Shown here one piece after another: positions 1 through 64,000 of a stretch of 64,000 bases of DNA. This DNA comes from Tepidisphaeraceae bacterium (GTDB lineage Bacteria > Planctomycetota > Phycisphaerae > Tepidisphaerales > Tepidisphaeraceae): assembly GCA_035483795.1 (NCBI GenBank), contig DATHPP010000425.1, positions 9,951-73,950 of the forward strand, written 5' to 3'. Position 1 is the stretch's first letter, and each line of letters starts with the position of its first letter. The notes under the pieces were generated by a model. The model was not told where the DNA came from. It searched no databases and saw nothing but the letters and a program-made list of their open reading frames with translations. The position numbers were made by a program, and so were the translations under genes.

Positions 1-1044
1 CAGCACCGGACAGGCCGGCAAGCCGTTCTGAGCCCGGTCGAAATTGGCGTCCAGCAGCACCGTCAGCGCCGTCGGACCCATCGGCGACCCCTCCGGCCCC
101 CGCGGAAAGAGAAACTTGCGGCTGTCTTGAGACAGGATCACCGCCGCGACGCCAAAAATATTCGCGGCCTCTTGGGCGAGCTTGCCGTCCTGCTCGATCC
201 CTATGACCTCTTTGAATCCCGCCAGCAATGCCGTCTTGAGGTTGCGCCCTTTGCCGCAGCCGGTTTCGATGAAGGTGTCGGCCAGGAGGGATGAAAGCTC
301 GCGGTCGAAGCGCAGGCGCGCATCTACACTGCGCCATTTGCCCCCTTTGGACCAGTCGATTTCCGCCCAGCCGTCCTCGCCCTCGAACAGCGGGATGCCT
401 ACATCGCGGGCGAACTGCGCCGCCGATTTGCGGTTGTGCAGCGAGATGGGATGCTTGCGGTGCGTCTCCCACCAGGCCGGGCCGTGATCCTCGTGGTAGA
501 CCAGGCGGCGTGAGATGCCGCCGCGATCGGGGGCGTGACTGTCGCGCTCGATCAGCTTGGTCAGACAGGCGTCGAAGGCTTCGGCGGCGATCAGGAAATC
601 CGGCACCTCGCGATGGACTCTGCGCCACCAGTGCGGCCGGAAGGCGATCAAGTCCGTGCCTGCGGTCGGATCGTCGAAAGCGAACACATAGGACGGGGGG
701 ACGTTGCTGGCGTCGACGACGTTGATCCGCCCGGAATAACAGGCGTCGTTCTTGCCCTCCGCCATCGTCTGGCGCACCGCTTCGTAGGCGTCGGGAACCA
801 GGCAGGCGTCGCAGTTGGTCCAGACAACGATCGTTTCCTCGGGTTCGCCCCAGCAGCCATAATCGAAGATGTCTTTCAGGTAGGGAACGCGGCGGGCATC
901 GTCGCCGAAGGCGCGCCGTGGCGCGATCGGCTTGAGCGTCACCCGTTCTTCGTTGCCCCAGGTCTTGACCGCGTTGTCGTTGCGGCGCCGCTCATCGTCG
1001 CTCTTGGGGGAGTGCTCATGGAAGATGTGAACGATTCGTTCCAC
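1..1044 (-). CDS. glycosyltransferase-like / SAM-methyltransferase-like fusion protein, C-terminus beyond left edge
   Basis: Not in the ORF track because it has no stop inside the window. My translation from GTG at 1044 stays open to position 1: VERIVHIFHEH...IVVWTNCDACLVPDAYEAV..., then ...ADTFIETGCGKGRNLKTALLAGFKEVIGIEQD (glycine-rich SAM motif I). The start abuts the stop of the upstream gene at 1047. Confidence 0.5.
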   Translation of the reverse strand, partial: MERIVHIFHEHSPKSDDERRRNDNAVKTWGNEERVTLKPIAPRRAFGDDARRVPYLKDIFDYGCWGEPEETIVVWTNCDACLVPDAYEAVRQTMAEGKNDACYSGRINVVDASNVPPSYVFAFDDPTAGTDLIAFRPHWWRRVHREVPDFLIAAEAFDACLTKLIERDSHAPDRGGISRRLVYHEDHGPAWWETHRKHPISLHNRKSAAQFARDVGIPLFEGEDGWAEIDWSKGGKWRSVDARLRFDRELSSLLADTFIETGCGKGRNLKTALLAGFKEVIGIEQDGKLAQEAANIFGVAAVILSQDSRKFLFPRGPEGSPMGPTALTVLLDANFDRAQNGLPACPVL

Positions 1045-1046
1045 GG

Positions 1047-2330
1047 CTATTCGTTCCATACATCGACCCCGTACTGCTGGCGCAACAACTCGATCGCCCG
1101 CTCGCCGTGGAAGCCGAAGGTCAGCCGGCGATCCTCCGGCCAGGGGTGCGGCGGCGGCTGATGACACTCGAAGCTGAACCGCGCCGCCACCGTCACCGGG
1201 GCAAAGCGAATTCCCGCCGCCTCCATCGTGGTACGGCAGAACACGCAACTGAACCAGTCCTCGCAGTGCTCAGCCGGCGGGACCGGCGTGTCGGGATGCT
1301 CCATGCGCCCGTAGCCGAGTTTCGCTGTCTCCTGAAGGAACCTGCGGCTGCGCAGGGAGAAGCCGCCGTTACCGACGATCCATTGATCCTGCCAGTGCCA
1401 CGGACTGCCGACGTAATCGTAGTCGAGGAACGCCCGGCTCCAGGTCGAGGGATTCCGCGCGAAGCCGTCGCTCTGCACGATCAGGCAGTGCGGCGCGTCG
1501 ATGAAGCGGTGCAGCTCCTCGAGAACGAAGCGGGAATAGTCGTAGACGCTGGCGAACGGCTCGATCTTCACATAGGCGGCATCGACGGGCAGCGCCTTCG
1601 GGCGCCGCGGGGCAAGGAACATCACCTTATCGACCTGGCAGTGCCGCAGGGTGCGATTGACCGCGGCGCAGCCCTGCTCGGGATGATTGGTGTCGATGCA
1701 AACCAGCGTGACCCCGCTCAGGTCGGCCTTGGGGCTGTCCCATCCGCCGGGCCGCAGTTCATCGGGATCGCGCAGGATTCCCGCCGGCCGCTCGCCCAAA
1801 TCGACCCCCAGCGTCAAGAGGGCGCGGCGCAGGCTGGAATAGTCGTAGATGATCTGCTCGTAGGTGAGCAGGAGCCAGGGTAGGGGAGGAGGGGGAGAAG
1901 GGGAGAGGGGACGAGGGGAGGATGGGGACTCGACAAATTCGCTGATTCGGCGCAGGGCCGAGGCGAGGTTGGCCAGTCCCTCCGATTTGTCCTGAACGTA
2001 CTGGCGGCGCAACTGCGACTGCACCGTCGATTCGCCTGACCGCAGAAGCACCAATAGCGCGACGGCGTATCCCGCCGCTTCCAGCTCGCCACGCAGCACG
2101 GGTAAATCCGGCCAGCCGCGCTGGTCGCCCACGCCGTAGGGCAGGCTGCGCTTAACGACGATCTGCCGGCCCATCTCCGAGAGCGGAACATCATGGCGCG
2201 GGTCGCCGGTGTTCCACGACTGCCAGCCAGCCGCTTCCAGGAGACGGTTCAAGAGCGTCGAGCCGCTGCCCTCGGGACAGACGATCAGCAGTGCCCGTTT
2301 AGTTGCGCCCGCAAAATGTTCTGTATCCAT
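1047..2330 (-). CDS. two-domain protein: P-loop sulfotransferase-like N-terminus plus DUF5672-like C-terminus
   Basis: The N-terminus LLIVCPEGSGSTLLNRL resembles a PAPS-binding loop. The C-terminus has IVGNGGFSLRSRRF, which I recall as typical of DUF5672 glycan-enzyme-like proteins. The two halves are joined by SPSSPRPLSPSPPPPLP, encoded by a G-run repeat (1877-1928). Confidence 0.55.
   Translation of the reverse strand: MDTEHFAGATKRALLIVCPEGSGSTLLNRLLEAAGWQSWNTGDPRHDVPLSEMGRQIVVKRSLPYGVGDQRGWPDLPVLRGELEAAGYAVALLVLLRSGESTVQSQLRRQYVQDKSEGLANLASALRRISEFVESPSSPRPLSPSPPPPLPWLLLTYEQIIYDYSSLRRALLTLGVDLGERPAGILRDPDELRPGGWDSPKADLSGVTLVCIDTNHPEQGCAAVNRTLRHCQVDKVMFLAPRRPKALPVDAAYVKIEPFASVYDYSRFVLEELHRFIDAPHCLIVQSDGFARNPSTWSRAFLDYDYVGSPWHWQDQWIVGNGGFSLRSRRFLQETAKLGYGRMEHPDTPVPPAEHCEDWFSCVFCRTTMEAAGIRFAPVTVAARFSFECHQPPPHPWPEDRRLTFGFHGERAIELLRQQYGVDVWNE
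1877..1928. repeat. G-run element (family A) lying in frame inside a CDS
   Basis: Plus strand reads gggtaggggaggagggggagaaggggagaggggacgaggggaggatgggg. Related copies are at 17911, 18954, 27001, 36108, 54644 and 55349. Confidence 0.7.
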
Positions 2331-3358
2331 GCGAATCCGCCGGGTTGGGCGGCTTCCTCGTAGGTCAGTCTCTCGATCCAGTGCGGGTATCTTCGCGAGG
2401 CGCGGAGCGGGTCATCCAGCACCAGCGCGATGGTGGGGACCTGCGTCACCCGGCCCAGGTGCAGGATGCCGTTGTCGCTGGCGACCAGAACCCCCCCAGA
2501 CTCCGTCGCGCGCTCGAACAAACCCAGCAGATCATACATCCGCGGGGCCCGGAACGAGCCCAGGTCGAGCCACAGCAGCGCGGGGAACTGTTTCTGGAGA
2601 AAGGCAAATAGGGCCTCACCGCGGGCGAATCCGGCGGGCCGGCCGGCGCTGCGGAAGTGGGTGCAATTGAACAGGGCCAGGGGAAGGGGAGACGCGGGGG
2701 CGTATTTTTCCACGATCTGCCGCTCCTCGGGATCGCGGCATTCGTGTACGTCCAGCGGCAAGGTGTCGATGAACGACAGCGGGCAGCCGGTCCGGTCCCA
2801 TTGCACGGTGATGAAATCGCGCAGGTCGCGGCGGTCCCAGGCGTTGGTGGTGATCCGCACCTCGTCGAAGCGGCCGAACTCGCCCTCGACGGCGCGGTGG
2901 AAAAGCGGCATCGGGCCGCCGGTCCAGTCGCAGACGACTTGCTTCATCCACGCGAAGCGCTCGCACATCTGCACATAAGGCTCATCCACCAGCAGCGTGA
3001 TGCGGCGGTGGGCCTGTTCGGTGAGCCAGCGAAATGCGGGGATCAGCGTCAGCAGGTCGCCGGCCCGCCCGGGCTGGAGAATCGCAGTCTTGACCGTGGC
3101 AACCTCTTCGCCGCAGCAGCCTTTGCTCCCCGGTGGAGATGGGGCAGGCGGCGCCGGCCAGCTCCAGGAATCTTCGCCGGTGTCCTCGAGCGCTCGGGCG
3201 GCCGCGTCGTATTTGCCCTTGGGGCATTGGCCGCTTTGGGCGTGGATCGTCAGATCGATGCCATCGACCGTGCAGGCGCAGGCTCCGAAGCAGGGGCGCT
3301 GGGCGAATGGGCAGGTGTGGCAGAGGGACAGGCGATCGTCTTCGGTCTGGGACTTCAT
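2285..3358 (-). CDS. GT9 (heptosyltransferase)-like glycosyltransferase with Cys-rich N-terminus
   Basis: KTAILQPGRAGDLLTLIPAFRWL matches the N-terminal signature of family 9 glycosyltransferases. The N-terminus is cysteine-rich (CHTCPF..CFGACAC..CPKG). The gene overlaps the next one by 46 nt, so the start of the downstream gene is uncertain. Confidence 0.6.
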   Translation of the reverse strand: MKSQTEDDRLSLCHTCPFAQRPCFGACACTVDGIDLTIHAQSGQCPKGKYDAAARALEDTGEDSWSWPAPPAPSPPGSKGCCGEEVATVKTAILQPGRAGDLLTLIPAFRWLTEQAHRRITLLVDEPYVQMCERFAWMKQVVCDWTGGPMPLFHRAVEGEFGRFDEVRITTNAWDRRDLRDFITVQWDRTGCPLSFIDTLPLDVHECRDPEERQIVEKYAPASPLPLALFNCTHFRSAGRPAGFARGEALFAFLQKQFPALLWLDLGSFRAPRMYDLLGLFERATESGGVLVASDNGILHLGRVTQVPTIALVLDDPLRASRRYPHWIERLTYEEAAQPGGFAWIQNILRAQLNGHC

Positions 3359-3364
3359 CGCGTA

Positions 3365-4156
3365 CTAGGCGTCCGTCACCACGAATTTACCGCCGAAGAA
3401 GCCGCCGGGCGGAATCGAGAAGCCGCCAAAACCGCCGAAGTTGTCGTTGGGTCCGGTCGGCGGATTATTGGAGACAGCGACGATCGAACCGCCGCAGGGC
3501 AGGGGAGGCCCCAAGGTCATGTAAGGAATGAACGGGGCACCGCTGCCGCCGTAATCTTCGCCAGCGACGATCGCGCCCTGACCGTTGCCGTTGAGCACAG
3601 GAGGAATCCCAATGAGCGGCGCGGCCGGGTTGGTCAGATAGACGATCAGACCGGTGAATCCATCAAAGTCGGGCGATGGCGGAACGATCACCAGCTCAAA
3701 GTGGAGCACTGAGCAGTGGAACTGGAGCACGCCGGAGCATCCGAGCCCGACCCATTGGTCCGATGAAGCCGGGATGTCCAAACCGTAGTAACAAGCGACG
3801 GTGGTGCCGAAGCTGCGATATTGTGCCCGCAGGGTGAGCGTGAAGGTGCCGTTGACGGGTACGGAATTGAAGCGGTAGGAGAAAAGACCGCCGAAGACCG
3901 TCCAGCAGGTTCCCAAGGCTGCGGCAATGTTGACATTGCTGATGGTCAGCGTCTTGGTTGTCTTGTAGCTCCCGGTGCTGCCCGAGCCGCCGATCGAGGG
4001 ACAGTTGCAACAGCAGGGGCACGGTGAGTTGGACGGCGGCAGCGGGCCGGGCGTGAAGGGATAATCGCCCAGCCCCGGATTGCCAGGCACCGTCGCGCCC
4101 AGATAGAGCGCGCCTTTGCTGCCGAACAACCAGCCATCTGCGCCGAACAGGGCCAT
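3365..4156 (-). CDS. hypothetical Gly/Pro-rich protein with CPCCCNCP cluster (probable virion/tail protein)
   Basis: 263-aa ORF in operon orientation, distal to the tail genes, with a beta-rich composition. No motif recognised. Confidence 0.5.
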   Translation of the reverse strand: MALFGADGWLFGSKGALYLGATVPGNPGLGDYPFTPGPLPPSNSPCPCCCNCPSIGGSGSTGSYKTTKTLTISNVNIAAALGTCWTVFGGLFSYRFNSVPVNGTFTLTLRAQYRSFGTTVACYYGLDIPASSDQWVGLGCSGVLQFHCSVLHFELVIVPPSPDFDGFTGLIVYLTNPAAPLIGIPPVLNGNGQGAIVAGEDYGGSGAPFIPYMTLGPPLPCGGSIVAVSNNPPTGPNDNFGGFGGFSIPPGGFFGGKFVVTDA

Positions 4157-4207
4157 GGGAGAGAAGAAGACACGGGGACGGGGAGACGCGGGGACGCGGA
4201 GAAGGGA
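4157..4207. repeat. octamer-array element (family B) at a gene junction
   Basis: gggagagaagaagacacggggacggggagacgcggggacgcggagaaggg fills the gap between the stop at 4208 and the start at 4156. It is built from NNGACRCG-type units. Confidence 0.65.
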
Positions 4208-4960
4208 TCATGAGGATGGCGGGACGCAGGATCCGACATCAATGACCTCGTTCGTAATCAGCAGGTGGGGTTTGAACATATTGGCTTGGGAATCCGGGTA
4301 ATACAGCCCGCGCGTCCCCAGGCCGGCGTCGCTGACATGGCCGGGAAAGCGCCAATCGACCGGCACGTTGTCGGCGATTTTCACCCCGTCAAGCGCCGTG
4401 ATGGTGTAGGTGAGGGTGGCCGCCACCGGCGGAAGGCTGGTTCCGCGCGAGCCCATGGGATTGCTCAAGGTCACTGGCACGCCCAGCCAGAGCTGCTGGC
4501 TTTCGCAGATCACCAGCGGGCGGACGGCGAGCGAGGAGCTGGAGCTGGTCTGCCCCGCCAGGTATCCCCAGACGAAGCGGGTGCCGTTGACGTTGAGATC
4601 ATGGCCCATGGGGGCGAAATCGTTCTCGTTGATGTTGGCGATCCAGCAGTCGTCGCTGGTGTTGACGTCCTGAAACAGGTTCTCCAGCTTCATGTCCTGC
4701 GCCGGATCGATGCCGTTGCCGTTGTTGAGCGTTTGCTGTCGGCCCCCGTAAAATCCCCGTCCGCAGCCGGCGCTGGAGGTGATGCGGGCGACGGTCGGAT
4801 TGAAGACATCCGATGAGACCGAGCGCGCTTGCCGCTGTTGCATGATGCGGATGCGCTGTCCGTCGTTGACCACGCCGTCGCCGGAGATGGTCGAGACGGT
4901 CTGGCGCAGATCGCGCAACCACTGGATATCCGCGGCGGTGAGATAGTAGCGGTCGGGCAT
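4208..4960 (-). CDS. hypothetical tail-module protein
   Basis: 250-aa ORF in operon orientation, downstream of the tape-measure and distal-tail positions. No motif recognised. Confidence 0.5.
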   Translation of the reverse strand: MPDRYYLTAADIQWLRDLRQTVSTISGDGVVNDGQRIRIMQQRQARSVSSDVFNPTVARITSSAGCGRGFYGGRQQTLNNGNGIDPAQDMKLENLFQDVNTSDDCWIANINENDFAPMGHDLNVNGTRFVWGYLAGQTSSSSSLAVRPLVICESQQLWLGVPVTLSNPMGSRGTSLPPVAATLTYTITALDGVKIADNVPVDWRFPGHVSDAGLGTRGLYYPDSQANMFKPHLLITNEVIDVGSCVPPSS

Positions 4961-4993
4961 GGGGCGTTAGAATGTGGCCGTTCGGAGTTTGGA

Positions 4994-5203
4994 ATGAAGA
5001 AATGCTCGTTGCCGGCTTTGGAAACTCCATGCGCGCATTGCGGAGGTAAGGGATGGTATTGGCCGGAGGACCGCGATAAGGCGCTGCGTTGCGAGGCTTG
5101 CGGGGGCGCGGGGTATATTCCTACCGGCGATGGCGAGCGAATCCTTGACTTAATGCGCCATTCAGTCCGGGCATGGGTTGAGGATATCCCCCCGGCCGGT
5201 TGA
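4994..5203 (+). CDS. small DnaJ-type zinc-finger protein (2x CxxCxGxG)
   Basis: The internal ATG at 4994 of track ORF 4829..5203 gives MKKCSLPALETPCAHCGGKGWYWPEDRDKALRCEACGGAGYIP, which contains two CxxCxGxG motifs. Confidence 0.5.
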   Translation: MKKCSLPALETPCAHCGGKGWYWPEDRDKALRCEACGGAGYIPTGDGERILDLMRHSVRAWVEDIPPAG

Positions 5204-5382
5204 CATACTTCAAGCGATGCGCAGCTTTACGGCGCTGTCTGCCCCGTCGCACGCTCACTTCCGAATACGCGCGATTCCCAAAGGCGCTACTGTGTTTGAA
5301 GTATGGGAACCATCACACCGGCAGCTTTAACGACCAACGACCCGAGTTTCGCCAAGCGTCGTTGATCGAGCAAAATGGCAAA

Positions 5383-5631
5383 ATGGATCGCCAAAATAAA
5401 ACTCGTGCCCTCCCGGCATATACAGAACTTGACGTACTCAGGCGACACGCCGCAAGGGCGGCCGTTGCCGCGGCCGAACTGCTGAAAGATACGGATGGCG
5501 AACCGAATCCGGTGGTTCTTGAGATTGGATCGGAGAGGCTCAAGAGAATCGAAGCGGCGGCGGAAAAACTCCGCGACGAGAGCGTACTTTCCTGGCTTGC
5601 CGCAATGAAAGTGTCCCGTGACGCGGATTGA
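5383..5631 (+). CDS. hypothetical small protein
   Basis: The C-terminal part of track ORF 5200..5631 from ATG 5383 (MDRQNKTRALPAYTELDVLRRH...) lies in a stretch that looks lower in GC. The start is uncertain. Confidence 0.3.
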   Translation: MDRQNKTRALPAYTELDVLRRHAARAAVAAAELLKDTDGEPNPVVLEIGSERLKRIEAAAEKLRDESVLSWLAAMKVSRDAD

Positions 5632-5634
5632 ATC

Positions 5635-5907
5635 TCATTGCTTTTCGTGGGGCGTGAGATGCTCGGTCAACATCGCGTAGTATCCGATCCAAGTCGCGAA
5701 TAGGTCCAACGTCGCGATTGGGTTCCCACGCATGTCCGCCTTCCGCTCTGCCTCAATTTGCTTCGCGCACCGCGCGAGCCTTCGGGCCTCCAAAAGTTCC
5801 GTAGCGAGATCCCTTACCGCATTATCAACGCCATCGCCGCAGTCTCCCGAAAATCCGACCTTGGCGTATCGTTCCAGGTCTTCGTTATTTATCACGTCGC
5901 ACATCAC
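5635..5907 (-). CDS. hypothetical small protein
   Basis: 90-aa ORF in operon orientation, 4 nt downstream of the preceding gene. Confidence 0.4.
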   Translation of the reverse strand: MMCDVINNEDLERYAKVGFSGDCGDGVDNAVRDLATELLEARRLARCAKQIEAERKADMRGNPIATLDLFATWIGYYAMLTEHLTPHEKQ

Positions 5908-5910
5908 ACA

Positions 5911-6966
5911 TCATAACAGATTCGCATACGGGATCGGCTTCAAGCGCCGCCAGTGTCCGACATAAATCTGGCCGGTAGGGACCGATGGAGCCTGGAGCGT
6001 TTCCCAGAAGAAGTCCGGCCCTTCCACCATCGGCGTCGGATTGGCGACGGGAGTAGCGAGCTGGTGCCCGACCTTGAAGCTGGCGGTATCCAACGGGAGT
6101 CCCGTCTTGTCGAGATAAACGATCGCTTCCGTGACTCTGGTCGGCGGCTGCTCGCCCACGTAATAAAACGGGGCCATCTGCGGGGTGGGGGCCTCTGTGT
6201 CGGGCGTCATCGATTGTGCGGGCGTCGATGGTTGGAACCAACCGACCGAGCCCTTGTTGATTTCCCGAACGTCCCAGGCATCGCTCAATCCATCCGGTCC
6301 GGTAGCGCTGAACGTGGGTCGGATTTCAAAGGTCCATCTGACTTTCACGAAATACGCCTGTAGCGAGTATTCGCCGATCGGCACGATGTTTTTAACCCGC
6401 GCCTGTCCGGGCTGCACCGCCGCGTTCATCACCTTGCCCTTGATCACGAAGTTGTCTTTATTCATCGTCCCCATCAGCCGGGTTGCCGCCGCCGGATCGT
6501 AAAACGGCTGGTAGCGCGTGTAGACGAGGTTCATCGTCGGCAGATCGGTCTGCGCCGGCGGATCGTAAGGTTGTCCTGCCGCGGTCTGCACCGGCGTACC
6601 CTGGATGGTGTGGCTGAAATCGACGCTCTGAAGCGCCGGCTCCCAAGCCATCATGGGCGGCTGACTCAGAGGATCGGCGCTGGCTGGCGCTTCGCCGCCA
6701 TCAGGGACGCCGTATTCAGCGTGAACCCGGTAGACGGAGTAGAGGGATTTGTCGGCGCTGATGCTCAGACAGCGCAGGGTCGAGGAGAGATTGTGGGGTG
6801 CGTTGTAATCCACCGCGAACTGCGCCGAGCAGGCCGCGATCGCGTCCACCTCGTCGACGGCGTAGGCCACGTCGAACTCGCGGTGGGCGGTCCACTTGAG
6901 CAGGTCGACGTTGAAGTTGAGCCGCTGGTTTTCCCAGCGCTCGCTGGCTTGGGCGATGGTGGACAT
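5911..6966 (-). CDS. hypothetical tail protein (distal-tail position)
   Basis: 351-aa ORF immediately downstream of the tape-measure-like gene. The call rests on position only. Confidence 0.55.
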   Translation of the reverse strand: MSTIAQASERWENQRLNFNVDLLKWTAHREFDVAYAVDEVDAIAACSAQFAVDYNAPHNLSSTLRCLSISADKSLYSVYRVHAEYGVPDGGEAPASADPLSQPPMMAWEPALQSVDFSHTIQGTPVQTAAGQPYDPPAQTDLPTMNLVYTRYQPFYDPAAATRLMGTMNKDNFVIKGKVMNAAVQPGQARVKNIVPIGEYSLQAYFVKVRWTFEIRPTFSATGPDGLSDAWDVREINKGSVGWFQPSTPAQSMTPDTEAPTPQMAPFYYVGEQPPTRVTEAIVYLDKTGLPLDTASFKVGHQLATPVANPTPMVEGPDFFWETLQAPSVPTGQIYVGHWRRLKPIPYANLL

Positions 6967-6976
6967 GGGAGTTGAG

Positions 6977-8593
6977 TCAAAGACCGGCTGGAGCCATTGC
7001 GTCTTTGAGGAATTGACGGGCCATTTCGATCAGATGCTGGAGGTGGGTATTGGAGGCGTTCTGGGCGTCGAGCTGCTTTTGCCAGATGGCGCGTGCCGTC
7101 TGTTCCGCCTGCCGGGCATTGGCGGCAAACGCTTCCCGCCCTGCATCCTGGCCGAATTTCAATTCCGGCGACTGGGCAAATGGTGAGCTGAACGGCCCGA
7201 ATTCCGGCATGCCGGCCCGCGCGATCGCGGCCTTTTCGACGCCGACCGTCGCATCCCGCGCCGCCTCGATTTGCTTGCGTTCATCAGCGGTGAGGTCCTG
7301 GCCCTCGCGGAGCAGCTTGTTGAACTCCTCGCGTTTTTCGTTGAACTTCTCGTGAATCTCCAGGATCGTCGCCGCCTTCTTGGCCTGATTGCTGCCCAAC
7401 TCCGCTTCCTCGTGCAACATTTCCAGGCCGGCTGACATCACGGCTCGTCGGCGCTCCTCGCGCTCATCCTGAATCTGGTTCTGGTGTTCGATCGTGGCTC
7501 GGTGATCGGCTTCTGTTTTCTGCGCATCAATGGCCTTCTGGGTTTGATCGTGCTGCCGATAAGCGCGCTCCCTTTCGGCGGCATCGTTGAGGGGAGGCTG
7601 GCCCGCGTCCTTTCGCTTCTGGGCCTCGTCGCGGATGCGATTCAGATCGTCATTGAGCTTCAAGTCGGCGCGGCGTTTTTCTTCCTCGTATTGATTATCG
7701 CGCAGCACCTGCTCGGCCTCGAAACTTTCGTTCAACCCGTGCAGTTCTTCGGCGTCAGCTTCGGCGGCAAGACGCCTCAGCTTTATTTCATGCTCGGCGT
7801 CGTCGGACTCCAATCGCTCGTTGTGCGCGGCGTTGCGGTCGCGCTCCTCACGGCGAAATTTATCGTGGATGTTCTCTATCTCAATCTGCGCAGCCTTGGT
7901 GGTATCCTCGATCGCGGAATCCTTCTGGGCGATGACCCCTTTCTCCAACTCGGTCGGATTGAAGTGGTGTTTCTTGTATTCTTCAAGTTCCTTCCGCAGG
8001 TCCGCGATGCGATCGGCTGCCGCCCGCGCCGCGTTTCCGACCGCCGCCCCCTCCGCGCTCATACCCGGTCGTTGCTGAGCCCGCGCCTCCGCCAGTTCAT
8101 TCAGGGCCGATCGCTGCTCGTGATAGGCGCGGGTGGTTTCTTCCAGCTTCTCGTGCAGATATTTCAGGGTGCCGGCGTCCGAGCGGGCGCGGTCGATCAC
8201 CTTGTCTGAAGCGCCGGCCTCTTTGAGTTGTTCTGCGTGCAAGTCTTTGTAAGCATCGACGACCCGATCGAGGGCACCGACCAGCGGGTCGATTGACGAC
8301 ACCACATCAAGCATGCCTTGAACCTTGGCCTTGTGCAGGTCTTCGGCATCCGTCGCCTCCGAGACTCTTTCCGTGTAGGCCCGCATCCCCTCTGCCGCTC
8401 GATTCAACCCTTCGGCCAAAAGGGCGACCACAATCCCGGCACCGCCGAGCTTCAAGCCATGCTCCAGCAGGCGCGCTCCTCCACGGCTTTCGTGGATAAA
8501 GTTTTCCAGCTTTTCCTTTGCCGACTTATAAGCCTCGGCAGTCATGTCCTTTGCGCGGAGCCAGAAAGTGATTTGTTCGGTGCGCTCGGCCAT
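6977..8593 (-). CDS. tape-measure-like coiled-coil protein
   Basis: 538 aa, extremely E/K/A/R-rich and helical (…KELEEYKKHHFNPTELEKG…). It has a hydrophobic segment GGAGIVVALLAEGL near the N-terminus and sits downstream of the tube/chaperone genes. Confidence 0.55.
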   Translation of the reverse strand: MAERTEQITFWLRAKDMTAEAYKSAKEKLENFIHESRGGARLLEHGLKLGGAGIVVALLAEGLNRAAEGMRAYTERVSEATDAEDLHKAKVQGMLDVVSSIDPLVGALDRVVDAYKDLHAEQLKEAGASDKVIDRARSDAGTLKYLHEKLEETTRAYHEQRSALNELAEARAQQRPGMSAEGAAVGNAARAAADRIADLRKELEEYKKHHFNPTELEKGVIAQKDSAIEDTTKAAQIEIENIHDKFRREERDRNAAHNERLESDDAEHEIKLRRLAAEADAEELHGLNESFEAEQVLRDNQYEEEKRRADLKLNDDLNRIRDEAQKRKDAGQPPLNDAAERERAYRQHDQTQKAIDAQKTEADHRATIEHQNQIQDEREERRRAVMSAGLEMLHEEAELGSNQAKKAATILEIHEKFNEKREEFNKLLREGQDLTADERKQIEAARDATVGVEKAAIARAGMPEFGPFSSPFAQSPELKFGQDAGREAFAANARQAEQTARAIWQKQLDAQNASNTHLQHLIEMARQFLKDAMAPAGL

Positions 8594-8666
8594 GGGGAGA
8601 TTCGTAAAGGGGTTGCGTGGTCGCTAGGGTATCGCGGTACGGGGGAACATTTCGGGAGTCCCGCCC

Positions 8667-9596
8667 ATGAAAACGTCAATCGCGGTTCTGCTGGTCCTGT
8701 TGTGTGCCGCCGGTCCACAGCCGACGCGCCCGGCCTGGGACGGGAAAACCTGGCAGCTTGGCTGGGCCCACGGCACGGCGCAGCAGGTGGCGGATCAGAT
8801 CAACGGCGACGTTCTGCGTCTGGGTCGCCGCTGCGCCGAAGCGCGCTCGAGCATCGCCGATGAACGGGTGCGCTTGGGCAAACTGCACGATGCCCGGTTG
8901 GCCACGCTGCACGCCACAGACGCGGCGGGCAAGATCGCCCAGATCGCCGACCTCACACAGCGCCTCAACCAGGCGCGGGCCGATCACGATTCAGCCGCGG
9001 CCATCGCCCTCAGCTCGCAACTGAATCACGACCGCCAGGACCTGGCCGGGATGGAGACGGCGGCCATCGCCGGCGACGATTCCCTCAACCGTTCGCAGGC
9101 GCTCTTGCGCGATCAGGAGGTCCAGCTTGCGGCGCTGGCGAATTCATTGTCCGATGCCCGAGCGTGGCGCGGGCAGATGCTCGATGCCATGCGGAACTCA
9201 TTTCAACTCGCCTGGCCGCTGCACAAGGGCGACGTCGGACTTCTGGGGCCGACCAAAAGCACCGATCCGCTGCGCGATCTGGTCCGAAAGACGCACGGGG
9301 CGCGGGTGTCCGCGATGATCTTCGACAACACCCGCCTGGCCTACGCCACCGAATGGCGCGAACAGACCGAGGAGCACGAATCGATCACCACCAACAAGGT
9401 GGTGCAGCATCCCTTCCTGGTCCAGCCCGACGGCGCGATGCCCGAGGCGGATACCGTCGTGGAGATTGCCGTGCTCGATGAAGACCCGCCCGCCGCCACG
9501 GCGATCGGCCAGGCGGTCGAATTGGCGGTGATCGCGCCGCGGCCGGATCACCCGTTCAGCCAGTTGATGAAGGCGATCGACGACGGGATCAAGTAG
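8667..9596 (+). CDS. secreted coiled-coil protein (signal peptide, possible lipobox)
   Basis: MKTSIAVLLVLLCAAGPQP is a signal peptide. The gene runs opposite to the structural operon and has a GGGAG element upstream of the ATG. Confidence 0.6.
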   Translation: MKTSIAVLLVLLCAAGPQPTRPAWDGKTWQLGWAHGTAQQVADQINGDVLRLGRRCAEARSSIADERVRLGKLHDARLATLHATDAAGKIAQIADLTQRLNQARADHDSAAAIALSSQLNHDRQDLAGMETAAIAGDDSLNRSQALLRDQEVQLAALANSLSDARAWRGQMLDAMRNSFQLAWPLHKGDVGLLGPTKSTDPLRDLVRKTHGARVSAMIFDNTRLAYATEWREQTEEHESITTNKVVQHPFLVQPDGAMPEADTVVEIAVLDEDPPAATAIGQAVELAVIAPRPDHPFSQLMKAIDDGIK

Positions 9597-9723
9597 GAGA
9601 CGCGAAGTCCCCGAGCCGCCGAGCGCCAGTTCTTCCCTGCCTTTTGTTGGCCGAGTCGTAAGCCTCGCCGGTTTCGTCCTTTGCGCGGAGCTTAAACGTG
9701 ATCTGTTCGGTGCGGTCGGCCAT
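9589..9723 (-). pseudogene. truncated duplicate of the tape-measure 5' end
   Basis: My translation is MADRTEQITFKLRAKDETGEAYDSANKRQGRTG..., compared with the tape-measure N-terminus MAERTEQITFWLRAKDMTAEAYKSAKEK. The DNA at 9651-9725 aligns base-for-base with 8521-8595 at roughly 80 percent identity. Confidence 0.6.
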
Positions 9724-9914
9724 GGTCTTTACTATTTGCTGTTTGACTTGCCCGGCTCACCAAGGGCATGATGGCTTCCGCTGTCCAAAAAACGTGATTC
9801 CCCCCGCGTCACAAACGGAATCACCACGAAACGCATCCGCCTCAGCGCCAAACTCGCCTCGCGCGTTATTTGGACAGCCGCTGTGTGCGGATGCTTGCGC
9901 TACGGAGAGCAAAC

Positions 9915-10118
9915 ATGAAACGCCTTTTTGAATTGATCGTCTGCCTGGCGATCGTCGCAGTGATGGTCGTCATCGCCGAGCGCCGCTACGCGAGGCCGAC
10001 GATTCCCGAGGTCCCCGACAACCTCGCCCGCTCAATGGACTCGCTCCGGGCCGAAGTCGGACCGCATACTTACCGCGGGCAGGTTTTGCCACAGCAGTCG
10101 CCCCAGCCCCAGCACTAG
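9915..10118 (+). CDS. small membrane protein (pilin-like hydrophobic N-terminus)
   Basis: ATG 9915, preceded by GGAGAG, gives MKRLFELIVCLAIVAVMVVIAERRY.... Confidence 0.5.
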   Translation: MKRLFELIVCLAIVAVMVVIAERRYARPTIPEVPDNLARSMDSLRAEVGPHTYRGQVLPQQSPQPQH

Positions 10119-10127
10119 GAGATCACC

Positions 10128-11354
10128 ATGAACGCAGGACGCACATCGAACTCACTCGCACGACGCGGTTTTTCCTTCACCGAGATTCTGTTCGCCATCA
10201 TGATCCTGGGCATCGGCTTCATTCTGGTGGCTTCCATGTTCCCGGTGGCCATCAAACAGGCAGATACCAGCAAGTCAGAGACGGTCGGCGCTCAACTCGC
10301 CCGCACCGGCGTCTCGTTCGTTCAGCAGATGGGGAGCACGAGCTTCTACCAGATTTCGCCCACGGCCGTTCCTGCTGGCGACAAGCTCTGCGTTCTGCGG
10401 CCGACCGTGCAATTTCCCGGCACTCATCTTTTCACGGATCAGGACTTGTATAACGCCATCAAGCCCGGCAGCGCTGTTGATCCAACGAACGCATTGCCGC
10501 CCTACACGGTGCCGGGAACTTACATCGTGCCTGGTGAGGTGTGGGACTTCATGCCGATCAGCCCAACCGGATTCGGCGCTGAGCCGGTCGCGGCGGTGGC
10601 TTCCGGCAGTGGTTCCGTGCCCACCAGCACGAATCTGAGTGCGCTGCTATGCTCGATGATTTCTGAGAACATGGTGCAGACCGCCGACCCGAAATACGGG
10701 TGGGTGGCATTCTACAAGCGCGACATGATCGAAACGGTGATTGCCCCGCCCGGCGGCGCCATCACGCGATCGCTGGCTTACGCGCCGTCTGCTCAGATCA
10801 TCGTTGTTGCCGTTGCCGACCGCAACGCCACGTCCTACACCACTTCCATCAACCCCAGCGGAACGCCGGCCCTTGATGTGCCCGCCGTTCCCTCATCGCC
10901 CACGCCGCCTGCGGTTGTCACTCAGCCGCCATCCCTGCAAGCGTCCCGATCCGCACCCGGTTCCCCGGCCACGATCATCCCGCCCGATGCGAATAGCCTG
11001 GACGCCACCATTAGCTTCTCCGATCCAATTCAGAACCAGCGGGCCGACGAAGGCGCGTTTGTCATTGTCGCGGCCGACGCCCAGGGGACGATGCCGCTGA
11101 GCAGCCCGTTTCATGGATTGCTGAATGGGCGAATCTACCGGCTTGGGGCATTCGACGCAGGATCGTCGCAGTGGAAGTTCGCGCCGGGGTACGGGCCATC
11201 AACCTCCGACATCACGGCGATGGCCGGCCACAACAGATTTTCCGTCTACCTGATCGGCCGAGGGCTCAACCCGGACGGCTCAACGCCGGTCTATTCGGGG
11301 CTGGCGCAGGACGTGGCCGCCTACAGCACGTTCGTTTCCTGTCCGATCAATTGA
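10128..11354 (+). CDS. prepilin-type N-terminal cleavage/methylation domain protein
   Basis: RRGFSFTEILFAIMILGIGFILVA is a class III signal with the G/F cleavage site and Glu at +5. An AGGAG Shine-Dalgarno sits upstream. The remainder of the protein is S/T/P-rich. Confidence 0.75.
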   Translation: MNAGRTSNSLARRGFSFTEILFAIMILGIGFILVASMFPVAIKQADTSKSETVGAQLARTGVSFVQQMGSTSFYQISPTAVPAGDKLCVLRPTVQFPGTHLFTDQDLYNAIKPGSAVDPTNALPPYTVPGTYIVPGEVWDFMPISPTGFGAEPVAAVASGSGSVPTSTNLSALLCSMISENMVQTADPKYGWVAFYKRDMIETVIAPPGGAITRSLAYAPSAQIIVVAVADRNATSYTTSINPSGTPALDVPAVPSSPTPPAVVTQPPSLQASRSAPGSPATIIPPDANSLDATISFSDPIQNQRADEGAFVIVAADAQGTMPLSSPFHGLLNGRIYRLGAFDAGSSQWKFAPGYGPSTSDITAMAGHNRFSVYLIGRGLNPDGSTPVYSGLAQDVAAYSTFVSCPIN

Positions 11355-11359
11355 AGCGG

Positions 11360-11992
11360 TCATCGTCCCGCTTTGAGCCGGTCGATCTGCGATTCGATGT
11401 TCTTGGACAAACTCCCCTGCAACTCGGTCTGAATGGACTCGATGCGCGAGGGATTGTTGGCCAATACGCCGATCGCCGTCGGGCCGTACAACTCGCGGAT
11501 GGGCAGGGCGGGGCGCTTCTGCACCAGCGCCTTGCGCTTGCCCTTGACCATTTGCAATCCGGCGCCCGGTTTGCGCTTGAAGACGCCCTGATGTCCTTCG
11601 CGCTGCTGACTGCCGCGCAGGGGCATGGTGGCGATGAAGGCCCCGCGGATCAACTGACTTCCCCCGCCCTTGCGCACCGACACCCTCACGCCCTGCCGCG
11701 TCTGCACGGGATGGTATTCCCCCATGGGCACTTCGTCGTGCGAGACGTTGATGCTGCCGGCGAGCACTTGCGGCGTCGAACGGTGCAGTCTCAGCGCCCG
11801 CAATGCCGCCTTCTGGCTGATGTTCAATTCCTCGGTGATGGTTTTCTTCAAGAGGGTGCGGCCGTGCTCCAGCGTCTTGTTGATCGCCCCCGACAGAGCG
11901 CGGCGGGCGCCGTTGGGGATCGAGGAGAGCATCTTCTTGACGCGGGCCTCCTCAACCGGATCGATCACCAGCTCGAAATGGATATCGGGCAT
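11360..11992 (-). CDS. minor tail / tail-completion protein, gpZ-like (tentative)
   Basis: The layout recalls lambda gpZ: ...ALSGAINKTLEHGRTLLKK...VSVRKGGGSQLIRGAFIATMP...HQGVFKRK...PIRELYGP.... This comes from memory of the family, not from a search. Confidence 0.45.
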   Translation of the reverse strand: MPDIHFELVIDPVEEARVKKMLSSIPNGARRALSGAINKTLEHGRTLLKKTITEELNISQKAALRALRLHRSTPQVLAGSINVSHDEVPMGEYHPVQTRQGVRVSVRKGGGSQLIRGAFIATMPLRGSQQREGHQGVFKRKPGAGLQMVKGKRKALVQKRPALPIRELYGPTAIGVLANNPSRIESIQTELQGSLSKNIESQIDRLKAGR

Positions 11993-11995
11993 AAT

Positions 11996-12799
11996 ATGCG
12001 TCCGATGAGTTCAACCCTCGCCAAGTCGCGCTACCGCGAAGCCCGCCAAGTGTGGACGATGGCGCAAGCGGTTGCAGCCTGGCAAGCGCATTTCCCGGCG
12101 ATCCGCCAGCGCGCGGCCGTGATGGGCCAAATTTCGCGCAATATCGATCAGTCGCTCGGATCGCAATGGCGCGAAGTGGATGTGGAAGCGTTCTTGGCCG
12201 AATTTGATCCCTCACGCTCTTATTCGCGAAAGTGGTGGGAACAGAAACTCGGCAGCGCGGGATTCGCACGCGAGATCGAGATCGACCACTACATGATCGT
12301 GCGCGAGGCCTTCGCCCACACGTTTTCCTTTACCATCCCCTCGACCGAAGCATTAAACGCGATCCGGTCATTCATCGGCGATGCGCCGGTCATCGAATAT
12401 TTCGCCGGTCGAGGCTATTGGGCTTATCTGCTCAACCGGGAGTTTGGCGTGCAGATCACCGCCACCGACCGCAATCAGGTCCAGGGTGAACACAGCTTTG
12501 ACTGCTCGGGTGGCGGAAGCTTCATGCCCGTCGATCCCCTGGACATCGGCGGAGCGCGCCTTCCCAATGGGTTTGTCGCCATGATCGCGTGGATTCCTTA
12601 TCTGAGCACGGCCGCCGATCGATTCCTCAAGCGCATGCAGCCGGGTGAAAAACTGATCCTGATCGGCGAATGGGGCGGTTGCTGCGCCGCCGATTCGACC
12701 TTCGACATTCTGGAAAAGCATTTCGAGCAGGTCAGTGAGTTCGCCGTCCCGCAGTTCTACGGCCTGCACGATCGCGGCTGTTTTCTGGAGCGGCGCTAG
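11996..12799 (+). CDS. class I methyltransferase-like protein (tentative)
   Basis: Only the part of track ORF 11171..12799 from ATG 11996 is credible; the upstream part is antisense to 11360..11992. VIEYFAGRGYWAYLL followed by ITATD resembles SAM motifs I/II. Confidence 0.45.
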   Translation: MRPMSSTLAKSRYREARQVWTMAQAVAAWQAHFPAIRQRAAVMGQISRNIDQSLGSQWREVDVEAFLAEFDPSRSYSRKWWEQKLGSAGFAREIEIDHYMIVREAFAHTFSFTIPSTEALNAIRSFIGDAPVIEYFAGRGYWAYLLNREFGVQITATDRNQVQGEHSFDCSGGGSFMPVDPLDIGGARLPNGFVAMIAWIPYLSTAADRFLKRMQPGEKLILIGEWGGCCAADSTFDILEKHFEQVSEFAVPQFYGLHDRGCFLERR

Positions 12800-13122
12800 A
12801 ACTCCTCCTCCTCCCCATCGATCTTCACCGGCGCGCCGCGGGCGAGCTTGTGCATCTGCTCCTGCTGTCTGACAAACTCGATCGCCTCAAGAAAAATAGC
12901 GGCCTGGTCGTACAGGCCGCCGGCCGCCGGATAGCGTCCGGCTTTGAAATCGGGCAGGAGGTTGAGGATCTCCCATACGTCCGGGGTGACGAAATCCAGC
13001 GGGCAAGCCGTCAATCGCTCGGCCTCGAAGCGCCGGCCTCCGCAGCGCGGGCAGACGCGCTCGCCGTTCTGATCGAAGCCGCTGGTGCCCTGGCCGCCGC
13101 ACTCCAGGCAGGGGATGTTCAA
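12796..13122 (-). CDS. DnaJ-type zinc-finger protein, probably the -1 frame extension of the chaperone-like gene
   Basis: CLECGGQGTS and CPRCGGRRF motifs are present. The track start is TTG. The same frame is open and Cys-rich upstream as far as the A9 run (see finding). Confidence 0.55.
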   Translation of the reverse strand: MNIPCLECGGQGTSGFDQNGERVCPRCGGRRFEAERLTACPLDFVTPDVWEILNLLPDFKAGRYPAAGGLYDQAAIFLEAIEFVRQQEQMHKLARGAPVKIDGEEEEF

Positions 13123-13610
13123 GCCGTCGGCGTCGCAGGTGGGTTTGAAGCACTTTCGCTTGGTGCGGCAGGGGGGATCGGTGAGGCAGAGTTTGCCCCA
13201 GCGGATTGCCGCTCCAATAGCAAGGCTTTTTTTTTGTCTACGTGCATCCTGATGGCGTTCTCCGTGCCCAGATCGAGCAGCTCGTACTTGTCCACCAGAT
13301 CGATGATGTCGTCGAAGTTCGGGATGCCGTTCTCGTCGCGCTTGAACTCGACCGGCTTGCCTTCGCGGTCGGTGAGGTTCTTCCAGCCCATGTAGATGAT
13401 GCCCAGGGCCTCGTCGAGCTTGGCCTCGGATTCTTCATTGCTCAGGCGCGCACTCTGGGAGCGCAGTTCTTCTTCCAGCTTCTGAATCCGCTTGGCCTCG
13501 CGGCGGGTGACGAAGCGGGCGAGAAACGTCGGGCGCGTTTCCTCGGGCTTGGCCTGGTCGGTAATCAGAACCACGGGGAAGGTTTCGGTGGGATCGCAGC
13601 TCAAAGGCAT
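13119..13610 (-). CDS. tail assembly chaperone-like protein (gpG position)
   Basis: 163-aa acidic protein between the tube-like gene and the tape-measure module. It contains GAC AAA AAA AAA GCC near its 3' end and has a low-complexity tail. Confidence 0.5.
   Translation of the reverse strand: MPLSCDPTETFPVVLITDQAKPEETRPTFLARFVTRREAKRIQKLEEELRSQSARLSNEESEAKLDEALGIIYMGWKNLTDREGKPVEFKRDENGIPNFDDIIDLVDKYELLDLGTENAIRMHVDKKKALLLERQSAGANSASPIPPAAPSESASNPPATPTA
13227..13235 (-). other. candidate -1 recoding site (A AAA AAA)
   Basis: A nine-A run on the coding strand. A -1 shift here enters the frame of 12796..13122. Confidence 0.4.
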
Positions 13611-13613
13611 AGG

Positions 13614-14327
13614 TCATTTTTCCTTACGGGGAATCCGACGCACGGGACCGTCTTCAATCTTGTGGCATCCGTTGCAAAGCCATCGCACGTCCAGGCGATG
13701 CTTGCGCGCGTAACCCTTGTGGTGATGGGCGGTGAGCCGTCGTCGTTTCCCGCAGCGTTGACAACGTTCCGGTTTTTGCAATCGTCCATCGCGCAGCGCA
13801 TTTGCGACGTGGTAACGGGCGGCGATTTTTCCCGCGTGGTGTTGTTTCTCGCGGGCATGGGCGGCTGCGAAAACCCGTTTGCCGCGGGCGGTTTCCCGGT
13901 ACTGCTTTTGGTACTCGATCAGCTCGTCGCGGTGCTGGCGATAATATCGATGCGCACGTTTTTTTATTCGCGACTTCACCTCCGGTCGCGATCGATATTC
14001 CGCACTTTCTGCTAAATAGCGCTCGCGGTAGCGCAGGTAACGGGCACGCTGTTGCGCAGCCACTTTCTCAGGATTTTCCAAACGGTAGCGCCGCACTGCC
14101 GCCAGTCGTTCCTTGCGATGACGCCGATAGTGTTCGCGGGACCGCTTTCGCAGTTCATCTCCCTTGGCGATCGTCCGAGCCTTCATGTAGGCGGATACGC
14201 ACTTCTTACACTTGGCTTGGCGACCATCTTTAGACCGCGCATTTTTGCTGAATGATGAAAGAAAAAGGTAACGGCGACATTTCTGACAGCGCTTTTTTGC
14301 CATCCCCGGACAATACCCGAATGGCAT
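13614..14327 (-). CDS. HNH endonuclease (free-standing, homing-type)
   Basis: The C-terminus CQRCGKRRRLTAHHHKGYARKHRLDVRWLCNGCHK is an HNH motif. The N-terminus is a zinc ribbon (CQKCRR...CKKC), and the middle has basic Y/R-rich repeats. The flanks look lower in GC. Confidence 0.75.
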   Translation of the reverse strand: MPFGYCPGMAKKRCQKCRRYLFLSSFSKNARSKDGRQAKCKKCVSAYMKARTIAKGDELRKRSREHYRRHRKERLAAVRRYRLENPEKVAAQQRARYLRYRERYLAESAEYRSRPEVKSRIKKRAHRYYRQHRDELIEYQKQYRETARGKRVFAAAHAREKQHHAGKIAARYHVANALRDGRLQKPERCQRCGKRRRLTAHHHKGYARKHRLDVRWLCNGCHKIEDGPVRRIPRKEK

Positions 14328-14348
14328 CGCGTTTACTATTACATTCTG

Positions 14349-15311
14349 CTAATTAAAAGTTAATGAATAGTCATCGTCTCCAGAAGTCCGGGTCGCAATA
14401 AACTCCAACGTGTCCGCCATCACGCCCTCGCGGTCCTCATCCTGCGGCGGGTTATTCAACTGCGCCTTGGGGGCGGAGAACTGGAGTTGGTTGCCCGCCG
14501 GGCCAGCGGTGAAGGCGAAGTTGTAGGTGGTCTGCGCGGTATGGGCCGCGAAAAAGTCCAGCGTCGAGAGCAGGTAGCTTTCCGGGGCAATACGGATTAG
14601 AGGCTCGCGATCGGTGACGATGCCGCCGCGGAATCCGGTGCCGACCGGGGTGGAAGCGCTATCGACGGCGGATTGGTCCTGTCTCAGATAGAGCTTATTT
14701 CCCGAATGAAACTCGAAATTGGGGAAGCGCATCGACTGGCCGCCCACCGTGACCGTCACTCCCGCGAAGCGCGGCGGAATCGTCGTCGGATAGGTAATGC
14801 CGCCGGGGATGGCCGTCGTCGAAGGGCTCTGCCAGACGCCGTCGAAAGTCCACTCGAAATAGATTGGGTTCCCCGCCTGCGCCCGGATGACGAAGTCGCC
14901 AGCGCAACCGGCCAGGAGCTTCAAGCGCCCGGCCTGGAACAAACCGATCGAGATGGTGTTGATCGGGCTGGCCGGGGTGGGGGTGAAGGGAGAGAAGGGG
15001 CTGCTGGTGCCGGGACCCAAACCGCAAGCCGGCAGAAGCAAGCTGGCCCAGGCCGGGGCGCCGGCAGTGGAGAAGAACTCGGTGCGGAACGTCGCCTTGC
15101 CGGCGCGGGCGCCGGGGATGGTGAGCAGCTTGGAAAGATACTGCTGTCCCTGGCGGACATTGGGCTTGATGTCCGGGGTGATCTTGGGATCGAAGACGGC
15201 GCTGAACAGTTGGCAGTCGGAGCTGCCGGGCGTGACGACGACGCCGGTCGTAGCCTCGAGTTTTGCGCCGAAAACTCGGTTGCGTACTAACAAGTTTGGG
15301 TCGAACGCCAT
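14349..15311 (-). CDS. major tail tube-like protein
   Basis: 320-aa beta-rich protein upstream of the chaperone-like gene, with a C-terminal acidic tail. The call rests on position and composition. Confidence 0.5.
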   Translation of the reverse strand: MAFDPNLLVRNRVFGAKLEATTGVVVTPGSSDCQLFSAVFDPKITPDIKPNVRQGQQYLSKLLTIPGARAGKATFRTEFFSTAGAPAWASLLLPACGLGPGTSSPFSPFTPTPASPINTISIGLFQAGRLKLLAGCAGDFVIRAQAGNPIYFEWTFDGVWQSPSTTAIPGGITYPTTIPPRFAGVTVTVGGQSMRFPNFEFHSGNKLYLRQDQSAVDSASTPVGTGFRGGIVTDREPLIRIAPESYLLSTLDFFAAHTAQTTYNFAFTAGPAGNQLQFSAPKAQLNNPPQDEDREGVMADTLEFIATRTSGDDDYSLTFN

Positions 15312-15363
15312 TTGGGTTTACCTCGGGTGAATTGTCGGGGGAGAGTCGAAGGGATTAGGATCG

Positions 15364-15645
15364 TTGCCCATGCAGTGGCCGATGCAGCCGTTTCAGATGC
15401 CGAGCTTTTTCGCGCCAGTGGGTGGCCCGCCAACTCCACCGACAGAAGAAGAAAAACTCGCGCGGCAAATCCGCATATGGCTCAAGTTCGAGCCGGGGAT
15501 GAAACTGCGACGCATCGCGCGGAACTCTTGGATTTACGGGCGCGCCGCTAAACCGCTGGAAATCGAGGAGGTCTTAGTGCAGTTGATCCGGGAGGGCGTC
15601 GTGGTCATGTCCAATGGCGGGTTCCGTCTGGTCGATGCGCGCTAA
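15364..15645 (+). CDS. hypothetical small protein
   Basis: 93 aa. It overlaps 15574..15876 convergently by 72 nt, so one of the two may be spurious. Confidence 0.3.
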   Translation: MPMQWPMQPFQMPSFFAPVGGPPTPPTEEEKLARQIRIWLKFEPGMKLRRIARNSWIYGRAAKPLEIEEVLVQLIREGVVVMSNGGFRLVDAR

Positions 15646-15876
15646 CGGAGCGGAGACGTTGACGGTCGGCGCTTCCATGGTACGGCCGTGGTCGATCGCC
15701 TTCTGTGGCGTCTCGAACTCGATCCGATGGCCATCCTCGGTGATCAGGTAATACAGCGGCGGGCGCGAAGGCGAGAAGCTGACCCACACGTCAAAGTGCA
15801 GATCGCTATGCACCGGCTGGCCCGGATGTTCACCACCTCGAGCGCCCGCGAAATCATGGAATTGTTTGAATGGCAT
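15574..15876 (-). CDS. hypothetical small protein
   Basis: 100 aa in operon orientation, directly downstream of the heptamer hairpin at 15884-15967. Confidence 0.35.
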   Translation of the reverse strand: MPFKQFHDFAGARGGEHPGQPVHSDLHFDVWVSFSPSRPPLYYLITEDGHRIEFETPQKAIDHGRTMEAPTVNVSAPLARIDQTEPAIGHDHDALPDQLH

Positions 15877-15883
15877 GATGTTT

Positions 15884-15967
15884 GGTCATTTGTCACTGGT
15901 CACTGGTCATTGGTCACTTGCCCGAGCCGCGCGGCAAAACAAATGACCAGTGGCAAATGACCAGTGA
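15884..15967. repeat. inverted heptamer-array element (family C), copy 1
   Basis: Five GTCAYTK units (GTCATTT GTCACTG GTCACTG GTCATTG GTCACTT), an 18-nt spacer, then the complementary units caaatgaccagtggcaaatgaccagtgac. Confidence 0.8.
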
Positions 15968-15978
15968 CGCCGGGCGCT

Positions 15979-17904
15979 TCACGCCCGGAAGCTGTACGGA
16001 TCGTTCCAGTTGGTTCGGTATTCGACGTAGACGCGCGTGATGACCCCTTCGTGCTCGCCCGCCTCGCGCTCGAACCACGACGGCGGCGCCGGCAGCGTAT
16101 TGGCCGCCAGACCGCCGCGGTGGGGATCGAGCTGGAGCGCCTTCTCGATGTCGGCGCGGACGATCAGGACCAGTTGATCGGCGGGGATGGGCGGTGAACC
16201 GCTCGGTCCTGGCTCGGGCTGGGCGCAGGTGGCGATGATCTCGAATTCCTGAATCCAGCATTGGATGTTGTTGCACTGGAGTTCGCGGTTCCACTGCGCT
16301 CCGCCGAGTTGCACGTCGGCGACGACGGTGATGCCGTCCGTCCCCACTTCACCCAAGCGATCGGGCTCGGTCGAATAGCAGTTGCACTGGTAGCCTTGCT
16401 CGACCGAGATGTCTCCGACGACCTGGAGGATGTTCTGGCGGATGCGCTCGATCAGGGGGAGATTGCCGCCCAGGAGTGTGGCGCCGGCGGTGACGATGCT
16501 GAACGAGTGCTGATGGAAGAACGAGCCGGTGGCGAATACGTCGTTGGCCTGGACCGTGAAGGTGCTGCTGCCGGCGGTGGTGGGCGTGCCGGAAATCGTC
16601 CCCGTCGAAGCATTCAGAGTGAGGCCGGCCGGAAGGCTCCCGGATGCGATGCTGAAATTCTGGCTGGTTCCCTGCGTCTTGGCGATCTGGAGGGCCTGAG
16701 AATAAACCTGGCCCACGACCGCACTGGCGACTGAGGCGGTGGTGATGTTGATCAGGTCAAACTCGACGACGCGGTATTTGAAACTTTCGTAACCATAGAG
16801 GACGTTGTTGACGGGATCGAAGGCGTGACCCGGCTCCAGTCCGGTGAAGGCGCTTTGCGAAGTTCCCGCATTGCTGCTGACCCAATCGGCGGCGTTGAGG
16901 TTCTGGCTGGCGTTGGCGCCGTTGAAACTGGAGGTCGCGCTGTTGGGAACGATAAACTCGACGATGCGGACGTTACTGGAGTCGCAAGCCCAGAGCCGGT
17001 TCGCCGTCGAATCGTAATTCAGATCGTCGGGACCGTTCAATCCGTTCTGCGTATAGGTGCTGCCGGCGTAGTGGGTGAAGTCGGCTTGCCCGAGCACGAA
17101 GGTCGCGTTCTCACCGTTGATGCCGCTGCCTGATCCGGGGGGCGCGCTAAAGCACAAGATACGGTTGTTGGCCGAATCGGAGACGAACACGCGGGCATTG
17201 ACCGGATCGTATGCGATCCCAAAGGGGCTGGTCATCCCCGCTTGTCCGTTGCCTGCGACCTTGGCGGTGAAACTCGATTGACCCAGGACGAACGAGGCGG
17301 CCGGGTTGCTGGCGCTGGAATCGTAGACGCCGTTGGCGACCGGGAAGCACATGACCCGGTTGTTGCCCGAGTCGCTCACAAACAATCTTCCGTTGACCGC
17401 GTCATAATCGATGTCGTCCGGTCCGGCCAGTCCGGTTTGGGTTGTGGCCGATCCGTTGTGAGTAAAGTCGGTCTGCCCGATGACAAAAACCGCTGCGGCA
17501 AAATCGGTCAGATTCCCCGGCCGGCAATCGAAACAGAGGACGCGACGGAGGCCGCTATCGCTGAGGAACAAGCGGGCGTTGGCGTTGTCATAGCAGAGAT
17601 TGCAAAAACGAAAAGTCTGTGACGTGGTCGCCCCGCTGCCGACGACGTTGAAATTGGCGGCGCCCAGCACGTGAATGGGAAGGATGGGCATCGTTCCCGG
17701 CACGCGATTGTTGTTGTCCAGTTGGAAAACCAGGACGCGGTTGTTTACGTCGTCCGCCACAAACAGGCGGTGCTGAACGGTATCGAGCGCGATGCTGGTG
17801 GTCTGATTGACTCCCTGCGAAGTGGTACTGCCGCTGGGCGAGTTCACGACGTTGGCCGTGAAGCTGGTCTGACCCAGGACGATGGAACAGTTCAGGATGG
17901 CCAT
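15979..17904 (-). CDS. NHL-repeat beta-propeller plus Ig-like domain protein with a distinct C-terminal domain (virion-displayed?)
   Basis: Repeated ...NRVLVF / NNRVMCF / NNRILCF motifs are NHL-type. SGSLPAGLTLNASTGTISGTPTTAGSSTFTVQA resembles a bacterial Ig-like domain. The last ~150 aa are unrelated to the rest. Confidence 0.7.
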   Translation of the reverse strand: MAILNCSIVLGQTSFTANVVNSPSGSTTSQGVNQTTSIALDTVQHRLFVADDVNNRVLVFQLDNNNRVPGTMPILPIHVLGAANFNVVGSGATTSQTFRFCNLCYDNANARLFLSDSGLRRVLCFDCRPGNLTDFAAAVFVIGQTDFTHNGSATTQTGLAGPDDIDYDAVNGRLFVSDSGNNRVMCFPVANGVYDSSASNPAASFVLGQSSFTAKVAGNGQAGMTSPFGIAYDPVNARVFVSDSANNRILCFSAPPGSGSGINGENATFVLGQADFTHYAGSTYTQNGLNGPDDLNYDSTANRLWACDSSNVRIVEFIVPNSATSSFNGANASQNLNAADWVSSNAGTSQSAFTGLEPGHAFDPVNNVLYGYESFKYRVVEFDLINITTASVASAVVGQVYSQALQIAKTQGTSQNFSIASGSLPAGLTLNASTGTISGTPTTAGSSTFTVQANDVFATGSFFHQHSFSIVTAGATLLGGNLPLIERIRQNILQVVGDISVEQGYQCNCYSTEPDRLGEVGTDGITVVADVQLGGAQWNRELQCNNIQCWIQEFEIIATCAQPEPGPSGSPPIPADQLVLIVRADIEKALQLDPHRGGLAANTLPAPPSWFEREAGEHEGVITRVYVEYRTNWNDPYSFRA

Positions 17905-17910
17905 GGTTCG

Positions 17911-18018
17911 AGGAGGAGGGGGTGAGGGGGGAGGAGGAGGGGGTGAGGGGGAGAAGGGGCGAGGGGGTGAAGGACAGAAGCTCTCCCCCTCGCCCCCTCA
18001 CCCACTCTCCCCCTCTCT
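17911..18018. repeat. family A G-run element, inverted pair (long hairpin) between two genes
   Basis: The G-rich arm is 17911-17970 and the C-rich arm tctccccctcgccccctcacccactctccccctctc is 17981-18018. The pair exactly fills the gap between the stop at 18019 and the start at 17904. Confidence 0.75.
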
Positions 18019-18945
18019 TCACGAATTTTGCCCGCTCCAGGCGTTGGCGGCGTTGAAGTCGGGGCTGATCCCGTTGGTGAAGACGATCTGCGTATCGCTG
18101 ACCGTCTTGAATCGTCCGTTGCGCAGGCTGGTCGAGGTGATGGTGAAGCTCTCCCCGCTCTGGCTCAGATCGAGCAGTCCGCCGTTGCGCAGGTTCAGTT
18201 GCGTGATGCAGGCCGCGCCGGCGTTGCGGTGCAGGCAGTGGATGGTGCCGCCGTCACAGGTTGCCGTGGGGACGAGGTAGGTGCCGCGGGTGAACAGGTC
18301 TCCAGCGAAACAGATCAGGGCCGTGACCGGGGTCGAGTTGACCAGAACCTGGCCGCCGTCGTTGACCACGTTGCTGTAGGTGACGCCCGAGCCCAGATTG
18401 CAGACGCCGCCGGTGACGTTGACGTTTCCGACCGTGGTGGTGTCGGTGTAGTTGTCGGTGGCGATGCCGATGCCGCCTGATCCGCCCAGGACGTTGATAT
18501 CGCAGGCGGCGTTGTTGGCGCGGATGCGGACGGTTTCCTTGCCGGTGTCGATGGCGCGGGGATTGGCCTGGAAGACGTTGACGATCGGCGACGTCGTCCC
18601 CAGATCGAGGTTGATGCGCTGGCAGCCGACTTGGGTAGAGCTACTGGCGGCGGCGGCGGGGAGGTTGATGCCGACTTGGTTGCCGTTGGTGACGTTGAGC
18701 TTGAGGGGCGTGCCGTTGCTTCCGAACAGGATGGTCCCCGGTGAGGAGGAGCCGAAGGTGCCGTAGATGGTCAAGGTGTTGAAGACGACCCCGCCACCGG
18801 TTTGATCGGAGCCGTTGATGGCGCTGACGGCGGTGGCATCGAAGATCAGATCGTCACCGTTGCCGGGCACGCCGGAGGGGGACCAGTTGCCCGAGGTGGC
18901 GAAGTTGAAATCGCCGATGGTGCCGGACCATGTTTTCTTAGCCAT
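18019..18945 (-). CDS. beta-helix protein with autotransporter-associated beta-strand-repeat style N-terminus (fibre/spike candidate)
   Basis: KTWSGTIGDFNFATSGNWSPSGVPGNGDDLIFDA followed by G/N/T/V-rich strands. This repeat style is common in the PVC group as far as I recall. Confidence 0.6.
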   Translation of the reverse strand: MAKKTWSGTIGDFNFATSGNWSPSGVPGNGDDLIFDATAVSAINGSDQTGGGVVFNTLTIYGTFGSSSPGTILFGSNGTPLKLNVTNGNQVGINLPAAAASSSTQVGCQRINLDLGTTSPIVNVFQANPRAIDTGKETVRIRANNAACDINVLGGSGGIGIATDNYTDTTTVGNVNVTGGVCNLGSGVTYSNVVNDGGQVLVNSTPVTALICFAGDLFTRGTYLVPTATCDGGTIHCLHRNAGAACITQLNLRNGGLLDLSQSGESFTITSTSLRNGRFKTVSDTQIVFTNGISPDFNAANAWSGQNS

Positions 18946-18953
18946 GATGGTTC

Positions 18954-18985
18954 AGGGGGGTGAGGGAGAGGGAGAGGGTGAGGCA
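18954..18985. repeat. family A G-run element
   Basis: ggggggtgagggagagggagagggtgaggcag lies between the stop at 19017 and the start at 18945. Confidence 0.6.
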
Positions 18986-19016
18986 GAGCAGCGGCCCCGA
19001 TAGCGCCCGGATCGCT

Positions 19017-19235
19017 TCAACGGTCGTTTGCTGATGGCGCTGAAATCAGGGCAAATCGTTCGCTGAACAGGGTTTGCCCGTCGCCCCGGTACAGATGAAC
19101 CGCGACCGGCTTTCCCGTCTCCCTGTCCACTTCGAGGCCGTTGAGGACGCGGTTTCCGGCGTAGCTCAGGATGCGATCATCGAATCGCCAGATGGGCGTG
19201 GGCAATCTGTCGGCAGGGATTTTTTTGTTTGACAC
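19017..19235 (-). CDS. hypothetical small protein
   Basis: 72-aa ORF in operon orientation. Confidence 0.4.
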   Translation of the reverse strand: MSNKKIPADRLPTPIWRFDDRILSYAGNRVLNGLEVDRETGKPVAVHLYRGDGQTLFSERFALISAPSANDR

Positions 19236-19375
19236 GGGCCGGGAGTTGTTAGAGTCGCGGGCGTTGATCGCTGGTTTCTAATCGCACAAGTACGATTCTC
19301 ACGCCGCTCCCGCGAGACGCCTTTCCGGCGATCAACACTCGCGCCGGGGCGGCATGCGCTTCGGAACTTCGGAAG

Positions 19376-20404
19376 ATGAAGAAGAAATGCTGCGTTTGCG
19401 GTGATTTTTTCACGGCATCGAAATTCACGCCGAACGTTCAAATTCTCTGCGCATCTCCGGAATGCAAATCCAAACATAAGCGGAAGCTTGCCGGCTCGGA
19501 GTCGAGGGGGAGCAAAAAGGCATGCGTGATATGCGGGCTGCAATTCAGTTGTTGGACCCGTCTTCAACTGGCATGCTCTTCAAAAAAATGCCAACGAAGT
19601 CTACAGGATTCTCGCCGAAGAAGCAGAACAGGGCTCATATTAGCGAACAGTAAATGCTCGATTTGCGGTCGGGACTTCAAGACGGCGTCCAAAAATCGCG
19701 TGACCTGCGGCGCCCTGCGGTGCCGGCGTCAATCCGCAATCCGAAGAAGCCGCCTTCTTTCCGGTTGGATTGCCAAAGAACGGCGCTGCGAATCTTGCGG
19801 ACGCAGTTTCCATCCTCGCCACCGCGCACATATTTGCTGTAGCAAAGTCTGCATGAATAAATGCCAAGCCCTTCGCGGTTATCTCTCCCGCGGGTGGCAT
19901 CCGATGATGATGCGGTGTCCGTTTTGCGCTAAAGAATTTATGCCGGACACCCGTCGCCGAGTGACGTGCGGCGCACTCGAATGCAAATCTGCTCTTTCAC
20001 GCCAGAGGGCAGGCGTTGAGAAACGAGGGAAAAAAGGAATCTGTCGTTTTTGTGGAAAGGATTTTCTCGCTAGAAATCGTCGGCAGATAACATGCGGTAA
20101 TACCCCCTGCCGGCGCAAACTTGACGCCAAGGCGCAGCTTTTCAATTGTTCGATCTGTGGAAGGGCGTTCTGGACATCGCGACATGACCGCATTACATGC
20201 GGCGACCCGAAATGTCAGAAAGAACACTGCCTAGCCCGGCATCGAAATAGAGACCCAATCATCCGGATGAAATTGACGCCGCAGGACTTGGAACGCCGGC
20301 GTCAAAAAGCGTATGACAAATATCACGCGAAACATGATAGAGCGAAGATGGACGAACTCCGACGAATGAAACTCATTTTGAAAGGAGCACTGACCAATGC
20401 CTGA
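19376..20404 (+). CDS. protein of seven tandem zinc-ribbon modules
   Basis: Seven modules of CxxC-(13-16 aa)-C-x4-C: CCVCG..CASPEC, CVICG..CSSKKC, CSICG..CGALRC, CESCG..CSKVC, CPFCA..CGALEC, CRFCG..CGNTPC, CSICG..CGDPKC. The gene sits in a plus-strand island that looks lower in GC. Confidence 0.7.
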   Translation: MKKKCCVCGDFFTASKFTPNVQILCASPECKSKHKRKLAGSESRGSKKACVICGLQFSCWTRLQLACSSKKCQRSLQDSRRRSRTGLILANSKCSICGRDFKTASKNRVTCGALRCRRQSAIRRSRLLSGWIAKERRCESCGRSFHPRHRAHICCSKVCMNKCQALRGYLSRGWHPMMMRCPFCAKEFMPDTRRRVTCGALECKSALSRQRAGVEKRGKKGICRFCGKDFLARNRRQITCGNTPCRRKLDAKAQLFNCSICGRAFWTSRHDRITCGDPKCQKEHCLARHRNRDPIIRMKLTPQDLERRRQKAYDKYHAKHDRAKMDELRRMKLILKGALTNA

Positions 20405-21023
20405 GACAAAACTGACGACGCGATCGGCTGGACTTCCGAGCTTGGATGATTTCCTCACCAAGTTCGACCGAATGACAAACGAGCAGATCGCCGGTCGAAT
20501 CACCGAGCTGCTCGGCATCGACCGCAATGTCGTTCTCGAAATCGCGGCCGGCATCAAAACGATCGAGCTACGCGACCCTAACTCCGAGGAACTTCAACGA
20601 GTGAAGGAGATGACGGGCCTCTTTGAATACTGCCGCCGCGTTGCATTCGACAATCTGTATCCGGACATCATCGTCCGCTTTCATGGTGAGATGCTCCGCT
20701 ACGTCGCCGCGCTCACTCGACCAGATCAGGAAAAGGTCTGCGCCAGCGAACGGATGCTCTACGTCGTCATCGAGAACGGCGAGACCAAGAAGACATGGGT
20801 TCCCACGATGAAGATGCGGACCCGCCACATCCGCCAGATTTTCAATGATCGCAAGATCAACGACGAAGGCGATCAAATCGCCTACGCCCGCGCGAAAATC
20901 CCCAACACCGGCAAGACAACCAAACCCTACGAAATCCTCAAAGGCGGGACGATCTGCCGGGTTGCAGCCCAAACGGACTGGAACAAATCCGATCTACTGA
21001 TGATTCTCGGGCGGATGAAATAG
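20397..21023 (+). CDS. hypothetical protein
   Basis: 208 aa. It overlaps the upstream gene by 8 nt (ATGCCTGA), which suggests the two are co-translated. Confidence 0.55.
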   Translation: MPETKLTTRSAGLPSLDDFLTKFDRMTNEQIAGRITELLGIDRNVVLEIAAGIKTIELRDPNSEELQRVKEMTGLFEYCRRVAFDNLYPDIIVRFHGEMLRYVAALTRPDQEKVCASERMLYVVIENGETKKTWVPTMKMRTRHIRQIFNDRKINDEGDQIAYARAKIPNTGKTTKPYEILKGGTICRVAAQTDWNKSDLLMILGRMK

Positions 21024-21359
21024 AAGCACGTCTTCGACCGCCATTTCGGCGTCCCTGTGAAGCAGCGAAAAGTGCTGCCGGAGGAATTCGTTTATTTCCT
21101 GAACGGCGAGCATCATCTTCAATGCCTGAAACGCCAACCGCGCAATCACCCACGCTTGCCTTTCGTCATTGGCACTTCGTGGCGCGGCTGGCAAAAATGC
21201 GCCAGCGCAAGCCGCAGTTTTCACCCTCTCAAAAAGCCAAGAGAATGCACGCCGTTCGCAGAATTGTTGTATCTCGCTTTCGGCTGCGATTCGGCATCCC
21301 ACGTTGAATGGTTGTTCGCAAACCCTTCGACGGTCATGGTCATTCGGGTGATACATCAT
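20994..21359 (-). CDS. hypothetical protein, coupled to the HTH gene
   Basis: The internal ATG at 21359 (MMYHPNDHDRRRV...) of track ORF 20994..21563 overlaps the stop of 21356..21553 as ATGA. Confidence 0.4.
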   Translation of the reverse strand: MMYHPNDHDRRRVCEQPFNVGCRIAAESEIQQFCERRAFSWLFERVKTAACAGAFLPAAPRSANDERQAWVIARLAFQALKMMLAVQEINEFLRQHFSLLHRDAEMAVEDVLLFHPPENHQ

Positions 21360-21553
21360 TTTCCAGATCGCTTGCCCTTCGGCCCGCGCGGGAGCCTCTT
21401 GAACTTGGCAAGCGACGAAGGATAGATCAGCCAGTCCCGCCCCACCTTCTGGGCCTTCAATCGCTTCTCGTCGATGAACTGGCGGACGCGATGCACCCCC
21501 ACGCCCAAGAGCTTCCCCGCCTCCGCCGTCGTCAATGAGGGTTTTTCGCCCAT
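21356..21553 (-). CDS. excisionase/MerR-type HTH DNA-binding protein with basic tail
   Basis: LTTAEAGKLLGVGVHRVRQFIDEKRLKAQKVGRDWLIYPSSLAKF is the classic excisionase-family HTH layout. The protein ends in the basic tail PRGPKGKRSGK. Confidence 0.7.
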   Translation of the reverse strand: MGEKPSLTTAEAGKLLGVGVHRVRQFIDEKRLKAQKVGRDWLIYPSSLAKFKRLPRGPKGKRSGK

Positions 21554-21612
21554 CGAGGCCCATTCTGACCCATGGGTGAGGAAATTGCCAGCCGTTTATA
21601 GTCGAAAGTATC

Positions 21613-21641
21613 CTTACCCGTGAGTAAGATACGGGCGTAAG
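21613..21641. promoter_or_regulatory. imperfect palindrome in a divergent intergenic region (operator candidate)
   Basis: CTTACCCGT-gagtaagat-ACGGGCGTAAG lies between the divergent genes 21356..21553 (-) and 21662..21847 (+). Confidence 0.3.
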
Positions 21642-21661
21642 CGAACAAAAGGAGCTTTCAA

Positions 21662-21847
21662 ATGACTGAAACCAATCGAATCACTGAACTGGATAACGCC
21701 CGCAAGCAAGCCGACGAAGCCAAAAGCCGCGTGGAAAACGCCCGCTACAGCCAGAGCCGCCGCGATGCCTGGGCGGATTACGAATTCTGGACGAGCAAGA
21801 CCGCGTTCCTCACCGCGATCGGCGTTCAGGGACAGACGCGAGCGTGA
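21662..21847 (+). CDS. hypothetical small helical protein
   Basis: AAGGAG sits 7 nt upstream of the ATG. 61 aa. Confidence 0.55.
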   Translation: MTETNRITELDNARKQADEAKSRVENARYSQSRRDAWADYEFWTSKTAFLTAIGVQGQTRA

Positions 21848-21849
21848 GC

Positions 21850-22668
21850 CTATGCCAGTTCATACGTCTTCACCGCCCCCGGCGCAATTCCCTCCTCCAT
21901 CAACGTCGGCACGTCCAAGCTGAAATCCGCGGGCTGGCCCTTCTTCGTCCAGGCGTCCAGCGCCACGTCGTTACGGTGATGGGCCACGATGCACAGGGTC
22001 TTGCCGGGATAGTTCGCGTGGATGTTCGTCATCTCGTCCAGAAACCGGCTCTTGAAATCGTTGAACGATTCGCCGCCGGGAATCTTCTCGTCCGGGTGCT
22101 CGATGAAATAGCGCAGCTTGGGCAAGACGCTCTTGGATTCCACCCCCTGGAAAATCCCCGCATTCAACGGCCGCAGCGCCTGCGTCGAATAGAGGATCGG
22201 CGCCCCGGTCGCTTGGGCGATTTCCCCTGCCGTTTCGCGGGCTCGCCCCAGATCGGAGCTGATGATCCCGTCCAGAGGCGTATCCGCAAGCTGCTGACCC
22301 ACGGCGATGGCCGCGGCTTTGCCCTTGGGCGAAAGCGGAACGTCCACCCAGCCGCGAATCTTGTCCCCGTCCTCGTTCAGTTGAGTATCGCCATGACGGA
22401 CGAAGACCAGCTTGGTGGGTTGCGAGGCAGGGGGGGTCACGGATTCCTCGTTGTGGAGAAGGGCCAATCCCCGCGAGGCTTCGACGGCACGCAGAGTCAC
22501 CGCCGGATCGCTGCGATCGACTAAAGTCCGGTCGCGCTCGAAGTCCGCGCGCCAGATGGAGACGGGGATCATCTCCTGCCTCTGCCGGGCATTCTCAGCC
22601 AGGACAGCGGAGACGGCCGCGGAAACGGCGATGGCGACCACATCGGGATCGAATGGGTTGGGCATCAT
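21850..22668 (-). CDS. histidine phosphatase superfamily protein (phosphoglycerate-mutase-like)
   Basis: LVFVRHGDTQLNEDGDKIRGWVDVPLSPKG contains the RHG motif, and GRARETA follows downstream. Confidence 0.8.
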   Translation of the reverse strand: MMPNPFDPDVVAIAVSAAVSAVLAENARQRQEMIPVSIWRADFERDRTLVDRSDPAVTLRAVEASRGLALLHNEESVTPPASQPTKLVFVRHGDTQLNEDGDKIRGWVDVPLSPKGKAAAIAVGQQLADTPLDGIISSDLGRARETAGEIAQATGAPILYSTQALRPLNAGIFQGVESKSVLPKLRYFIEHPDEKIPGGESFNDFKSRFLDEMTNIHANYPGKTLCIVAHHRNDVALDAWTKKGQPADFSLDVPTLMEEGIAPGAVKTYELA

Positions 22669-22679
22669 TGATTTCCAAA

Positions 22680-22737
22680 GGTGGCGGGAAGGTGGCGGGG
22701 AAGGTGGCGGAAGGTGGCGGAAGGTGGCGGAAGGTAG
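22680..22737. repeat. tandem decamer array (GGTGGCGGAA)n, about 5.5 copies
   Basis: ggtggcgggaa ggtggcggggaa ggtggcggaa ggtggcggaa ggtggcggaa ggtagcc fills the junction between the stop at 22741 and the start at 22668. Confidence 0.85.
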
Positions 22738-22740
22738 CCT

Positions 22741-23103
22741 TTATCCCATCGCTGCTTCGGCGTGAATCGTCCAGCCCCCCAGGTCCTGACTGATGATGGC
22801 GGTGATGCGGAAAGTCGTCGGGGTATCTTGAATCTGCCAGGGACCGACCAGCTTGTCGCCACGCTCCGGCCGGGTGGTCAATCCTCCGGCGGGACTTGCG
22901 GCGATGAACATGGAGACCATCTTCACCCGGTACTTCTGCCCCTCTTTGATGACCTCGGGCTGATGGCGATCGACGACCGGAGTGATGTTGATCGAAGGCT
23001 GTACGACTCCCCCGACCGGCTTGGGCGTGTAGACCCAGGGCTCGCCGAAATCCAGGAGCATGGCCGCAGCGTCGGCGCCGAGTGCTGTATCGAGGGAGCC
23101 CAT
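22741..23103 (-). CDS. head-tail joining protein-like (gpFII-like, tentative)
   Basis: 120 aa. Its size and pattern (…GEPWVY…GDKLVGPWQI…FRITAI…GGWTIHAE) recall head-tail connector proteins. Confidence 0.4.
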   Translation of the reverse strand: MGSLDTALGADAAAMLLDFGEPWVYTPKPVGGVVQPSINITPVVDRHQPEVIKEGQKYRVKMVSMFIAASPAGGLTTRPERGDKLVGPWQIQDTPTTFRITAIISQDLGGWTIHAEAAMG

Positions 23104-23173
23104 CAGTTAAAACTCGAAACTCGAATGACGAATGACGAAACCGGAGCGCTACACGTAGCGCTACACGACGCAT

Positions 23174-23716
23174 CTAACCGTGGTGCCGGAAAAGACTTAC
23201 GCCGCGGGCATTTAGCCAGGGGGTGAGCAGGTTCTCGAAGATGTTCCGCTCCAGCCGCCAGCGTTCCGGGCTGCGATTGCCGCCGGCCTTCACCCCGTCA
23301 AAGTCCGCCTCACCCTGCCAGTCGGCACCGAAGACCTCGATGCGCTTGCACCCGATGAACTCGGCATAGACACAGGCGGCGATGGCGGTGAAGACGCGCC
23401 ACTGCGGAACCCCGCCTGCCCCTTGGCAATGAGGATCGAGGCTCTCGAAGCTGGGGAGTACCCGCCAGGGCCAGGGCTTGTCGGTCTGTCTCAGATGCTC
23501 GATCGCGCCTTCGGTGGTCAACAGCTCGGGCATGCCGCGGACGTGGGCGCGTTCGGCTTCGATCAGCGGATAGTCTCCGGCGGCCCAGACATCGGCCGGG
23601 AAGAACGCGCTCGCGCGGTTGACGGCGATCACGATGACATCGGCGCCGAAGCCAATCGGGGACGTGGCAGATAGTGACGTACCGGGGCAGAGGATGGCGG
23701 CGGTGGGGGGGTTCAT
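23174..23716 (-). CDS. DUF115/MptE-like (Maf-type glycosyltransferase-like) protein, tentative
   Basis: AAILCPGTSL...DVIVIAVNRA...DVWAAGD and a later IEVFGADW follow the pattern I associate with DUF115 and sialyltransferase-like enzymes. Confidence 0.35.
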   Translation of the reverse strand: MNPPTAAILCPGTSLSATSPIGFGADVIVIAVNRASAFFPADVWAAGDYPLIEAERAHVRGMPELLTTEGAIEHLRQTDKPWPWRVLPSFESLDPHCQGAGGVPQWRVFTAIAACVYAEFIGCKRIEVFGADWQGEADFDGVKAGGNRSPERWRLERNIFENLLTPWLNARGVSLFRHHG

Positions 23717-24288
23717 GGTGCGAAGTAGTGGTAAACCGGCCCCTCCAGAAACACCTCGCTCTTGAGCAGCGGGCGCAATCGGTGCGAGTAATCCCGGTCC
23801 TCCCCGTGCGTCAAAGGCTTGAATCCCGTTGCGATGGCCAGCTCGGTCTTCACCGGGTTCAGATGATTCGGTGGCCGGAAGTAGGTCTTGCTCCCCGGAG
23901 GCCCGGTTTCAAACCAGCGCGAATACTGCATCGAATGAATGAATGTTTCGGGCTTGGCCGGCGCCGGTCGCACGAGAAGACCTTCCAGCCCCACCACATC
24001 GGGATTCTCCTGGAGCGCAGTCAGAATCCGCGGGCAATAGTCGTCGGTCACCAGGTCGTCGTCGTCGATGAACGAGCAGTAGGGGATCGACCATTCTTGC
24101 GGACCGCGGAGCAATTCGTTGCGCTTCTGGCCCACCGGTTTTTCCCCGGCGTCGGTGTGGATGAAGATCGATATCTCGGTGATCGAGCACTGCGCTGAGA
24201 GGCGGTCCATCAGGCGCTGGAGCTGCCCGACGCGATGGTTCAGATGGCAGATCAGGATCGCCAGGCGGGGCATGCGGGCATGCGCCAA
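23713..24288 (-). CDS. GT-A (family 2-like) glycosyltransferase
   Basis: RLAILICHLNHR...KRNELL...CSFIDDDDLVTDDY carries a DxD motif. It overlaps the next gene by 4 nt. Confidence 0.6.
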   Translation of the reverse strand: MAHARMPRLAILICHLNHRVGQLQRLMDRLSAQCSITEISIFIHTDAGEKPVGQKRNELLRGPQEWSIPYCSFIDDDDLVTDDYCPRILTALQENPDVVGLEGLLVRPAPAKPETFIHSMQYSRWFETGPPGSKTYFRPPNHLNPVKTELAIATGFKPLTHGEDRDYSHRLRPLLKSEVFLEGPVYHYFAP

Positions 24289-24291
24289 AAG

Positions 24292-24891
24292 TCAGAGGGG
24301 GAGACGGGGAGACACGGGGACACGGAGACAGCGTTTGTGTAGCGCCCGGCGCACCATGTCTTTGACGACCGAGGGGTGGACGCAGCCCGGCGGGGAAGGC
24401 AGGTGCAGCTTGCCGTAATCCGCCGCAACTTCGTCCGCGATTTCTTCGATCTGTTCGGCGATTTCAGCCTTTTCTTTTTCGGTCAAGGCCGCGCGTCCGA
24501 ACTGTTCCCCCCCGCGGTTGATCGCCTCGCGAATGCCCCGCGTGAAGGCGTCCAGCTCCTCGTAAGGACCGCCGCCGCGTGGGCCTGCGTTGCGGATTTC
24601 GGGTTCCAGCCCGGCGAAATAGTCGAGCGTCTGGCCGTTCCGGCACTGGCAGTCCTTGACGACGATCGTCCCCTGCGGCGGCGTTTGGAGCGTCATGTCG
24701 CGGGTGCATAACGGCTCGTCCCCATCGCGGAGTGAGTCGTCGATTTCCGGCGGCGATGGGACAACGCCCGGCGCCAGATCGCGCACCTCTCCCGTCCCCG
24801 CGCAGCGCTCGCACTTGCGCGTATGCAACAGCGTGATGGCGCCTTTACCTTGGCAGTCGGGACAGATCATGACTGATCCTTTCTCGCACAC
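24292..24891 (-). CDS. DnaJ-type zinc-finger protein
   Basis: CPDCQGKGAI and CERCAGTGEV motifs near the N-terminus, followed by an acidic helical C-terminal half. The last codons are encoded by an octamer-array repeat. Confidence 0.55.
   Translation of the reverse strand: MCEKGSVMICPDCQGKGAITLLHTRKCERCAGTGEVRDLAPGVVPSPPEIDDSLRDGDEPLCTRDMTLQTPPQGTIVVKDCQCRNGQTLDYFAGLEPEIRNAGPRGGGPYEELDAFTRGIREAINRGGEQFGRAALTEKEKAEIAEQIEEIADEVAADYGKLHLPSPPGCVHPSVVKDMVRRALHKRCLRVPVSPRLPL
24294..24330. repeat. octamer-array element (family B)
   Basis: gagggggagacggggagacacggggacacggagacag at the junction between the stop at 24292 and the start at 24288. Confidence 0.65.
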
Positions 24892-25135
24892 GTTTCATTG
24901 TCCACGGCGCGATCCCCCGTTCGCCCCCGTTGTGTTCGGCCGTCATCAGAATCCAGTGAATCCGCAGCGCCCCGATGGTCATCAAGAGGGAGGCGCGGAG
25001 CGCTTGCCGTCGTGAAATCGTTGACGGTCCCCAAGGCGTTGCGGCGCGAAGAAAACGGTAATGGCTGATCGCGAGTGCCGGCATCCGCAGGATGAAATCG
25101 GGCCAGCGCCGCGGCGTGAGTTTGAACGGCTTCAT
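24845..25135 (-). CDS. hypothetical protein
   Basis: The ATG at 25135 overlaps the upstream stop (25132) as ATGA, which supports translation. However, the 3' end overlaps the next ORF by 47 nt. Confidence 0.3.
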   Translation of the reverse strand: MKPFKLTPRRWPDFILRMPALAISHYRFLRAATPWGPSTISRRQALRASLLMTIGALRIHWILMTAEHNGGERGIAPWTMKRVRERISHDLSRLPR

Positions 25136-25365
25136 GCGTTCAGTATCTCCAGACAGGTGCGTACCGACACGTGCTCCTCGATCTGGCGCGGTTCGGTCAC
25201 GGCAAAGCCGGCCAGGCGGTAATCGTGCAGGCGGCTCGTCAGCGTGCGGAGGGAAATATCCAGGCTCCGCGCCGTCATCGTGCGATGGCCCTCCAGCGCC
25301 GCCAGACGATCGAGGATCGCCGCCCGTTCGATCTCGGCTAACGTGGGCTCGATCACGGCTGACAT
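25132..25365 (-). CDS. Fis-type HTH DNA-binding protein
   Basis: LAEIERAAILDRLAALEGHRTMTARSLDISLRTLTSRLHDYRL matches the HTH_8 (Fis / sigma-54 activator C-terminal) pattern. Confidence 0.6.
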   Translation of the reverse strand: MSAVIEPTLAEIERAAILDRLAALEGHRTMTARSLDISLRTLTSRLHDYRLAGFAVTEPRQIEEHVSVRTCLEILNA

Positions 25366-26141
25366 AGTGCCGCCTCGACGCAGCTCCTGAAAGTCAATTC
25401 GCTCGTGAGTCGCCGGTAGTTCGTCTCCCCATCCCCGTTCTGCATCGCCTCTTTCAACCGCTCCAGGGGATAAACATCGTAGGGATAAAAGTCGTGACAG
25501 AACTCCGACACCAGCGGCAGTTTCCAGCAGGAGAACAGCGTAAATCTCAGAGGTTCCAGCAGAAACAAATTATCTTGATGGAGGCACAATCCCACCCGTG
25601 AAGTCGCAAGCTGCTCGTCGCGTTCTTTGCCCCAGCAGGCGTTGCCGATGACGATCCCGGCGCGCTGGAGTTCCTGCACGATATGGTCGCGGCGGCCGTA
25701 GATGTAGGCTTGATGGGTGGCGTCGTATTGGAACGTGCTCGAGCGCTCGCCGCCCAGCCCCGCATGACCGCCCATGGGGACGTAGCGGACTCTGGGATTG
25801 TCCTTGAACTGTCCCGCCAGCCAGCGGTCGCTGATCCATACCTCGTCGAATTTCTCGGGGATGAAACCCGCCAGTCCGTTGATGGGCCGCTCCAGCATCC
25901 AGGCGATCATGCGGCAGCGCTTGACGCGCCGGGCCGCCGCCACTGCCAGCGCGTTTCCATTCGTCGGAGCCAGGACATAAACCGTCGGGTCCGGAGGGAA
26001 GTGATTGATCTCCGACATTTCGCAGCGGGGAAAGCCCGACAGGTCGATCAGCTTGTGGTAATCCGAATAGCTGTCATACGTCTTACCCTCGTCGTTGCGG
26101 AGTGTGACAAAGCGGATGTTCATCGGAGTCACTCCCCTCAT
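25353..26141 (-). CDS. hypothetical protein, possible GT-B C-terminal-like domain
   Basis: 262-aa ORF in operon orientation. It shows a weak resemblance (…LEPLRFTLFSCWKLPLVSE…) to CgeB-type transferases. Confidence 0.35.
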   Translation of the reverse strand: MRGVTPMNIRFVTLRNDEGKTYDSYSDYHKLIDLSGFPRCEMSEINHFPPDPTVYVLAPTNGNALAVAAARRVKRCRMIAWMLERPINGLAGFIPEKFDEVWISDRWLAGQFKDNPRVRYVPMGGHAGLGGERSSTFQYDATHQAYIYGRRDHIVQELQRAGIVIGNACWGKERDEQLATSRVGLCLHQDNLFLLEPLRFTLFSCWKLPLVSEFCHDFYPYDVYPLERLKEAMQNGDGETNYRRLTSELTFRSCVEAALCQP

Positions 26142-26467
26142 TTGCAGTGTGACAGCACGGACGCCGCTTGTTTCTGAGTCAGGACTTTGCGCTTGAACGC
26201 CTTGAGGGCTTCTTCATTCGTGTCGTAGAAGGACCGGGCCAGGAGCAGATTGTAAGCCTCTTTCTTGTGCTCCAGGGACAGCGGGCGACCGGCCATGTAC
26301 TCGGTATAAGCCTTGGCGATCAACTCCCACACATAGATTTCCCCATCGACGCCAAACAGGTCTTTTTTGAAATTGGCGATCACCTGCTCATCGGTGAATC
26401 CGTCCACTTCCGCGAGCTTGGCGTGGAATTGTTTGATGCGGTCTATTTGCGAAACGGTGAGGCTCAT
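26138..26467 (-). CDS. hypothetical protein
   Basis: The ATG at 26467 (MSLTVSQIDRIKQF...) overlaps the upstream stop as ATGA. Confidence 0.5.
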   Translation of the reverse strand: MSLTVSQIDRIKQFHAKLAEVDGFTDEQVIANFKKDLFGVDGEIYVWELIAKAYTEYMAGRPLSLEHKKEAYNLLLARSFYDTNEEALKAFKRKVLTQKQAASVLSHCK

Positions 26468-26997
26468 TGCTTCTCCGGCCAGCGCATCCACGGATGAAGA
26501 TAAGTCACGATCCCCTCTTTCACCATCTCGTCGATCGCCTTGTGGCAGCCGGCGCAGTAACGGTAGTCATCCACCAGCGCCATGGCGCCCGGGAGCATGC
26601 GCTTGGCCAGCCATTCACAGACGAAGCGGTAGGAGGAATACCAGTCGCAATCGAGATACACGAACGCGAACTTCACCTCAGGGTCGAACTCCGGCAGCGT
26701 CTTCTGGAACGTCCCTTTGACGCAGATGACGTTGTGATACTCGGCCAGGTGCTCGATCACATGATCGCTCCTGAACTGGCCCGGTGGATTGTCCTGATCC
26801 AGCCAGGGATCATAAGGGGCGTCATACGGCATGCCCTCGAAGGTGTCGAAGGCGTAGACCGTCCGTCCATAGCCAGCGAGCTGCACCGTCGAGCCGCCTT
26901 CAAACACGCCGAATTCCGCGATCGGTCCCGGCGGCACCTTGGGGATCATCTGCGAGAAATCCGCTGAGTGGGAAATGATCGGCGCGGGGGTGTACAT
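26464..26997 (-). CDS. TylF/macrocin-O-methyltransferase-like SAM methyltransferase
   Basis: IAEFGVFEGGSTVQLA...AFDTFEGMP...VYLDCDWY is the TylF-family pattern. Confidence 0.7.
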   Translation of the reverse strand: MYTPAPIISHSADFSQMIPKVPPGPIAEFGVFEGGSTVQLAGYGRTVYAFDTFEGMPYDAPYDPWLDQDNPPGQFRSDHVIEHLAEYHNVICVKGTFQKTLPEFDPEVKFAFVYLDCDWYSSYRFVCEWLAKRMLPGAMALVDDYRYCAGCHKAIDEMVKEGIVTYLHPWMRWPEKQ

Positions 26998-27000
26998 GGA

Positions 27001-27110
27001 GGAAAGAGAGAGGGGGAGTGGGTGAGGGGGAGAGGGGGGTGACGGGGGAAAGCCTAGCTTTGCTTTTCTCCCACTCGCCCACTCGCCCCCTCTCCCCCTC
27101 CTCCCGCCTC
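27001..27110. repeat. family A G-run element, inverted pair
   Basis: The G-rich arm is 27001-27048, the spacer is aagcctagctttgctttt, and the C-rich arm tctcccactcgcccactcgccccctctccccctcctcccgcc is 27067-27110. The C-rich arm overlaps the 3' end of 27054..27791. Confidence 0.75.
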
Positions 27111-27791
27111 CGGCCGCAACGGCTCAAACCCCTCGGGCAGCGCGACATCCGGCGGCGGGGGCAATTCCCGCTCGACTTTCCTGCCCAGGTTCTCCCACTG
27201 CCGCTGGAAGTGATAGGCGTAGGAGCCGATCCGCGCGAAGCGGCAGCCCTCGTTGAAGACCTTCACCTTGAAATCGGCGTCGTTGTCGTGCGGGAACGGG
27301 ATCTTGTCGGGCAGCCCGCCCTTCTCGAGAAACCAGCTTTTGCGGAAGGCCGAGGGGCTGTACCAGCCGAAAATGTCCAGCTCGATCGAGGACCGGCCGG
27401 CGTTGTCGACGGCGCAGAAGTGCTCGAAGCCGGGGCGATCGAAACTCGTGGCGGTGCGGCCGAAGTTGGCCCCGATGTTCGAGCCCGCCACCCCGATGGC
27501 GCCGCACTCGACCAGTCGCAGACAGAGCCAGTCGGCATCGTTGATGTGCCGGCGGATATTCTCGTCCCAGCCGGGGGCATAGACGATATCGGAGTTGTCC
27601 CAGAGGAGAATGTCGTACTTAGCGCGTTTGGCCAGCCAGTTCCATGCCGGATAAACATCATCGGGCGTGGTGCCCACGACGTAGAGCAACTGGTAGGGAC
27701 AGCAGGTATTGTCCGCCAGCATCTGGCGTTTGAGTTCCAGGCAGGCGTTGTTCTCCGGGCTGTCGTGATGGGGGAAGATCAGGGAGATCAT
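27054..27791 (-). CDS. GT-A-like glycosyltransferase (tentative)
   Basis: MISLIFPHHDSPENNACL...YDILLWDNSDIVYAPGWD has a DxD-like motif. The C-terminal EAGGGGEGASGRVGEKQS is encoded by the repeat. Confidence 0.5.
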   Translation of the reverse strand: MISLIFPHHDSPENNACLELKRQMLADNTCCPYQLLYVVGTTPDDVYPAWNWLAKRAKYDILLWDNSDIVYAPGWDENIRRHINDADWLCLRLVECGAIGVAGSNIGANFGRTATSFDRPGFEHFCAVDNAGRSSIELDIFGWYSPSAFRKSWFLEKGGLPDKIPFPHDNDADFKVKVFNEGCRFARIGSYAYHFQRQWENLGRKVERELPPPPDVALPEGFEPLRPEAGGGGEGASGRVGEKQS

Positions 27792-27817
27792 TGTAATAAT
27801 GGCGATAGGAGATCGGC

Positions 27818-28294
27818 ATGGTCACAACAGTTACAACGCGAAATCACATCCCGGGCGATTTGGTGGAAGACAAAACCGTGGAAGATCAAGAAGTACTGTT
27901 GGATGTCGATGACATCACGAACGTCCACTTCATCGCAAGCATGAGCGGTGCCTACTGGCTTTCGGAGATGCGCAACGGGCAGAAATATCTAATCGTGCCC
28001 GATGCCGACAATCACATTCTCCGGAAAGCGGTGCGAAAATTCATGTCCGATCTGATGATTATGGAGGCCGTCGCGCAAAAAGTTGGCTTCTACCACGTTC
28101 GCCAGGATGGCATACGATTCACCGGTTGCTTCTGGAGAAAAGACATTGAGCGCCATGACCAACCAAAGGAACTGCCAGCACTTCCGCAATCTGCCTTCGA
28201 TAAAATCAGAGACGTTGGGCTCGATGAGGCGTGGCCTGAAATCGAGCCACTCGTTGTCGGCTGGAGGGCCAAGCAACTTCCCGAACGCCCATGA
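27818..28294 (+). CDS. hypothetical protein (plus-strand insert)
   Basis: AGGAG upstream of ATG 27818. 158 aa, in a stretch that looks lower in GC. Confidence 0.5.
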   Translation: MVTTVTTRNHIPGDLVEDKTVEDQEVLLDVDDITNVHFIASMSGAYWLSEMRNGQKYLIVPDADNHILRKAVRKFMSDLMIMEAVAQKVGFYHVRQDGIRFTGCFWRKDIERHDQPKELPALPQSAFDKIRDVGLDEAWPEIEPLVVGWRAKQLPERP

Positions 28295-28296
28295 AC

Positions 28297-28755
28297 CTAC
28301 AGAATCAGCACTCCGATTCCGCAGCCCGTGTTCGGATCGTCGTGAATGAACTCGATCGTCTTGCCGGGATTCTCCTGTTTCAACTCGTTCCAGTGCTCCG
28401 CCGCGCCGTCGCACATGCGCAGGCCGCAGATGTCATGGAAGGCGATCAGCTTCGGGAGGAGCATCAGGGCGTTGCGGTAATCGCTTTCGATCGAGCGGTA
28501 GGAATGATCGGCGTCGATCCATACCAGATCGGCCTGGCTCACGGTCGAGTTCATGAACAGCCGGAAATTCACCGACTGGCTGTCGCCGATGAACAGGCGG
28601 ATGCCCTCACCTTTGCCGAAGCCTGGTGCGATTCCGGTAGGAGCGCGGAGGTCGGCGCCGAAGCATTCCCAGGCGAAGGTGTCGTGGAAGAACTGGATCA
28701 ATCCCCCGGTGGAGACGCCGATTTCCAGGTAGCGCTTGATCCCGCGGCCTTCCAC
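28297..28755 (-). CDS. class I SAM methyltransferase (Methyltransf_24-like); true N-terminus probably upstream
   Basis: IKRYLEIGVSTGG (motif I), then VWIDADHSY. The track start is a GTG only 9 aa before motif I. The frame stays open and looks coding up to the T7 run at 28906-28912. Confidence 0.6.
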   Translation of the reverse strand: MEGRGIKRYLEIGVSTGGLIQFFHDTFAWECFGADLRAPTGIAPGFGKGEGIRLFIGDSQSVNFRLFMNSTVSQADLVWIDADHSYRSIESDYRNALMLLPKLIAFHDICGLRMCDGAAEHWNELKQENPGKTIEFIHDDPNTGCGIGVLIL

Positions 28756-28883
28756 CCATTGGCAGAAGTTGGCCAGTTCAAGGGGATTCTGCTCGATGGT
28801 GTACGGTCCGGGGAAGGCCGGGTCGATCGCCGGGAGGATTCCGCGGGCGGTGATTTCGGAGAAGTAGTCCAGGATCGGCTCGA

Positions 28884-29483
28884 CTATGAAAGCCGGTTTC
28901 GTTCCAAAAAAACCCCGTAGGGACTGCGAAGTATCCTTCGTCGGGCGGTCTCCATCATCTTTGGGTCGCTATTGAACATCTCGTTGAAGTTGTCGCCTTC
29001 AACAGCTTCGGCAGCGTGCACGCAGACGACGAATCTTTCCCCTCCAGCAGCGGTTCCCCAGATGCTGTCGTAGTTCGCGCCATCGGCCAGGATGGATGTC
29101 GCCAGATCGCAGGCCAACTCGTCTCGGGCCAACTCCGACGCCGATGGGACATACATGCCGTTGCCGTTTTCGTAGAACGCCTGATCTGGAGCACCGGCGG
29201 CGCGGTGTTTGGCGATGCGATCCTTCAAGGTTTGGTCGCCCCATGCGCCCAGCCGCATGGTGCGCTCGGCCTGCTCATTAAGCCATATTCCACGGCGATT
29301 AAGCCATGTTGCACGGCGGACCAATTGAATCTGGAACAGAATGATGCCGAGGTATAAGAAATCACGCCAAGGCCACCATCCCTGCGGCCAAACGACGAGA
29401 TACACGGCGCACAGAAGCAATCCAGGCCATAGTGCGGGCTTTGGTTTCAGCGTGTAATGCAGTTTGGCAAGCGGTTCGCTCAT
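28884..29483 (-). CDS. membrane protein (two predicted TM segments) with soluble C-terminal domain
   Basis: ALWPGLLLCAVYLVVWP and FLYLGIILFQIQLV are hydrophobic stretches. The gene overlaps the upstream gene by 4 nt. Confidence 0.5.
   Translation of the reverse strand: MSEPLAKLHYTLKPKPALWPGLLLCAVYLVVWPQGWWPWRDFLYLGIILFQIQLVRRATWLNRRGIWLNEQAERTMRLGAWGDQTLKDRIAKHRAAGAPDQAFYENGNGMYVPSASELARDELACDLATSILADGANYDSIWGTAAGGERFVVCVHAAEAVEGDNFNEMFNSDPKMMETARRRILRSPYGVFLERNRLS
28906..28912 (-). other. T7 homopolymer at an ORF junction (candidate -1 site T TTT TTG, or an indel)
   Basis: On the coding strand GGG GTT TTT TTG GAA. A -1 shift joins 28884..29483 to the methyltransferase frame. Confidence 0.3.
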
Positions 29484-30085
29484 CGCCGATAAACAGCATA
29501 TCCGCAGTCGCTGGGCGGCTCGAAGAAGATTTCATCCGGCTCGCCCAGCACCTTCTGACATTCGGCGGCCACGGTTTCCTGGCAGGTGCGATGGCAGTAA
29601 TCGTGCACGATGACGGTGCCCCCCTTGGCCACCGGGAAATTCCGCAGCACGTGCTCGGTCGAGCCCCAGGTGTGCGGTCCGTCCTCCAGGAGCAGATCGA
29701 TCGGGCCGCCGGCGAAGCGCTCGATCGACGGGCCATCGAGGCTGAACAGATCGACGTTGATGAAGTCGATGAACTGGCGCAGCTCCGGCGGGATCATCTG
29801 GCCGGTATCGGCGTTGTTGTCGATGGAGAAGACTCGACCGAATTGGTTGTGCTGACAGCCCAGGGCCAGGTGCGAGGTCGAGCAGCCGAACAGACGGCCC
29901 ACTTCCACGATCACCTTGGGGCGCTTCTGCCGCACGGTGTTGTAGAGATAGACGCCCTCGTTCTCGAAACAGGAGCCGCAGGGCCAGTAGGACGGCACCG
30001 GGGAACCATCGCCCAGGTAGCCGCCAAGTCGATCGACCAGGCCGTCGAGCTTGAGTAATTCGCTGCGCGCTTCATCGGGCGTCAT
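29480..30085 (-). CDS. class I SAM methyltransferase (O-methyltransferase-like)
   Basis: KVIVEVGRLFGCSTSHLA (motif I), then VFSIDNN and LLLEDGPH. Confidence 0.6.
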   Translation of the reverse strand: MTPDEARSELLKLDGLVDRLGGYLGDGSPVPSYWPCGSCFENEGVYLYNTVRQKRPKVIVEVGRLFGCSTSHLALGCQHNQFGRVFSIDNNADTGQMIPPELRQFIDFINVDLFSLDGPSIERFAGGPIDLLLEDGPHTWGSTEHVLRNFPVAKGGTVIVHDYCHRTCQETVAAECQKVLGEPDEIFFEPPSDCGYAVYRR

Positions 30086-31176
30086 GATCGATCCCGGTAG
30101 CTTTCCATGAACGAGAGAATCTGTTTCATCCGCGCGTCCCAGGAATGATTGTGGTGCACGTGCCGGCAGCCGGCTTCGGCGATCTTCCGCCGCTCGTCAT
30201 CATGCTCCAGATAGTAGTCGATCTGCTGGCAGAGGTGATCGAAGTCATGCGGCTTCCACGTCGCCAGGTGCTCGCCGTCCGTGTATTCATCCTCCATCTT
30301 GGGCCAGACGTTGGAGATCATAAACGCGCCCGAGCCCATGCCGCGGAGAATGCGGTCGCTGCTGAAACCGGGCACGTCGTCAAAATGATTGTGATTCAAT
30401 GCAATTTTGCAGCTTCGATAGGCGGCCGCTTCTTCCTCTTCCAGGAGAAACGGATTGTCCGGACCCCACCCGGTGCCAAAGACAGCGAAGCGCTCGCCAT
30501 AGCGCTGCCTCAGATGGGCGACCATCATCTGCCGCTCGTGCGAGCGCGGGAAAACCGAGCCGTAATTTGTGCCGGCAAAGATCACCGGCGGAATCTCCGC
30601 CAGCGTCGGCATCACGTCTGGCACGCGCACGTGGTTCTGGTACGCCTGCTCGATCGCGGTCTTGCGCAGCCGGCGGTTGACCCGATCGCGCAGTTCGCCC
30701 TCCAGCCGCGGTCCATCAGGGCAGAAGGTGTCGGTCGAGAACCCGATATTCAAAAACTCGGCCGGATGGCCTTTGGCCCGAAGGTTCTCCACGTCGCGAA
30801 GGTTGGAGAAACAGTTCAGATCGACGTGACCGGCGACTTCCCATACCCACGTCCGCGTGTCGTTGCGCAGATCGCCGCACCACTGCATCACCCAGGCACC
30901 GGTCGAGCGTGCTTCATCCAAGAGCCGGCCGGGGAGAATCCCTTCGTCCTGTATCTGGCAGAAGACCAGATCGGGCTTGAAGGATCGCACCAGGCCGATA
31001 AACCCCTCGCGGATGGCCGGCCGATCGTTGTCGCGCAGGGGGAACCAGTTGAGTTCCTGGTAGTTCTCCCGCCCCCCCTGCCCGCCGCCCGACAGCTTCT
31101 CCAGGGCACGGCGCAGTCCCCACTGTGGGCTGGTGGGGGTGATGAGGGCGAAGTGGAGGACTTTCATTGGAAGCAA
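30082..31176 (-). CDS. CgeB-like GT-B glycosyltransferase
   Basis: FSSDRILRGMGSGAFMISNVWPKMEDEYTDGEHLATWKPHDFDHLCQQIDYYLEHDDERRKIAEAGCRHVHHNHSW matches the Glyco_trans_1_2/CgeB C-terminal pattern. Confidence 0.7.
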   Translation of the reverse strand: MLPMKVLHFALITPTSPQWGLRRALEKLSGGGQGGRENYQELNWFPLRDNDRPAIREGFIGLVRSFKPDLVFCQIQDEGILPGRLLDEARSTGAWVMQWCGDLRNDTRTWVWEVAGHVDLNCFSNLRDVENLRAKGHPAEFLNIGFSTDTFCPDGPRLEGELRDRVNRRLRKTAIEQAYQNHVRVPDVMPTLAEIPPVIFAGTNYGSVFPRSHERQMMVAHLRQRYGERFAVFGTGWGPDNPFLLEEEEAAAYRSCKIALNHNHFDDVPGFSSDRILRGMGSGAFMISNVWPKMEDEYTDGEHLATWKPHDFDHLCQQIDYYLEHDDERRKIAEAGCRHVHHNHSWDARMKQILSFMESYRDRS

Positions 31177-31178
31177 GA

Positions 31179-31817
31179 TCAGTGCGCGAAACGTTCAAAA
31201 GTAATCGCGCCAGTCGTATGAAAACGCAGGATGATGTAGATGATCGGGGCGAGTTTGGCCGGATCATCGAGCTGGCAATAGTCGGGCAGTCCGGCGCCGG
31301 AAAGTTCCAGGATCGCCAGGTCGCCGTCGCAGACGCACAATCGCGCCTTCACGCCAGCGGGCAAACAAAGCAATTCGGCCCAGCGCTCGGCCGTCATCTC
31401 TTTAACCAGATGAGGCGACAGGTTCATCATTTGCAGACTGACGCGGGTGATCGCTCGCTTGTTTACCCTCGGACCAAGGTCGTTCAGGAAATCCGTTCGG
31501 GCCGAAGAAGAATATTCCGCGTCCGGCTTCGCGCTGGCCAACACCGTCCGGATCGATTTCTCAAGCTCCGGGGCTTCCAGCACATACGCGATCGGGGTGT
31601 CCTCCAGCCGTTCTTCTTCATCCCACAGCGCCAGGGCGACGTAGCCGTTGGGCAGCAGATGGTTCTCGCGAAAACCAGCGTCACCGATCTCGGCGAGATT
31701 GCGCACGATCACGTTGCCCACGTTGAAACGAAATGCATTCGGGTCGTGGCGCAGGGCGCGATAACTCCCCCGCTTGTTGCACGGCTCGGTGATGGTGACG
31801 ATGAAGGTTTCAGCCAT
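31179..31817 (-). CDS. hypothetical protein
   Basis: ATG at 31817 (MAETFIVTITEP...). It overlaps the upstream stop by 8 nt. Confidence 0.5.
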   Translation of the reverse strand: MAETFIVTITEPCNKRGSYRALRHDPNAFRFNVGNVIVRNLAEIGDAGFRENHLLPNGYVALALWDEEERLEDTPIAYVLEAPELEKSIRTVLASAKPDAEYSSSARTDFLNDLGPRVNKRAITRVSLQMMNLSPHLVKEMTAERWAELLCLPAGVKARLCVCDGDLAILELSGAGLPDYCQLDDPAKLAPIIYIILRFHTTGAITFERFAH

Positions 31818-32424
31818 TGCGTTCCAAAAAGAACAGCGTCTCACTCTGATACTGCGTATTGGTGTCCCAGCTCTCCTCGCGGAAAGTACACCCTGCGGCA
31901 GTGAACAGGTCGGTGAGGTCTTCCCGCTTGAACCCGATGTCCGGTACGCCCATGCTCGGCCAGAAGACGATCTCGTGCGTCTGATCGGCGAACGGGGTGA
32001 AGATGATCAGCACCATCCGCCGGGTAAACGAATCCAGTGCGTTCTGGAGCACCTTGCGCCACTGCCGATTGTGCTCCAGGACGTGACGCATGAGGATGAA
32101 CTCGGGCTTGGGGTCCGGCCGGTAGAAGCGCAGGTCGGTCACCAGGTCGCTGAACTTGGTCTGTGTCCCGTCGATGCCCCGGTAGCTGGCGTGATGGACG
32201 TAGCGCTTGGCCCAACAGAGTCCGCAGCCCCAGTCTTCCAGGAGTCCCGGTTGATCGAGGAAGGGGACGGCGATGTCGTAGGTGACTTCCTCACCGATGA
32301 AACCCCCTGCGCCTCCACTCCCGATGGCCGCGTTCTGCGCCTGATAGAACTTCTGCCAGCGTCCCAGCATGCTCTGCGGGTCCAGAGTCCGGGGGTCGAC
32401 GTCGGTGCGGGTCATGGTCATCAT
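31810..32424 (-). CDS. class I SAM methyltransferase
   Basis: ATG 32424 is preceded by GAGGTG. LLEDWGCGLCW is motif I and FILMRHVLEH follows downstream. Confidence 0.6.
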   Translation of the reverse strand: MMTMTRTDVDPRTLDPQSMLGRWQKFYQAQNAAIGSGGAGGFIGEEVTYDIAVPFLDQPGLLEDWGCGLCWAKRYVHHASYRGIDGTQTKFSDLVTDLRFYRPDPKPEFILMRHVLEHNRQWRKVLQNALDSFTRRMVLIIFTPFADQTHEIVFWPSMGVPDIGFKREDLTDLFTAAGCTFREESWDTNTQYQSETLFFLERNG

Positions 32425-32426
32425 TT

Positions 32427-32627
32427 TCACCTCAGACTTTTGCGAAGCTGGTCGCGGGTCTTGCGCTCCCGATCGCACAGCGCTTGTTCGGCGACCCCCA
32501 AATCGACCGGTCCTCTGCGTCCGCCGTCATAGGTGTTCAGTTGAGCGGCGTAGTGCGCCTGCAACCAGACGAGATCGAGGAACAGCTCGCGCGGAATCTT
32601 GATGAGGACATGGACTTCGTCGCTCAT
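32427..32627 (-). CDS. hypothetical small protein
   Basis: 66-aa ORF in operon orientation. Confidence 0.4.
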   Translation of the reverse strand: MSDEVHVLIKIPRELFLDLVWLQAHYAAQLNTYDGGRRGPVDLGVAEQALCDRERKTRDQLRKSLR

Positions 32628-32636
32628 GCGATCACT

Positions 32637-32858
32637 TTACCATTTACTCCGCCGCGCATCGCTAATCAGATCGATGACGACGGAACCGACGACAAATAGC
32701 AGGGTAAAGAACAATCCGAGCGGCCCCAAGATGCTGGCGATCATCCAAAGCCGGCGGTCCCCGACGGTCCAATGGGTCTCACGCCACCATCCGAACGCAC
32801 GCATCACCAGATAAATGCAAGGGCAACAAACGAACCAAACAAGCAGGATCAACGTCAC
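32637..32858 (-). CDS. small membrane protein (2 TM)
   Basis: MTLILLVWFVCCPCIYLVMRAF and LWMIASILGPLGLFFTLLFVVGSVVI are hydrophobic stretches. Confidence 0.55.
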   Translation of the reverse strand: MTLILLVWFVCCPCIYLVMRAFGWWRETHWTVGDRRLWMIASILGPLGLFFTLLFVVGSVVIDLISDARRSKW

Positions 32859-33049
32859 GGGATTTCCATCGGGTATTTGATCGAATGCTTCCTGACGATC
32901 TCGTACAGATTGCCGAACCTGTCCACGATGCGCCGGTCCACGAGTTCTCCCTCCAAGAGCAGTACGGTGTAATCGCCTTCGCGAAACGCCTTCCTGATCT
33001 GATCGGGCCGCACGATCAAATTGCGTTCGATCTCGATCAGGGGCTTCAT
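32855..33049 (-). CDS. small protein, paralogue of 33475..33720
   Basis: ATG 33049 (MKPLIEIERNLIVRPDQIRKAFREGDYTVLLLEGE...). It shares the FR[ED]GDY motif with the other small ORF. Confidence 0.45.
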   Translation of the reverse strand: MKPLIEIERNLIVRPDQIRKAFREGDYTVLLLEGELVDRRIVDRFGNLYEIVRKHSIKYPMEIP

Positions 33050-33050
33050 T

Positions 33051-33470
33051 TCAGCCCTTACCATACCACACCGCCATAATGGTTGAGGCATTGGCGGCGC
33101 AGGGGCGGATGGCGCGAATCTCGTCCAGGACAGCATCGAAGCTCTTGCCCTCGCGCTTGGCCAGGCACAACGCGGAAATGTATGGGCTCCGGTTGCAGCC
33201 GCCGGCGCAGTGGATGAAGACCTTGTGACCGGCGGACAGGAGATAATCCAGCAGCGCACACGCCGCGTTGATGCGCGGTTGATCGCCCTGCGCCTGCTCG
33301 CTCAGGCCGGCCTTGCAGATCAAGAGGCCGAAGTCGCGCCCGGCCAGGTCGTTGATCTCGGCGGCCACGTTGAGGATGGCGGTGATGCCGGCGGCGTGCA
33401 ACTGGCCGACGTTCACTGCCATCGCGGGCGAGGAGTCGCCGATCCAAAGGTTGGGGCGGATTTGATTCAA
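33051..33470 (-). CDS. dual-specificity (Cys-based) protein phosphatase
   Basis: VFIHCAGGCNRSPYISA is the HCX5R(S/T) active-site loop. The start is TTG. Confidence 0.85.
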   Translation of the reverse strand: MNQIRPNLWIGDSSPAMAVNVGQLHAAGITAILNVAAEINDLAGRDFGLLICKAGLSEQAQGDQPRINAACALLDYLLSAGHKVFIHCAGGCNRSPYISALCLAKREGKSFDAVLDEIRAIRPCAANASTIMAVWYGKG

Positions 33471-33474
33471 GGGA

Positions 33475-33720
33475 TCACGGTTGTAAGACCCATTTCGTTT
33501 CGCGTCTCGCCTTCGACAGAAGGGACTTCATTTCCTCCAGCGATGACGGCGGATAGCTGATCGGTCGGCGCTCTTCTCCGAGCAGCACTTTCCATCCCCG
33601 CCCGAATTCGTCTGAGTAGACGAGCCCGACATAATCGCCGTCACGGAACAGCTTGTGAACATCGGTGTCGAGACGGTCGTCGAACTCGGCAACCCAAACA
33701 TCGTTCAGGATTTGATTCAA
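33475..33720 (-). CDS. small protein, paralogue of 32855..33049
   Basis: The TTG at 33720 overlaps the upstream stop (TTGA): (M)NQILNDVWVAEFDDRLDTDVHKLFRDGDYVGLVYSDE.... The gene is bracketed by a 21-bp perfect direct repeat. Confidence 0.45.
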   Translation of the reverse strand: MNQILNDVWVAEFDDRLDTDVHKLFRDGDYVGLVYSDEFGRGWKVLLGEERRPISYPPSSLEEMKSLLSKARRETKWVLQP

Positions 33721-34472
33721 GGGATCACTTCCAATTCGTACCACGGATGGCGCTTGAGCGAATCGGGCAGCGTGTCTTTGGCAAACGGCTCGACGTTCCA
33801 CCAGTCATAAACGCAAGGGTGAACGTCCTTTTTACGCTCGGGCCACTTACAGAAGATGTCTTCGATCCACCCCGGCCGCAGCTCGCTCTTGTGGCCGTGA
33901 CAACTCCACTTATATCTCATCAGCGCTTCGGGGACGGCGTAACCGAAGTGATAAATCCGTCCGTCAAGAATCTCCTGCGGCGCGCCGGGTCCGCAGCGAT
34001 CGGGGCGGAGCAATCGCGTCGGCGTCCACACGTCCCGGCAGCACCAGGCGAAAGAACGCCAGAAGTGAATCCAGGAGGGACCGCGGATGGGGAAGATAGC
34101 GGCGGGCGATTCGAGGGCGCGGGCGATGGCGCGGGCGAGGGCCTCGGTGTCCCACACTTCATCGCCATCGCACTGCACCACCAGGTCGGCGCCGGCTTCA
34201 CGGCACAGGTCATAACCCGCCTGGCGGTGCAATCCTTCGTGCGGGAAGTCGCCGCGGTGCCAGTCCAATTGGCCGGCAGAGCAGTAGGGGGGGTCGAAAC
34301 AGGCGCGAAGTTCTTCCTCGCTGTCGGGATTGGGCAGATCGCCGGCCTGGCCGTAGCTGGGCCGCGGGGCGTAGACGACGACGATGCGATCGACGCACGG
34401 GGCCAGAGCTTCAACGGCCTCGCGCAGATACGCTTTGCCGTAATGCAGGGGGAAAAAGCCGGCGACGTTCAT
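33717..34472 (-). CDS. GT-A (family 2-like) glycosyltransferase
   Basis: From ATG 34472: MNVAGFFPLHYGKAYLREAVEAL...DLVVQCDGDEVWD, which carries a DxD motif. Confidence 0.55.
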   Translation of the reverse strand: MNVAGFFPLHYGKAYLREAVEALAPCVDRIVVVYAPRPSYGQAGDLPNPDSEEELRACFDPPYCSAGQLDWHRGDFPHEGLHRQAGYDLCREAGADLVVQCDGDEVWDTEALARAIARALESPAAIFPIRGPSWIHFWRSFAWCCRDVWTPTRLLRPDRCGPGAPQEILDGRIYHFGYAVPEALMRYKWSCHGHKSELRPGWIEDIFCKWPERKKDVHPCVYDWWNVEPFAKDTLPDSLKRHPWYELEVIP

Positions 34473-34590
34473 CGACGTATCCGGTCCTTCCAAGTCCCGT
34501 CGTACCAGCCCCTTAATTTCCAGCCCCACATGACCATCAGCCCCATCGTCGTGAAGGTCGCGAGGATTTTCCAAAAAAGGATGTCGTTCA

Positions 34591-35232
34591 TCACGCTCGG
34601 TATTCCTTCCGCGGCATCTCCCCCAGCACGTGCGGCGCGATCAAGAGATACGGCTTGGCAACCGCGCCTCTGGGCTCACGATCGTACCGTCGCAGTCCGC
34701 TCTCGTGCAGATGGTGCGCCCGGATGCTCCAGCCTGGGCCGCACACTCCACCGTTCACGCCATCACCGGGATAAAAGTTGTCGAACAGCCACGCCAGGTG
34801 ATTGTCGCAGCCGGGGACGCCGGGGCGGAAGTTCAAATGCTGGAGGGGAATCTTGCACGGTCCGCGCCAGATCCAGGCATCGGTGCAGTCGATGGTCGGA
34901 TGGCCGTCCTTGCCGTACAGCTCGAAGTGCCGGCTGCCGTCCGAGTGCGTCTGCCATTCCCAGCGCGACAGGAGATACGCGGCGTCTGCGGGCACGTCTT
35001 GCGCCAGGGCGATCGTCTCATCGAAGTAGATGTCCGAGTTGGCAAAGACATTCACGTCATCCGGTCCGCTGCGCTGGTTGATCGAGTCGAAGATTTCCCC
35101 GAAGGTGGGGCGGCCGTCGATACCGTGCACTTCCAGGAGGGGGTTAGACTTGTTCCGGGCCAGGGCCTCCAGCAGCTCGTGATTGCGCTGGGGATCGGGG
35201 TCGGTGTAGAGATTGAGGTAGAGTGAGATCAT
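34591..35232 (-). CDS. glycosyltransferase-like protein (tentative)
   Basis: MISLYLNLYTDPDPQRNHELLEAL...VNVFANSDIYFDETI has a GT-A-like N-terminal layout with a DxD-like motif. Confidence 0.4.
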   Translation of the reverse strand: MISLYLNLYTDPDPQRNHELLEALARNKSNPLLEVHGIDGRPTFGEIFDSINQRSGPDDVNVFANSDIYFDETIALAQDVPADAAYLLSRWEWQTHSDGSRHFELYGKDGHPTIDCTDAWIWRGPCKIPLQHLNFRPGVPGCDNHLAWLFDNFYPGDGVNGGVCGPGWSIRAHHLHESGLRRYDREPRGAVAKPYLLIAPHVLGEMPRKEYRA

Positions 35233-35945
35233 TGCATGAACTCGATCATCAACAGCAGCCCCGCGCTGGCATGAATCCAGTCGGTCGATTCGATCGCTTC
35301 GACGGTGGTTCGTTCATCGATGCTCAGGTCCATTCCCGAAGTCGCCTGATGCAGTAAGCGCCGGCAGAGGCGCAGGGATCGGATGGCGCTTTTGCGCTGA
35401 GCGGGGATGGCGAGTTGGCGGATCAGTCCGCGGACGATGAGGCGTTCCCCGGCGCTGATCGGCGCTTCACCCTCGATCAGGGCCAGCACGTCCGCCAGCG
35501 AAGGAATCTGCGGGTTCTGCCCGATCCGGGCCAGCATCGGTGCGATGGCATTGGCCACCGCGGGATCGCGCCAGGCGCTCGGCAGGTCGTGATATTTCCG
35601 CGTGTGGTCGTAGACCAGGGGATTGTCGCCCGGTCCGGCCCATTCGTGGACGAGAATCAGCCCATCGCGCGCCCCCTGCCCCCGCTCCTGGCGGATTTCC
35701 GCGTAGAGCCACCAGGGCGTGTGCGTCAGATCGATGGTGCAGCGGATGCCCAGCTCGCGGTCGTTCTCGTAGAGCCAGACGGAATCGTTCCCGAGTCGGA
35801 TCGTCGTATCGCAGCGGCCGTCGGTGGTGAACAGGTGCAATCGCCCCTGATCGCGGTAGAGCAGAACGTCGTCGGCATTCGTCCCCCCGTGGGAATCGGC
35901 GCAGAAGATGGAGGTCAGCAGCCCAACAGCGATCCATGTTTTCAT
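35229..35945 (-). CDS. secreted hypothetical protein
   Basis: Signal peptide MKTWIAVGLLTSIFCADSHG. 4-nt overlaps on both sides. Confidence 0.55.
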   Translation of the reverse strand: MKTWIAVGLLTSIFCADSHGGTNADDVLLYRDQGRLHLFTTDGRCDTTIRLGNDSVWLYENDRELGIRCTIDLTHTPWWLYAEIRQERGQGARDGLILVHEWAGPGDNPLVYDHTRKYHDLPSAWRDPAVANAIAPMLARIGQNPQIPSLADVLALIEGEAPISAGERLIVRGLIRQLAIPAQRKSAIRSLRLCRRLLHQATSGMDLSIDERTTVEAIESTDWIHASAGLLLMIEFMQ

Positions 35946-36631
35946 GCCGCCAGCGGTTCACACCCCGGAAATCCTCCCGCCTTCCGCGCCAGAAACAGGG
36001 CCTGATCGTGTCCCCACCGCGCCGTCGCCTTGTGCATGTAAAGCGGCTGGGGCTGTCCCGTGCGCGAATAGTGCTCGTGCCGGATGGTCAGGTCCGGGCG
36101 CTGCCAGAGGAGAGGAGAAACGGGAGAGGGGGAGAGGGGGTGAGGGGGCGAGGGGGTGAGGGTGACATCGTGCAATTCCTCATCCGCGAAGTAATGGTTG
36201 TATCCCGGCCAGAACGCTCCAGCGCCGCGGTTGAATCTCAGGATGAACCCGCGGCTCAGCAGGGGCGAACCGCAGATGCGCTCAGAACCCGATTCGCCGG
36301 TGCACTGCATCACACCTAAAGCCCCGTGGCCAAAATGGGCGGTACACTCATGGGCAATCCGGCAGGCGGGCAGGTCCGGGGGATACATATCGTCGCCGGC
36401 ACAGCAGATCCACTGGAGGTCGAATTCCTCCTCCAAGAGGAAGCGGCACAGGGCGTTGGTCGCTTTGGGATAACCTTCGTAGGCACCCCAGAGGACGTAT
36501 TCGGCGCCGACCCGCTCCATGCCTTCATCGCGGAAGACAGCGCACTTCCAGCCCTTGTCCCGCCAGGCACAGAGGACGGGATCGCAGTCCGAGGCGGACT
36601 TGGCGCTGGGGAAAGCGACGAAGGGGGACAC
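35942..36631 (-). CDS. hypothetical protein with an in-frame G-run element insertion
   Basis: ...FADEELHDV[TLTPSPPHPLSPSPVSPL]LWQRPDLTIRHEHY.... The bracketed residues are encoded by repeat 36108-36166. AGDDMYP is a possible DxD motif. Confidence 0.5.
   Translation of the reverse strand: MSPFVAFPSAKSASDCDPVLCAWRDKGWKCAVFRDEGMERVGAEYVLWGAYEGYPKATNALCRFLLEEEFDLQWICCAGDDMYPPDLPACRIAHECTAHFGHGALGVMQCTGESGSERICGSPLLSRGFILRFNRGAGAFWPGYNHYFADEELHDVTLTPSPPHPLSPSPVSPLLWQRPDLTIRHEHYSRTGQPQPLYMHKATARWGHDQALFLARKAGGFPGCEPLAA
36108..36166. repeat. family A G-run element inside a CDS
   Basis: ggagaggagaaacgggagagggggagagggggtgagggggcgagggggtgagggtgac. Confidence 0.7.
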
Positions 36632-36796
36632 GATTTCTCTTGAAGGGCGATTCCGGCGCGGTTATCGTTCGCGCCCAGCGAGGCGCATCCATGTCCAAAT
36701 CTTCTAATTCCGTCTCTGGCCCCCGGCAGCGGTCGCAAGATGCGCCTCGCAGCCTTCCTGCGGTCCTGTCGGGGTCCGGCGACGGGGAGTGAAAAG

Positions 36797-37018
36797 ATGC
36801 TGAGATTGATATTCAACAGCCGAATATGGCCCGAGGAGAACTCCGGAGGCATTGTGACGACGTTCAAAACTTTCGATGTCGAACTGCCCGAGATCGAGAG
36901 ATTCCTTCGCAAAGTAGACGCCTACCCGCGGCCCGATGATTGCGCGATTGTTGGTATTGAACTCATCCGCACGCCCAAGGATGGGGACAATTCCGGAAAC
37001 TTTACGGAGCGCACATGA
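36797..37018 (+). CDS. hypothetical small protein
   Basis: ATG 36797 preceded by GGGGAG. Part of a plus-strand insert. Confidence 0.4.
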   Translation: MLRLIFNSRIWPEENSGGIVTTFKTFDVELPEIERFLRKVDAYPRPDDCAIVGIELIRTPKDGDNSGNFTERT

Positions 37019-37368
37019 ATGAGCCAATTGAGGGATTCACGGTCAGACAGCTCATCGACATCGCGAAAAAGGAGGAGCACAGAACGCAGTGGGGCGAATG
37101 GAAATTCGATCCTTCGCGCTTAACCTTGACTCACGAAGGGGAGGGGTACGAGATCGATCTTGAGCTAATTAATTCCAGCGCCGGGATTCTCGATTGGATC
37201 ATGCAGATAAACGCGAAGGATTGGGGCGATCCGCCGACGATTAAAAACCTGTTGGACGCTTTCGACAATCTTCTCCACCCGCAGGCGAACTATTGCAGCG
37301 GCGGATCGCATATGCGAGTGAACGCTGCCGTCGTTATTAGACGCAATTCGCAGAGGCTGAGCCGATGA
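37015..37368 (+). CDS. hypothetical protein
   Basis: 117 aa. It overlaps the upstream ORF by 4 nt and lies in a stretch that looks lower in GC. Confidence 0.5.
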   Translation: MNEPIEGFTVRQLIDIAKKEEHRTQWGEWKFDPSRLTLTHEGEGYEIDLELINSSAGILDWIMQINAKDWGDPPTIKNLLDAFDNLLHPQANYCSGGSHMRVNAAVVIRRNSQRLSR

Positions 37369-37402
37369 ACGAGAAACCGCCAAGCCGCAGAATTGAAACG
37401 GC

Positions 37403-38024
37403 TCAACTTCCGCGGTACTTCCGACTCGCTTGGAGATGTTCCACTACTGGCGGTCCCATCGACGGCTCGGCATCGAAGATACAGGTATAGGCGGAGGGCA
37501 ATTGCATCACGGCCAGGTGCGGATGTTCCTTGACCACGTTCTCCAGGGAGAGCTGGTCGTAATCATCGGGATGACTCTCGCATCTCTCCCGCCAGTCTTC
37601 CACCAGCTCGATCGACGCCTTCCCTCCTGAGAAATACAGCGTCCCGCTCAAGAGTTCCGTCCCGCCAAGCGGCGCGGGCCTGGCCTTCCAATGCGCCGCA
37701 AAGTCCGGCGCCGGCAGCGGTCCCAGATCGTGCCCCATCTGTTTGAGCGCTTCGCGCTGCGCCCAGATTTCAAACAGCTCGGGATATTTCCGGACCCGTG
37801 AATCGGCGTCGAGCCAGACGACTGGCCGACGGGGATGGGAAAACATCGTCAGCCCCAGGAACCACGCCTTCTGCTGCGTGTTGACCACCCAGCCGCCGCG
37901 ATCTCCCAGAGGCAGAACTTCATGCTCCAGCTCGAAGCGCGACAGCGTCTCGATCAGCCCCCCGGCATGGGCCTCGTACAGCGGCGTATAGAAGCTGACG
38001 TAAAGCGGATGCAACTTGTCTCCG
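37403..38024 (-). CDS. nucleotide-diphospho-sugar transferase-like protein
   Basis: Only the part from TTG 38024 is credible: (M)HPLYVSFYTPLYEAHAGGLIETL...PVVWLDADSRV...LSGTLYFSG.... The rest of track ORF 37403..38395 runs through a repeat and through another gene. Confidence 0.5.
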
Positions 38025-38026
38025 TG

Positions 38027-38055
38027 TCCCCGCGTCTTCGCGTCACCGCGTCTCA
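38027..38055. repeat. octamer-array element (family B), opposite orientation
   Basis: The reverse complement reads gagacgcg gtgacgcg aagacgcg gggacacg gagac. It lies at the junction between the stop at 38053 and the start at 38024. Confidence 0.65.
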
Positions 38056-38352
38056 AATTTTGACCCACTCGGCAAACCCGAACACGCTGGTCATGTCGCC
38101 GTTGACGCTGGCCTTGATGAGGACGTTGTTGTTGTGCTCCTCCCAGCTCTCGGCGTACTGCGTGATGTTCGCCGTGCTCTTGGGGATGTAGGCCCAGGTG
38201 TTGCCCCCATCGAGCGAGAAAAACCCGTCGGCGGTCGTGGAGTTGTTCCAGATGATGACGTGGTTGTACATCGCCGAGGAGGACGGCATTTTGATGAGCG
38301 TGACCGGGGTCGCGCCGTTGGAGCTGATGCCGATGGTGCCGCTTGAGTACAT
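38053..38352 (-). CDS. small Asp-box (BNR-type) beta protein, decoration-protein candidate
   Basis: From ATG 38352: MYSSGTIGISSNG...FFSLDGGNTWAYIP contains SxDxGxTW, an Asp-box. It follows the capsid and decoration genes. Confidence 0.5.
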   Translation of the reverse strand: MYSSGTIGISSNGATPVTLIKMPSSSAMYNHVIIWNNSTTADGFFSLDGGNTWAYIPKSTANITQYAESWEEHNNNVLIKASVNGDMTSVFGFAEWVKI

Positions 38353-38383
38353 GATAAATCTCGGGAGGAGGGGAGGAGGGAGA

Positions 38384-38464
38384 GTCACTTGTCACTTGTC
38401 ACTGGTCACTTGTTGGGCGCGCGCCCTCTGGCAAGTGACCAATGACAAATGACCCATGACCAAT
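38384..38464. repeat. inverted heptamer-array element (family C), copy 2
   Basis: GTCACTT GTCACTT GTCACTG GTCACTT, spacer ttgggcgcgcgccctctgg, then caagtgaccaatgacaaatgacccatgaccaa. Confidence 0.8.
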
Positions 38465-38466
38465 AA

Positions 38467-38826
38467 TCAGGCGTTGAGGATCAGGGCCGCCGTGGTGGCG
38501 GCGGAGTTGAACACGCCGTAGGACCGGCCGCAGCGGGTGTTGGTCCCCGAGGTGCCGGTAAGCCACAGATTGAACGGGTCCCAGTAGAGGATCTGCCCGT
38601 CCGTGAAGGCTTCGCCGACTCTTTTGGCGATGGGGGAGACGACGCGCTCGTCGCCGCCGCCGATGGCCAGCTCGCCCGAGGCCCCGATAGCGATCGAGGT
38701 AATGGCGATGCCGACAAAGCCGGTGGTGGGACCGGGGGAGAGGATCTGGAGCTGGCTGCTCGCGATCGCCACCCCGGTGTTGTTGGTGTAGGTGTAACGA
38801 TTGCCACGTTTGAATCCGACGATCAT
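38467..38826 (-). CDS. DUF2190-like head decoration protein
   Basis: From ATG 38826: MIVGFKRGNRYTYTNNTGVAIASSQ...GASGELAIGG...FTDGQILYWDP.... The size (~119 aa) and pattern recall the DUF2190 family. It lies immediately downstream of the capsid gene. Confidence 0.55.
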   Translation of the reverse strand: MIVGFKRGNRYTYTNNTGVAIASSQLQILSPGPTTGFVGIAITSIAIGASGELAIGGGDERVVSPIAKRVGEAFTDGQILYWDPFNLWLTGTSGTNTRCGRSYGVFNSAATTAALILNA

Positions 38827-38868
38827 GACTGTTTCTCGCTTTTTGTGTTTGAGGGAAAGAGGAGGGGA

Positions 38869-38939
38869 GTCACTGGTCACTTGTCATTGGTCACTTGGAA
38901 TGACCGCTGACCAATGACAAATGACAAGTGACAAATGAC
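38869..38939. repeat. inverted heptamer-array element (family C), copy 3
   Basis: GTCACTG GTCACTT GTCATTG GTCACTT, spacer ggaatgaccgct, then gaccaatgacaaatgacaagtgacaaatgac. Confidence 0.8.
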
Positions 38940-38943
38940 CGCT

Positions 38944-40737
38944 TTAATGCCCGGCGTTCTTGTAGACGCCGCGGAAGTCGATGGCCTTTCCGGCAACCGT
39001 ATGGCGCACCAGGTATTTCACGTCCTCGGTGTCGAAGTCGGTCTCCTGGCGGATGACGGGCTCGGGCTCGTCGGTCAGGAAGCTGAGTTCGATGGTGTTG
39101 ACCTGTCCGTCGCGGAAATCGGCCACCAGGAACCAGGCTTGCGTGTCGGCATCGTCCAGACGGACGCTCCCGACCACCTGGTAGCGGTTGTTGTAGGGGT
39201 TGAAATCGCCCACCGTCTGCGGCACCGCAGCCGACGACGACTGGCTGGCGATCAGGGTCCGGGAACCGATCAGTTCCTTGGTCTGCTCCTCGATCGAGGA
39301 GGGGACCAGGAGGAACTTGGGCTCCAATTCAAGGCGGGCCGCACCGGCCAGACCTTTCTGCTTCTTCATCGCCGTCGAGCCGATTTGAAGCTGGAGCACG
39401 CTGGGCACGCCGCCCGAACCGGCGGTGGTGAGGTTGCTGTGGGCGGCGGAGAAGATGGCGTTGCCGTCGGCCATGTTGGCGTTGCCGGTGATGACGGCGT
39501 AGGCCACGTCGTCTTCCTTACGGGCGGCGGAATTGGCCTGCGCCCTGGGAATTGCGCTAAAAGCATCCAAGTCGTCGTTAATGATGGCGTTGCGCGTTAA
39601 ACGGACACCAGCTTTGTACGTGACCAGCACGTAGGTCTCTTTCGAGTCCTGGAGCTGGACGTACTGCATTTCGCCGGCTTCGTTGGCCGCGACCATGTTC
39701 GGGGCTTCCGACAGGACAACCCGATTGATGTTCTTGAAGTCCGGGTTGAAGCGCTTCTCCGCCCAGGCGGGCCAGGTCCGCTTGGCGTCCAGATAGTTGA
39801 AGCGCAAACTTTTGTTGATCGCGTCGAGCGTGATGTTGCCGAAATCCGGGGTGGATTCCGCCAACGCCGCCATGCGCGGGAAGGCTTGCCGCATGCGGCG
39901 CGGGCCCAGGCAATCGGCCAGGCGGGTCTTGGAGTAGCCGTAGACCTCGGTGAATCCAAGGGACGCCAGGTAATGCCGGAACATGTCGAGCATGGACAGC
40001 TCGCGCAGTTCCTTGGCCCGATCGAGGATCTTGCCCTCGTATTTGATGATCTGCTCGGCCGCCAGTCCGGCGCGGAGCACGATGGCCTGCGGCATGGCGG
40101 CGCGCAGGCTGGCGAGGTTCTTGTCCTCGCCCACCTTCACGCTCAGGAGCGGCTTGGCCGACTCGTGCACGTAGCGCAGGATGGCCATCCGGGCCTGCTC
40201 GAAGGTGCCGTTTTCCGCGATCACCGTATTGGCATAGGCATCGGGAACGGCGTGCAGGGCGGCCAGTTTGCGGATGCGGGCCACTCTTTTTGCCTCGAAA
40301 TCCAATGCCGCGTTGTCGTTGTCGGCATCGTCCAGCTTGGCGGCGACACCGCCGGCCGCCGGCGCTTGCATGCGCTGGCCCTGGGGGAGTTTGGCGCCGG
40401 TGGCGGCGCCCAGTGCGGCGATCGCGGCCTCGGTGGCCAGCTTGATGATCTGCTCCTGGCTCATGCCGGTGGCGGGGACGGCCACGCCCTGGCCGGGCAA
40501 TGCGCCAGCGGCGCCGGAATCGCCGGAGTTGCCGGCGACGGAGGGCTGGCCGGGAACGGGCGGGCCGGCGTGCAGGCCGGTATCGCCGCCGTCGCCGTCC
40601 ATCATGCGCGCGAGCTTGGCGTCGATGTCGGCGCGTTTGTCGGCCGACAGGCCGTCGTAATAGGACTTGGCGTCATCATCTGAGGCATCGGCGTCGCAGC
40701 CGTTCGCCACGAGAAGTGACTTGAGATGGGGGTGCAT
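38944..40737 (-). CDS. major capsid protein (HK97-fold type) with long N-terminal scaffold-like region
   Basis: ATG 40737 is preceded by GAAGGAG. The C-terminal ~330 aa (…ITLDAINKSLRFNYLD…TYKAGVRLTRNAIINDD…FLLVPSSIEEQTKELI…) follow the major-capsid pattern. The N-terminus is acidic, Ala-rich and helical. The track start at 40842 lies inside a repeat. Confidence 0.7.
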   Translation of the reverse strand: MHPHLKSLLVANGCDADASDDDAKSYYDGLSADKRADIDAKLARMMDGDGGDTGLHAGPPVPGQPSVAGNSGDSGAAGALPGQGVAVPATGMSQEQIIKLATEAAIAALGAATGAKLPQGQRMQAPAAGGVAAKLDDADNDNAALDFEAKRVARIRKLAALHAVPDAYANTVIAENGTFEQARMAILRYVHESAKPLLSVKVGEDKNLASLRAAMPQAIVLRAGLAAEQIIKYEGKILDRAKELRELSMLDMFRHYLASLGFTEVYGYSKTRLADCLGPRRMRQAFPRMAALAESTPDFGNITLDAINKSLRFNYLDAKRTWPAWAEKRFNPDFKNINRVVLSEAPNMVAANEAGEMQYVQLQDSKETYVLVTYKAGVRLTRNAIINDDLDAFSAIPRAQANSAARKEDDVAYAVITGNANMADGNAIFSAAHSNLTTAGSGGVPSVLQLQIGSTAMKKQKGLAGAARLELEPKFLLVPSSIEEQTKELIGSRTLIASQSSSAAVPQTVGDFNPYNNRYQVVGSVRLDDADTQAWFLVADFRDGQVNTIELSFLTDEPEPVIRQETDFDTEDVKYLVRHTVAGKAIDFRGVYKNAGH

Positions 40738-40830
40738 ATGCACTCCTTCAAAAATGGAGAGGGAGAACGAACTGCGACCCGGCAACGCGCCGAGTCCATG
40801 CACCGCCGTTTTCAAGAGCTGGTGGGGGAG

Positions 40831-40949
40831 GTCACTCGTCATTGGTCACTGGTCATTTGTTTAGGGTTCCCATCCGCGATCAATCGCGGATGGGAGGCCC
40901 TTGGGCGCGCGGCCCTGGCAAGTGACCAGTGACAAGTGACAAATGACCA
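40831..40949. repeat. inverted heptamer-array element (family C), copy 4, with nested hairpin
   Basis: GTCACTC GTCATTG GTCACTG GTCATTT, an inner hairpin cccatccgcgatcaatcgcggatggg, the spacer gggcgcgcggccctgg shared with copy 2, then caagtgaccagtgacaagtgacaaatgaccag. Confidence 0.8.
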
Positions 40950-41199
40950 GGGGGTTAAAGCGTCGACCGGAGTTTCCTCCGATCGAGCGCTGAAAACGGC
41001 GGACGACTAACGCGCCCAAGCGTCCACCGTTCGTTTCACAAGGGAGCCAATTTAATTTACAGGAGGGATGGTCCCGGCCGGCTTCCACGGGCTCGTTATC
41101 ACCGGCAGAATCGTTTCGATTCCGGCTGCACTGCTGGCCATTTAAGGCCCGACTTGCGTTGCATTTACGGGCTTTCACCGTCAGAACCACCATGTCCTG

Positions 41200-42432
41200 T
41201 TATTTCCGCGGCGTGCTCTGCGCCTGCACGGGATCACCGGGCGAGGGCCAGATGCCGTTGGCGGCCATGGCGGTTTTACCCTTGGGCGTGGCCTCATACC
41301 CGGTCGATCTTCCGCCGTGGGCCATCACCCGTTTGGCATAGCCGTTGTCCGCCAGCCATTCACAGCCCGCCCGCATCGCTTCCAAGCGTCCGTTGAATCG
41401 CGAGGCCAGAGAGCCCATGGTCTGCATGCCGTGCTTGACGATGTGGCCCAGATAAGCCCCGCGGGTGTCGTGAGGAAAGACGGGCGCCTCAGGCGGCGCT
41501 GCGGGCCGGGGCGGTCGGCCGGCGTCGGAGCTTGGAGGATCAGGGGTGCCGGCGGGGATGGGGGCCTTGGCTTTGTCGGCGGGCTTGGGCTCCTGCCAGC
41601 CGGAGGAGTTGGGTGCGCCCGAGGGCGGCTGAGGGTCGTAGAGGACGGCTGAGGCACTGAGCAGGCCGCGGGGGTTACTCGCTGGTTTGCCCACGAAATC
41701 CAGAGCCTCAAGCCCAACGGGGCGGGCGGGATTAGAAAGTATTGCGCCCCAATTGTCTAAGATCGGTTCGACGGTGTACGGGAAAAAAGCGCTAAGCCCA
41801 ATTCCGGCCGCGTCCTCGTTGGCGAAATTCAGCAGGTAGCCGCGCACGTCGCCCATGCCCGGTACTGCACTCGCGTAATCGCCCAAAAACACGTCCCCTC
41901 TCCCCTGCGCCACCGGTTTGCCATCCTGCATCACCGTCGCGATCCTGCCATTCTTGATCCGTCCCACCATGGTCCCGGTGTCGTCCGCCACTTCCTGAAT
42001 CACGTTGCCTTCGGGGTCGGTGGAGGTCTTGACGTTGGGATGGCGGAACCGGCACTTGATCCCATCGGCGGAAGCGTTGACCAGGGCGACGATTTGCTCG
42101 ACGGTGGTTTTGTCGATGTCGAAGGGCTTGCCCAGGGCGATGCCTTCGGTGATGAGCGCGACGTTCTTGATGATCCCGTTGTCGAAATCGACGGAGACGC
42201 CGGAATCGGAATACGCAGTCGGAGCGCGGAGAGCGGCGAAGGGGCCTTTGAGCGCGGCGGCATTGGCGGCGGCCGCTGCGGGCTTGGCCTTTTTCTTGTT
42301 GTGCTTGCGGAACATCGAATACGCGATAGCCGCGGCCTGGGCCTGGTCCTTGGCGGTGCCATCTTTCAAGAGGATAGGGATTGCCCGAGCCACGAAGGAT
42401 TTCTCAGACTCTCCGGGATTTACGTCTGGCAC
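41200..42432 (-). CDS. prohead protease-like (HK97/S78-type, tentative), possibly with a scaffold region
   Basis: It lies upstream of the capsid gene. IKCRFRHP and GIGLSAFFPY resemble the His and Ser blocks of S78 proteases. The N-terminal ESEKSFVARAIPILLKDG...AAAIAYSMFRK motif is common at phage head-protein N-termini. Confidence 0.45.
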   Translation of the reverse strand: MPDVNPGESEKSFVARAIPILLKDGTAKDQAQAAAIAYSMFRKHNKKKAKPAAAAANAAALKGPFAALRAPTAYSDSGVSVDFDNGIIKNVALITEGIALGKPFDIDKTTVEQIVALVNASADGIKCRFRHPNVKTSTDPEGNVIQEVADDTGTMVGRIKNGRIATVMQDGKPVAQGRGDVFLGDYASAVPGMGDVRGYLLNFANEDAAGIGLSAFFPYTVEPILDNWGAILSNPARPVGLEALDFVGKPASNPRGLLSASAVLYDPQPPSGAPNSSGWQEPKPADKAKAPIPAGTPDPPSSDAGRPPRPAAPPEAPVFPHDTRGAYLGHIVKHGMQTMGSLASRFNGRLEAMRAGCEWLADNGYAKRVMAHGGRSTGYEATPKGKTAMAANGIWPSPGDPVQAQSTPRK

Positions 42433-42581
42433 AGCGAGTTTTCCTTGAAAAAGTTGTTAGAATGGCGGCGTCAGTCGCCAGGTTCACGATCCACAATTCA
42501 CGCCGTCCCTCGCCGCGAGAAGTCTTTCTGGCGATTGACCTCGCGCGGGGGCGGCGCTGCGCCGGACAGGAAGAAAACAAA

Positions 42582-43370
42582 TTGAAGCCCCTCATCAAAC
42601 TTGGCGATCATTTCGGGCGCTTGACCGTCGCGGAATCTCTCGGCTCCAAGCTCATGAACGGCAAACGGCGCAGTCTGTGGCGTTGCACTTGCGAATGCGG
42701 TGGAGAAGCGACGACCATCACGGCATCTCTGAGAAACGGAACAACGCGGAGTTGCGGATGCCTGCGTGGTTCAGCCCATTTCAAACGGGCGACGAATCAA
42801 AATGACGAGGTGCTTCCGACGAAGGATTTGCGCGGCAAGGTCTTCGGGCGACTTCGGGTCATGAAGTTCGATGGCTATCGAAGATTTAAAGGGGGCCAAA
42901 ATAGACCAAACGGCGCTTCGCGCGGAATGTGGCTCTGTCAATGCGAATGTGGAAACACCACGATTGTCGAAACGTCGTCGCTGACCACGGGGAACGCTAA
43001 AAGCTGCGGATGCCTCCAGCGCCATCGGGCTTCGGAAGCCAAAACGGGGACGATTCCCAAATCCCGCCTGCGTCTCGGCGAATCGGAAATGCGAAGAACC
43101 TTCCGAAACTGCCGTCGCACCGCCTTAAAGAAGGGCTTTGCATTCGAGTTGGACGTAGAAACGTTTCACCGGATCACACGGTCGAATTGTCATTACTGTG
43201 GCGCGGAACCCGCTGGCTTTAGTAAAACCGGAAGGGCTTTCGGACCTTACGTCCACAACGGCATCGATCGCGTGAACAATAATCTCGGCTATCTCATGTC
43301 CAATTGCGTCCGGCCAAACGTCACATGGATGTCTCCACTTTTCTACGCTGGGCGCGGGCCGTCACGATGA
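42582..43370 (+). CDS. HNH homing-endonuclease-like protein with disrupted C-terminal catalytic motif (possible pseudogene)
   Basis: From TTG 42582: KPLIKLGDHFGRLTV..., two LW(R/L)C(T/Q)CECGxxxxxxxxxLxxGxxxSCGC modules, then CHYCGAEP...NGIDRVNNNLGYLMSNCV. The expected CCxxCNxxK block is absent here. A typical tail, AKRHMDVSTFLRWARAV, continues in another frame. Confidence 0.5.
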   Translation: MKPLIKLGDHFGRLTVAESLGSKLMNGKRRSLWRCTCECGGEATTITASLRNGTTRSCGCLRGSAHFKRATNQNDEVLPTKDLRGKVFGRLRVMKFDGYRRFKGGQNRPNGASRGMWLCQCECGNTTIVETSSLTTGNAKSCGCLQRHRASEAKTGTIPKSRLRLGESEMRRTFRNCRRTALKKGFAFELDVETFHRITRSNCHYCGAEPAGFSKTGRAFGPYVHNGIDRVNNNLGYLMSNCVRPNVTWMSPLFYAGRGPSR

Positions 43371-43532
43371 ACATGGACCGTAAGCGGCACGAATGCCCCG
43401 GCCAACTTAGTCTATTCGAGCCTGTTGCGCAGTCGGTTCAGACCAGCAGCGCCGTCAATTCCTCGTCATCCTGATAGCGCCGGGCCAGCAGCGGATCGGC
43501 CTCGAAGCTGCGGGCGGACAGATCGAGCGGGC

Positions 43533-43997
43533 TCAGACCAGCAACAGCAGCTCGTCCTCGCGTTTGAGTCGGGCGATGCGGTCCTCGAAGGAAGTGTCAC
43601 CGTGCAGAGCCAGCGCCATTCTCAATCGTGCCGAGCGCCCGAAGGTCCGGGCTCCAGTGATCTGGACCGAGCGTCCGCCGAAGTTGAAGCGCAAGAGCGA
43701 AGGCGTGGCATCGGCGAAATGATCCTGCCGGGGCGATTGCGAACTGGCGGCGGCGCGGAGGGTGAAGGCCAGACGCCCGAGGATGCCGGTATCGTTCTGC
43801 TCGGGCTCCTCGTACCAGCCACCCAGCGCTCCCCCGCCAGCTTGAGGGCGAATTACCGGGACGATGACGGTGACGGTGCCGACGCTGCCGGTGGCGCTGA
43901 CGCCGCTGACGACGACGGTGACATTGCCGCCGACGGAATAGCTGAGGGCGTATTCGCCGAAATACCCGCCGCCGAATGATTCGCTGCCGAAGGCCAT
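43533..43997 (-). CDS. hypothetical protein
   Basis: 154-aa ORF in operon orientation with a Gly/Val/Ser-rich N-terminus. Confidence 0.45.
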   Translation of the reverse strand: MAFGSESFGGGYFGEYALSYSVGGNVTVVVSGVSATGSVGTVTVIVPVIRPQAGGGALGGWYEEPEQNDTGILGRLAFTLRAAASSQSPRQDHFADATPSLLRFNFGGRSVQITGARTFGRSARLRMALALHGDTSFEDRIARLKREDELLLLV

Positions 43998-44000
43998 TGC

Positions 44001-44318
44001 TCAGTAGCAGCTTTCAAAACGCGCGATCGGCGGACAGCGGCATTCACCGTCGCGACCGACTTGGCAACCCTCCAGATGGCGCTCGACGACGAGGAAGAAT
44101 CCTTCGTCCTCATGCGCTCCCTCCAGCATCTCGGCCCCCAGCGCTTTCAGCTCAGATTGGATACGATTCAATTCGCGGTCTTTGGCGTGCAGCCGCATGA
44201 AGCCGCTTTGGCAGATGTCTTTGGCTTCCCCGGCCAGCCCGCGAATTCGCTCTGCCGCCGTCCCTTCGTGCTTTTCCGGAACGTATTTCAGAGAGCTTTC
44301 CCCCGTCCGAAAATCCAT
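44001..44318 (-). CDS. hypothetical protein
   Basis: 105-aa ORF in operon orientation. Confidence 0.4.
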   Translation of the reverse strand: MDFRTGESSLKYVPEKHEGTAAERIRGLAGEAKDICQSGFMRLHAKDRELNRIQSELKALGAEMLEGAHEDEGFFLVVERHLEGCQVGRDGECRCPPIARFESCY

Positions 44319-44677
44319 CTTGCCACGGCGATCAGGCTCACTTTGAACGCCGCCCAGCGCGTTGGCTCAAGTGTGTAGGTGTTCTGGGCCTTGATCGATT
44401 CATGGGCGACAATGAAATTGTGCAGCAGTTGTTTGAGATTCTTCGGCCCGTCCGGCGTGTCGATCCAGGTATATTCGGGGACCGGCGTCGAGGTGCCATC
44501 GGGATGCAAGTTGACCGCATAGACACCAGCGCGGTGATAGCTCGAATAGGCCGCCGATGATGATGACATGCCGAAGCTCGCGCATTGAACGTCGTAGGGG
44601 CCGCTGCTCGTCCACTGAACGTCATAGGGGCGGCTACTCGCCATCGCAACGTCGTAGGGGCGGCTCGAAACCATCAC
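44288..44677 (-). CDS. hypothetical protein with 3x SSRPYDV tandem repeat and YTLEPTRWA motif
   Basis: The N-terminus is encoded by three ~30-nt tandem units (44586-44675). The C-terminal AQNTYTLEPTRWAAFK matches KQSYTLEPTRWARFK in 58583..59245. Confidence 0.5.
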   Translation of the reverse strand: MMVSSRPYDVAMASSRPYDVQWTSSGPYDVQCASFGMSSSSAAYSSYHRAGVYAVNLHPDGTSTPVPEYTWIDTPDGPKNLKQLLHNFIVAHESIKAQNTYTLEPTRWAAFKVSLIAVARWIFGRGKAL

Positions 44678-45297
44678 GCCTTCCGGGTAAGAGTCGCGAT
44701 CGTATCCATCGCTGCCCCTTTGTAATTCGCCAACGCGAACTGCTGGTAGTCCTGGTTCCGCACGATCAGGTCCGGGCGCATCGAGTAGCCCCAGGTCGCA
44801 TCGAAGTCGCAGTTGAACCCACCGGGAAGGACTTCGGCGTCGCTATGCGGGGCGTTGGCCCGGCGCCATTCGCGGTTCAAATAAAAATACCAGAATTCAC
44901 TCAGGGGGGGCCACTGATGGGTTGGGTCTCCATAGGCGCGTTCACTGCACCAGTGCGGGGTGATGATCTGGCACTTGCCGCCGGGGACGAGAATCCGGTA
45001 CAGCTCGTTGACGAAGCCGCAGCGCTGCATCGCCGTCAGGTGCTCCAGAAAATGACTGGCATGCGCTTCGGCGACCGAGGCGTCTTTCCACGGCCAGGGG
45101 ATGATCGTCAGATCGACCACTTGATCCACGCCGACGAAGGGATGGCGATCGCATCCGGTGAAGCCCTCGCGCTTGTGGGGACCGCAGCCGAAGTCCAATT
45201 TGAGCAGCGGCGCAGCGGCGACGGCGGGAATCGCGGGCGCAATCGGCGGCGCAATACTTGGCGCAATCGGGGCCGGGCGGCGTTTGGATTTCACCAC
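44674..45297 (-). CDS. class I SAM methyltransferase
   Basis: LKLDFGCGPHKREGF (motif I), SHFLEHL and LVPGG. Confidence 0.7.
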   Translation of the reverse strand: MVKSKRRPAPIAPSIAPPIAPAIPAVAAAPLLKLDFGCGPHKREGFTGCDRHPFVGVDQVVDLTIIPWPWKDASVAEAHASHFLEHLTAMQRCGFVNELYRILVPGGKCQIITPHWCSERAYGDPTHQWPPLSEFWYFYLNREWRRANAPHSDAEVLPGGFNCDFDATWGYSMRPDLIVRNQDYQQFALANYKGAAMDTIATLTRKA

Positions 45298-46049
45298 ATC
45301 ATGTCCGTGTTGGAATCAAAATGCCCGACGAGAACGCCGCAATCGACGGCGCATCTATACCCGTACTTCCGCGCTTCCCCCCAGAACGCCAGATCCTGGG
45401 TTCCGACACCTTCCTTGCTCGCCAGCGTTTTGAACCACGGCCTGCGGAGACGAGCGTCTTTGAACATGGGCAAGCGCCAGAGCGCGAATCCCATCGATAA
45501 TCCGCAGCACTCGACCAGCTCGCCGGGGCGAGGCGGCTGGGGCCGGAAGTTCACCACCGGATCGTTCACGTCGCCCCAAATGTGCGGAGTCCCGACGCCG
45601 CCCGGCAGTCCGCCCCCTTCCCCCTTACACCAGTACAACCCGGAGATCGCCGCCAGTTCGGGATGCTCCTCCATCCGCGCCACCAGCTTCAAAACCCCAT
45701 CTGACGGCGGGGCGTTATCGTGCTCCATCGTCAAGAGGTATTCCCACTGGCTCAGTTCCGGATGGGCCAGGATGTCTTCGATGGCCTTGGAATACGCCTG
45801 TCCGACTTCCTCTCCCAGCGCCAGGTGTCGATGCACGCCCTGATTCGGGGGAAAGATGAGGGAGCAGTGGGAGAGGTACACCCGTGAAGGAATCGATTCG
45901 GCCGCCGGGATGATGACCGCGATTCGCTGTTTCTTCCACGTCCCTCCGCGCAGGACACGCTGGGTCGAGGCCGCCAGATCGCCGTTGTGACGGCCGGCCT
46001 GGGCGGGGTCGATGGCATCGATGACGGCGTTTTGCAGGCGGGGTTTCAT
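45291..46049 (-). CDS. GT-A (family 2-like) glycosyltransferase
   Basis: RIAVIIPAAES..., LLTMEHDN and GTQDLAFWGEARKYGYRCAVDCGVLVGH follow the GT2-like layout. Confidence 0.6.
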   Translation of the reverse strand: MKPRLQNAVIDAIDPAQAGRHNGDLAASTQRVLRGGTWKKQRIAVIIPAAESIPSRVYLSHCSLIFPPNQGVHRHLALGEEVGQAYSKAIEDILAHPELSQWEYLLTMEHDNAPPSDGVLKLVARMEEHPELAAISGLYWCKGEGGGLPGGVGTPHIWGDVNDPVVNFRPQPPRPGELVECCGLSMGFALWRLPMFKDARLRRPWFKTLASKEGVGTQDLAFWGEARKYGYRCAVDCGVLVGHFDSNTDMMW

Positions 46050-47203
46050 CAGGGATGGGTGATGAGGAAGATCGTCGCGGTGCCTTTGGGTCCTCCGACT
46101 TTGACCATTCCGAACGACCGATTCGGCCGCGTGCGGTACAGTTCCCAGCGCGTTTCCGGGGCATACATATGCTGGGCGAGGGCGAGACCCTGTGACATGA
46201 TGGCCAAGGGATCAGCCAGGCCCGGCTGACCCGGATAGCCCACAGACCCAGAAAATCCGTAAAGACGATGATCCGAGATCAGACCCAGAAACGGCGACGA
46301 CACTCCGTCATCATCGGACCCGATGAACTGATATACCGCGTTGATCGCAGCTTTTCCCGCATTCTGCGGCGATCCTACGTTGGCTTGACTTTTGGATATG
46401 CCGAACGGCTGTAGCTGGCCGCCGCCCTGGACATCGTTACCGCTGACCGGGCCGAGTTGGCCATCGACGAGGATCACTTGCCACGAATTGTTGTAGCCGC
46501 CCGATCCCGACGTAGAGAACGGCATGTAAAGACCACAGATCAGATGCCACTGGCCATCGTTGACTACTTGGCAGCTTTGCACTCCAAACGGAATAGCGCC
46601 GCCCTCGTTGTTGTCAAACATCGTGGCCGCAGCGTTGGCGGTGTTGACGCCGGAACCATCATAAATCTGCATGATAACGCCCATCGTGTGGCCGGGATAA
46701 CCGGAGTTGTCGTTGCGATCGAAGGAATAGATATATGTGTCATGCGGCGTGTCACCAGCGGTGAAGGTGAGCGCTGAGTCGCTGGTGCGTATCCAAGCCG
46801 TCGCCATGTAGGCTTGGCCAAGCACGACGGTATCGGGGATTCCTCCGAAATCCACCGGGTCAACTGAGGTCGCAGATTGATAAGCGTAGGGCCGCGACTG
46901 AGATTGGCCAGAGAATATCCCCGCCATCCCCGCAGGATTGGGAATGCCAAACCAACACGTTCCCATCTGAGGATCGCCGGCGTGAAGCGTGTTCACACTC
47001 GGTGTCATGTGCAGGCCATAAGGTCCGTAGTCCATCGCACACGGAGCCTTGGCCGCGTTGGACATCGGCTCCCAGATCGGCCACCAAGCGTACAGATTTT
47101 TCGCCTGGAAGCTGTCCTGATTTATGCCGACAAACTCGTCGCGGGAAGGGCGCTGATCCATCCCCTCTGAGAGGCCGACGAACTTTTTCATCAGCGGCGT
47201 CAT
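46049..47203 (-). CDS. LamG/concanavalin-A-like lectin-fold protein
   Basis: From ATG 47203 (MTPLMKKF...). …VVNDGQWHLICGLY…WQVILVDGQL… is typical of Laminin_G_3-type jelly rolls. The track N-terminus (to 47572) overlaps another gene and was rejected. Confidence 0.55.
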   Translation of the reverse strand: MTPLMKKFVGLSEGMDQRPSRDEFVGINQDSFQAKNLYAWWPIWEPMSNAAKAPCAMDYGPYGLHMTPSVNTLHAGDPQMGTCWFGIPNPAGMAGIFSGQSQSRPYAYQSATSVDPVDFGGIPDTVVLGQAYMATAWIRTSDSALTFTAGDTPHDTYIYSFDRNDNSGYPGHTMGVIMQIYDGSGVNTANAAATMFDNNEGGAIPFGVQSCQVVNDGQWHLICGLYMPFSTSGSGGYNNSWQVILVDGQLGPVSGNDVQGGGQLQPFGISKSQANVGSPQNAGKAAINAVYQFIGSDDDGVSSPFLGLISDHRLYGFSGSVGYPGQPGLADPLAIMSQGLALAQHMYAPETRWELYRTRPNRSFGMVKVGGPKGTATIFLITHP

Positions 47204-47207
47204 GTGG

Positions 47208-47594
47208 TTACTGGTTGATGATCGCGGTCGTGACTTCCTGAGTCTGAACCTGTACCGTCCACGTCGCAACTGACCCGCCACCGGACAACACTTGTACGGC
47301 GTACTGCCCTGTCTCAAGCCGAAGACTGACCTGCTGCAAACCGCCTGACTGGCGTGGCAATCCCAGAGGTTGAAGCGGCTGCGTATCGAAGGTGTTTCCG
47401 CCGTCTGTCGAGCGATAAGCGAAGACTTGCGGTCCGGCCGAAACGTTGGTGGGGAACTGAACGATGATCGGGATCTTGATCTGCCACGCCTGCGTGATGT
47501 TGACGGTGAATGTGAAGGACGAAGATTGCCCGATGCCGATGCCGGCTTGAATCGTCGCGGTCCAGGTTTCAACAGGTGTTGCGACGGTGCTCAT
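47208..47594 (-). CDS. small beta-sandwich protein with Asp-box
   Basis: FAYRSTDGGNTFDTQP is an SxDxGxT[WF] Asp-box. 128 aa. It overlaps the upstream glycosyltransferase by 4 nt. Confidence 0.55.
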   Translation of the reverse strand: MSTVATPVETWTATIQAGIGIGQSSSFTFTVNITQAWQIKIPIIVQFPTNVSAGPQVFAYRSTDGGNTFDTQPLQPLGLPRQSGGLQQVSLRLETGQYAVQVLSGGGSVATWTVQVQTQEVTTAIINQ

Positions 47595-48268
47595 CTATAC
47601 CCCACTGCCATCTCTGGCTCTTGAAGTTCCACCACATCCGGGTCGTAGTCGGCCAGCGATAGCGCCCGCATTTGCAGGTGATGGCACTCGACGCGCATGG
47701 CGCAGACGGCCTTGATCTTCAGTTTCTTCAGACGCAGGAAAAACGAGTGGTCTTCACCGTAGCCGGAAATACGGGAGAACGGCTGCTCTTTCAATTCATC
47801 CTCGATTCGCTCGAACACGCTCCGCTTGACCCACAGACACCCGGCCCCGGCGGAATCGACCTCCAGGACCTCGACCGACTCATCCCATGCCCCAACCGGA
47901 TGAAGCCCTTCGCCCTGCAATCGGAAAACCACCGGAGAGTGCGGCGGGTCTTTGTACTGGTAGACGGCGGTGACGACTTCCGCCCCGGTGCGATCCGCCA
48001 CGTTGAGCAGCCGGTAAGCGATGTCCGGGTCGAAAGCATGGTCCGTGTCAAGCATCAGCAGCCAATCGCCCCGCATGTTGTCGGCCATGATGTTGCGGGC
48101 AACGTCGTGGATGCTCACACGCGGCGGTCGCGGGTAGTGGATGCACTCACCGGGCAGGCAGAGGTATTGCGCGTTCCACTGGATCAGGTCGGCAAAGGAA
48201 TCGACGAACGGGGAGAGAACGGCAGGCGTTCCGCCCATTCTTGCCACCGTGCCGATGTATTTGTTCAT
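47591..48268 (-). CDS. GT-A (family 2-like) glycosyltransferase
   Basis: From ATG 48268 (MNKYIGTVARMGG...). WLLMLDTDHAF is a DxD-type motif and GYGEDHSFFLRLKK follows. The start overlaps the upstream stop as TGATG. Confidence 0.65.
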   Translation of the reverse strand: MNKYIGTVARMGGTPAVLSPFVDSFADLIQWNAQYLCLPGECIHYPRPPRVSIHDVARNIMADNMRGDWLLMLDTDHAFDPDIAYRLLNVADRTGAEVVTAVYQYKDPPHSPVVFRLQGEGLHPVGAWDESVEVLEVDSAGAGCLWVKRSVFERIEDELKEQPFSRISGYGEDHSFFLRLKKLKIKAVCAMRVECHHLQMRALSLADYDPDVVELQEPEMAVGYR

Positions 48269-49458
48269 CAGGAGCACGCGACTTCCTCCATCACTTCCGC
48301 CCACTGCTCGTACTGGTCCACGATCCGCTCCCAATCGAACTTCGCGCGAGCCCATTCCATCATGGGTCCGCGTATCTGTTCTTGCAGCGACAGATCGCTC
48401 GTCAGCCTGCGGATTTCATGGACGTACTGAGCCATCACCAGCGGCTCGTTGGCGGGATCGCCGTTGATGAAGATGCCGTGCCGCACGTTGTCAGCCAGCG
48501 CCCAGAGCGGATTGGTGATGGGGATTGCCCCGCACGCCTGGGCAGACATGCAGGTAATGCAGGATGTCTCGGTAAACGTCGTCGGATAGACCCAAAGCCC
48601 CGCCGACAGGAACTCGCGGTCGAGCTGCGTCTGCCCGATTCGCCCCAGCCACGTCACGCCCGGCTGTTCCAGTCCCGGCCCGCATTCGGCTTCGACGTTC
48701 TGCCAGTATTTGCCCTGGTCGTCTATCTCGACTGGCGGCTTTGTCCTGTCGCCGCACGCCCTACGGACGGCCCAATACTTTTTCTTGCACTTCTTGATGT
48801 TGTCCCATCCGTAGGCAACGGTGAGGGACAGTCGCGGCTCGAACTCGCGGGCACGCCGGAAGATTTTCAGGAGGGACGGGAGGCCGCGGTCGGGGCTGCT
48901 AGAGTAGATGAGTTTGAAGGGGTCACGTCCTATCTGTTTGATCCCCTCGATTCTCTCGACGTTGATCCCATTGCTCGACAGGTGAATCTTGCCTTCAAGC
49001 GTCGGCGACCTCTGTACCAAATACTCCGCCTGCGCCTTGCACAATGCGAGACATCGATCCAGCTTCGTAATCCGTTCGGCTGAAATGCCCTGCGGATTGT
49101 CCTTCCATCCGCTCGCGAAAAACTGATCTGGATAGCACACATCCTGACAGACAAGCCACGTCGTCTGCTCGGGATGGTCCACGGGGAAGTTATCCAGTGC
49201 AGACGGGCAACGTGACAAAACCCACACGCCGGGAGCGGCAAAGTCGGCGGCTTCAAGCGGAAGCCAGCGGGCGTTGCCGTCGTATTCGGGGCAGTTGTCG
49301 CGGAGCGGGGCGTAGACCGTGACGACGTGCCCGCGAGCGGCAAGACGACGGGCCATCTCGACAACCGAAGTCTCAGAGCCGCCTATCCCCGGATTCTCCG
49401 GGCTGCGGTGGTCCCACTTCTCAAAGTGGATCGGGCAGTAGAAATAAAAGGTGCGCAT
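48268..49458 (-). CDS. GT4-type (GT-B) glycosyltransferase
   Basis: From ATG 49458: MRTFYFYCPIHFEKW...GIGGSETSVVEMARRLAARGHVVTVY, and C-terminal TFTETSCITCMSAQACGAIPIT. The start overlaps the fibre gene's stop codon. Confidence 0.75.
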   Translation of the reverse strand: MRTFYFYCPIHFEKWDHRSPENPGIGGSETSVVEMARRLAARGHVVTVYAPLRDNCPEYDGNARWLPLEAADFAAPGVWVLSRCPSALDNFPVDHPEQTTWLVCQDVCYPDQFFASGWKDNPQGISAERITKLDRCLALCKAQAEYLVQRSPTLEGKIHLSSNGINVERIEGIKQIGRDPFKLIYSSSPDRGLPSLLKIFRRAREFEPRLSLTVAYGWDNIKKCKKKYWAVRRACGDRTKPPVEIDDQGKYWQNVEAECGPGLEQPGVTWLGRIGQTQLDREFLSAGLWVYPTTFTETSCITCMSAQACGAIPITNPLWALADNVRHGIFINGDPANEPLVMAQYVHEIRRLTSDLSLQEQIRGPMMEWARAKFDWERIVDQYEQWAEVMEEVACS

Positions 49459-52400
49459 CAGACGCGGTTGTTGGCGAATTCCAGCCAGGTCTTGAACAGG
49501 CTCCCGGCGGTGCTGATCTGAGAGAAGGCGATGGCGCCGTTGGCTTGGCCGGCGTTGTTCAGGTACGTCGAAGCGGGCGAGTAGGTGGCGCTGAACGAAC
49601 CGTGGCCCGGCGAAGGTGCCATAGTGGCGGCGCTGCCCTGTCCCATCCGGCCAAGAGAAGACGCGAGCGAATTGGTGAAGCCGACGTAAGTCAACTGGCC
49701 GCTGAGCGTGAGGTTCGAGGCGTTGACCGACAGGGTGAAGGTTCTCCCGGCCGCGCCGCTGGTGCTGGCAGATGAACTGCTCGACGACGTGCTCGACGCC
49801 ATGTTGACGCCGATCCAGTAATCGCCCGGTGAAAGGGAAGATGCGAAGGCGAGAGGCACGATCTTGTTGGAGGCCCAAGCCGTCGTCGCCATCCAGGTTC
49901 CGGTCAACGAGAAGGAAGACGTGGCGCCGGTCGCCCCAGTGGTGCTGCTGGAGTTGCTGATGCTGCTGGTCCATGATCCGTAGCCGGGCGCCCAGGTGGT
50001 GATGGTCGTCGCCGCGTTGATCGTCGTCATCGTGTTGCTGGTCAACGATGGGAAAGAGACGGTCGCGGCGGCGCTGGAGCTGATGCTGATGGTGCTGTTG
50101 GTGACGTTGAAGGCGTAGGTGTGACCCTCATAGGTAACGAAGGAATTCCGCGTCGAGGCGAAGGTCCACAGTTCATCGGTGAAGCCGCCCGAGCCCCGGC
50201 TGAACAGGTACAGGTCCACCAGGTTGGAGTTGGTGAAAGAGTAGGAGGCGTTGGCGTTGAAGCTGCTCGCCCCGCCGTTGCTGAACGTGACCGTGTTCGC
50301 CGCCGAGGTGCTAGTCAGGCTGGCGCTGGCGATGACGTTGACGACGTTGAAACTGAGGTAATTGTCGAGGCGGAAGGGCTGGAGGAACATCGTCCCCAAA
50401 CCGCCGCTGGTCGTCGCCGAGCCGACATTGAATTCGTAAGGCTCGAAATACGAATTGGTGTAAGCGGGGACGCCGATGGAGATGGTGCTGGCATTGACGC
50501 TGATGGAGACCAGACCCGTGCCGGAGAGTGATGAAGTCTGCGGGACGGAGACGACCCAGCCGGAATTCGAGGCCGCGATCGAGCATGCCCCGCTCCCGGC
50601 CATGGAAATACTTCGGGCATCATAGCTTCCCGATGAAGTTCCGAAGGTGTTCGAGGAAGCGTAGACGCTGCCGGTTTGATTCGTCTGCGAGGCGGCCGAG
50701 ATCGTCACCGACTGGCCGTTCTGGCTGAGCGTGACGTTGTTCCCGCCCGCCAGAATCGCGGTGCCGCTGGAGATGAGGGCATAGCCAGCGCCGGCTGAGG
50801 TCGAGTTCCCGGCCAGGCTCAGGTCAACGCAGTTCTGGGTTTGCACCGTCTGCGTGAAGGCCGACACGGTGACGGAATTCCCGTTCTGCGAAAGCGTGAC
50901 ATTGTTCCCACCAGCCAGGACAAGCGTACCGCTGGAGACCAGAACGTAACCGGCCCCGGCTGAGGTCGAGTTTCCCGAGAGCGTGACATCGACGCAATTC
51001 TGTGTCTGCACCGTCTGCGTGAAGGCCGAGACCGTGACCGCGTTGCCGTTCTGGCTCAGGGTGACGTTGTTGCCACCGGCCAGGGTCATCGTGCCCGAGG
51101 AGATCAGGACATAACCAGCTCCTGCGGAGGTCGAGTTGCCGGCGAGCGTGGCATCGACACAGTTCTGGGTCTGCACGCTCTGCGAAGCGGTTGCGGTGAT
51201 GGTCGAGCCGTTGAGGCCGAAGCTGACGTTGTTGGAGTTGGAGAAGACGACGCTGCCGAGATTGCCACTATTAGCGCCCGCTGAGAAATTCACCGGAGCG
51301 GCAGCGGCGTTGGCACCGGAGATGGTGACCGACTGGCCGTTTTGCGAGAGCGTGATGTTGTTGCCGCCCGCCAGGATCGCCGTGCCGCTGGAAATCAGGA
51401 TGTAACCGGCGCCGGCGGAAGTCGAGTTGCCCGACAAACTCAAGTCCACGCAATTCTGCGTCTGCACCGTTTGCGTCGGCGCGGAGATGATCCAGCCGGA
51501 GTTGGTCGCCGCGACACTGACCGCGCCGCTGCCGGCGATGCTGATCGACCGCGCATCATACGTCCCCGAGGTGCTGCTGAACGTGTTGCTGGAAGCGTAG
51601 AGGTTGCCGGTCTGATTAGTCTGGGCGACCGCGTTGGCAGCCGAGACCGTGACCGAATTCCCGTTCTGGCTGAGCGTGATATTGTTTCCACCGGCCAGGA
51701 CCATCGTGCCACTGGAAATCAGGACATAGCCAGCCCCGGCCGAGGTGGAGTTGCCCGACAGCGTCACATCGACGCAATTCTGGGTCTGGACCGTCTGACT
51801 GGCGGCCGAGACGGTGACCGCGTTGCCGTTCTGGCTTAGGGTGACGTTGTTACCGCCCGCCAGCGTCATCGTGCCCGAGGAAATCAGGGCATAGCCGGCC
51901 CCGGCCGAGGTCGAGTTGCCCGCGAGGGTGGCATCGACACAGTTCTGGGTTTGAACAGTCTGCGCCGGCGCGGAAATCACCCACCCGGAATTCGAGGCCG
52001 CCACCGAGACTGCGCCACTGCCCGCGATGGAAATGCTCCGGGCGTCGTAGGTGCCCGAAGAAGTGCCGAAGGTATTGCTCGAAGCATAGACGTTGCCCGA
52101 TTGATTGCTCTGGGCGGCGAAGCTGGCGGTCGCGGTAATCGTCGAGCCGCTGAGTCCGAAACTGACGTTGTTTGAGTTGGAGAAGGTGACCGCCGAGAGA
52201 TTGTTCGAGGTCGCGCCGGCTGACAGGTTGATATTGCTGATCGTGGCGGCATTCGACTGCATTGCCGTCGTCAGATAAGGCCCCGGCGATTGATAGTTGG
52301 TCGCGACGGTCGCCGTCAGCGTTGAGCCAGTCAGCCCGAAGGAGACGCCGTTGGAATTCGAGAACGTAAGAGCCGACAGGTTATTGGAAGTCGCGCCCGC

Positions 52401-52970
52401 CGAAATGTTGACGTTGGAGATCGTCGCCGCGTTCGACTGCATCGCCGTCGTCAGATAGGGCGGCAGATTTACACTGACCCCGCTGGTATTGACGGTGATC
52501 GAGCCGCCGGTGATCGCGCCGTTCACCCCCGCGTAGTTGCTGGAATTCTGCGACAGGTCCGCCGTGGTCAGGTAGGGCGGCAGGTTGACCGACACACCCG
52601 AGGTGTTCACCGTGATCGAGCCGCCGGTGATCGCGCCGTTCGTCCCGGCAAACGCCGTTTCGATGTCGGTGATCGTCTTGACGGTGATGGTCGCGGCGAT
52701 CTGATCGCCCACCACAATCGAGCGGGCCGAGGTTCCTTCCTGGGTTCGGACGATGGTCAGCGTGTCGGTCGAGACGTTGGTGACGCGGACGATCTCGGCA
52801 TTGCTGGCCATCGGGATCGAGCCGGTCGGCCAGACGGTGGCATTGAACGGCACCGGGGGGAAAAGGCTGCCGCCACCGGCCGAAACGACCAGGGTGGTGC
52901 CGCTGGACGCCGGCGCGGGCGCAGTGGCAACCAAGGTATACGCGAGGTTCTTGTGTTGATCGAAGGGCAT
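49458..52970 (-). CDS. tail fibre / adhesin with modular internal repeats
   Basis: The N-terminus ...PPVPFNATVWPTGSIPMASNAEIVRVTNVSTDTLTIVRTQEGTSARSIVVGDQIA is a motif I recognise from phage minor-tail and fibre proteins. It is followed by 7 copies of a ~54-aa unit QTVQTQNCVDxxLxGNSTSAGAGYxLISSGTxxLAGGNNxTLSQNGxxVTxSA and three other repeated modules. Confidence 0.75.
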   Translation of the reverse strand: MPFDQHKNLAYTLVATAPAPASSGTTLVVSAGGGSLFPPVPFNATVWPTGSIPMASNAEIVRVTNVSTDTLTIVRTQEGTSARSIVVGDQIAATITVKTITDIETAFAGTNGAITGGSITVNTSGVSVNLPPYLTTADLSQNSSNYAGVNGAITGGSITVNTSGVSVNLPPYLTTAMQSNAATISNVNISAGATSNNLSALTFSNSNGVSFGLTGSTLTATVATNYQSPGPYLTTAMQSNAATISNINLSAGATSNNLSAVTFSNSNNVSFGLSGSTITATASFAAQSNQSGNVYASSNTFGTSSGTYDARSISIAGSGAVSVAASNSGWVISAPAQTVQTQNCVDATLAGNSTSAGAGYALISSGTMTLAGGNNVTLSQNGNAVTVSAASQTVQTQNCVDVTLSGNSTSAGAGYVLISSGTMVLAGGNNITLSQNGNSVTVSAANAVAQTNQTGNLYASSNTFSSTSGTYDARSISIAGSGAVSVAATNSGWIISAPTQTVQTQNCVDLSLSGNSTSAGAGYILISSGTAILAGGNNITLSQNGQSVTISGANAAAAPVNFSAGANSGNLGSVVFSNSNNVSFGLNGSTITATASQSVQTQNCVDATLAGNSTSAGAGYVLISSGTMTLAGGNNVTLSQNGNAVTVSAFTQTVQTQNCVDVTLSGNSTSAGAGYVLVSSGTLVLAGGNNVTLSQNGNSVTVSAFTQTVQTQNCVDLSLAGNSTSAGAGYALISSGTAILAGGNNVTLSQNGQSVTISAASQTNQTGSVYASSNTFGTSSGSYDARSISMAGSGACSIAASNSGWVVSVPQTSSLSGTGLVSISVNASTISIGVPAYTNSYFEPYEFNVGSATTSGGLGTMFLQPFRLDNYLSFNVVNVIASASLTSTSAANTVTFSNGGASSFNANASYSFTNSNLVDLYLFSRGSGGFTDELWTFASTRNSFVTYEGHTYAFNVTNSTISISSSAAATVSFPSLTSNTMTTINAATTITTWAPGYGSWTSSISNSSSTTGATGATSSFSLTGTWMATTAWASNKIVPLAFASSLSPGDYWIGVNMASSTSSSSSSASTSGAAGRTFTLSVNASNLTLSGQLTYVGFTNSLASSLGRMGQGSAATMAPSPGHGSFSATYSPASTYLNNAGQANGAIAFSQISTAGSLFKTWLEFANNRV

Positions 52971-52986
52971 CGCTCAAAGGTGAAAG

Positions 52987-53397
52987 TCAGTTGATGACCA
53001 CCATTGCACTCGCGCCGGCCGGGGGAAGCTGCACGGTGAAATTGGCGGCGCTGACGGCAAAGTCGCTGCCGAAGTTGATGACCGCAATCGCGTTGTTGGA
53101 GCGGGTGGCGTTGTAGATCAAGGCCCCTCGCGCTGTGAACGTCGCCATCGTCCACACGGGATTGTTCCAGCTCAGATAAGCCGAATCGCCTGACAATCCC
53201 GCCGCGTAACCCGAAAGCGCCATCCCCCCAGCCGTGTAGCCGCTGCCGACCACTTCACCGGCTGAGGTGTAAGCCGTCGTCGTCTTGTCCAGGTTCGCGC
53301 TTGAGGTGTACAGCGCGATCATGTACTGATCGCCCGGCTGGTGCAGCCCGGCCTGGAAATCCTGCTTGGCCTGATCGGTGAACGCGTGGGTGATCAT
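52987..53397 (-). CDS. hypothetical virion protein
   Basis: 136-aa beta-rich protein (…YMIALYTSSANLDKTTTAYTSAGEVVGSGYTAGG…) between the portal and the fibre. Confidence 0.5.
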   Translation of the reverse strand: MITHAFTDQAKQDFQAGLHQPGDQYMIALYTSSANLDKTTTAYTSAGEVVGSGYTAGGMALSGYAAGLSGDSAYLSWNNPVWTMATFTARGALIYNATRSNNAIAVINFGSDFAVSAANFTVQLPPAGASAMVVIN

Positions 53398-53792
53398 TCA
53401 TCGCCGTCGTCGTTGTCGCTGCCGCCGATCTGGAGATCGATTTTAATTTGGTGCCCATTGTTCTCCACCTTATATGGGCCGTCACTAAACCGGTGTCCGC
53501 CCACGATGACATCGCCGCAGCTCACGTAATAGCCGTAGACGTTCTCCGGGGGCTGGGGCGAGGTGGAGCGGAAAATCTGCTGCGGATAAACGATCGCCGG
53601 CTCTCCCTCGTTTTGCACTTCGCGCCAGCGGGCGGGGTCGAGCGGAATCGGCGAGTAGCCCAGGAAATTCGGTTGGGTGAAGAAATTCTCCTCGAAGTCC
53701 GGACGCACGTCGTTGCCGAACAGGCGCAGGACCAGGTCGTTGCGGGCGGTGAGTCCGCGCAGACAGAGCACGATTGCAGCGCGGGTGAGCAT
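53394..53792 (-). CDS. hypothetical virion protein
   Basis: 132 aa, directly downstream of the portal. It overlaps the next gene by 4 nt. Confidence 0.5.
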   Translation of the reverse strand: MLTRAAIVLCLRGLTARNDLVLRLFGNDVRPDFEENFFTQPNFLGYSPIPLDPARWREVQNEGEPAIVYPQQIFRSTSPQPPENVYGYYVSCGDVIVGGHRFSDGPYKVENNGHQIKIDLQIGGSDNDDGDE

Positions 53793-53795
53793 CGA

Positions 53796-56700
53796 TTACT
53801 TTTCCCCGCCGGACGCCTCATCAGGCGGATTCGGCTCCACGGTAGGTTCGGGAGGCGCCGGGGGGGGCGAGGCGGGAAGAATGGGCGTTGGGTTCTGGGT
53901 AGTGATCTCGTCGCGGAATCCGGTGACCGTTCCATCGGCATCGCGGATGAAATGACGGGTCATTCCCGACGTCTCGTCTTTCACTTCCGAAGTCAATCCA
54001 TCGGCATCGCGGACGATCGTATGAATCCCCGGAGCGCGAGGCGGCACGGTGACGTTGACGATCGGCGCTTCCACATTCACCTGCGCGGGAGGTGCCGGCG
54101 GCGGAAGGACCGGGGCGGCCACGTTGACGATCGGCGCTTCGACGGTGATCTGCGGCGGCTCGGGTGGCTCGGGTGGATCGGGGAGCTGAATGATCGGAGC
54201 GAGATTCACCACCGGCGCTTCCAGATACACATCGGGCGCAGCTGACGGCGGCGGGGCGTGCAGATGAATGACCGGCGGCTGCACTGTCACCTGCGGCGCG
54301 GCAGACGGCTCGACGTTGATGATCGGCGACTCGACCGTCACCTGGGGCGATGCCTGCGGCGCGGAGGGGGCGGCGTGATAGTGCATTACAGGAGCAGGTT
54401 GTGGGGGAAGGTCCACATTGACGATCGGGGACACGTTCACCGGGGACTGCACCGTGAATTGCGGCGGCAGGGGGGGCAGGGGAGTCGGCAGGGGGGGCTG
54501 CGGGGGAAATTCCACGTTGATGATCGGTGACACGTTCACCTGCGCCGGAGCTGGCGCTTGCACGGCCAATCCGGCGGCGGCTCTGAGCGATGCCAGGTCG
54601 ATCTGCGGCGCTTGATGAATGTGAATGGCGGGAAGCTCCGGCCGCTCTCCCCCTCGCCCCCTCTCCCTTTCGCCCGCTCTCCTCACCAAACGGCGCTCTT
54701 CGGCGCTCATGCTGGTCGTCTGCCCGAACGGGCCGTAAGGATCGCTGTCGGGATAGAACCGGCTTTCCAGATCGATCTGTCCCGGCTGCGGGCCTGGGGG
54801 AAACGTCTTGGCCGTGTTCGGCACGCCGATATTTTCGGTCAGCGTCCTGGCGATCCATTTGTCGCAGACGTAGCTGGGATCGAAAATGAAATTGAACATC
54901 GTGCAGCGTGAACCATTGGCGAACGAGCAGGTGGCGCAGCTCGACACTTCATCGGGCGATTGGCGGTAATTCGGCACCGAGGGCGGGGGAACCTGCGGAA
55001 GCGGCCACGGTCCGCCGGCCACTTCATCGCGGGCCTGGCGATCGGCTGCCGATTGCACGTCGACCCCCCCTGCGGGACTGCCGCGCTGCTGCTGGAGGAT
55101 GAAATCGCTGACGCCTTCCACCGTGCCCCCCCCGCCCGGCGCCGCACTGGCCGCGATGCGACCGCCCGCCTTGGCTGGCGTTTTGCCGTTCTTGCCCTTC
55201 CCATTGCCGTCCTGTCCTGAGCTTGTCGAAGGGTTGCCATTTCCGCCCGGAGGCTTGGGCGCGGGGGCCGCCGGCATGGCCACGTGCACGTGCACGCCCT
55301 GTCCACTTCCCCCTCCCGGCTTTGGCGCCGGTGTCGCCGCGGCTCCGTTTCCTCCGCCTCCCCCTCCCCCACTCTCCCCCTCTCCCCCTCCTCCTCCCGC
55401 CGGCACCGCCGGTTCCTCCACTCCGCCACCGATGACTTTCCCAGCTTTGTTGGTGACCGGATCGCCGGTGATCGTCCCGCCCGTCGGCGTCTGCACCGGC
55501 AGGAGCGGCTGGGTGTAATTCTTCTGCACCGGCAGACCGCCCTGTTGGAACATCGCTGACAGATCAAGCAGGTTGGCGCTGACGGCGTCGACCGTCCCCT
55601 GGCGATTCTCGATGGCCGCTTTGACCAATTCGCGGACGTTGTTCCGCTCGTCGTCGTTCTCCGGCAGCGTGAGTCCGCGGTTTTCGGCCAGGTTCTTCTC
55701 CTCGGCCAGCTTCTCGATGACGTGCGAATAGCGCCCGCCGCGCAACGCGACGATCTCCTCGCGGGTGATCAGGCGGTTCTTGAGCAGGATGACGAAGGCG
55801 TTGGCTTCCTTCTCGGGATCGATCCACGACTGACTGGGCGGGAGATAATCCGCTTCGACATAGCGAAAACGATCGGCGAGGAACTCGTCGGTTGAGAATC
55901 CCTCGATCCCGTCCAGCCGGCCTTCCATCACCGCCCAGTTGAAAAACAGTTCGTAGGCGGGCCGGACCATGGCGTCGATGAATAGTTGCTGCTCGGGCTC
56001 CTGTTCCTTGCGATCTTCCAGCATGTCCTGGCGGGCGGCGGAGTAGTTGGAGTCGTTGCGCCGCGCGATCTGGCCGTAGCTCTGGCCCAAAGCCGCGCCG
56101 ATGCCGCGCACGGTCGTCTCCATGAACGGGTTGTATTGATTGCCCGGCGATTGCGGCACCAGGCTCTGGACCTTCTCACCCGGTACGGTTCGCGCGACCA
56201 TGCCGGGGACGAAGTCGATTTCGTTCATCCCACTGGGCGTCTGGCCGCTGCCGTTGGTGGGCGGACCGAATGAGGTGGCGGGGCCGATGTTGTTGCCGGG
56301 CATCGGTTGCTCGATGATTAATCCGATGCAGCTTTCCATTTCCATGCGCCAGATCGAGGCCGTCTGAACGCGGGAGATATCGCGCATGTCGGCCATCACC
56401 GGGGACAGACCGGTCACGCCGCGGGTCTGCAAAACTCTTTCCTGATCGAAATAGTGAAACATCCGCTGCCGGGGAACGCGCTCGGAAAAGAATGCGTGCC
56501 GATATAAAACGTCGTTGGGGTTACGGGTGTAAATGTGGTATGCGAGCGGCGCCCCGTTCTCGTCCACTTCCACCCCGCCTCTGACTTCCCGTCCGGCATA
56601 GCTGAGAATGCGCAGGTCGAACTGTTCCGCCTCGAAGGCTTGCAAGCGCAGACCGACCGGTTGATTGCGATCGATGATCCCCTCGTTGAGCAAACCGGGG

Positions 56701-57239
56701 AACTTGTAGGACCACATCCACAGGTGCTCGCCGGCGATGAACTTGTCGGCCGCGGCCAGTCTTTGCATCTGGTTGAAGCTCTTGCGCCGCTCGATGTCGC
56801 AGTGCAGACACCAGCGGTGCCACAAGCGGGCCACCACCAGATTCAATTGCGTCAGCGGTTTGCCCTTGGGGTCTTTGGCGTGGGGGATGACTTGAATGCC
56901 CTTGCCGACGACGTTGCGGACGAAGGATTTCTTCGCCGACCGCGCCAGCCAGGAATCGCGATCGAGCTGCCGCGCCCGCCCGATCATCACCGGGGAATCG
57001 GGGATGTTGGCTAAATCTGCCGAGGCGTTGTTGGCCCGCCAGTCGGTGTTGCGGCGTCCGGTATCGGCGGCGGCGTGGATGGAGAGGGCGGCCTGTCCCT
57101 CGCGCATCCTTTTCTTGGTCGCCTGGAGGGCCATCACCTCGACCTGGGCGCGGAGCCGGCGGGCCTGCTTCTCGGCGGGCAGCTCCATCTCCGGCGCGGT
57201 GGCGCGGTTGATCGGGCGGTAGGGATTGCGGCGGGGCAT
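53796..57239 (-). CDS. portal protein (lambda gpB family) with ~600-aa C-terminal extension
   Basis: From ATG 57239 (MPRRNPYRPINR...). RRNTDWRANNASADLANIPDSPVMIGRARQLDRDSWLARS and VRGIGAALGQSYGQIARRNDSNYSAARQDMLE parallel conserved lambda gpB blocks. The C-terminal half is Gly-rich and Pro-rich, with 8 or so PI[VI]NV repeats. Confidence 0.85.
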   Translation of the reverse strand: MPRRNPYRPINRATAPEMELPAEKQARRLRAQVEVMALQATKKRMREGQAALSIHAAADTGRRNTDWRANNASADLANIPDSPVMIGRARQLDRDSWLARSAKKSFVRNVVGKGIQVIPHAKDPKGKPLTQLNLVVARLWHRWCLHCDIERRKSFNQMQRLAAADKFIAGEHLWMWSYKFPGLLNEGIIDRNQPVGLRLQAFEAEQFDLRILSYAGREVRGGVEVDENGAPLAYHIYTRNPNDVLYRHAFFSERVPRQRMFHYFDQERVLQTRGVTGLSPVMADMRDISRVQTASIWRMEMESCIGLIIEQPMPGNNIGPATSFGPPTNGSGQTPSGMNEIDFVPGMVARTVPGEKVQSLVPQSPGNQYNPFMETTVRGIGAALGQSYGQIARRNDSNYSAARQDMLEDRKEQEPEQQLFIDAMVRPAYELFFNWAVMEGRLDGIEGFSTDEFLADRFRYVEADYLPPSQSWIDPEKEANAFVILLKNRLITREEIVALRGGRYSHVIEKLAEEKNLAENRGLTLPENDDERNNVRELVKAAIENRQGTVDAVSANLLDLSAMFQQGGLPVQKNYTQPLLPVQTPTGGTITGDPVTNKAGKVIGGGVEEPAVPAGGGGGEGESGGGGGGGNGAAATPAPKPGGGSGQGVHVHVAMPAAPAPKPPGGNGNPSTSSGQDGNGKGKNGKTPAKAGGRIAASAAPGGGGTVEGVSDFILQQQRGSPAGGVDVQSAADRQARDEVAGGPWPLPQVPPPSVPNYRQSPDEVSSCATCSFANGSRCTMFNFIFDPSYVCDKWIARTLTENIGVPNTAKTFPPGPQPGQIDLESRFYPDSDPYGPFGQTTSMSAEERRLVRRAGERERGRGGERPELPAIHIHQAPQIDLASLRAAAGLAVQAPAPAQVNVSPIINVEFPPQPPLPTPLPPLPPQFTVQSPVNVSPIVNVDLPPQPAPVMHYHAAPSAPQASPQVTVESPIINVEPSAAPQVTVQPPVIHLHAPPPSAAPDVYLEAPVVNLAPIIQLPDPPEPPEPPQITVEAPIVNVAAPVLPPPAPPAQVNVEAPIVNVTVPPRAPGIHTIVRDADGLTSEVKDETSGMTRHFIRDADGTVTGFRDEITTQNPTPILPASPPPAPPEPTVEPNPPDEASGGEK
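54644..54695. repeat. family A element (C-rich on plus strand) inside the portal CDS
   Basis: gctctccccctcgccccctctccctttcgcccgctctcctcac encodes ...GERERGRGGER... in the portal extension. Confidence 0.65.
55349..55410. repeat. family A element (C-rich on plus strand) inside the portal CDS
   Basis: cctccgcctccccctcccccactctccccctctccccctcctcctcccgcc encodes GGGGGEGESGGGGGGG. Confidence 0.65.
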
Positions 57240-57426
57240 TACAATGGAGACCGATGAAATTTCTTCACGCGATGATGACGTCGATGGCGCGGGCCGTCTG
57301 TCTGCTTTCGCTCGGGGTCTTGGCAGCAAAGGGAGATGCGCATACGACGCCGATGGGGAAGGAGGTCCTTCTGCTCGCGATCGCGTTGACTGCGGGAATC
57401 GGATGGATGGAGAGGCCGAGAAAAGA

Positions 57427-57789
57427 TTAGCGGAGGGCGGCGAGTTGCTGATGACCGCCAAGGGGCTGCCCGACCTCGGTGCGCGAGTTGCTGAGATTTT
57501 CGTGCAGGATGACGAGCATCTTTTCCACGTCGTCGATCAGTTCCCTTTGCTCGCGGATCAAACGGGCCAGCGGCGCACGGCCTTCCGGTCGGATCGGCGA
57601 GGGATCGACGCCCTTTTGGCCTTCGCCGAACATGATCCCGCGCCAAGTGTCATGCACACCGCGAGCCTGGGAAGCCACGTGCATAAGTTGCTGGTTGTTC
57701 TCGAAAAGCATCTGGGCGACGTCATCAAGATTGAGGCCGTCCGGCTTGGCGGGTTGAAGTTGTCCGGCGAGTTGTTCAACGCGGTTCAT
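57427..57789 (-). CDS. hypothetical protein upstream of the portal
   Basis: 120-aa helical ORF in operon orientation. Confidence 0.5.
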   Translation of the reverse strand: MNRVEQLAGQLQPAKPDGLNLDDVAQMLFENNQQLMHVASQARGVHDTWRGIMFGEGQKGVDPSPIRPEGRAPLARLIREQRELIDDVEKMLVILHENLSNSRTEVGQPLGGHQQLAALR

Positions 57790-57935
57790 GGGAAAATCCT
57801 TTGCCGTTTTCAGCGGCGGTTAGAATGCTGGTCGATGCCAAGATTGGGATTGAAAAAACTTCGCGCGAAGTGGATCAGCCGGGATTTCTCACACCTGCCG
57901 CGCCAGCAACAGGAGCGCATCCGCAGGGCGATCCG

Positions 57936-58154
57936 TCATGGAAGGGGAGTCGTCGTTTCAAACCGGTAGACGACCGTGAACATTGCGCAACTGCCTTCGA
58001 TCGGACGCGCCTCGATCGACTGAATGCGCCAGTGGGGCGGACACTTGGGAATCCACGTCTGGCTGTTGATCTTCTCCACTTCCGTCTGCCAGTAGCGCAG
58101 GATTTCCGGCTGGGCTGTCGAGGGGCCGACGTTCTGGCCTTTGTGGATGACCAA
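57936..58154 (-). CDS. hypothetical small protein
   Basis: 72-aa ORF in operon orientation. Confidence 0.35.
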   Translation of the reverse strand: MVIHKGQNVGPSTAQPEILRYWQTEVEKINSQTWIPKCPPHWRIQSIEARPIEGSCAMFTVVYRFETTTPLP

Positions 58155-58271
58155 CGGGAGTTCACAGGTTCCGTTTGATGTCTACACCATCGTTGCTGGC
58201 GGCGAAGTCGATCGGCGGCAGCGCGATGGCGGCAGCGGCGGCGGCGAACAGTTTGCAGAAGGCGCGGCGGG

Positions 58272-58574
58272 TCATGATTTCCTCATCGGTCGATCCGTTC
58301 CCTCTCGAATCACCACGTTTTCCGGCGCAGGGGGCAGAGGCGGCAGCGGCAGCGGCATCGTTTGGACGTGACTTTCGCCGTGTACCCGTTCCCACCTTTG
58401 ATGTCGATCAGGATCAAGCGGCGGTTCAACGTCAAATCTGTCGATGAATTCCGCGATCGCCGATTCGTCACCCTCCAGCGTCACACTATGCACGATGCTC
58501 AGAATTCGCCCGTCGTCATGGCGGAAGGTCTCGTTCAGCTTGATCTTCTTTTTCTTCCAGCTCATGCGGGCCAT
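58272..58574 (-). CDS. hypothetical small protein
   Basis: 100 aa (MARMSWKKKKIKLNETFRHDDG...). Its stop overlaps an ATG (ATGA at 58272-58275) that opens a 37-codon ORF with a twin-arginine-like N-terminus. Confidence 0.4.
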   Translation of the reverse strand: MARMSWKKKKIKLNETFRHDDGRILSIVHSVTLEGDESAIAEFIDRFDVEPPLDPDRHQRWERVHGESHVQTMPLPLPPLPPAPENVVIREGTDRPMRKS

Positions 58575-58582
58575 CGGGTTCC

Positions 58583-59245
58583 TTACGTCAGTTGCATTTT
58601 CAGATGCTCGCTCTGTTGCTTCTGCCAGCGCCTATATCGAAGCTGCGCCCGGAACAAGATCAACCAAGCGACCATTAATGCTGTGAGGGCGGGAATCCGG
58701 TATTGATTCTGGCTCGCCCACGCATATCCCATGTGAAATCGGAGCGCGTTCATGACGACGACAACCGACCAAAACATCGTGGAAGCGGGCCACAGTCGGG
58801 GCTGGCCATTCGGCAATGGGCCGAAATAGAACCGTCCCTTGAACCTCGCCCAGCGCGTGGGCTCCAGGGTGTAGCTCTGTTTGTGGCGGCCGAACCCCTC
58901 GATCTGGGCAGCGATGGAATTGATCGCGTGCAAATCCTGTGGCCTCAGACTGTCGAATGGGACGCCCAGCGCAGGCTTGTAGAACGCTTCCATGCCGGTC
59001 GAGAACGTCCCCAGATCATCGGTGACGACGGCGGCGGGCGCGGGATCGGGATGGAAGTCGCGGAGCGGCATATTCCGGTCCAGCGAGATTGCAGAATCCC
59101 AGATCAACTGATCGAACCGGGCGTCCACCGCGTTCTTCGCCTCAAGGGGCAACCTGTCAAAAAACCGCAATGCCTGCTCATCCGACGCTGCGGGATTGCA
59201 GCCGAACGCCACCAGCGCCGATTTGAACAGTGGATGCACGGTCAC
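58583..59245 (-). CDS. hypothetical protein with C-terminal membrane segments
   Basis: It carries the YTLEPTRWARFK motif shared with 44288..44677. The C-terminus has STMFWSVVVVMNALRF and IPALTALMVAWLILF. Confidence 0.5.
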   Translation of the reverse strand: MTVHPLFKSALVAFGCNPAASDEQALRFFDRLPLEAKNAVDARFDQLIWDSAISLDRNMPLRDFHPDPAPAAVVTDDLGTFSTGMEAFYKPALGVPFDSLRPQDLHAINSIAAQIEGFGRHKQSYTLEPTRWARFKGRFYFGPLPNGQPRLWPASTMFWSVVVVMNALRFHMGYAWASQNQYRIPALTALMVAWLILFRAQLRYRRWQKQQSEHLKMQLT

Positions 59246-59248
59246 ATT

Positions 59249-59632
59249 CTACTGCGCAATCCGCTTGCGCTTGCCGAAAAGATACCAGTCGCCGGTTTGG
59301 CGGTTCCGCTTCCAGCCCAGCGCTTTCAGGAGCGCCATGCCGCCGTCTTTCGAGCCCGTCCCCGTCTTCAAAATTCCGTAGCCGTCGAGCAGGCTTTTCA
59401 TCATGAAGCTGGCGATCCCCATGCGGCGGTAAATCTTGGGGACGTAGATGTCGATCACCTCGCAGACAGCTTGCCGATAGGAGTTGCTTCCGAGACGAAC
59501 CCAGACGCTTCCGACCGGGGCATCGCAGTTGACCGCGAAACAGGTTTGTAGAAGGACGCCGTTGCCGACCCAAGCCATCTCCAGACGCAGCGACTCAGGC
59601 TTCCACTTCTCCAGTTCCTTCGGCTTCGGCAT
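59249..59632 (-). CDS. GNAT-family N-acetyltransferase
   Basis: VCEVIDIYVPKIYRRMGIASFMMKSLLDGYG is the acetyl-CoA-binding motif A (R-x-x-G-x-A). Confidence 0.7.
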   Translation of the reverse strand: MPKPKELEKWKPESLRLEMAWVGNGVLLQTCFAVNCDAPVGSVWVRLGSNSYRQAVCEVIDIYVPKIYRRMGIASFMMKSLLDGYGILKTGTGSKDGGMALLKALGWKRNRQTGDWYLFGKRKRIAQ

Positions 59633-59635
59633 TCG

Positions 59636-59860
59636 TCACTCCGGCAGCCGGTTATTGGCCGCCTGGAACATCCCGTTCTGCTCCCTCCACACCATGGCCC
59701 TTAATTGATCCATCCGGGTAATCAACTGGAGGATATTGATCTTGGTCACCTGGCGATGCCCCTGATCGGTCCCGATGGTGTAGGAGGCGATCCCCGAGGT
59801 GATGTAGTTCTGGTAGGCGGTTTCCAGAAGCGCTAGTTCAGTGGAGGGGTCGAGGGACAT
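59636..59860 (-). CDS. gpW-like head-tail joining protein (tentative)
   Basis: 74 aa. ELALLETAYQNYITSGIASYTIGTDQGHRQVTKINILQLITRMDQLRAMV follows the gpW family pattern. Confidence 0.45.
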   Translation of the reverse strand: MSLDPSTELALLETAYQNYITSGIASYTIGTDQGHRQVTKINILQLITRMDQLRAMVWREQNGMFQAANNRLPE

Positions 59861-59865
59861 AGTCT

Positions 59866-61245
59866 TTACTCAGGTTGAGACTGCGCGTGTCGGATGCGCT
59901 TCTGGGCGATCTTGAAGTAGGCGAGTTCTCTTTCGATGCCGATGAACTTCATCCCTTCCAACACTGCCGCTTTTCCGGTCGAGCCCGAGCCCATGAAGCA
60001 GTCGAGCACCGTGCCGCCGGGCGGGGTGATGAGGCGGATGAGCCAGCGCATCAAGTCGGTGTTTTTGACCGTGGGGTGATGATTCGCTCGTGGCGGGATT
60101 TCTTTTCGCTCGCTGCCGTCGGGTCGATGCGTGTTCGTGTTCATCCCGTAGGGCTGGCCGTCGTCGCGTCGGACGTGTTTCTTCGGGGCGTCTTCCAATC
60201 CCTCGTTGCGGTCGCGCCGGCTGGCTTTGGCGCAGTAGAAGAAACGGGAAGCGCCACCGGAGTCGCCGTGTCGGTTCTGTGAATTCTCGACGCCGCCCAA
60301 GCCATTGCCGAAAACCTCGTTCAAATAGTTCGGCCCGCGTGGCGCTTGCACTCCAGCCGATCGCGTGACGCCGCTCTGCTCATTCAGCAGCCTCACCGGG
60401 CAGTCGGGGTGACAGTCGCCGTTACAGGAGGGATGATGGGATAAAACGAGGTTCGCCGGCCAGCGACCTTTGTCCATGCCGTTCAGGTACGGCGCGAGCG
60501 ACGCCGGCCCATTCTCGAATTGCCCGTAAGCATGCCGCCCCTTGTTCTGGTCATGGCACAGGCGTTGCGCTGCTGCTGCTGCTGCTGCTGCTTTATCTCC
60601 GTTGGAGGCGAATCCGATCCTCGTCCCGTCGATATTCAGCGCCCCCGTTCCGTGCTTCAAGACGTTCCTGGCTACCGTCGATTCACTCAGGGGCTTACGA
60701 CAGAGCCACCAGTCTTCCACGGCGGGTTTGAGGGCGGTGCCGAAGCCGTCATATTGCTTCGCGGCATCGGTGGCGGGCGCGGTAATCGGCGGATGCGATT
60801 GTTCTTTGCCCGGCTTGTCTCCGACCCAAATCGTTTTTCCGTCCTGATTCGGCCTCGCGTGCGGATTCTCTCTGATGAATTTCCGCTTCGCGCCGGCTTC
60901 GCGGTCGATCGCTTTCCCCACGGACAAACTTTTCGGGAAGCCCGTACCAAAGATGTGCGCAATTCTTTCGCGTACCTCAAACCCCGCGTCTTCAATCGCC
61001 ATCCCCGTCCAGTGGCTCGTCCGCGGGATCGCCCACACCAGGGCATGACCGCCGGGCTTGAGCACCCGTAAGCATTCTTTCATCACTTCGGTCAGGAAGG
61101 CGATGAAGGCTTCACGGGGGCCTAAGTCATCCCAAGCCTTCCCCATGAACGAAATTCCCGCCGGCGGATCAGTCACGATGGCATCGACGCTGTCGGCGGC
61201 CAGCGTGCGTAGCACCTCCAGGCAATCGCCGCGGAACAGGCGCAC
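59866..61245 (-). CDS. site-specific DNA methyltransferase (N4/N6 type, beta-class motif order), orphan
   Basis: DAIVTDPPAGISFMGKAWD is motif IV and VLDCFMGSGSTGKAAVLEG is motif I near the C-terminus. The likely start is GTG 61245 (RLFRGDCLEVL). The track start at 61380 overlaps the terminase and a repeat. No restriction partner is visible. Confidence 0.8.
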   Translation of the reverse strand: MRLFRGDCLEVLRTLAADSVDAIVTDPPAGISFMGKAWDDLGPREAFIAFLTEVMKECLRVLKPGGHALVWAIPRTSHWTGMAIEDAGFEVRERIAHIFGTGFPKSLSVGKAIDREAGAKRKFIRENPHARPNQDGKTIWVGDKPGKEQSHPPITAPATDAAKQYDGFGTALKPAVEDWWLCRKPLSESTVARNVLKHGTGALNIDGTRIGFASNGDKAAAAAAAAQRLCHDQNKGRHAYGQFENGPASLAPYLNGMDKGRWPANLVLSHHPSCNGDCHPDCPVRLLNEQSGVTRSAGVQAPRGPNYLNEVFGNGLGGVENSQNRHGDSGGASRFFYCAKASRRDRNEGLEDAPKKHVRRDDGQPYGMNTNTHRPDGSERKEIPPRANHHPTVKNTDLMRWLIRLITPPGGTVLDCFMGSGSTGKAAVLEGMKFIGIERELAYFKIAQKRIRHAQSQPE

Positions 61246-61250
61246 GGTCT

Positions 61251-61305
61251 TGCCCTCGCCCCCTCTCCGCGTCCCCGTGTCGCCGCGTCTTCGCGTCTCT
61301 TTCAC
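61251..61305. repeat. octamer-array element (family B) with a family A-like end
   Basis: The reverse complement reads gagacgcg aagacgcg gcgacacg gggacgcg gagagggggcgaggg. It lies between the terminase stop (61307) and the methyltransferase start. Confidence 0.65.
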
Positions 61306-61306
61306 C

Positions 61307-63296
61307 TCAGCGCGGCCTGGGCCTAATCGGCGGGCGGGAATGCACCCAGTCAAATTTCTGTTTCTCCGGCTTGGGGTCATTGGCGACTTGGATGGGACGG
61401 GGCTCGGGATTGCCGGCCCCCAGATCGAAGGCGGCGGCGCACTGGAGGACTTCCGTGTCCCACATATGGTTCGCTGAGCCGCTGGTGACCTTCACCCACA
61501 GCTCTTTCCCCGTTTTCCGCTCGAGAACCTTGTGTTCCGACGCCATCTGGCTGATGTAGTCCTCGTCGATCCCCGAATTCACCGCCCATTTGCCCAGATC
61601 GGGATCGTGAATCAGCCGGTACAGCAGGTCTTTCGCCTTCTCGGTGTCGATGTTGAACAGGACGATGTCGTGGTTCTTCTGGTGACTCTTGCCCAGCAGC
61701 GTTGCCAGCGTCGTTGACGAGCCCTTGGTCGGCCGGATGCGCAGGCGATCGGATTGAGCGAATTGATAGACCTCCGACCAGCGCGGGCCGCCCGAGTCGA
61801 TGAAAAGCACCTGCGGCGCGATGCCGTTCGGCCCGATTTGCCCCCCTGTCGCCCCCGCCCCCCCTGAAACGGAGGCGTTTTGGGCGTTTTGGACGAGATT
61901 TTGGCCGTTCTCGAGGGGAAAAACCTTGTTCAGACACCGCTGCCGCAGCTCCTCGAAAGAGTTGGCGATGCCGTGCTCGATCAGTTGGCTCCGGAACTCA
62001 TAGCCCCAGGCCCGGACAACGTAGGGGAACCATCCATCTCGGGCAGTCGTCCCTTGCGTATCGGCACTGGCGACCAGCGCTCGAGCCCAGGCGGGAACGA
62101 TGCCCGGCGGCGGGGCATTGAACGACTTTTCGCGGATGAAAGAGGGCGCTGTCTTGGCAACCTGCAACTCGAAGGGCTCGGCGAGCCACGAATTGCGGAA
62201 GTTCATCGTCTTGGCGGGGTCATGTTCGCAGCGAATGAACTCCGCGACGGCATCGGCGAAGCTGGGCCACGGTGAATACAGGCAGGAGATGTGGAACCCG
62301 ACGCGCTTCGAGCGCGGGCGCTCTCCGATCAGCTTTCCCTCCAGCGTGACCGACTGACCCTCGCTGACCCACAGACCCTTGAGGAGCATGGCGGGTTTCC
62401 GCGAGTCCTCGATCCGCGCCTTGCACTTGCTGCACTCGTACCAGGCCAGCTTGTTGACCTGGATCTCATCGGCCAGACGTACCTTGTCGGGGATGTCCAG
62501 CTTGGGCCACTTGACCTGCGTGAAAACCAGCCGCTGAAACGTCCCGCAGAAGGGGCACGGAACTTCAAAATGGCGCCTGTCGCCGCTCGCTTCGTAGGAT
62601 TTCCAGATCGCCCCTTCGCGATTGGTGGGGCTGGAGACTTTGAAGATGCGCTTGCGGTGCTGGTAGGTGAGCGTGCGCTGATAGGCCAGCGAGATCGGAT
62701 CGGCTTCGCGCCCTGAGAAGGCGATGAACTTGTCCACCTCGTCAAAGAAACACGTAGCGTATTTGGCGTGCGGCGAGAGTGGACGGCGAGCCGGCCCAGC
62801 CGCCGAACAACGTCATCGAATCCAGGACGATCGTGTGAGTTTTGGTGTCCCACTTCCGGCTGCTCATGTGGCGCTTCAGCGCCGGGGAGCTTTCCAGGAG
62901 CGGCTTGATCTTTTCAGCGAAGACCTCCTTACAGGCTTGCTCGACGGGAAGGACCAGCAGCGCCGGGCCGGGGTCCTGATCGATGCAGAAGCCGATGACG
63001 TTGTGAAGCGCCAGGCTGACGCCGATCTGCGTGGCCTTGACGACGGTGATTTCTTCGATGCCCTCCTCGACCGCGGCGTCCATGATGCCGGCGAGATAGG
63101 GCGTTCTGTCATTGTTGAACGGGCCGGGCTCGGGACTGGTGCCGGGGGCGAGAACGCGATGGACGGCCGACCATTGGCTGGGGGTGAGCCGATCGGGCCA
63201 GCTCCAGGCGCGCTGCTCGGATTCGGACCAGTGCGCTTCCGCTGCCTCTGACTGCGGCGACGGATCAGGGACGGGTGAGACAGACGGCTCAATCAC
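61307..63296 (-). CDS. terminase large subunit (lambda GpA family), reading frame broken by +1 at 62741-62747
   Basis: Track ORFs 62742..63296 (…TPYLAGIMDA…VVKATQIGVSLAL…PGPALLVLPVEQ…IRYVFL*) and 61307..62737 ((V)DKFIAFSGREADP…FEVPCPFCGTFQRLVFTQVKW…) are the two halves of one GpA-type protein. Joined, they read IRYVFLDEVDKF, a Walker B motif. Confidence 0.85.
62741..62747 (-). other. CTT TGA C at the terminase frame junction (prfB-type +1 site, or a 1-nt insertion)
   Basis: The coding strand reads GTG TTT CTT TGA CGA GGT GGA C. Shifting +1 on CTT-T gives ...V F L D E V D.... Confidence 0.4.
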
Positions 63297-63298
63297 GA

Positions 63299-63327
63299 TT
63301 GCCGGACACTGCGCATGTCGCTAGAGT
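63299..63327 (+). promoter_or_regulatory. sigma70-like promoter candidate (TTGCCG-17-TAGAGT) giving a leaderless or near-leaderless HTH mRNA
   Basis: -35 at 63299-63304, a 17-nt spacer and -10 at 63322-63327, with the start codon 7-10 nt downstream. It contains the conserved motif GTCGCTAGAGTATTG. Confidence 0.4.
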
Positions 63328-63333
63328 ATTGGC

Positions 63334-63582
63334 GTGATGGGCGCGACGCCGCTTGACAAGATGCTGACCGTCTCGGAAGTCGCCAGGGAATTGGATCGTT
63401 CCGTCGCCCGCGTGCGCCAGTTCATCGACTCGGGCGAGCTTCCCGCCCGGAAGGTGAATCCCCGCCTGTATCTGATCGATCCCGCCGATCTGGCCCGCTT
63501 CCGCAAACGCAAGCGCCCACCGGGCTGGAAGAAGGGCCGCAAGCGCGGGAAAGCCAGGGCGAAAACCCGACCGCGTTTATAG
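63334..63582 (+). CDS. excisionase/MerR-type HTH DNA-binding protein with basic tail
   Basis: MLTVSEVARELDRSVARVRQFIDSGELPARKVNPRLYLIDPADLARF followed by RKRKRPPGWKKGRKRGKARAKTR. It is a paralogue-like match to 21356..21553 and is divergent from the terminase gene. Confidence 0.7.
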   Translation: MMGATPLDKMLTVSEVARELDRSVARVRQFIDSGELPARKVNPRLYLIDPADLARFRKRKRPPGWKKGRKRGKARAKTRPRL

Positions 63583-63649
63583 CCGTCACAACCGCCGCAA
63601 CTCCCGTTACTTAGACGCTGAACAATTCTTCTCCGCAGGCGCTTTTCCG

Positions 63650-63678
63650 TTGAAATACCCTACGCACGTCGCTATAGT
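63650..63678 (+). promoter_or_regulatory. sigma70-like promoter candidate (TTGAAA-17-TATAGT)
   Basis: -35 at 63650-63655, a 17-nt spacer and -10 at 63673-63678. It contains GTCGCTATAGTATTG, the same motif as at 63317. Confidence 0.45.
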
Positions 63679-63705
63679 ATTGATGTCAGAAGAAAGGAAA
63701 CCAAA

Positions 63706-63915
63706 ATGACAACGCAAATCGAGAAGTTCGCGGCAGAGGCAGCCGAATACAAAATTGGCGACAACGTTGAGATTCGCACCGGCGAACATGCGGGCGTGAA
63801 AGGTTCGATTTCGTCGGAGCCGAGAGGGTATCGCAACCAATTCTTGAACGTGTCGAAGGACGGCGTTTACGTCGCTTGCTTCCACGTCTCCGATCTGATT
63901 CGAGTCGACGCCTGA
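63706..63915 (+). CDS. small KOW-motif-like protein
   Basis: GAAAGGAAA upstream of the ATG. YKIGDNVEIRTGEHAGVKGSI resembles a KOW motif. Confidence 0.5.
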   Translation: MTTQIEKFAAEAAEYKIGDNVEIRTGEHAGVKGSISSEPRGYRNQFLNVSKDGVYVACFHVSDLIRVDA

Positions 63916-63945
63916 TTCAAAACACGAAAGGAAAAAGGTGCTTTG

Positions 63946-64000
63946 ATGCCCCTCACAATTAACGTCGGGCTTTCGCGTAAAGCCTCCGAAGATTATCAGT
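63946..64000 (+). CDS. start of a further rightward gene (truncated by the window edge)
   Basis: ATG 63946 follows GAAAGGAAAAAGG and gives MPLTINVGLSRKASEDYQ.... Confidence 0.3.
   Translation, partial: MPLTINVGLSRKASEDYQ

Follow-up and report, generated by a model that had tools for sequence, protein, structure and literature searches.

Inverted arrays of an STRR-type heptamer at gene junctions in the structural operon of a phage, probably of a planctomycete

Heptamer repeats and hairpins at gene junctions

STRR heptamers, among them an STRR2 type of the form TT(G/T)GTCA, were reportedly described in cyanobacteria by Mazel et al. in 1990, and are said to have served as fingerprinting targets there since that year. 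If, as we assume, TT(G/T)GTCA is the STRR2 consensus of cyanobacteria, then GTCATTK, one variant of the unit described here from a phage genome, is the same heptamer, TTKGTCA, in a rotated register. A precedent of another kind comes from phages, where an intercistronic terminator hairpin can follow the major capsid gene, as T-phi does after gene 10 of T7.

Hairpins built from 7-bp STRR units occur within cyanobacterial operons, for example hupS-hupL, with an effect on transcript stability proposed, and an STRR hairpin is also found in the promoter region or leader of hoxW (PMC2670836). Xanthomonas and Nostoc have heptameric intergenic SSRs of the type GGGAATC/GGGGAYT, including inverted pairs (PMC4692102), and the heptamer TAACTGA is found in Beggiatoaceae, Cyanobacteria and Bacteroidetes; for heptamer repeats just upstream of start codons, translational regulation was proposed (MacGregor 2015, PMC4679880). 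The function of STRR-type heptamers is still called unknown (PMC2670836, PMC4692102), and no occurrence of heptamer SSRs in phages or Planctomycetota is reported in PMC4692102 or PMC4679880. REP elements of Proteobacteria are dispersed extragenic palindromes which, as 3' stem-loops, stabilise the upstream mRNA without terminating transcription (PMC12642595). A REP or REPIN typically has one conserved, imperfect palindrome, often as an inverted doublet, and a cognate RAYT transposase, and is placed 3' of genes, at co-directional or convergent junctions, away from promoters.

The 64-kb stretch of DNA analysed here (hereafter, the window) carries four inverted arrays, each able to form a hairpin, whose heptamer unit GTCAYTK is of the STRR type, and they belong to a class already known from cyanobacteria. 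The original prediction had recognised no described repeat in them, a statement that has to be given up in view of the operon hairpins and inverted heptamer pairs cited above. As in STRR, a 7-nt unit, here in another register, is tandemly repeated in intergenic, dispersed and multi-copy arrays, and inverted arrays form hairpins inside operons. The differences are that STRR is known from genomes of (heterocystous) cyanobacteria whereas the window, at 61% GC, comes from a phage, probably of a planctomycete; that each of the four window copies is an inverted array forming a hairpin while cellular matches are mostly tandem-only; and that GTCACTK accounts for 59% of the window units (GTCATTK for 41%), compared with 10–27% in the cellular groups examined and ~32%, on only 41 units, in Chloroflexota.

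The GGGAATC/GGGGAYT and TAACTGA repeats are similar in that 7-nt units form short intergenic arrays, single or in inverted pairs, which tend to lie nearer the upstream ORF and are spread patchily across phyla. Their unit sequences are different, however, and they are candidates for G4 formation or for single-stranded binding sites. REP and REPIN elements are likewise dispersed extragenic palindromes transcribed within operons, and some Tepidisphaeraceae subfamilies of the present repeat have conserved cores, but the arms of the window arrays are tandem heptamers and not a unique 20–40-nt palindrome, and arrays in host genomes are enriched in divergent and depleted in convergent regions. No RAYT gene is seen in the window, and of its ~30 ORFs that were compared with Pfam or PHROGs none matched a Y1-transposase family. 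With T7 T-phi and the R-sites the arrays share the position of a strong stem-loop directly after capsid and decoration genes, and canonical examples of such hairpins are present in relatives of the phage; the window hairpins differ in having no U-tract, in stems that are two to three times longer, and in being a repeat shared with cells.

Four arrays in a leftward structural operon

The arrays are found at 15885–15968 (copy 1), 38384–38460 (copy 2), 38869–38939 (copy 3) and 40831–40947 (copy 4), essentially where they had originally been placed. With up to 1 mismatch, the two-unit pattern GTCAYTKGTCAYTK has 25 matches, all of them within the four arrays, where 0.18 would be expected from shuffled sequences, and relaxing the pattern to 3 mismatches gave no extra array copies in the 64-kb window. 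The 7-nt units are tandem, head-to-tail and in register, with 4–5 units per arm. All four arrays are intergenic, and they are identical in two independent assemblies.

The surrounding genes all lie on the minus strand, and gene and domain assignments agree with the context first proposed, a leftward series of capsid, DUF2190-like (cement), Asp-box and NHL genes. The major capsid gene (38944–40737, minus strand; 597 aa, Phage_capsid_4) encodes an N-terminal extension and a capsid domain at residues 289–594. It is followed by the head decoration or cement gene (38467–38826, minus strand; 119 aa, PF09956, phrog_122) and, downstream of copy 2, by a 99-aa ORF with an Asp-box-like SLDGGNTW motif (38053–38352, minus strand), which is called as a gene on both source contigs. 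Upstream of copy 1 is the gene of a 641-aa protein with NHL repeats and a He_PIG Ig domain (15979–17904, minus strand). The arrays sit in the head and tail structural operon, away from replication, partition and terminase-recognition genes. This operon is packed, and the capsid and cement junctions are among its few sizeable gaps, where a selfish repeat would land too, a point that counts against reading a function into their position.

In the direction of the mRNA, copy 4 comes first, 252 nt past the stop codon of a 410-aa upstream gene (41200–42432), with 93 nt left to the start of the capsid gene (40737). Its left arm (40831–40858, 4 units, one with a mismatch) and right arm (40920–40947, 4 units) enclose a 61-nt spacer, and within the loop is the nested perfect hairpin that had been pointed out originally (40868–40895; stem CCCATCCGCGA / TCGCGGATGGG, 11–12 bp, loop TCAA). 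This is the only perfect stem of at least 9 bp with a 3–9 nt loop in the window, and it is similar to ordinary GC-rich hairpins of the phage's relatives. Copy 3, with left (38869–38896) and right (38912–38939) arms of 4 units each and a 15-nt spacer made of degenerate heptamer units, extends from 4 nt past the capsid stop codon (38944–38946) to 42 nt before the cement start (38826). Copy 2 extends from 6 nt past the stop codon of the cement gene (38467–38469) to 31 nt before the start of the Asp-box ORF (38352); its left arm (38384–38411, 4 units) is followed by a spacer of ~21 nt containing the palindrome GGGCGCGCGCCC and by a right arm (38433–38460, 4 units, one imperfect) that continues in one further degenerate unit, reaching 38467. 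C/U-rich tails lie directly 3' of both copies on the mRNA (38850–38868 for copy 3 and 38362–38383 for copy 2). Copy 1 has a left arm of 5 units (15885–15919), the 20-nt spacer GCCCGAGCCGCGCGGCAAAA with the GC palindrome CCGCGCGG inside, and a right arm of 4 units, one with a mismatch (15941–15968); it lies 10 nt past the stop codon of the NHL/He_PIG gene and 8 nt ahead of a doubtful 100-aa ORF. All four are assigned to the minus strand, and copies 1–3 start 4–10 nt past a stop codon while leaving the start region of the next gene free of overlap.

The spacers of copies 2 and 4 have the core GGGCGCGCG(C/G)CCCT..GGC in common, as had been noted from the outset. This core (GGSCGCGCGCCC beside arrays) had no match in the genome or viral contig collections searched, and so did not lead to a donor genome. 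The spurious ‘MTSD...’ N-termini in this region had correctly been taken for artefacts of ORFs that run into the arrays, and the same effect explains a wrong 632-aa capsid call on one source contig.

RNA folding predicts a single long hairpin for each copy, on either strand (−42 to −80 kcal/mol, z-scores −4.6 to −9.5), and predicted sense-strand stems of ~28–30 bp, in line with the imperfect hairpins of ~28 bp proposed at first. No inverted repeat in the window is longer than the four arrays and two G-rich repeat hairpins. No terminator consensus and no canonical promoter was detected at any array when the window was scanned for these, and scans of the window against Rfam and for tRNAs gave no matches. 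The array hairpins are not followed by a U-tract but by C/U-rich tails in which C dominates, and are therefore not canonical intrinsic terminators. When sense and antisense folding were compared for 46 co-directional host copies and the 4 window copies, the outcome was 26 vs 24 (Wilcoxon p = 0.79). The sense strand thus has no folding advantage over the antisense strand, and a G-U signature of RNA-level selection is absent.

The host of the phage is probably a planctomycete. The GC content of the window (0.61) is like that of Phycisphaerae array loci (0.60), and both Planctomycetales bacterium ZRK34 and a Phycisphaerae MAG have capsid homologues, while relatives among cultured phages, at no more than 33% identity, are uninformative on the host. 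A G-rich GAGGGGGN repeat was considered as a host marker and rejected, as it is absent from all fetched Phycisphaerae loci and widespread across phyla, and was of no help in narrowing down the host.

The same junctions in relatives, the same repeat in cells

Seven relatives with 44–81% capsid identity, taken from the protein database, were compared at the junctions. All keep the gene order X-capsid-cement-next, and none has GTCAYTK heptamers. Strong stem-loops unrelated to the heptamers are nevertheless found after the capsid gene in five of seven and after the cement gene in five of six, with stems of 10–15 bp and, in several, a T-rich tail; in one relative (L456) the hairpin lies 7 nt past the stop codon and ~220 nt before the next start. 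Perfect intergenic stems of at least 9 bp in the relatives' loci are all at these two junctions (four after capsid, one after cement). As such a perfect stem is absent from the window except inside copy 4, the heptamer hairpins replace the ordinary hairpin and do not stand beside it. These unrelated stem-loops at the same capsid-cement and cement-next junctions support the original suggestion that the hairpins punctuate the leftward operon, as regards their position, although their function is something that we infer.

In ~11 of 21 more distant capsid lineages, too, the stop codon of the capsid gene is immediately followed by a strong stem-loop. Capsid relatives from IMG/VR, GTDB genomes and JGI metagenomes have no more than 40% identity, which is too distant for a comparison junction by junction, and none of them has heptamers. 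Arrays do occur in other viral contigs. Among IMG/VR contigs an inverted array is present in one alone, L055, where it lies 6 nt past an unrelated major head gene and between convergent genes, and another contig (L039) has at least 8 GTCACTR units 5 nt past yet another unrelated major head gene. Arrays of the GTCAYTK type are therefore, counting the window, found directly after the capsid stop codon in three unrelated capsid families, and major head genes make up roughly 2 of 21 tested upstream ORFs, compared with ~1–2% expected. Other annotated genes upstream of arrays in viral contigs encode scaffold/protease, adaptor, Ig-domain and minor tail/decoration proteins and TerS.

In cellular genomes, a scan for four tandem units (one genome per species) gave matches for the most part in cyanobacteria, Nostocales among them, and further ones in Planctomycetota and Acidobacteriota; cyanobacteria retrieved with the window's unit include Nostoc, Calothrix, Scytonema, Fischerella and others. 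An inverted partner was present at only 8 of 174 loci from the tandem scans, most cellular matches being tandem-only. The inverted pattern was found at more than 112 loci, 60 in Planctomycetota, 28 in cyanobacteria, 9 in Acidobacteriota, 7 in Bacteroidota and 5 in Chloroflexota, and among those in Planctomycetota 45 of 60 are from Phycisphaerae/Tepidisphaeraceae, with several copies per MAG. In Tepidisphaeraceae and other Planctomycetota, and likewise in Acidobacteriota, Chloroflexota, Bacteroidota and filamentous cyanobacteria, the inverted GTCAYTK array is a generic repeat of intergenic DNA.

Using gene calls from our own crude GC3-based caller, host inverted arrays were located in divergent regions in 25% of cases, vs 14% for background junctions, and in convergent regions in 7% vs 18% (p = 0.024). 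This distribution is opposite to the pattern of terminators or REP elements and fits insertion in proportion to intergenic space. Tandem-only arrays have no bias in their orientation to the upstream gene (28 vs 26), the genes adjoining host arrays are ordinary housekeeping genes, and Pfam assignments of the upstream genes give no functional theme. Paralogous copies in Tepidisphaeraceae have a 26-nt core in common, in either orientation (L233/L308 in one MAG, L243/L279/L305 in another), and orthologous copies vary in unit number (4/4 in L293, 6/3 in L298); some subfamilies have conserved cores, yet spacers vary. A MITE would have terminal inverted repeats between the two halves of a target-site duplication, and a full-length IS element related to it; on either side of the window copies, and of 48 Phycisphaerae copies, no such duplication is evident, and the sequence runs on as degenerate units. 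A generic host repeat with no positional bias had been named at the outset as part of the outcome that would speak against the hairpins as regulatory elements. The repeat is indeed generic in several phyla, and shows no terminator-like bias there, but among phages the position of the arrays does follow a pattern, as they lie in the module of head and structural genes.

Possible roles of the arrays

We favour, with a probability of about one half, the reading that the window arrays are intercistronic RNA stem-loops, which would act as leaky terminators or 3'-end stabilisers and so set the expression of the capsid and decoration genes. The arrays would be transcribed within the leftward late structural mRNA, and the predicted 28–30 bp stem-loops would form just 3' of the capsid, cement and NHL stop codons, with one more in the capsid leader. 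There they may serve as leaky terminators or as barriers to 3'-exonucleases, possibly after RNase III processing, and the capsid and decoration cistrons would accumulate above their neighbours. This would be the same job as that of the ordinary GC-rich, terminator-like hairpins at identical junctions in related phages.

A tolerated selfish or neutral repeat is a strong competitor of this reading, though we think it less probable. Such a repeat (MITE-, REPIN- or microsatellite-like, self-propagating or expanding by slippage) would have been taken over from the host or have multiplied inside the phage, any effect on RNA would be incidental, and the capsid and cement gaps would be occupied only as gaps that are able to take 70–120 extra bases. 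It would sit well with a generic repeat dispersed beside unrelated housekeeping genes in many genomes, with host junction types that track available intergenic space and not gene 3' ends, with the missing strand asymmetry in folding and array orientation, and with the Tepidisphaeraceae copies, whose 26-nt core occurs in either orientation in paralogues and whose unit number varies between orthologues. That the core of copies 2 and 4 is found nowhere else suggests duplication inside the phage, and copy 4 carries a nested insertion. It is less easily reconciled with heptamer hairpins that substitute for the ordinary hairpins of relatives at the same junctions and are not additional to them, or with the arrays right after the capsid stop codon in three unrelated capsid families (~2/21 vs ~1–2% expected). 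Neither a target-site duplication nor a transposase is evident, and the identity of the arrays in two independent assemblies also argues against it. RNase III needs roughly 20 bp of duplex RNA, and the T7 R-sites are a precedent for processing; as a special case of the stem-loop explanation, the near-perfect 28–30 bp duplexes might be cut by this enzyme, so that the late polycistronic mRNA would fall into segments of unequal stability for capsid, cement and the genes downstream. The predicted stems are well over the required length, hairpins flank both the capsid and the cement cistron at either end, and with no U-tract termination alone is a weak explanation, but we think this unlikely, as the relatives' stems are much shorter (10–15 bp), with T-rich tails and a terminator-like appearance, and no G-U or sense-strand bias is seen.

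Each window copy also lies 8–93 nt upstream of a start codon, and host arrays are enriched in divergent, promoter-containing regions, so a host or phage protein might read the heptamer runs, as RNA or DNA, and control transcription or translation of the gene downstream (capsid, cement, Asp-box ORF); the translational proposal for TAACTGA (PMC4679880) and the STRR hairpin in the hoxW promoter region (PMC2670836) are precedents. We regard this as quite improbable. Tandem arrays without orientation bias make a strand-specific RNA-binding site unlikely, the L055 array lies between convergent genes, the relatives' hairpins are nearer the upstream stop codon (7 nt vs ~220 nt to the next start in L456), and no candidate binding protein was identified. 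Iterons are direct repeats of greater length (~17–22 bp), found next to an origin or to the gene of a replication initiator. The iteron-like arrays offered as an alternative in the original prediction, understood here as DNA sites serving replication, partition or packaging, have the repeated-unit architecture as their sole support and are very improbable indeed: the arrays belong to the structural operon of head and tail genes, where no replication gene is close by, their palindromic units with a 7-bp period are unlike the long direct repeats that classic iterons have, GTCAYTK arrays are also dispersed beside housekeeping genes in five phyla, and relatives carry plain hairpins in place of the arrays.

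A broader extension of the stem-loop reading is speculative, and we consider it rather improbable. Heptamer-array hairpins would be a modular, fast-evolving RNA punctuation, read by a dedicated cellular factor that Planctomycetota have in common with filamentous cyanobacteria and with some few further phyla of large genomes, and phages would repeatedly co-opt the host repeat after the major capsid gene, in place of terminators, so plugging their most abundant mRNAs into a host pathway. If this were true, the replacements in phages would amount to a natural experiment from which one could read what STRR sequences do, a function that has long been unknown. The same heptamer in hairpin form is common in Planctomycetota and other phyla, and was unreported in the literature searched; GTCAYTK arrays are also a possible signal for linking uncultured phages to their hosts. 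The presence of the heptamers in a phage, exactly where its relatives have ordinary stem-loops, provides a testable hypothesis for the role of STRR hairpins in RNA.

Heptamer hairpins in the structural operon of a phage

The window represents a phage, in which structural, packaging and methylase genes were identified. On the minus strand these include a gpA-type large terminase (61307–62737), a DNA methylase (59866–61380), a lambda-type portal (53796–57461), a Phage_capsid_4 capsid (38944–40737), a cement/decoration protein (PF09956, 38467–38826), an NHL/He_PIG protein (15979–17904) and a minor tail protein (14349–15311). The phage is also present on a 121.6-kb JGI contig, and an ENA contig matches it at 100% identity across 6.36 kb that include the arrays. 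The capsid is mis-called as 632 aa on one of these two public contigs. Among cultured phages, capsid identity reaches 33% at most. The host is likely a planctomycete, judging from capsid homologues (44% identity) on the chromosome of Planctomycetales bacterium ZRK34 and in one Phycisphaerae MAG, and from the matching GC content (window 0.61 vs 0.60 in Phycisphaerae loci).

The heptamer GTCA[CT]T[GT] forms four inverted arrays in the window, essentially where the original prediction had placed them: copy 1 at 15885–15968, copy 2 at 38384–38460 (a degenerate unit continues to 38467), copy 3 at 38869–38939 and copy 4 at 40831–40947. All 25 matches to a two-unit pattern (at most one mismatch) are confined to these arrays, while dinucleotide-preserving shuffles give an expectation of 0.18, and no fifth copy is found in the window even when three mismatches are allowed. 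Each copy consists of 4–5 units, a spacer (~20 nt in copies 1 and 2, 15 nt in copy 3, 61 nt in copy 4) and 4 complementary units and, as had been anticipated, is predicted to fold on either strand into a single long imperfect stem of 28–30 bp (−42 to −80 kcal/mol, z-scores −4.6 to −9.5). The spacer core GGGCGCGCG(C/G)CCCT..GGC is common to copies 2 and 4, and copy 4 resembles copy 2 with a nested insertion, a perfect 11–12-bp hairpin at 40868–40895; both features had been noticed at the outset. The core was not found in any genome or viral contig searched, and GTCACTK accounts for 59% of the units in the window vs 10–27% in the cellular groups examined (~32% in Chloroflexota, from just 41 units). 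The absence of the core elsewhere suggests that the repeats have spread inside the phage rather than being a recent capture.

On the leftward mRNA, the distance from copy 4 is 252 nt to the preceding 410-aa gene, which has no family match, and 93 nt to the capsid ATG that follows. Copy 3 extends from 4 nt past the capsid stop to 42 nt ahead of the cement ATG, copy 2 from 6 nt past the cement stop to 31 nt ahead of a 99-aa Asp-box ORF (38053–38352), and copy 1 begins 10 nt past the NHL stop. These positions agree with the predicted arrangement, where one copy precedes the capsid gene, one separates it from the decoration gene, one separates the latter from the Asp-box ORF and one follows the NHL gene. 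The 'MTSD...' N-termini had rightly been called spurious, as they are artefacts that arise where ORFs run into the arrays.

Several further features were observed in the same regions. The capsid has an Asp/Ala/Gly-rich N-terminal extension of ~290 aa (residues 1–290) without a Pfam domain; PHROGs assigns the protein to 'major head and protease' fusion families, and many homologues are 700–900 aa long with ClpP or S49 protease domains. The window protein appears to retain a scaffold-like portion but to lack the protease domain. In the capsid leader (40738–40760), a motif just 5' of the ATG, which reads CTCCCTCTCCATTTTTGAAGGAGTGCATATG, is conserved in relatives (2975–3000 in both L452 and L454, 2545–2571 in L455) as a pyrimidine run, a short spacer and (A)GGAGTGC, and looks like a ribosome-binding region. 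Two Cys-rich ORFs near repeat-bearing regions (42381–43370, plus strand; 13614–14327, minus strand) possibly encode nucleic-acid-binding or nuclease proteins: W.C.CECG...SCGC-type motifs recur in one of them, and the other, rich in Lys/Arg, combines CxxC pairs with an HNH-like HHH..Y..H..RWLC..CH motif.

Identity and distribution of the repeat

In shifted register GTCATTK reads TTKGTCA, and TT(G/T)GTCA was reportedly described by Mazel et al. in 1990 as the STRR2 heptamer (STRR, short tandemly repeated repetitive) of Calothrix and Anabaena. Our genome scans appear to agree with this identity. A scan for four tandem units in one genome per species gave more than 120 loci, mostly in cyanobacteria (Nostoc, Calothrix, Scytonema, Fischerella and others), and also retrieved Planctomycetota, Acidobacteriota and others. 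The inverted architecture, (GTCAYTK)3 N8-38 (MARTGAC)3, was found at more than 112 loci; among the matches listed, 45 belong to MAGs of Tepidisphaeraceae or other Phycisphaerae, often with several inverted arrays each, 28 to cyanobacteria, 15 to other Planctomycetota, 9 to Acidobacteriota, 7 to Bacteroidota and 5 to Chloroflexota.

Hairpin-forming 7-bp STRRs are contained in cyanobacterial operons such as hupS-hupL; they have no established function, and a part in transcript stability or in translational coupling has been suggested (PMC2670836). Xanthomonas and Nostoc harbour other intergenic heptamers, as single arrays or in inverted pairs (PMC4692102), and TAACTGA repeats are described from Beggiatoaceae, Cyanobacteria and Bacteroidetes (PMC4679880). 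The window element, originally not recognised as any described repeat, is by its sequence best assigned to the STRR-type heptamer hairpins, a known kind with these related elements in the literature. As the heptamer-repeat literature, as far as searched, makes no mention of Planctomycetota or phages, the new aspects here are the wider taxonomic range and the occurrence in a phage.

The window also contains another family of hairpins made of repeats, in which inverted G-rich octamer arrays (approximately GAGGGGGN) pair with CCCCCTC arrays. Together with the four heptamer hairpins, its two hairpins (17910–18022 and 26996–27111) make up the six longest inverted repeats of the window; further tracts lie at 1877–1922, 18954–18983, 36106–36148, 54645–54675 and 55348–55401. 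One hairpin (17922–18022) is situated between the stop of gene 18019–18945 and the NHL start (17904). A three-unit scan found the G-rich repeat in filamentous cyanobacteria, Planctomycetota, Chloroflexota, Saprospiraceae and Streptomyces; it is absent among the fetched Phycisphaerae loci.

Capsid-gene junctions in other phages

Seven relatives with 44–81% capsid identity (L451, L452 and L454–L458) were reached via the protein database. For L451 the sequence covers just the capsid gene with the flank downstream of it, and the gene order portal-X-capsid-cement-next is kept in those with enough sequence. Heptamer arrays are absent from all seven, and the capsid-cement and cement-next gaps contain strong, mutually unrelated stem-loops, found after the capsid gene in 5 of 7 relatives and after the cement gene in 5 of 6. 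The post-capsid structures are a stem-loop of −46 kcal/mol followed by TTTTTC (L451) and stems of 11 bp (L452), 10 bp followed by TTCCTTTTTCTTTTC (L455), 15 bp (L457) and 12 bp followed by TTTTC (L458). Five perfect intergenic stems of at least 9 bp occur in these loci, four after the capsid gene and one after the cement gene. Since the only such stem in the 64-kb window is the one nested in copy 4, the window has a heptamer hairpin instead of an ordinary hairpin in the capsid-cement and cement-next gaps, not both. In more distant capsid lineages, about half have a strong stem-loop directly past the capsid stop.

Arrays placed after capsid genes also recur independently. L055 (GC 0.67) is the sole IMG/VR contig with an inverted GTCAYTK array, and carries it past an unrelated major head gene (phrog_10, 6e-72), at 6 nt from the stop. 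In L039 (GC 0.32), at least 8 GTCACTR units lie past a third such gene, again unrelated (phrog_1005, 9e-102), at 5 nt from its stop. When 21 ORFs upstream of arrays in viral contigs were tested, all annotatable ones belonged to head, packaging, connector or tail modules (major head twice, protease/scaffold, adaptor, Ig-domain protein, minor tail/decoration and TerS). The array of L039, an AT-rich viral contig, lies at 1285–1372 on the minus strand, with GTCACTA/GTCACTG units followed by TTCACTG units; although purely direct, it is predicted to fold on itself (−37 kcal/mol, z = −3.4), as CTAGT is self-complementary.

Possible intercistronic function or tolerated repeats

We favour, at roughly even odds, a functional reading where late-operon transcription would run through the heptamer hairpins, which would serve as intercistronic stem-loops, that is as leaky terminators, 3'-exonuclease barriers or both. 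RNase III might cleave them first, given stems of 28–30 bp. We infer that, with such stem-loops, the capsid and decoration mRNA segments would accumulate above neighbouring segments. Against this mechanism counts the lack of a U-tract after the heptamer hairpins, which are tailed by C-rich stretches of pyrimidines, e.g. CTCCCCTCCTCTTTCCCTC. Directly after hairpins 2, 3 and 4 the leftward mRNA has a C/U-rich run, e.g. UCUCCCUCCUCCCCUCCUCCC (plus-strand purine tracts at 38362–38385, 38850–38870 and 40821–40830), and this example contains repeated CCUCC, an anti-Shine-Dalgarno-like motif. Such runs might serve, for example, as the tail of a weak terminator, for Rho loading or as an S1-type leader; the ordinary hairpins of the relatives likewise have C/U- or U-rich tails.

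The chief alternative is that the arrays are selfish repeats, tolerated where they landed because no other gaps in a densely packed operon have room for them. We rate this as a serious rival, less likely than the functional reading. In cellular genomes the behaviour of the arrays looks neutral, which also counts against the mechanism. With genes in high-GC loci called by a crude GC3-based caller (checked against the known genes of the window), 68 classifiable inverted arrays were 68% co-directional, 25% divergent and 7% convergent, vs 68%, 14% and 18% for background junctions of the same loci (chi-square p = 0.024). Terminators or REP elements would show the reverse pattern; the one observed is as expected from insertion in proportion to intergenic length. 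Co-directional arrays usually begin 4–15 nt past the upstream stop, which is little informative as the gaps are so short. Folding energy showed no sense advantage over antisense (26 vs 24; p = 0.79), so that a strand-specific signature is lacking, a further point against the mechanism. Tandem-only arrays had no orientation preference (28 vs 26), and the neighbouring genes are ordinary (SecY, chorismate synthase, amino-acid kinase, T2SS ATPase and others). From junction types, strand, orientation and neighbours, we saw no evidence of a specific RNA function in cellular genomes. For the alternative of iteron-like arrays, also raised in the original prediction, nothing speaks beyond their repetitiveness.

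In one Tepidisphaeraceae MAG (L301, 2081–2151), a heptamer hairpin begins 14 nt past the secY stop, within what is normally a ribosomal-protein (spc) operon. Some Tepidisphaeraceae copies have in common a 26-nt core, GTATCGCCGATTCCGAATTGTCTTGC, which includes the near-palindrome GATTCCGAATC and occurs at paralogous loci in both orientations (L233 and L308 in MAG SPRUCE 308; L243, L279 and L305 in SPRUCE 198; L223 and L226 in SPRUCE 651; L255 in SPRUCE 338), which suggests a mobile or protein-recognised module. Unit number differs between orthologous Tepidisphaeraceae loci; shared core and varying unit number are marks of a dispersed, slippage-prone repeat.

In the phage, the natural replacement of ordinary hairpins by heptamer hairpins offers a testable hypothesis for the function of STRR hairpins.

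Follow-up and report, generated by a model that had tools for sequence, protein, structure and literature searches.

Directly downstream of fibres that share a conserved C-terminal domain there is almost always a gene for a GT-A-fold glycosyltransferase and then one for a SAM methyltransferase, and in the case analysed here a further pair of glycosyltransferase (GT) genes, GT4–GT2, is interposed between the fibre and these two partners. The fibre lies in a window (that is, the whole stretch of DNA analysed) of 64,000 nt from a Tepidisphaeraceae bacterium (GCA_035483795.1, contig DATHPP010000425.1, positions 9,951-73,950), and its source is a phage or prophage on this Tepidisphaeraceae (Planctomycetota) MAG contig. 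The explanation towards which we lean, if only slightly, is that the protein is a virion fibre, that the GT-A enzyme and the methyltransferase are the usual partners that modify it, and that the GT4 cassette is nested between the fibre and these partners. Glycosylation of the fibre is plausible from sequence; less secure is its assignment to GT4–GT2, as proposed in an earlier note on this DNA.

The fibre and its operon

The earlier note had described a modular repeat fibre of 1170 residues, and this ORF was confirmed, on the minus strand (Table 1); its product has 100% identity to a protein of a Tepidisphaeraceae MAG, NCBI VK797_23030, and is most likely a virion fibre of the tail or receptor-binding kind. 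Four types of repeat were found: six copies of a 55-aa unit, A (starting at residues 337, 392, 500, 597, 652 and 707), instead of the seven copies of about 54 residues initially counted, and, in agreement with the earlier figures, two copies of B (109 and 148), two of C (177 and 237) plus a degenerate one at about residue 548, and three of D (289, 452 and 764). Every A unit carries both NST and N[VI]T, matching the description of at least two sequons per unit. The protein contains 17.4% Ser, 13.1% Thr and 9.4% Asn, and its S/T content (30.5%, compared with an ORF median of 9.9%) is the highest of all window ORFs. The richness in Ser and Thr that had been pointed out is therefore real, whereas that in N-x-S/T does not exceed what composition predicts: 2000 same-composition shuffles gave 32.8±4.6 sequons, and the 35 counted in the fibre (p about 0.36) can be regarded as a by-product of composition. 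Neither GT41 nor an oligosaccharyltransferase was found among the Pfam matches to the late-region ORFs scanned. The repeats are also recognizable in the DNA, as had been noted, but the variation in unit number by easy recombination deduced from this is less likely, because the 55-aa units are only 69-86% identical in DNA (versus 75-93% in protein) and the longest exact direct repeat within the gene is 30 nt.

Table 1. Features of the window, with positions counted from its first nucleotide.
Feature	Position	Strand	Basis or remarks
Modular fibre, 1170 aa	49458..52970	-	anchor-like N-domain aa 1-108; beta-rich modules aa 109-811; conserved C-terminal domain
Fibre repeat region	50538..52646	-	A (55 aa) x6, B x2, C x2 + 1 degenerate, D x3
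Conserved C-terminal domain, aa 815-1129 of fibre, ~265 aa	49584..50528	-	iterative HMM; window fibre scores 53.9 bits
136-aa ORF, phrog_644 (function unknown)	52987..53397	-	PHROG match 2.7e-14; directly upstream of fibre
GT4-like (GT-B) glycosyltransferase, 396 aa, soluble	48268..49458	-	Pfam Glyco_transf_4
GT2-like (GT-A) glycosyltransferase, 225 aa	47591..48268	-	Pfam Glycos_transf_2
S/T-rich protein, 128 aa, one Asp-box-like motif	47208..47594	-	third cassette member in a subset of loci
384-aa ORF of unknown function	46049..47203	-	no family match
GT-A-fold glycosyltransferase, 252 aa, unannotated family	45291..46049	-	hhalign, AF2, Foldseek
SAM-dependent methyltransferase, 207 aa	44674..45297	-	phrog_6636 at 5.7e-12
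Second glyco-gene island	23713..38395	-	between head-decoration gene and gpW-like connector gene
GT-like gene	30082-31176	-	Glyco_trans_1_2 at 5.9e-29
GT gene	23713-24288	-	phrog_14775 at 3e-31
Weak GT-A signals	37403-38395 and 27054-27791	-	
TylF-type O-methyltransferase	26464-26997	-	8.9e-16
Further methyltransferases	31810-32478 and 28297-28755	-	

The fibre is one of a very large family of environmental proteins, in which interchangeable beta-rich modules are placed between N-terminal attachment domains and conserved C-terminal domains of about 265 residues. The relatives detected number more than 1,443, and among 120 homologues the copy number of each module type ranges from 0 to 11-14, with the types combined in different ways. 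The N-domain matches the N-terminus of Itty13 gp13, a 'tail protein', and a 'tail fiber' CDS of MW202566. An anchor domain followed by repeats and a distal domain is also the layout of the PF18454 (Mtd_N-type) phage fibres, and some relatives do carry PF18454; however, the N-domain of the window fibre has no PF18454 match (E<=0.01) and cannot be aligned to those of the PF18454-bearing relatives.

The HMM of the C-terminal domain, obtained by iteration on sequences of biased composition, passed a shuffle control, since it matches 71 of the 78 ORFs located directly upstream of homologues of the 252-aa GT-A protein and none of 390 shuffled controls; with a stricter filter, it matches just 24 of 78 genome loci. 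The domain is found at the C-terminal end in about 65 of the best 120 fibre homologues. Its AF2 model is all-beta, of modest confidence (pLDDT 64.5) and without significant fold match in the PDB, the best BFVD match being an uncultured Caudovirales protein (E 9e-15). A homology search with the domain alone, by means of a word index that performs poorly on low-complexity sequence, yielded six matches.

The operon runs in the order portal, two small ORFs, fibre, GT4, GT2, 128-aa ORF, 384-aa ORF, GT-A and methyltransferase, with eight genes, among them the fibre, the cassette and the two partners, constituting one overlapping late operon. At the fibre–GT4 junction the stop and start codons have a single base in common (TGATG), and the GT4–GT2 junction is of the same form. 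Both overlaps had been correctly read as such, but they are not peculiar to the fibre and its two neighbours, because 8 of the 12 junctions from the portal to position 43533 overlap, and all gaps are of 16 nt or less. None of the GT4, GT2, GT-A and methyltransferase products has a transmembrane segment, which indicates soluble proteins. Neither a tail-tube gene nor genes of a nucleotide-sugar biosynthesis pathway were recognized in the window, and an NCBIfam search gave no match for nine of ten window proteins. GenBank phages contain no near-identical DNA to the 38.9-57.5 kb region. Elsewhere in the window, a DNA methyltransferase gene adjoins that of the terminase.

The GT-A enzyme and the methyltransferase beside the fibre

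The 252-aa GT-A protein and the 207-aa methyltransferase are not mentioned in the earlier note. The former is a GT-A-fold glycosyltransferase, as judged from homology, predicted fold and an acidic motif of the metal-binding kind. Its alignment to the GT2 family of the cassette by hhalign reaches a probability of 96.4% (E 1.4e-9), while its score against the Pfam GT2 family (13.2 bits) lies below the cut-off of 23.3. The AF2 model (pLDDT 80.8, pTM 0.80) has 51 PDB matches at E<=1e-3, and those listed are nearly all GT-A glycosyltransferases; the top Foldseek matches are STIV A197 (2c0n), SpsA, GalNAc-T2, LH3 and Mimivirus R699. Invariant residues include E109-H110-D111, at the position equivalent to DxD, as well as D219, H243 and D245. 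From the GT-A fold and these residues, which resemble a metal site, it can be argued that the protein is an active enzyme. The family comprises 3,726 clusters at 90% identity, and among the best 120 of these no name and no Pfam domain was found. Regarding the methyltransferase, its profile additionally matches the PDB methyltransferase 3dli at 7e-4. Single-sequence searches of the PDB with GT4, GT2 and GT-A returned nothing useful.

The order fibre, GT-A, methyltransferase was observed in all four of the first loci (L001, L002, L003 and the GenBank phage MW202524), with no GT4–GT2 pair directly after the fibre. Judging from the upstream ORFs, the same arrangement is also present in most of 160 further loci, 80 of them IMG/VR loci found via GT-A and the other 80 genome or MAG loci from distant phyla. 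The methyltransferase is directly downstream of GT-A in 66 of 78 viral loci and within 1.6 kb of it in 61 of 73 genome loci, and the ORF directly upstream of GT-A has an S+T+N fraction of 0.30-0.41 in 74 of 78 viral loci. Homologues of the 136-aa ORF precede the fibre–GT-A–methyltransferase unit in 12 of the 80 viral loci. In contrast to the accompanying fibres, which diverge freely, the GT-A family is 40-70% conserved.

The GT4–GT2 cassette

The identification of the two genes downstream of the fibre as GT4- and GT2-type enzymes held up. The first matches Glyco_transf_4 with 42.6 bits (cut-off 28.5, E 8.6e-11), scoring 18.8 bits against a cut-off of 26.4 for Glycos_transf_1, and its family profile finds, at 8e-5 to 2e-4, the PDB structures of the GT4 enzymes GlgM and BshA-like. 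The E-x7-E motif is incomplete in the family alignment: E297 is invariant, but no conserved Glu is found eight positions further on. The second matches Glycos_transf_2 with 29.1 bits (cut-off 23.3, E 1.1e-6), and its DxD motif, D74-T75-D76, is invariant in 17 sequences.

Thirty-four viral homologues of GT4, 35-48% identical, were found, and in every one of these contigs GT2 follows GT4. The GT2 homologues were obtained via these loci, as an IMG/VR scan with GT2 alone, using back-translated patterns that proved too specific, gave no match. None of the 34 contigs contains a fibre homologue (by BLAST) or the fibre C-terminal domain (by HMM, with no matching ORF in GT4 loci). Conversely, GT4 or GT2 is present in only one of the 80 viral fibre loci and in none of the 80 genome fibre loci. 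The general idea behind the earlier proposal, a virion fibre modified by phage-encoded glycosyltransferases of its own operon, agrees with the gene content, whereas the specific pairing of the fibre with GT4 and GT2 is not the one seen in related loci.

The Asp-box protein mentioned in the earlier note corresponds to the 128-aa ORF, which contains a single STDGGNTF motif, conserved as S-x-D-G-G-x-x-F/Y-D in five homologues, and which has no Pfam BNR match and only weak GH74 matches (E>=0.056). Its homologues follow GT2 in six loci, and an ORF of 115-130 aa with 19-24% S/T occupies that place in about 22 of 26 loci. The idea that these small ORFs form one family was rejected, given that HMM iteration and hhalign revealed no detectable homology between the families. 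Altogether, GT4, GT2 and a small ORF of about 125 aa make up a self-contained, independently mobile cassette. In four loci its immediate upstream neighbours are the major head protein and a protein of 176 aa, and in L008 it comes after the portal and a pair of small ORFs, the order being just that of the window apart from the missing fibre. With respect to the next gene, a unique ORF of 384 aa that in this phage is part of the interposed set, the LamG domain attributed to it was not detectable; it had no match in Pfam (E<=1), PHROG, NCBIfam or PDB sequences, and no homologue in any of the fetched loci.

Candidate substrates and known systems

In the explanation that we slightly favour, GT-A and the methyltransferase would act on the fibre while it is still cytoplasmic and unassembled, with GT-A probably O-glycosylating its Ser/Thr residues and the methyltransferase methylating either the sugar or the protein. 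GT4 and GT2 might then extend the fibre glycan or else glycosylate a different protein of the virion, for instance the small S/T-rich product of the cassette itself. What the loci provide is gene adjacency, which need not mean an enzyme–substrate relation, and the same genes can be accommodated in other ways. Direct glycosylation of the fibre by GT4 and GT2, coupled by the stop/start overlap, would agree with their immediate adjacency and TGATG overlap, with the fibre being the most S/T-rich protein nearby, and with two loci in which a GT4-like domain is combined with a fibre locus, namely L091 and MW202524 (where a fibre homologue, the GT4-like domain, two other GTs, GT-A and two methyltransferases directly follow the capsid gene). 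It appears nevertheless unlikely, considering the nearly complete mutual absence of cassette and fibre in the loci surveyed and the operon-wide codon overlap. A comparably doubtful alternative is that GT4–GT2 act on another virion protein (the 128-aa product, a capsid or a decoration protein), the fibre being left to GT-A and the methyltransferase or unmodified. The recurrent S/T-rich ORF after GT2, and the position of the cassette behind head or portal genes when no fibre is present, point in this direction, but the small ORF families share no detectable homology and the major capsid protein of the window lacks an S/T-rich C-terminal tail of the mycobacteriophage kind.

More distant targets are improbable. 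Phage GTs are established both as modifiers of host envelope glycans (seroconversion, superinfection exclusion) and in the glycosyl hypermodification of phage DNA (PMC12619734), and a DNA methyltransferase does adjoin the terminase gene; however, the enzymes are all soluble, with no lipid-carrier or membrane component seen, their genes are part of a late structural operon, as opposed to a module for lysogeny or replication, the GT-A gene is kept beside fibre genes across phyla, and the best structural matches of its product are protein and polysaccharide GT-A enzymes. Finally, assembly chaperones are classically encoded directly downstream of a tail-fibre gene. This position, together with the sub-threshold Pfam score of GT-A, would suit non-catalytic fibre assembly factors with enzyme folds, a proposal that we consider very improbable because E-H-D, the C-terminal His/Asp pair and the methyltransferase motif residues are invariant across homologues 40-70% identical, and because both proteins are far more conserved than the accompanying fibres.

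Within the literature searched, phage-encoded virion glycosylation is documented only for capsid and tail-tube proteins of mycobacteriophages. In Che8, Corndog and Myrna, glycans were described on capsid and tail-tube subunits (Freeman 2023, as cited by PMC12619734 and PMC11256854), and in Corndog the interval from portal to protease contains genes for three GTs and an O-methyltransferase (PMC4351075). The window shares with these phages soluble GTs and a methyltransferase in a structural operon, the very portal–protease interval of Corndog, and a virion surface protein as presumed target. It differs in that their targets are C-terminal parts of capsid or tail-tube subunits while the candidate here is a long modular fibre, in its planctomycete host, and in its far more numerous GT and methyltransferase genes. 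The capsid fusion protein of the window has no S/T-rich tail at its C-terminus, and tblastn of GT4 and GT-A against 50,697 phage records gave matches in uncultured phages only, with no detectable relation to the enzymes of Che8, Corndog or any other cultured phage. Searches of phage records revealed no relative of the fibre or the enzymes that has been characterized or belongs to a cultured phage, and exact-phrase literature searches on tail-fibre glycosylation returned no phage paper, which is a weak negative.

Among other viruses, the fibrils of Megavirinae are glycosylated by virus-encoded clusters (PMC10117803). Clusters of GT and methyltransferase genes decorating Mimivirus/Megavirinae surface fibrils, or the chlorovirus capsid protein (PMC10117803, PMC8456856), are comparable to the present one, and Mimivirus R699 is a structural neighbour of GT-A; however, these viruses are eukaryotic and also encode nucleotide-sugar biosynthesis. 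STIV A197 is likewise a small soluble viral GT-A and the best structural match (E 6e-9, TM 0.68 on target), but it comes from an archaeal virus, is 14% identical and is encoded among unrelated genes. Bacterial adhesin systems (SRRP GtfA/B, HMW1/HMW1C, AIDA-I/Aah) also place a repeat-rich surface fibre abundant in S/T/N beside dedicated cytoplasmic glycosyltransferases. In contrast, the window shows no GT41 or heptosyltransferase among the Pfam matches to the ORFs scanned and no recognizable accessory Sec system, its sequons are not enriched, and its protein is a phage structural component.

It may tentatively be proposed that fibres with this C-terminal domain, the unannotated GT-A and the methyltransferase form a general, previously undescribed phage system for glycosylating and methyl-decorating receptor-binding fibres, represented by thousands of environmental sequences with hosts from Patescibacteria to Planctomycetota, to which extra GT cassettes would add more complex glycans. 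A glycosylated receptor-binding fibre, if real, would affect host recognition, protease resistance, adhesion to polysaccharide matrices and antibody recognition. Since the GT-A family is conserved beside fibres that diverge so freely, it offers a concrete candidate, and one simple to clone, for a novel protein glycosyltransferase. The locus also illustrates that, when mobile modules are nested, immediate adjacency and codon overlap can suggest the wrong enzyme–substrate pair.

In addition, no fewer than four GT-like and four methyltransferase genes occur elsewhere in the late region; those of the second island are listed in Table 1. In analogy to the mycobacteriophage and giant-virus systems, this island and the operon together seem to equip the phage with machinery of its own by which methylated glycans would be put on surface proteins of the virion.

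The fibre gene, its phage setting and its repeats

The fibre gene and the other genes under discussion lie on the minus strand. The 1170 residues that it encodes are rich in Ser (17.4%), Thr (13.1%), Ala (12.6%), Gly (10.4%) and Asn (9.4%), and are identical to the NCBI protein VK797_23030, from a 121.6-kb contig of a Tepidisphaeraceae (Planctomycetota) metagenome-assembled genome (MAG). Its S/T content (30.5%, against a median of 9.9%) is the highest among the proteins of the window, that of a 128-aa ORF being second (21.9%). The genes around it belong to a tailed phage, and their positions place the fibre after the portal gene and before that of the protease/capsid. Because its N-terminal 108 residues resemble those of proteins annotated as tail proteins (Itty13 gp13, MW202566), it was named a tail or receptor-binding fibre; a head fibre is a possible alternative.

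Features of the window discussed in the text
Feature	Position	Strand	Match or value
Large terminase	61307-63296	-
DNA methyltransferase	59866-61380	-
Lambda-family portal	53796-57461	-
Fibre	49458-52970	-
GT4	48268-49458	-
GT2	47591-48268	-
128-aa ORF	47208-47594	-
384-aa ORF	46049-47203	-
GT-A	45291-46049	-
Partner methyltransferase	44674-45297	-
Protease/major-head fusion	38944-40842	-
Head decoration protein	38467-38880	-
Weak GT-A candidate	37403-38395	-
Dual-specificity phosphatase, weak	33051-33470
Methyltransferase	31810-32478	-
Glyco_trans_1_2 protein	30082-31176	-	5.9e-29
Methyltransferase	28297-28755	-
Weak GT-A candidate	27054-27791	-
TylF-type O-methyltransferase	26464-26997	-	8.9e-16
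GT	23713-24288	-	phrog_14775, 3e-31
gpW-like connector	22741-23103	-
Histidine phosphatase	21850-22668

The portal has 1221 residues, and portal profiles match residues 108-608 only; the C-terminal 600 or so are Gly- and Pro-rich, with many repeats of the P-x-V-N-V / P-Q-V-T-V type, and gave no family match. The large terminase occupies two adjoining ORFs (62742-63296 and 61307-62737) matching successive parts of phrog_15; the second ORF shares 74 nt at its 3' end with the DNA methyltransferase gene. A frameshift, a programmed event or an error of assembly could account for the split. At 14349-17904, a minor tail protein (phrog_290) adjoins a protein of 641 residues that has NHL repeats and an Ig-like He_PIG domain, and that may also serve in host recognition. 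No gene of tape-measure size lies within the window.

The earlier note described four types of internal repeat in the fibre, here called A to D. The 55-aa unit A (QTVQTQNCVD...VT.SA) is real, with six copies (residues 337, 392, 500, 597, 652 and 707) rather than the seven reported, and the counts given for the others hold: two for B, two plus a degenerate third near residue 548 for C, and three for D. That nucleotide similarity would let unit number vary by recombination is less likely than was suggested, the A units being 69-86% identical in DNA (75-93% in protein) and exact direct repeats in the gene reaching 30 nt at most; the copies are old and held alike by selection on the protein, and so do not lend themselves readily to recombination. 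HMMs of the four units, applied to the best 120 homologues, found each type in 0 to 11-14 copies and in many combinations, which points to a family that is modular on an evolutionary time scale. Each A unit carries, as claimed, NST and N[VI]T; the whole fibre has 35 N-x-S/T sites against 32.8±4.6 expected (2000 same-residue shuffles), and its sequons follow from composition. No N-glycosylating type of enzyme was found among the Pfam matches to the scanned late-region ORFs.

The constant partners of the fibre

The 252-aa product of 45291-46049 belongs to a family of 3,726 clusters, of which the best 120 listed (63-75% identical to the window protein) all lack both a name and a Pfam domain. In a profile-profile comparison it proved related to the family of the window's GT2, from the DxD position to the C-terminus (probability 96.4%, E 1.4e-9). 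Its AlphaFold model (pLDDT 80.8, pTM 0.80) has 51 PDB matches at E<=1e-3, nearly all of them GT-A enzymes, headed by the STIV viral glycosyltransferase A197 (E 6e-9), SpsA, GalNAc-T2, the LH3 collagen glycosyltransferase domain and Mimivirus R699, and E109-H110-D111, D219, H243 and D245 are invariant. The profile match, the model, its fold matches and the invariant residues together identify a GT-A-fold glycosyltransferase (here GT-A), probably an active enzyme. The 207-aa product of 44674-45297 is a predicted class-I SAM methyltransferase.

In the first three loci examined for fibre homologues, homologues of GT-A (41-64% identity) and of this methyltransferase (44-68%) are the next two genes, and both also follow the fibre in the GenBank phage MW202524 (uncultured podovirus, Manatee Spring). 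An IMG/VR search with the GT-A family gave 275 loci, and among the best 80 the methyltransferase lay adjacent downstream of GT-A in 66 of 78. As for the ORF directly upstream, S, T and N together made up a fraction of 0.30-0.41 in 74 of these 78; it matched the window fibre by BLAST in 42 and carried a conserved C-terminal domain of about 265 residues in 71. This domain (residues 815-1129 of the window fibre, 53.9 bits; its HMM matched 0 of 390 shuffled controls) terminates about 65 of the best 120 fibre homologues, and the shortest ORFs upstream of GT-A, of some 290 residues, are scarcely more than the domain itself. A scan of species-representative genomes added 120 loci, chiefly from MAGs of Patescibacteria/Saccharibacteria and Gammaproteobacteria, with the same order: in most of them the upstream ORF is rich in S/T/N, and 61 of 73 have the methyltransferase no more than 1.6 kb away. 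The fibre-GT-A-methyltransferase unit, absent from the earlier note, is conserved. GT4 was matched in one of 160 fibre-partner loci and GT2 in none; as the fibre and GT-A/methyltransferase are normally adjacent, the GT4, GT2, 128-aa and 384-aa ORFs are intervening genes in the window.

One fibre homologue (L074:2-2530) has three tandem C-terminal domains, which are single and terminal in other members. In MW202524 (1799-10630 of the locus), a 762-aa glycosyltransferase whose C-terminal half resembles the window GT4 stands right after the capsid gene, followed by two more glycosyltransferases, the fibre homologue, a methyltransferase, GT-A (under the annotation 'has synthase') and then another methyltransferase; here the same parts have been brought together independently. 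Among the GTDB loci L120-L199, large contigs and complete chromosomes of Saccharibacteria/Patescibacteria MAGs (e.g., OY969928, 1.26 Mb) hold GT-A homologues, about 40-45% identical, whose fibre and methyltransferase neighbours are the same; these are either prophages in CPR bacteria or cases in which cells use the module.

The GT4-GT2 cassette

The stop/start overlaps reported between fibre and GT4 (TGATG) and between GT4 and GT2 are both present. From the portal to ORF 43533, 8 of 12 junctions overlap and no gap is larger than 16 nt, so that the genes form one compact late operon; the fibre-GT4 overlap is therefore uninformative about any specific pairing. Both enzyme assignments were supported: GT4 passes the Pfam Glyco_transf_4 threshold and its family profile finds GT4 structures, and GT2 passes that of Glycos_transf_2, with an invariant D-T-D. 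The 'Asp-box' protein, the 128-aa ORF, does have a single Asp-box-like motif (STDGGNTF); for the 384-aa ORF, described as LamG, Pfam and PDB sequence searches detected no family. Membrane segments are absent from all four products.

Thirty-four GT4 loci were recovered from the IMG/VR scan (best aligned segment 35-58% identical). In every one GT4 is followed by a GT2 homologue, a small ORF of 115-130 residues comes next in most, and a homologue of the window's 128-aa ORF is found in six; neither BLAST with the fibre nor the C-terminal-domain HMM gave a match in any of the 34. GT4-GT2 is thus a cassette in its own right, and its contexts differ: behind the major head protein and a 176-aa protein (L029, L031, L033, L034), behind the portal and two small ORFs, the window's order minus the fibre (L008), directly downstream of a collagen-like 602-aa protein with a G-x-T repeat (L006:4097-5905), or in contigs lacking recognisable tailed-phage genes (L009-L027). 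About 15 of the latter hold GT4-GT2 amid small ORFs that are conserved as a set (a 390-aa protein containing HNH, others of 125, 240, 230, 150 and 395 residues, and several predicted membrane proteins) with no structural match in PHROG or Pfam, and may represent an undescribed virus group.

Possible modification of the fibre

The order of the genes, the conservation of that order and the assigned folds are shown; the chemistry is inferred throughout. Read most economically, GT-A and the methyltransferase would act on the fibre in the cytoplasm, most plausibly on its C-terminal domain, before the fibre is assembled. With soluble GT-A and GT-B enzymes and an S/T-rich protein, O-linkage to Ser/Thr would be expected. 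Glycosylation of the fibre is plausible, and gains support because the fibre-GT-A-methyltransferase unit is conserved. GT4 and GT2 may lengthen a glycan begun on the fibre; or their target may instead be the small S/T-rich protein encoded in their cassette, or proteins of the head. The observation in the earlier note was largely real, once corrected, and its idea of a glycosylated fibre plausible, the action of GT4-GT2 on the fibre being its least supported part.

The nearest functional precedent is the glycosylation of mycobacteriophage virions. Corndog carries an O-methyltransferase and three glycosyltransferases in the same portal-to-protease interval (PMC4351075), and Freeman 2023, as cited in PMC12619734 and PMC11256854, reported glycans on capsid and tail-tube subunits. 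Unlike in that system, the window's enzymes have no detectable homology to those of mycobacteriophages, and the type of acceptor differs; the window capsid protein has no S/T-rich C-terminal tail. A second analogue is the glycosylation of giant-virus fibrils (PMC10117803). A search of the accessible literature found no paper on phage-encoded glycosylation of tail fibres, which is a weak negative.

A second island of glyco-genes (21850-38395) is situated between the genes for the decoration protein and the gpW-like connector. It comprises, with the positions tabulated above, the Glyco_trans_1_2 protein, the GT matching phrog_14775, the two weak GT-A candidates, the TylF-type O-methyltransferase, two further methyltransferases (31810-32478 and 28297-28755), the histidine phosphatase and the weak dual-specificity phosphatase, and this complement is unusually large for a phage of this size.

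Follow-up and report, generated by a model that had tools for sequence, protein, structure and literature searches.

The large terminase gene analysed here is disrupted by a frameshift and belongs to a large, novel Planctomycete-associated phage or prophage that otherwise looks intact; rather than a new recoding signal, the disruption is probably either a mutation of recent date or an error in the sequence. The gene lies in a 64,000-nucleotide stretch of DNA, here called the window, whose source contig (about 121.5 kb in the public records) is binned with a Tepidisphaeraceae (Planctomycetota) MAG. A surplus T separates the two parts of the gene, and at a probability of roughly 0.55 this base is a recent, real single-base insertion. 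An earlier sequence-only reading, which ranked a programmed frameshift of the prfB (RF2) type first, is partly supported overall.

Layout of the terminase gene and the frame change

The gene is read from the minus strand. Its N-terminal part, in frame 0, occupies 62742..63296 and consists of 184 codons followed by TGA at 62744-62742. The last residues of this ORF are ...ARQIRYVFL*, from the codons GTG TTT CTT TGA, and it carries a deviant Walker A region (VKATQIGVS) as well as the Walker B strand R-Y-V-F-L. The C-terminal part, in the +1 frame, spans 61307..62743 and encodes the rest of the GpA ATPase and the GpA nuclease, with no second lesion over its 476 codons. Across the junction the minus strand reads ...CGC CAA ATA CGC TAC GTG TTT CTT TGA C GAG GTG GAC AAG TTC.... 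The 13 nt holding the surplus T, GTG TTT CTT TGA C, lie at 62741..62753, with two T-runs at 62750-62748 and 62746-62744, and the CTTTGAC heptamer corresponds to 62747..62741, its TGA being 62744..62742. In the +1 frame the junction gives ...FFDEVDKFIAFSG..., open until the stop at 61307, and translation across it in this frame runs ...C F F D E V D K F I A F S G.... The earlier description, which had left the strand unnamed, placed a switch to the +1 frame at CTT TGA C, the prfB heptamer; these coordinates and frames agree with it.

Once joined, the two ORFs are one large terminase of the lambda GpA family, a divergent member. The joined protein of 662 aa matches the Pfam family GpA_ATPase (PF05876) in one stretch, residues 54-309, covering profile positions 1-247 of 247 (221 bits, E 2e-65), and it also matches GpA_nuclease (PF20454; 134 bits, E 9e-39), bearing out the assignment as a GpA-type terminase made from the sequence. 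Because the single GpA_ATPase match spans the junction, the frame change (residues 184/185) lies inside the ATPase domain. Both domains, the Walker A and B motifs and the location in a head module are present as in the family; a single reading frame is absent. No PDB relative by sequence or profile offers a solved structure in which to place the junction.

In an alignment with 21 homologues, the Y-V-F-(L/F)-D-E of the joined protein coincides with their Walker B motif (hhhhDE), so joining the frames does restore this motif as proposed, and VKATQIGVS coincides with their K/A-x-x-Q-x-G-x-S/T region. The pattern R-Y, three residues, then D-E-x-D-K is found in 21 of the 21, with E186 and D188 of the terminase falling in invariant columns. 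Since every aligned homologue has three residues between R-Y and D-E, exactly one nucleotide is surplus in the window gene, and it lies within GTG TTTCTTT GAC.

The Walker B Asp-Glu codons, GAC GAG, are +1-frame codons located at 62738..62743. In this frame GTG 62737 is the earliest ATG, GTG or TTG, 4 nt past the frame-0 stop and already beyond the Asp-Glu codons; above it stretch 25 open codons containing none of the three start codons. As the Asp-Glu codons sit between the frame-0 stop and GTG 62737, nothing but a +1 shift gives access to them. In the JGI and NCBI records the gene appears as two distinct 'terminase' proteins, the C-terminal one being 476 aa long from GTG 62737. The Tepidisphaeraceae MAG carries the proteins HSZ58572.1 and HSZ58573.1, which are also present on JGI contigs of about 121.5 kb. 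In MAG records, a 'terminase' annotated as two ORFs in this way conceals a gene that is broken.

Genomic setting and relatives

The whole 64-kb window is phage-like. Under a crude ORF selection about 88% of it is coding, with many 4-nt start/stop overlaps and tightly packed operons, and most of its genes lack SD sequences. Directly downstream of the terminase, overlapping its 3' end by 74 nt, lies an N6/N4 DNA methyltransferase (59866..61380, minus). It is accompanied on the same strand, 3' of the terminase, by a GNAT gene, a 1170-aa protein of unknown function and glycosyltransferases. The lambda-family portal (53796..57461, minus; PF05136, E 2e-84) is an uninterrupted protein of 1221 aa with a C-terminal extension of about 600 aa. 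The protease/major capsid fusion (38944..40842, minus), uninterrupted over 632 aa, is followed by the decoration (cement) protein (38467-38880), and a minor tail protein is located farther downstream of these capsid and cement genes. Upstream of the terminase the genes are divergent, with no small-terminase gene directly adjoining.

ORFs of 1221, 1170, 641 and 632 codons are uninterrupted in the window, and no second split gene was found in it, the portal, capsid and decoration genes all being intact. The label of cryptic prophage, attached earlier to the case of an extra T, is not borne out by this setting: neither a host or housekeeping gene nor an integrase or tRNA was found in the 64 kb, and no other structural gene appears broken.

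The terminase resembles the lambda gpA type in having both domains end to end, a deviant Walker A and an hhhhDE Walker B, and likewise stands in a head module with a lambda-family portal, capsid and decoration protein. Unlike lambda gpA-type terminases, it is encoded in two frames and has no small terminase directly upstream. The terminase-head module is syntenic with those of a Planctomycetaceae MAG (L003) and a Logan contig (L021), whose terminases are 45-54% identical. In these two the order is terminase-portal-(protease)-capsid-decoration and the module is compact, whereas that of the window is enlarged by cargo, namely methyltransferase, GNAT and glycosyltransferase genes. A further terminase, 42% identical, belongs to a prophage in a 587-kb Tepidisphaeraceae contig (L009).

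A protein search over 5.8 billion clusters returns 435 terminase homologues. Among the best 120 of these 435, the window's own C-terminal ORF aside, the proteins are about 550-680 aa long with both domains, the exceptions being one 978-aa protein and one partial from a contig end, and not one is split. The closest proteins in the databases searched are at most about 60% identical to the joined terminase. The 5.8 billion clusters hold no intact version of it and no fragment spanning the junction, and a 162-aa protein query centred on the junction returned only the window's own N-terminal ORF. At the DNA level, GTDB genomes contain 18 terminase loci (32-54% identity), all uninterrupted, with the tblastn matches to the N- and C-terminal parts in the same frame at all 18. 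The DNA of one relative (L012) reads CGC TAC GTT ATC TTT GAC GAG GTG GAC AAG at the corresponding position, without a break. A search for close relatives in IMG/VR and JGI metagenome contigs gave only one locus, 23% identical, and in cultured phages (826 records) the terminases are single pieces among the matches listed.

A relative above about 60% identity is absent from every collection searched, and all conservation comparisons therefore use more distant homologues. Within that range, no prfB-like site is conserved in the best 120 homologues, the 21 aligned proteins, the 18 loci or the listed phages. Conservation of the TGA and the frame change in homologous phages, proposed earlier as a check, is thus not seen; all those examined are uninterrupted, none of them more than about 60% identical.

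Comparison with the prfB site and origin of the heptamer

The prfB cassette comprises four sequence elements: an SD-like sequence, a UAU/UCU spacer codon, the shifty stop CUU UGA and a C in the fourth position (PMC13245932, PMC5009743). The SD-like element is a major and highly conserved stimulator, and CUU UGA C is the most efficient bacterial +1 shift site known (PMC5009743, PMC13245932). Two of the four elements are present at the terminase junction, the shifty stop CUU UGA together with the C in position 62741, and the functional product lies in the +1 frame at both sites. An SD-like sequence 3 nt upstream of the CUU, as in prfB, is absent by anti-SD pairing energy: the 15 nt upstream, AAUACGCUACGUGUU, pair at +0.6 kcal/mol, against -10.6 for the prfB-like control AGGGGGUAU, and this pairing is weaker than that of 88% of the 15-mers in the same mRNA. 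The absence of such a stimulator had been noted before and is confirmed by these values. It counts for less in this lineage, because most genes of the window have no SD sequence.

The spacer (E-site) codon is UUU, not the UAU/UCU of prfB; it pairs weakly and could thus favour shifting, as weakly pairing E-site codons do in E. coli studies (PMC13245932). In the surrounding 151 nt, stimulatory RNA structure is no better than in shuffled sequences (z = -0.75). The terminase site also differs from that of prfB in its position, mid-gene at codon 185 as opposed to about codon 25, in its lack of conservation among homologues, and in its gene, which encodes no release factor and so has no autoregulatory logic. 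Under the GeneTack criteria, a singleton frame transition validated by BLASTp/Pfam counts as a sequencing error or a recent indel, and the programmed class needs a conserved site in a gene cluster (PMC3711429). The terminase site is not filed here as a member of the prfB class; it could still act as a weak, unstimulated version.

The heptamer is not enriched in the window, which holds 10 copies against 6.5 +/- 2.6 expected. A second CTT TGA C closes the ORF 6977..8593 and is followed by an ORF in the +1 frame. It was considered as a recoding site and rejected, as homologues of the upstream protein with 520-620 aa end there too and the downstream ORF is an orphan. The 11 homologues of the 6977..8593 product range from 229 to 618 aa, and those covering the C-terminal part stop where it does. 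Judged from these homologues, this CTT TGA C is an ordinary terminator.

The origin of the terminase heptamer can be approached by removing the surplus base. Taking one T from the first run leaves GTG TTC TTT GAC (V-F-F-D); taking it from the second leaves GTG TTT CTT GAC (V-F-L-D). Homologues most often have Phe ahead of the Walker B Asp, for example P0009 (RYVFFDECDK). In the codon usage of the window, TTC accounts for 81% and TTT for 19% of Phe codons, and CTT for 9% of Leu codons. The homologous Phe and the codon usage together favour TTC TTT GAC over TTT CTT GAC as the ancestor, which suggests that a VFFD ancestor is several-fold more likely than a VFLD one.

When the ancestral C-TTT-GAC is read one base out of frame, it becomes CTT TGA C. 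When every possible 1-nt insertion into the gene is simulated on the VFFD ancestor, 8.2% of them terminate at the junction heptamer, and 0.32% do so from within three codons. The match to the prfB site is therefore most likely largely a by-product of having Phe-Asp in Walker B; only the position of the insertion right beside the heptamer is less likely. The same holds for any in-frame NNC-TTT-GAC, which yields CTT TGA C automatically when read one base early; for this reason, finding the RF2 heptamer at a frame break is weak evidence alone. An insertion right beside the heptamer is also the sole configuration that would strike a reader as a 'clean' frameshift site.

Explanations for the surplus T

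The most plausible event behind the recent insertion would be a change from TT to TTT in an ancestral GTG TTC TTT GAC, coding for Val-Phe-Phe-Asp in the Walker B beta-strand. Standard decoding stops after residue 184 and leaves a fragment without the catalytic Asp-Glu pair. As the downstream ORF cannot supply this pair, no active terminase arises by standard decoding. With the other 476 codons and the structural genes nearby all intact, we infer that the lesion is young. The single extra T had been listed earlier as an alternative, and it is the better-supported reading.

Some full-length protein may nevertheless be made. The succession of UUU_C and CUU_U before UGA C is expected to be intrinsically shift-prone, so that a few ribosomes could slip into the +1 frame and complete the terminase. 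Judging from E. coli work in reviews and from general knowledge, CUU UGA C would keep some +1 shiftiness without an SD sequence, and UUU_C before the rare CUU codon may provide a second slip point. Full-length terminase at such a low, unselected level would be a compensatory leak of an adventitious kind, as opposed to a programmed one. Several points count against the insertion reading. The surplus base is at most three codons from the stop, so a +1 slip garbles no residue, as for 0.32% of random insertions, and the site matches the most efficient bacterial +1 site exactly. It would also be odd for a lethal lesion to have become fixed in a free phage, and a decaying-prophage setting is not demonstrated by the phage-like window.

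The competing accounts differ in whether the T exists and whether it is used. The extra T may be a consensus or assembly artefact, either a sequencing or assembly error or a minority variant picked by the assembler, with the terminase of the population intact; this account ranks second and is unlikely, if far from negligible. Validated singletons are largely classed as sequencing errors by GeneTack (PMC3711429). The terminase has no other defect, all neighbouring structural genes are intact, and the window, about 88% coding with tight operons, resembles a functional phage genome. Three public records share the split and possibly all derive from a single assembly; the JGI and NCBI records (121,573 and 121,544 bp) may be one assembly and not independent confirmation. 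Indel errors are rare in short-read consensus at sites such as T3-C-T3, which is not a long homopolymer. The T3-C-T3 of the junction thus speaks against an artefact, as do the uninterrupted ORFs of 1221, 1170, 641 and 632 codons, which imply a low indel error rate in the contig, and the failure of the 5.8 billion protein clusters to yield an intact or junction-spanning version. A selected +1 frameshift of the prfB type, in which tRNA-Leu slips from CUU to UUU while UGA-C terminates slowly, is improbable. It would account for the identity with the prfB site in CUU UGA and the weak-termination fourth base C, for a slip that yields a perfect Walker B with no garbled residue, for Asp-Glu codons that have no other route into protein, and for an otherwise intact gene in an intact-looking element. 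It also has a precedent in the candidate recoding, by bypassing, of the Streptomyces phage Hau3 terminase (PMC10732093, PMC5009743), and the weakly pairing E-site UUU favours +1 shifting in E. coli studies (PMC13245932). However, the site has neither an SD-like stimulator nor flanking RNA structure, is absent from all relatives examined (at most about 60% identity), and is a singleton whose lack of a close relative leaves no sign of selection. The heptamer serves as a normal stop elsewhere in the element (6977..8593), and codon usage and homologues indicate an accidental origin. The programmed frameshift that led the sequence-only reading finds no support, with two of four elements, no RNA structure, uninterrupted relatives and a singleton site.

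Little credence is likewise given to the proposal of a replicating large Planctomycete phage in which the T is both real and fixed, and whose full-length terminase would arise only through SD-independent +1 slippage at UUU CUU UGA C. A naturally split terminase, with separate products of 184 aa and 476 aa assembling into an active enzyme, is scarcely conceivable. Public annotations do list two proteins, and a GTG lies 4 nt after the stop, but the break falls inside the Walker B strand, no SD precedes GTG 62737, and no homologue examined is split at that place. Above all, the Asp-Glu pair is encoded by neither annotated ORF, so a functional two-piece terminase is ruled out and this account is effectively refuted. 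Stop-codon reassignment or readthrough was rejected, since frame 0 past the TGA reads RGGQVHRLL..., which is not homologous. Transcriptional slippage is unlikely as well, there being no run longer than T3, given the run length that such slippage is generally known to require.

The consequences depend on the fate of the T. If it is real and uncompensated, this large phage-like element is unable to package DNA in spite of its intact look, which bears on whether it is called an active phage or a defective prophage. If the shift were selected, terminase output, and hence packaging, would be tied to host RF2 activity. More generally, should the terminase depend on slippage, packaging would depend on the efficiency of host RF2 at UGA-C. 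With ribosomal slippage at this site, the prfB shifty-stop mechanism would reach a gene of phage morphogenesis, in a lineage that barely uses SD sequences. A prfB-type shifty stop would then serve to express a terminase for the first time, making it one of only a few such phage genes, be it as a newly selected signal or as a tolerated indel compensated in translation.

Frame disruptions in other systems offer partial parallels. Hau3 likewise has a frame-disrupting insert in an essential phage large terminase, proposed to be overcome in translation (PMC5009743). There, two 10-nt inserts are headed by the rare UUA codon, with a proposed stem-loop and SD stimulators, and they recur in related prophages (PMC10732093, PMC5009743). 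The window terminase, by contrast, has one surplus nucleotide; UUA is absent from the junction, as is any stimulator, and the feature does not recur. Another parallel is given by the 'savior' or compensated indels that are read by low-level frameshifting, such as the G-run of the herpesvirus thymidine kinase gene (Atkins et al. 2016, PMC5009743). In these, as in the candidate case here, a DNA-level indel in a needed gene is perhaps partly compensated by unprogrammed slippage, although the slip site of the window is a shifty stop and theirs is a homopolymer run. The window gene also resembles the GeneTack singletons in having one validated frame transition and no cluster that shares the site (PMC3711429). 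Unlike the usual singletons, its transition falls exactly on the best-known +1 shift heptamer.

A second CTT TGA C heptamer and translation starts

Beyond the copy in the large terminase, a second gene-terminal CTT TGA C is located at 6976-6982 (-), between ORF 6977..8593(-) and ORF 5911..6966(-). The downstream ORF begins 10 nt further on in the +1 frame, the stretch between the two ORFs being stop-free; a homologue search with ORF 5911..6966(-) returned only its own record. In a homologue comparison, the C-terminal end of the ORF 6977..8593(-) product matches that of its homologues, and because this end point is shared, the heptamer closing the ORF is an ordinary stop.

The 20 nt 5' of ~29 gene starts in the window were surveyed for anti-Shine-Dalgarno pairing energy. 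The mean of -2.0 kcal/mol equals the background level, and a Shine-Dalgarno sequence is missing from most of these genes. Pyrimidine-rich leaders, such as TCCCCCTCTCTCTTTCCTCC and CACCCCCTCCTCCTCG, precede many window genes. Together, the few Shine-Dalgarno sequences and these leaders suggest that initiation is Shine-Dalgarno-independent in both phage and host.

Surroundings of the large terminase and a repeated motif

An ORF at 63334-63582 (+), divergent from the terminase and 37 nt from its start, encodes a protein of 82 aa whose N-terminal segment is helix-turn-helix-like and whose tail is rich in Lys and Arg. Within the window, no small-terminase ORF is found 5' of the large terminase on its strand, whereas the related Logan contig L021 has one upstream of its large terminase. 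At the 3' end, the terminase part at 61307-62737 (-) shares 74 nt with a methyltransferase ORF at 59866-61380 (-). The Pfam match of the latter begins at residue 65, and its true start is therefore probably internal to the ORF.

The motif GTCGCTA-n-r-GTAT occurs three times in the window versus 0.13 expected, at 8620-8634, 63317-63331 and 63668-63682 (all +), each copy lying 15-35 nt 5' of a plus-strand gene start. With one copy, a promoter-like TTGAAA-17-TATAGT site is formed at 63650-63678 (+). The motif may represent a promoter type peculiar to the element.

Cargo in the head module and mid region

The lambda-type portal at 53796-57461 (-) comprises 1221 aa, of which portal profiles match only the first ~600 residues. 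In the relatives L003 (a Planctomycetaceae MAG) and L021, portal, protease and capsid are compactly arranged, whereas here ~11 kb of cargo (41200-53400) parts portal from capsid, made up of glycosyltransferases, orphan ORFs and an uncharacterized protein of 1170 aa. Midway through the phage region, glycosyltransferase- and methyltransferase-like genes follow in series at 21850-31176 (-), for example at 23713-24288, 26464-26997 and 30082-31176 (all -), a cargo density unusual for a phage.
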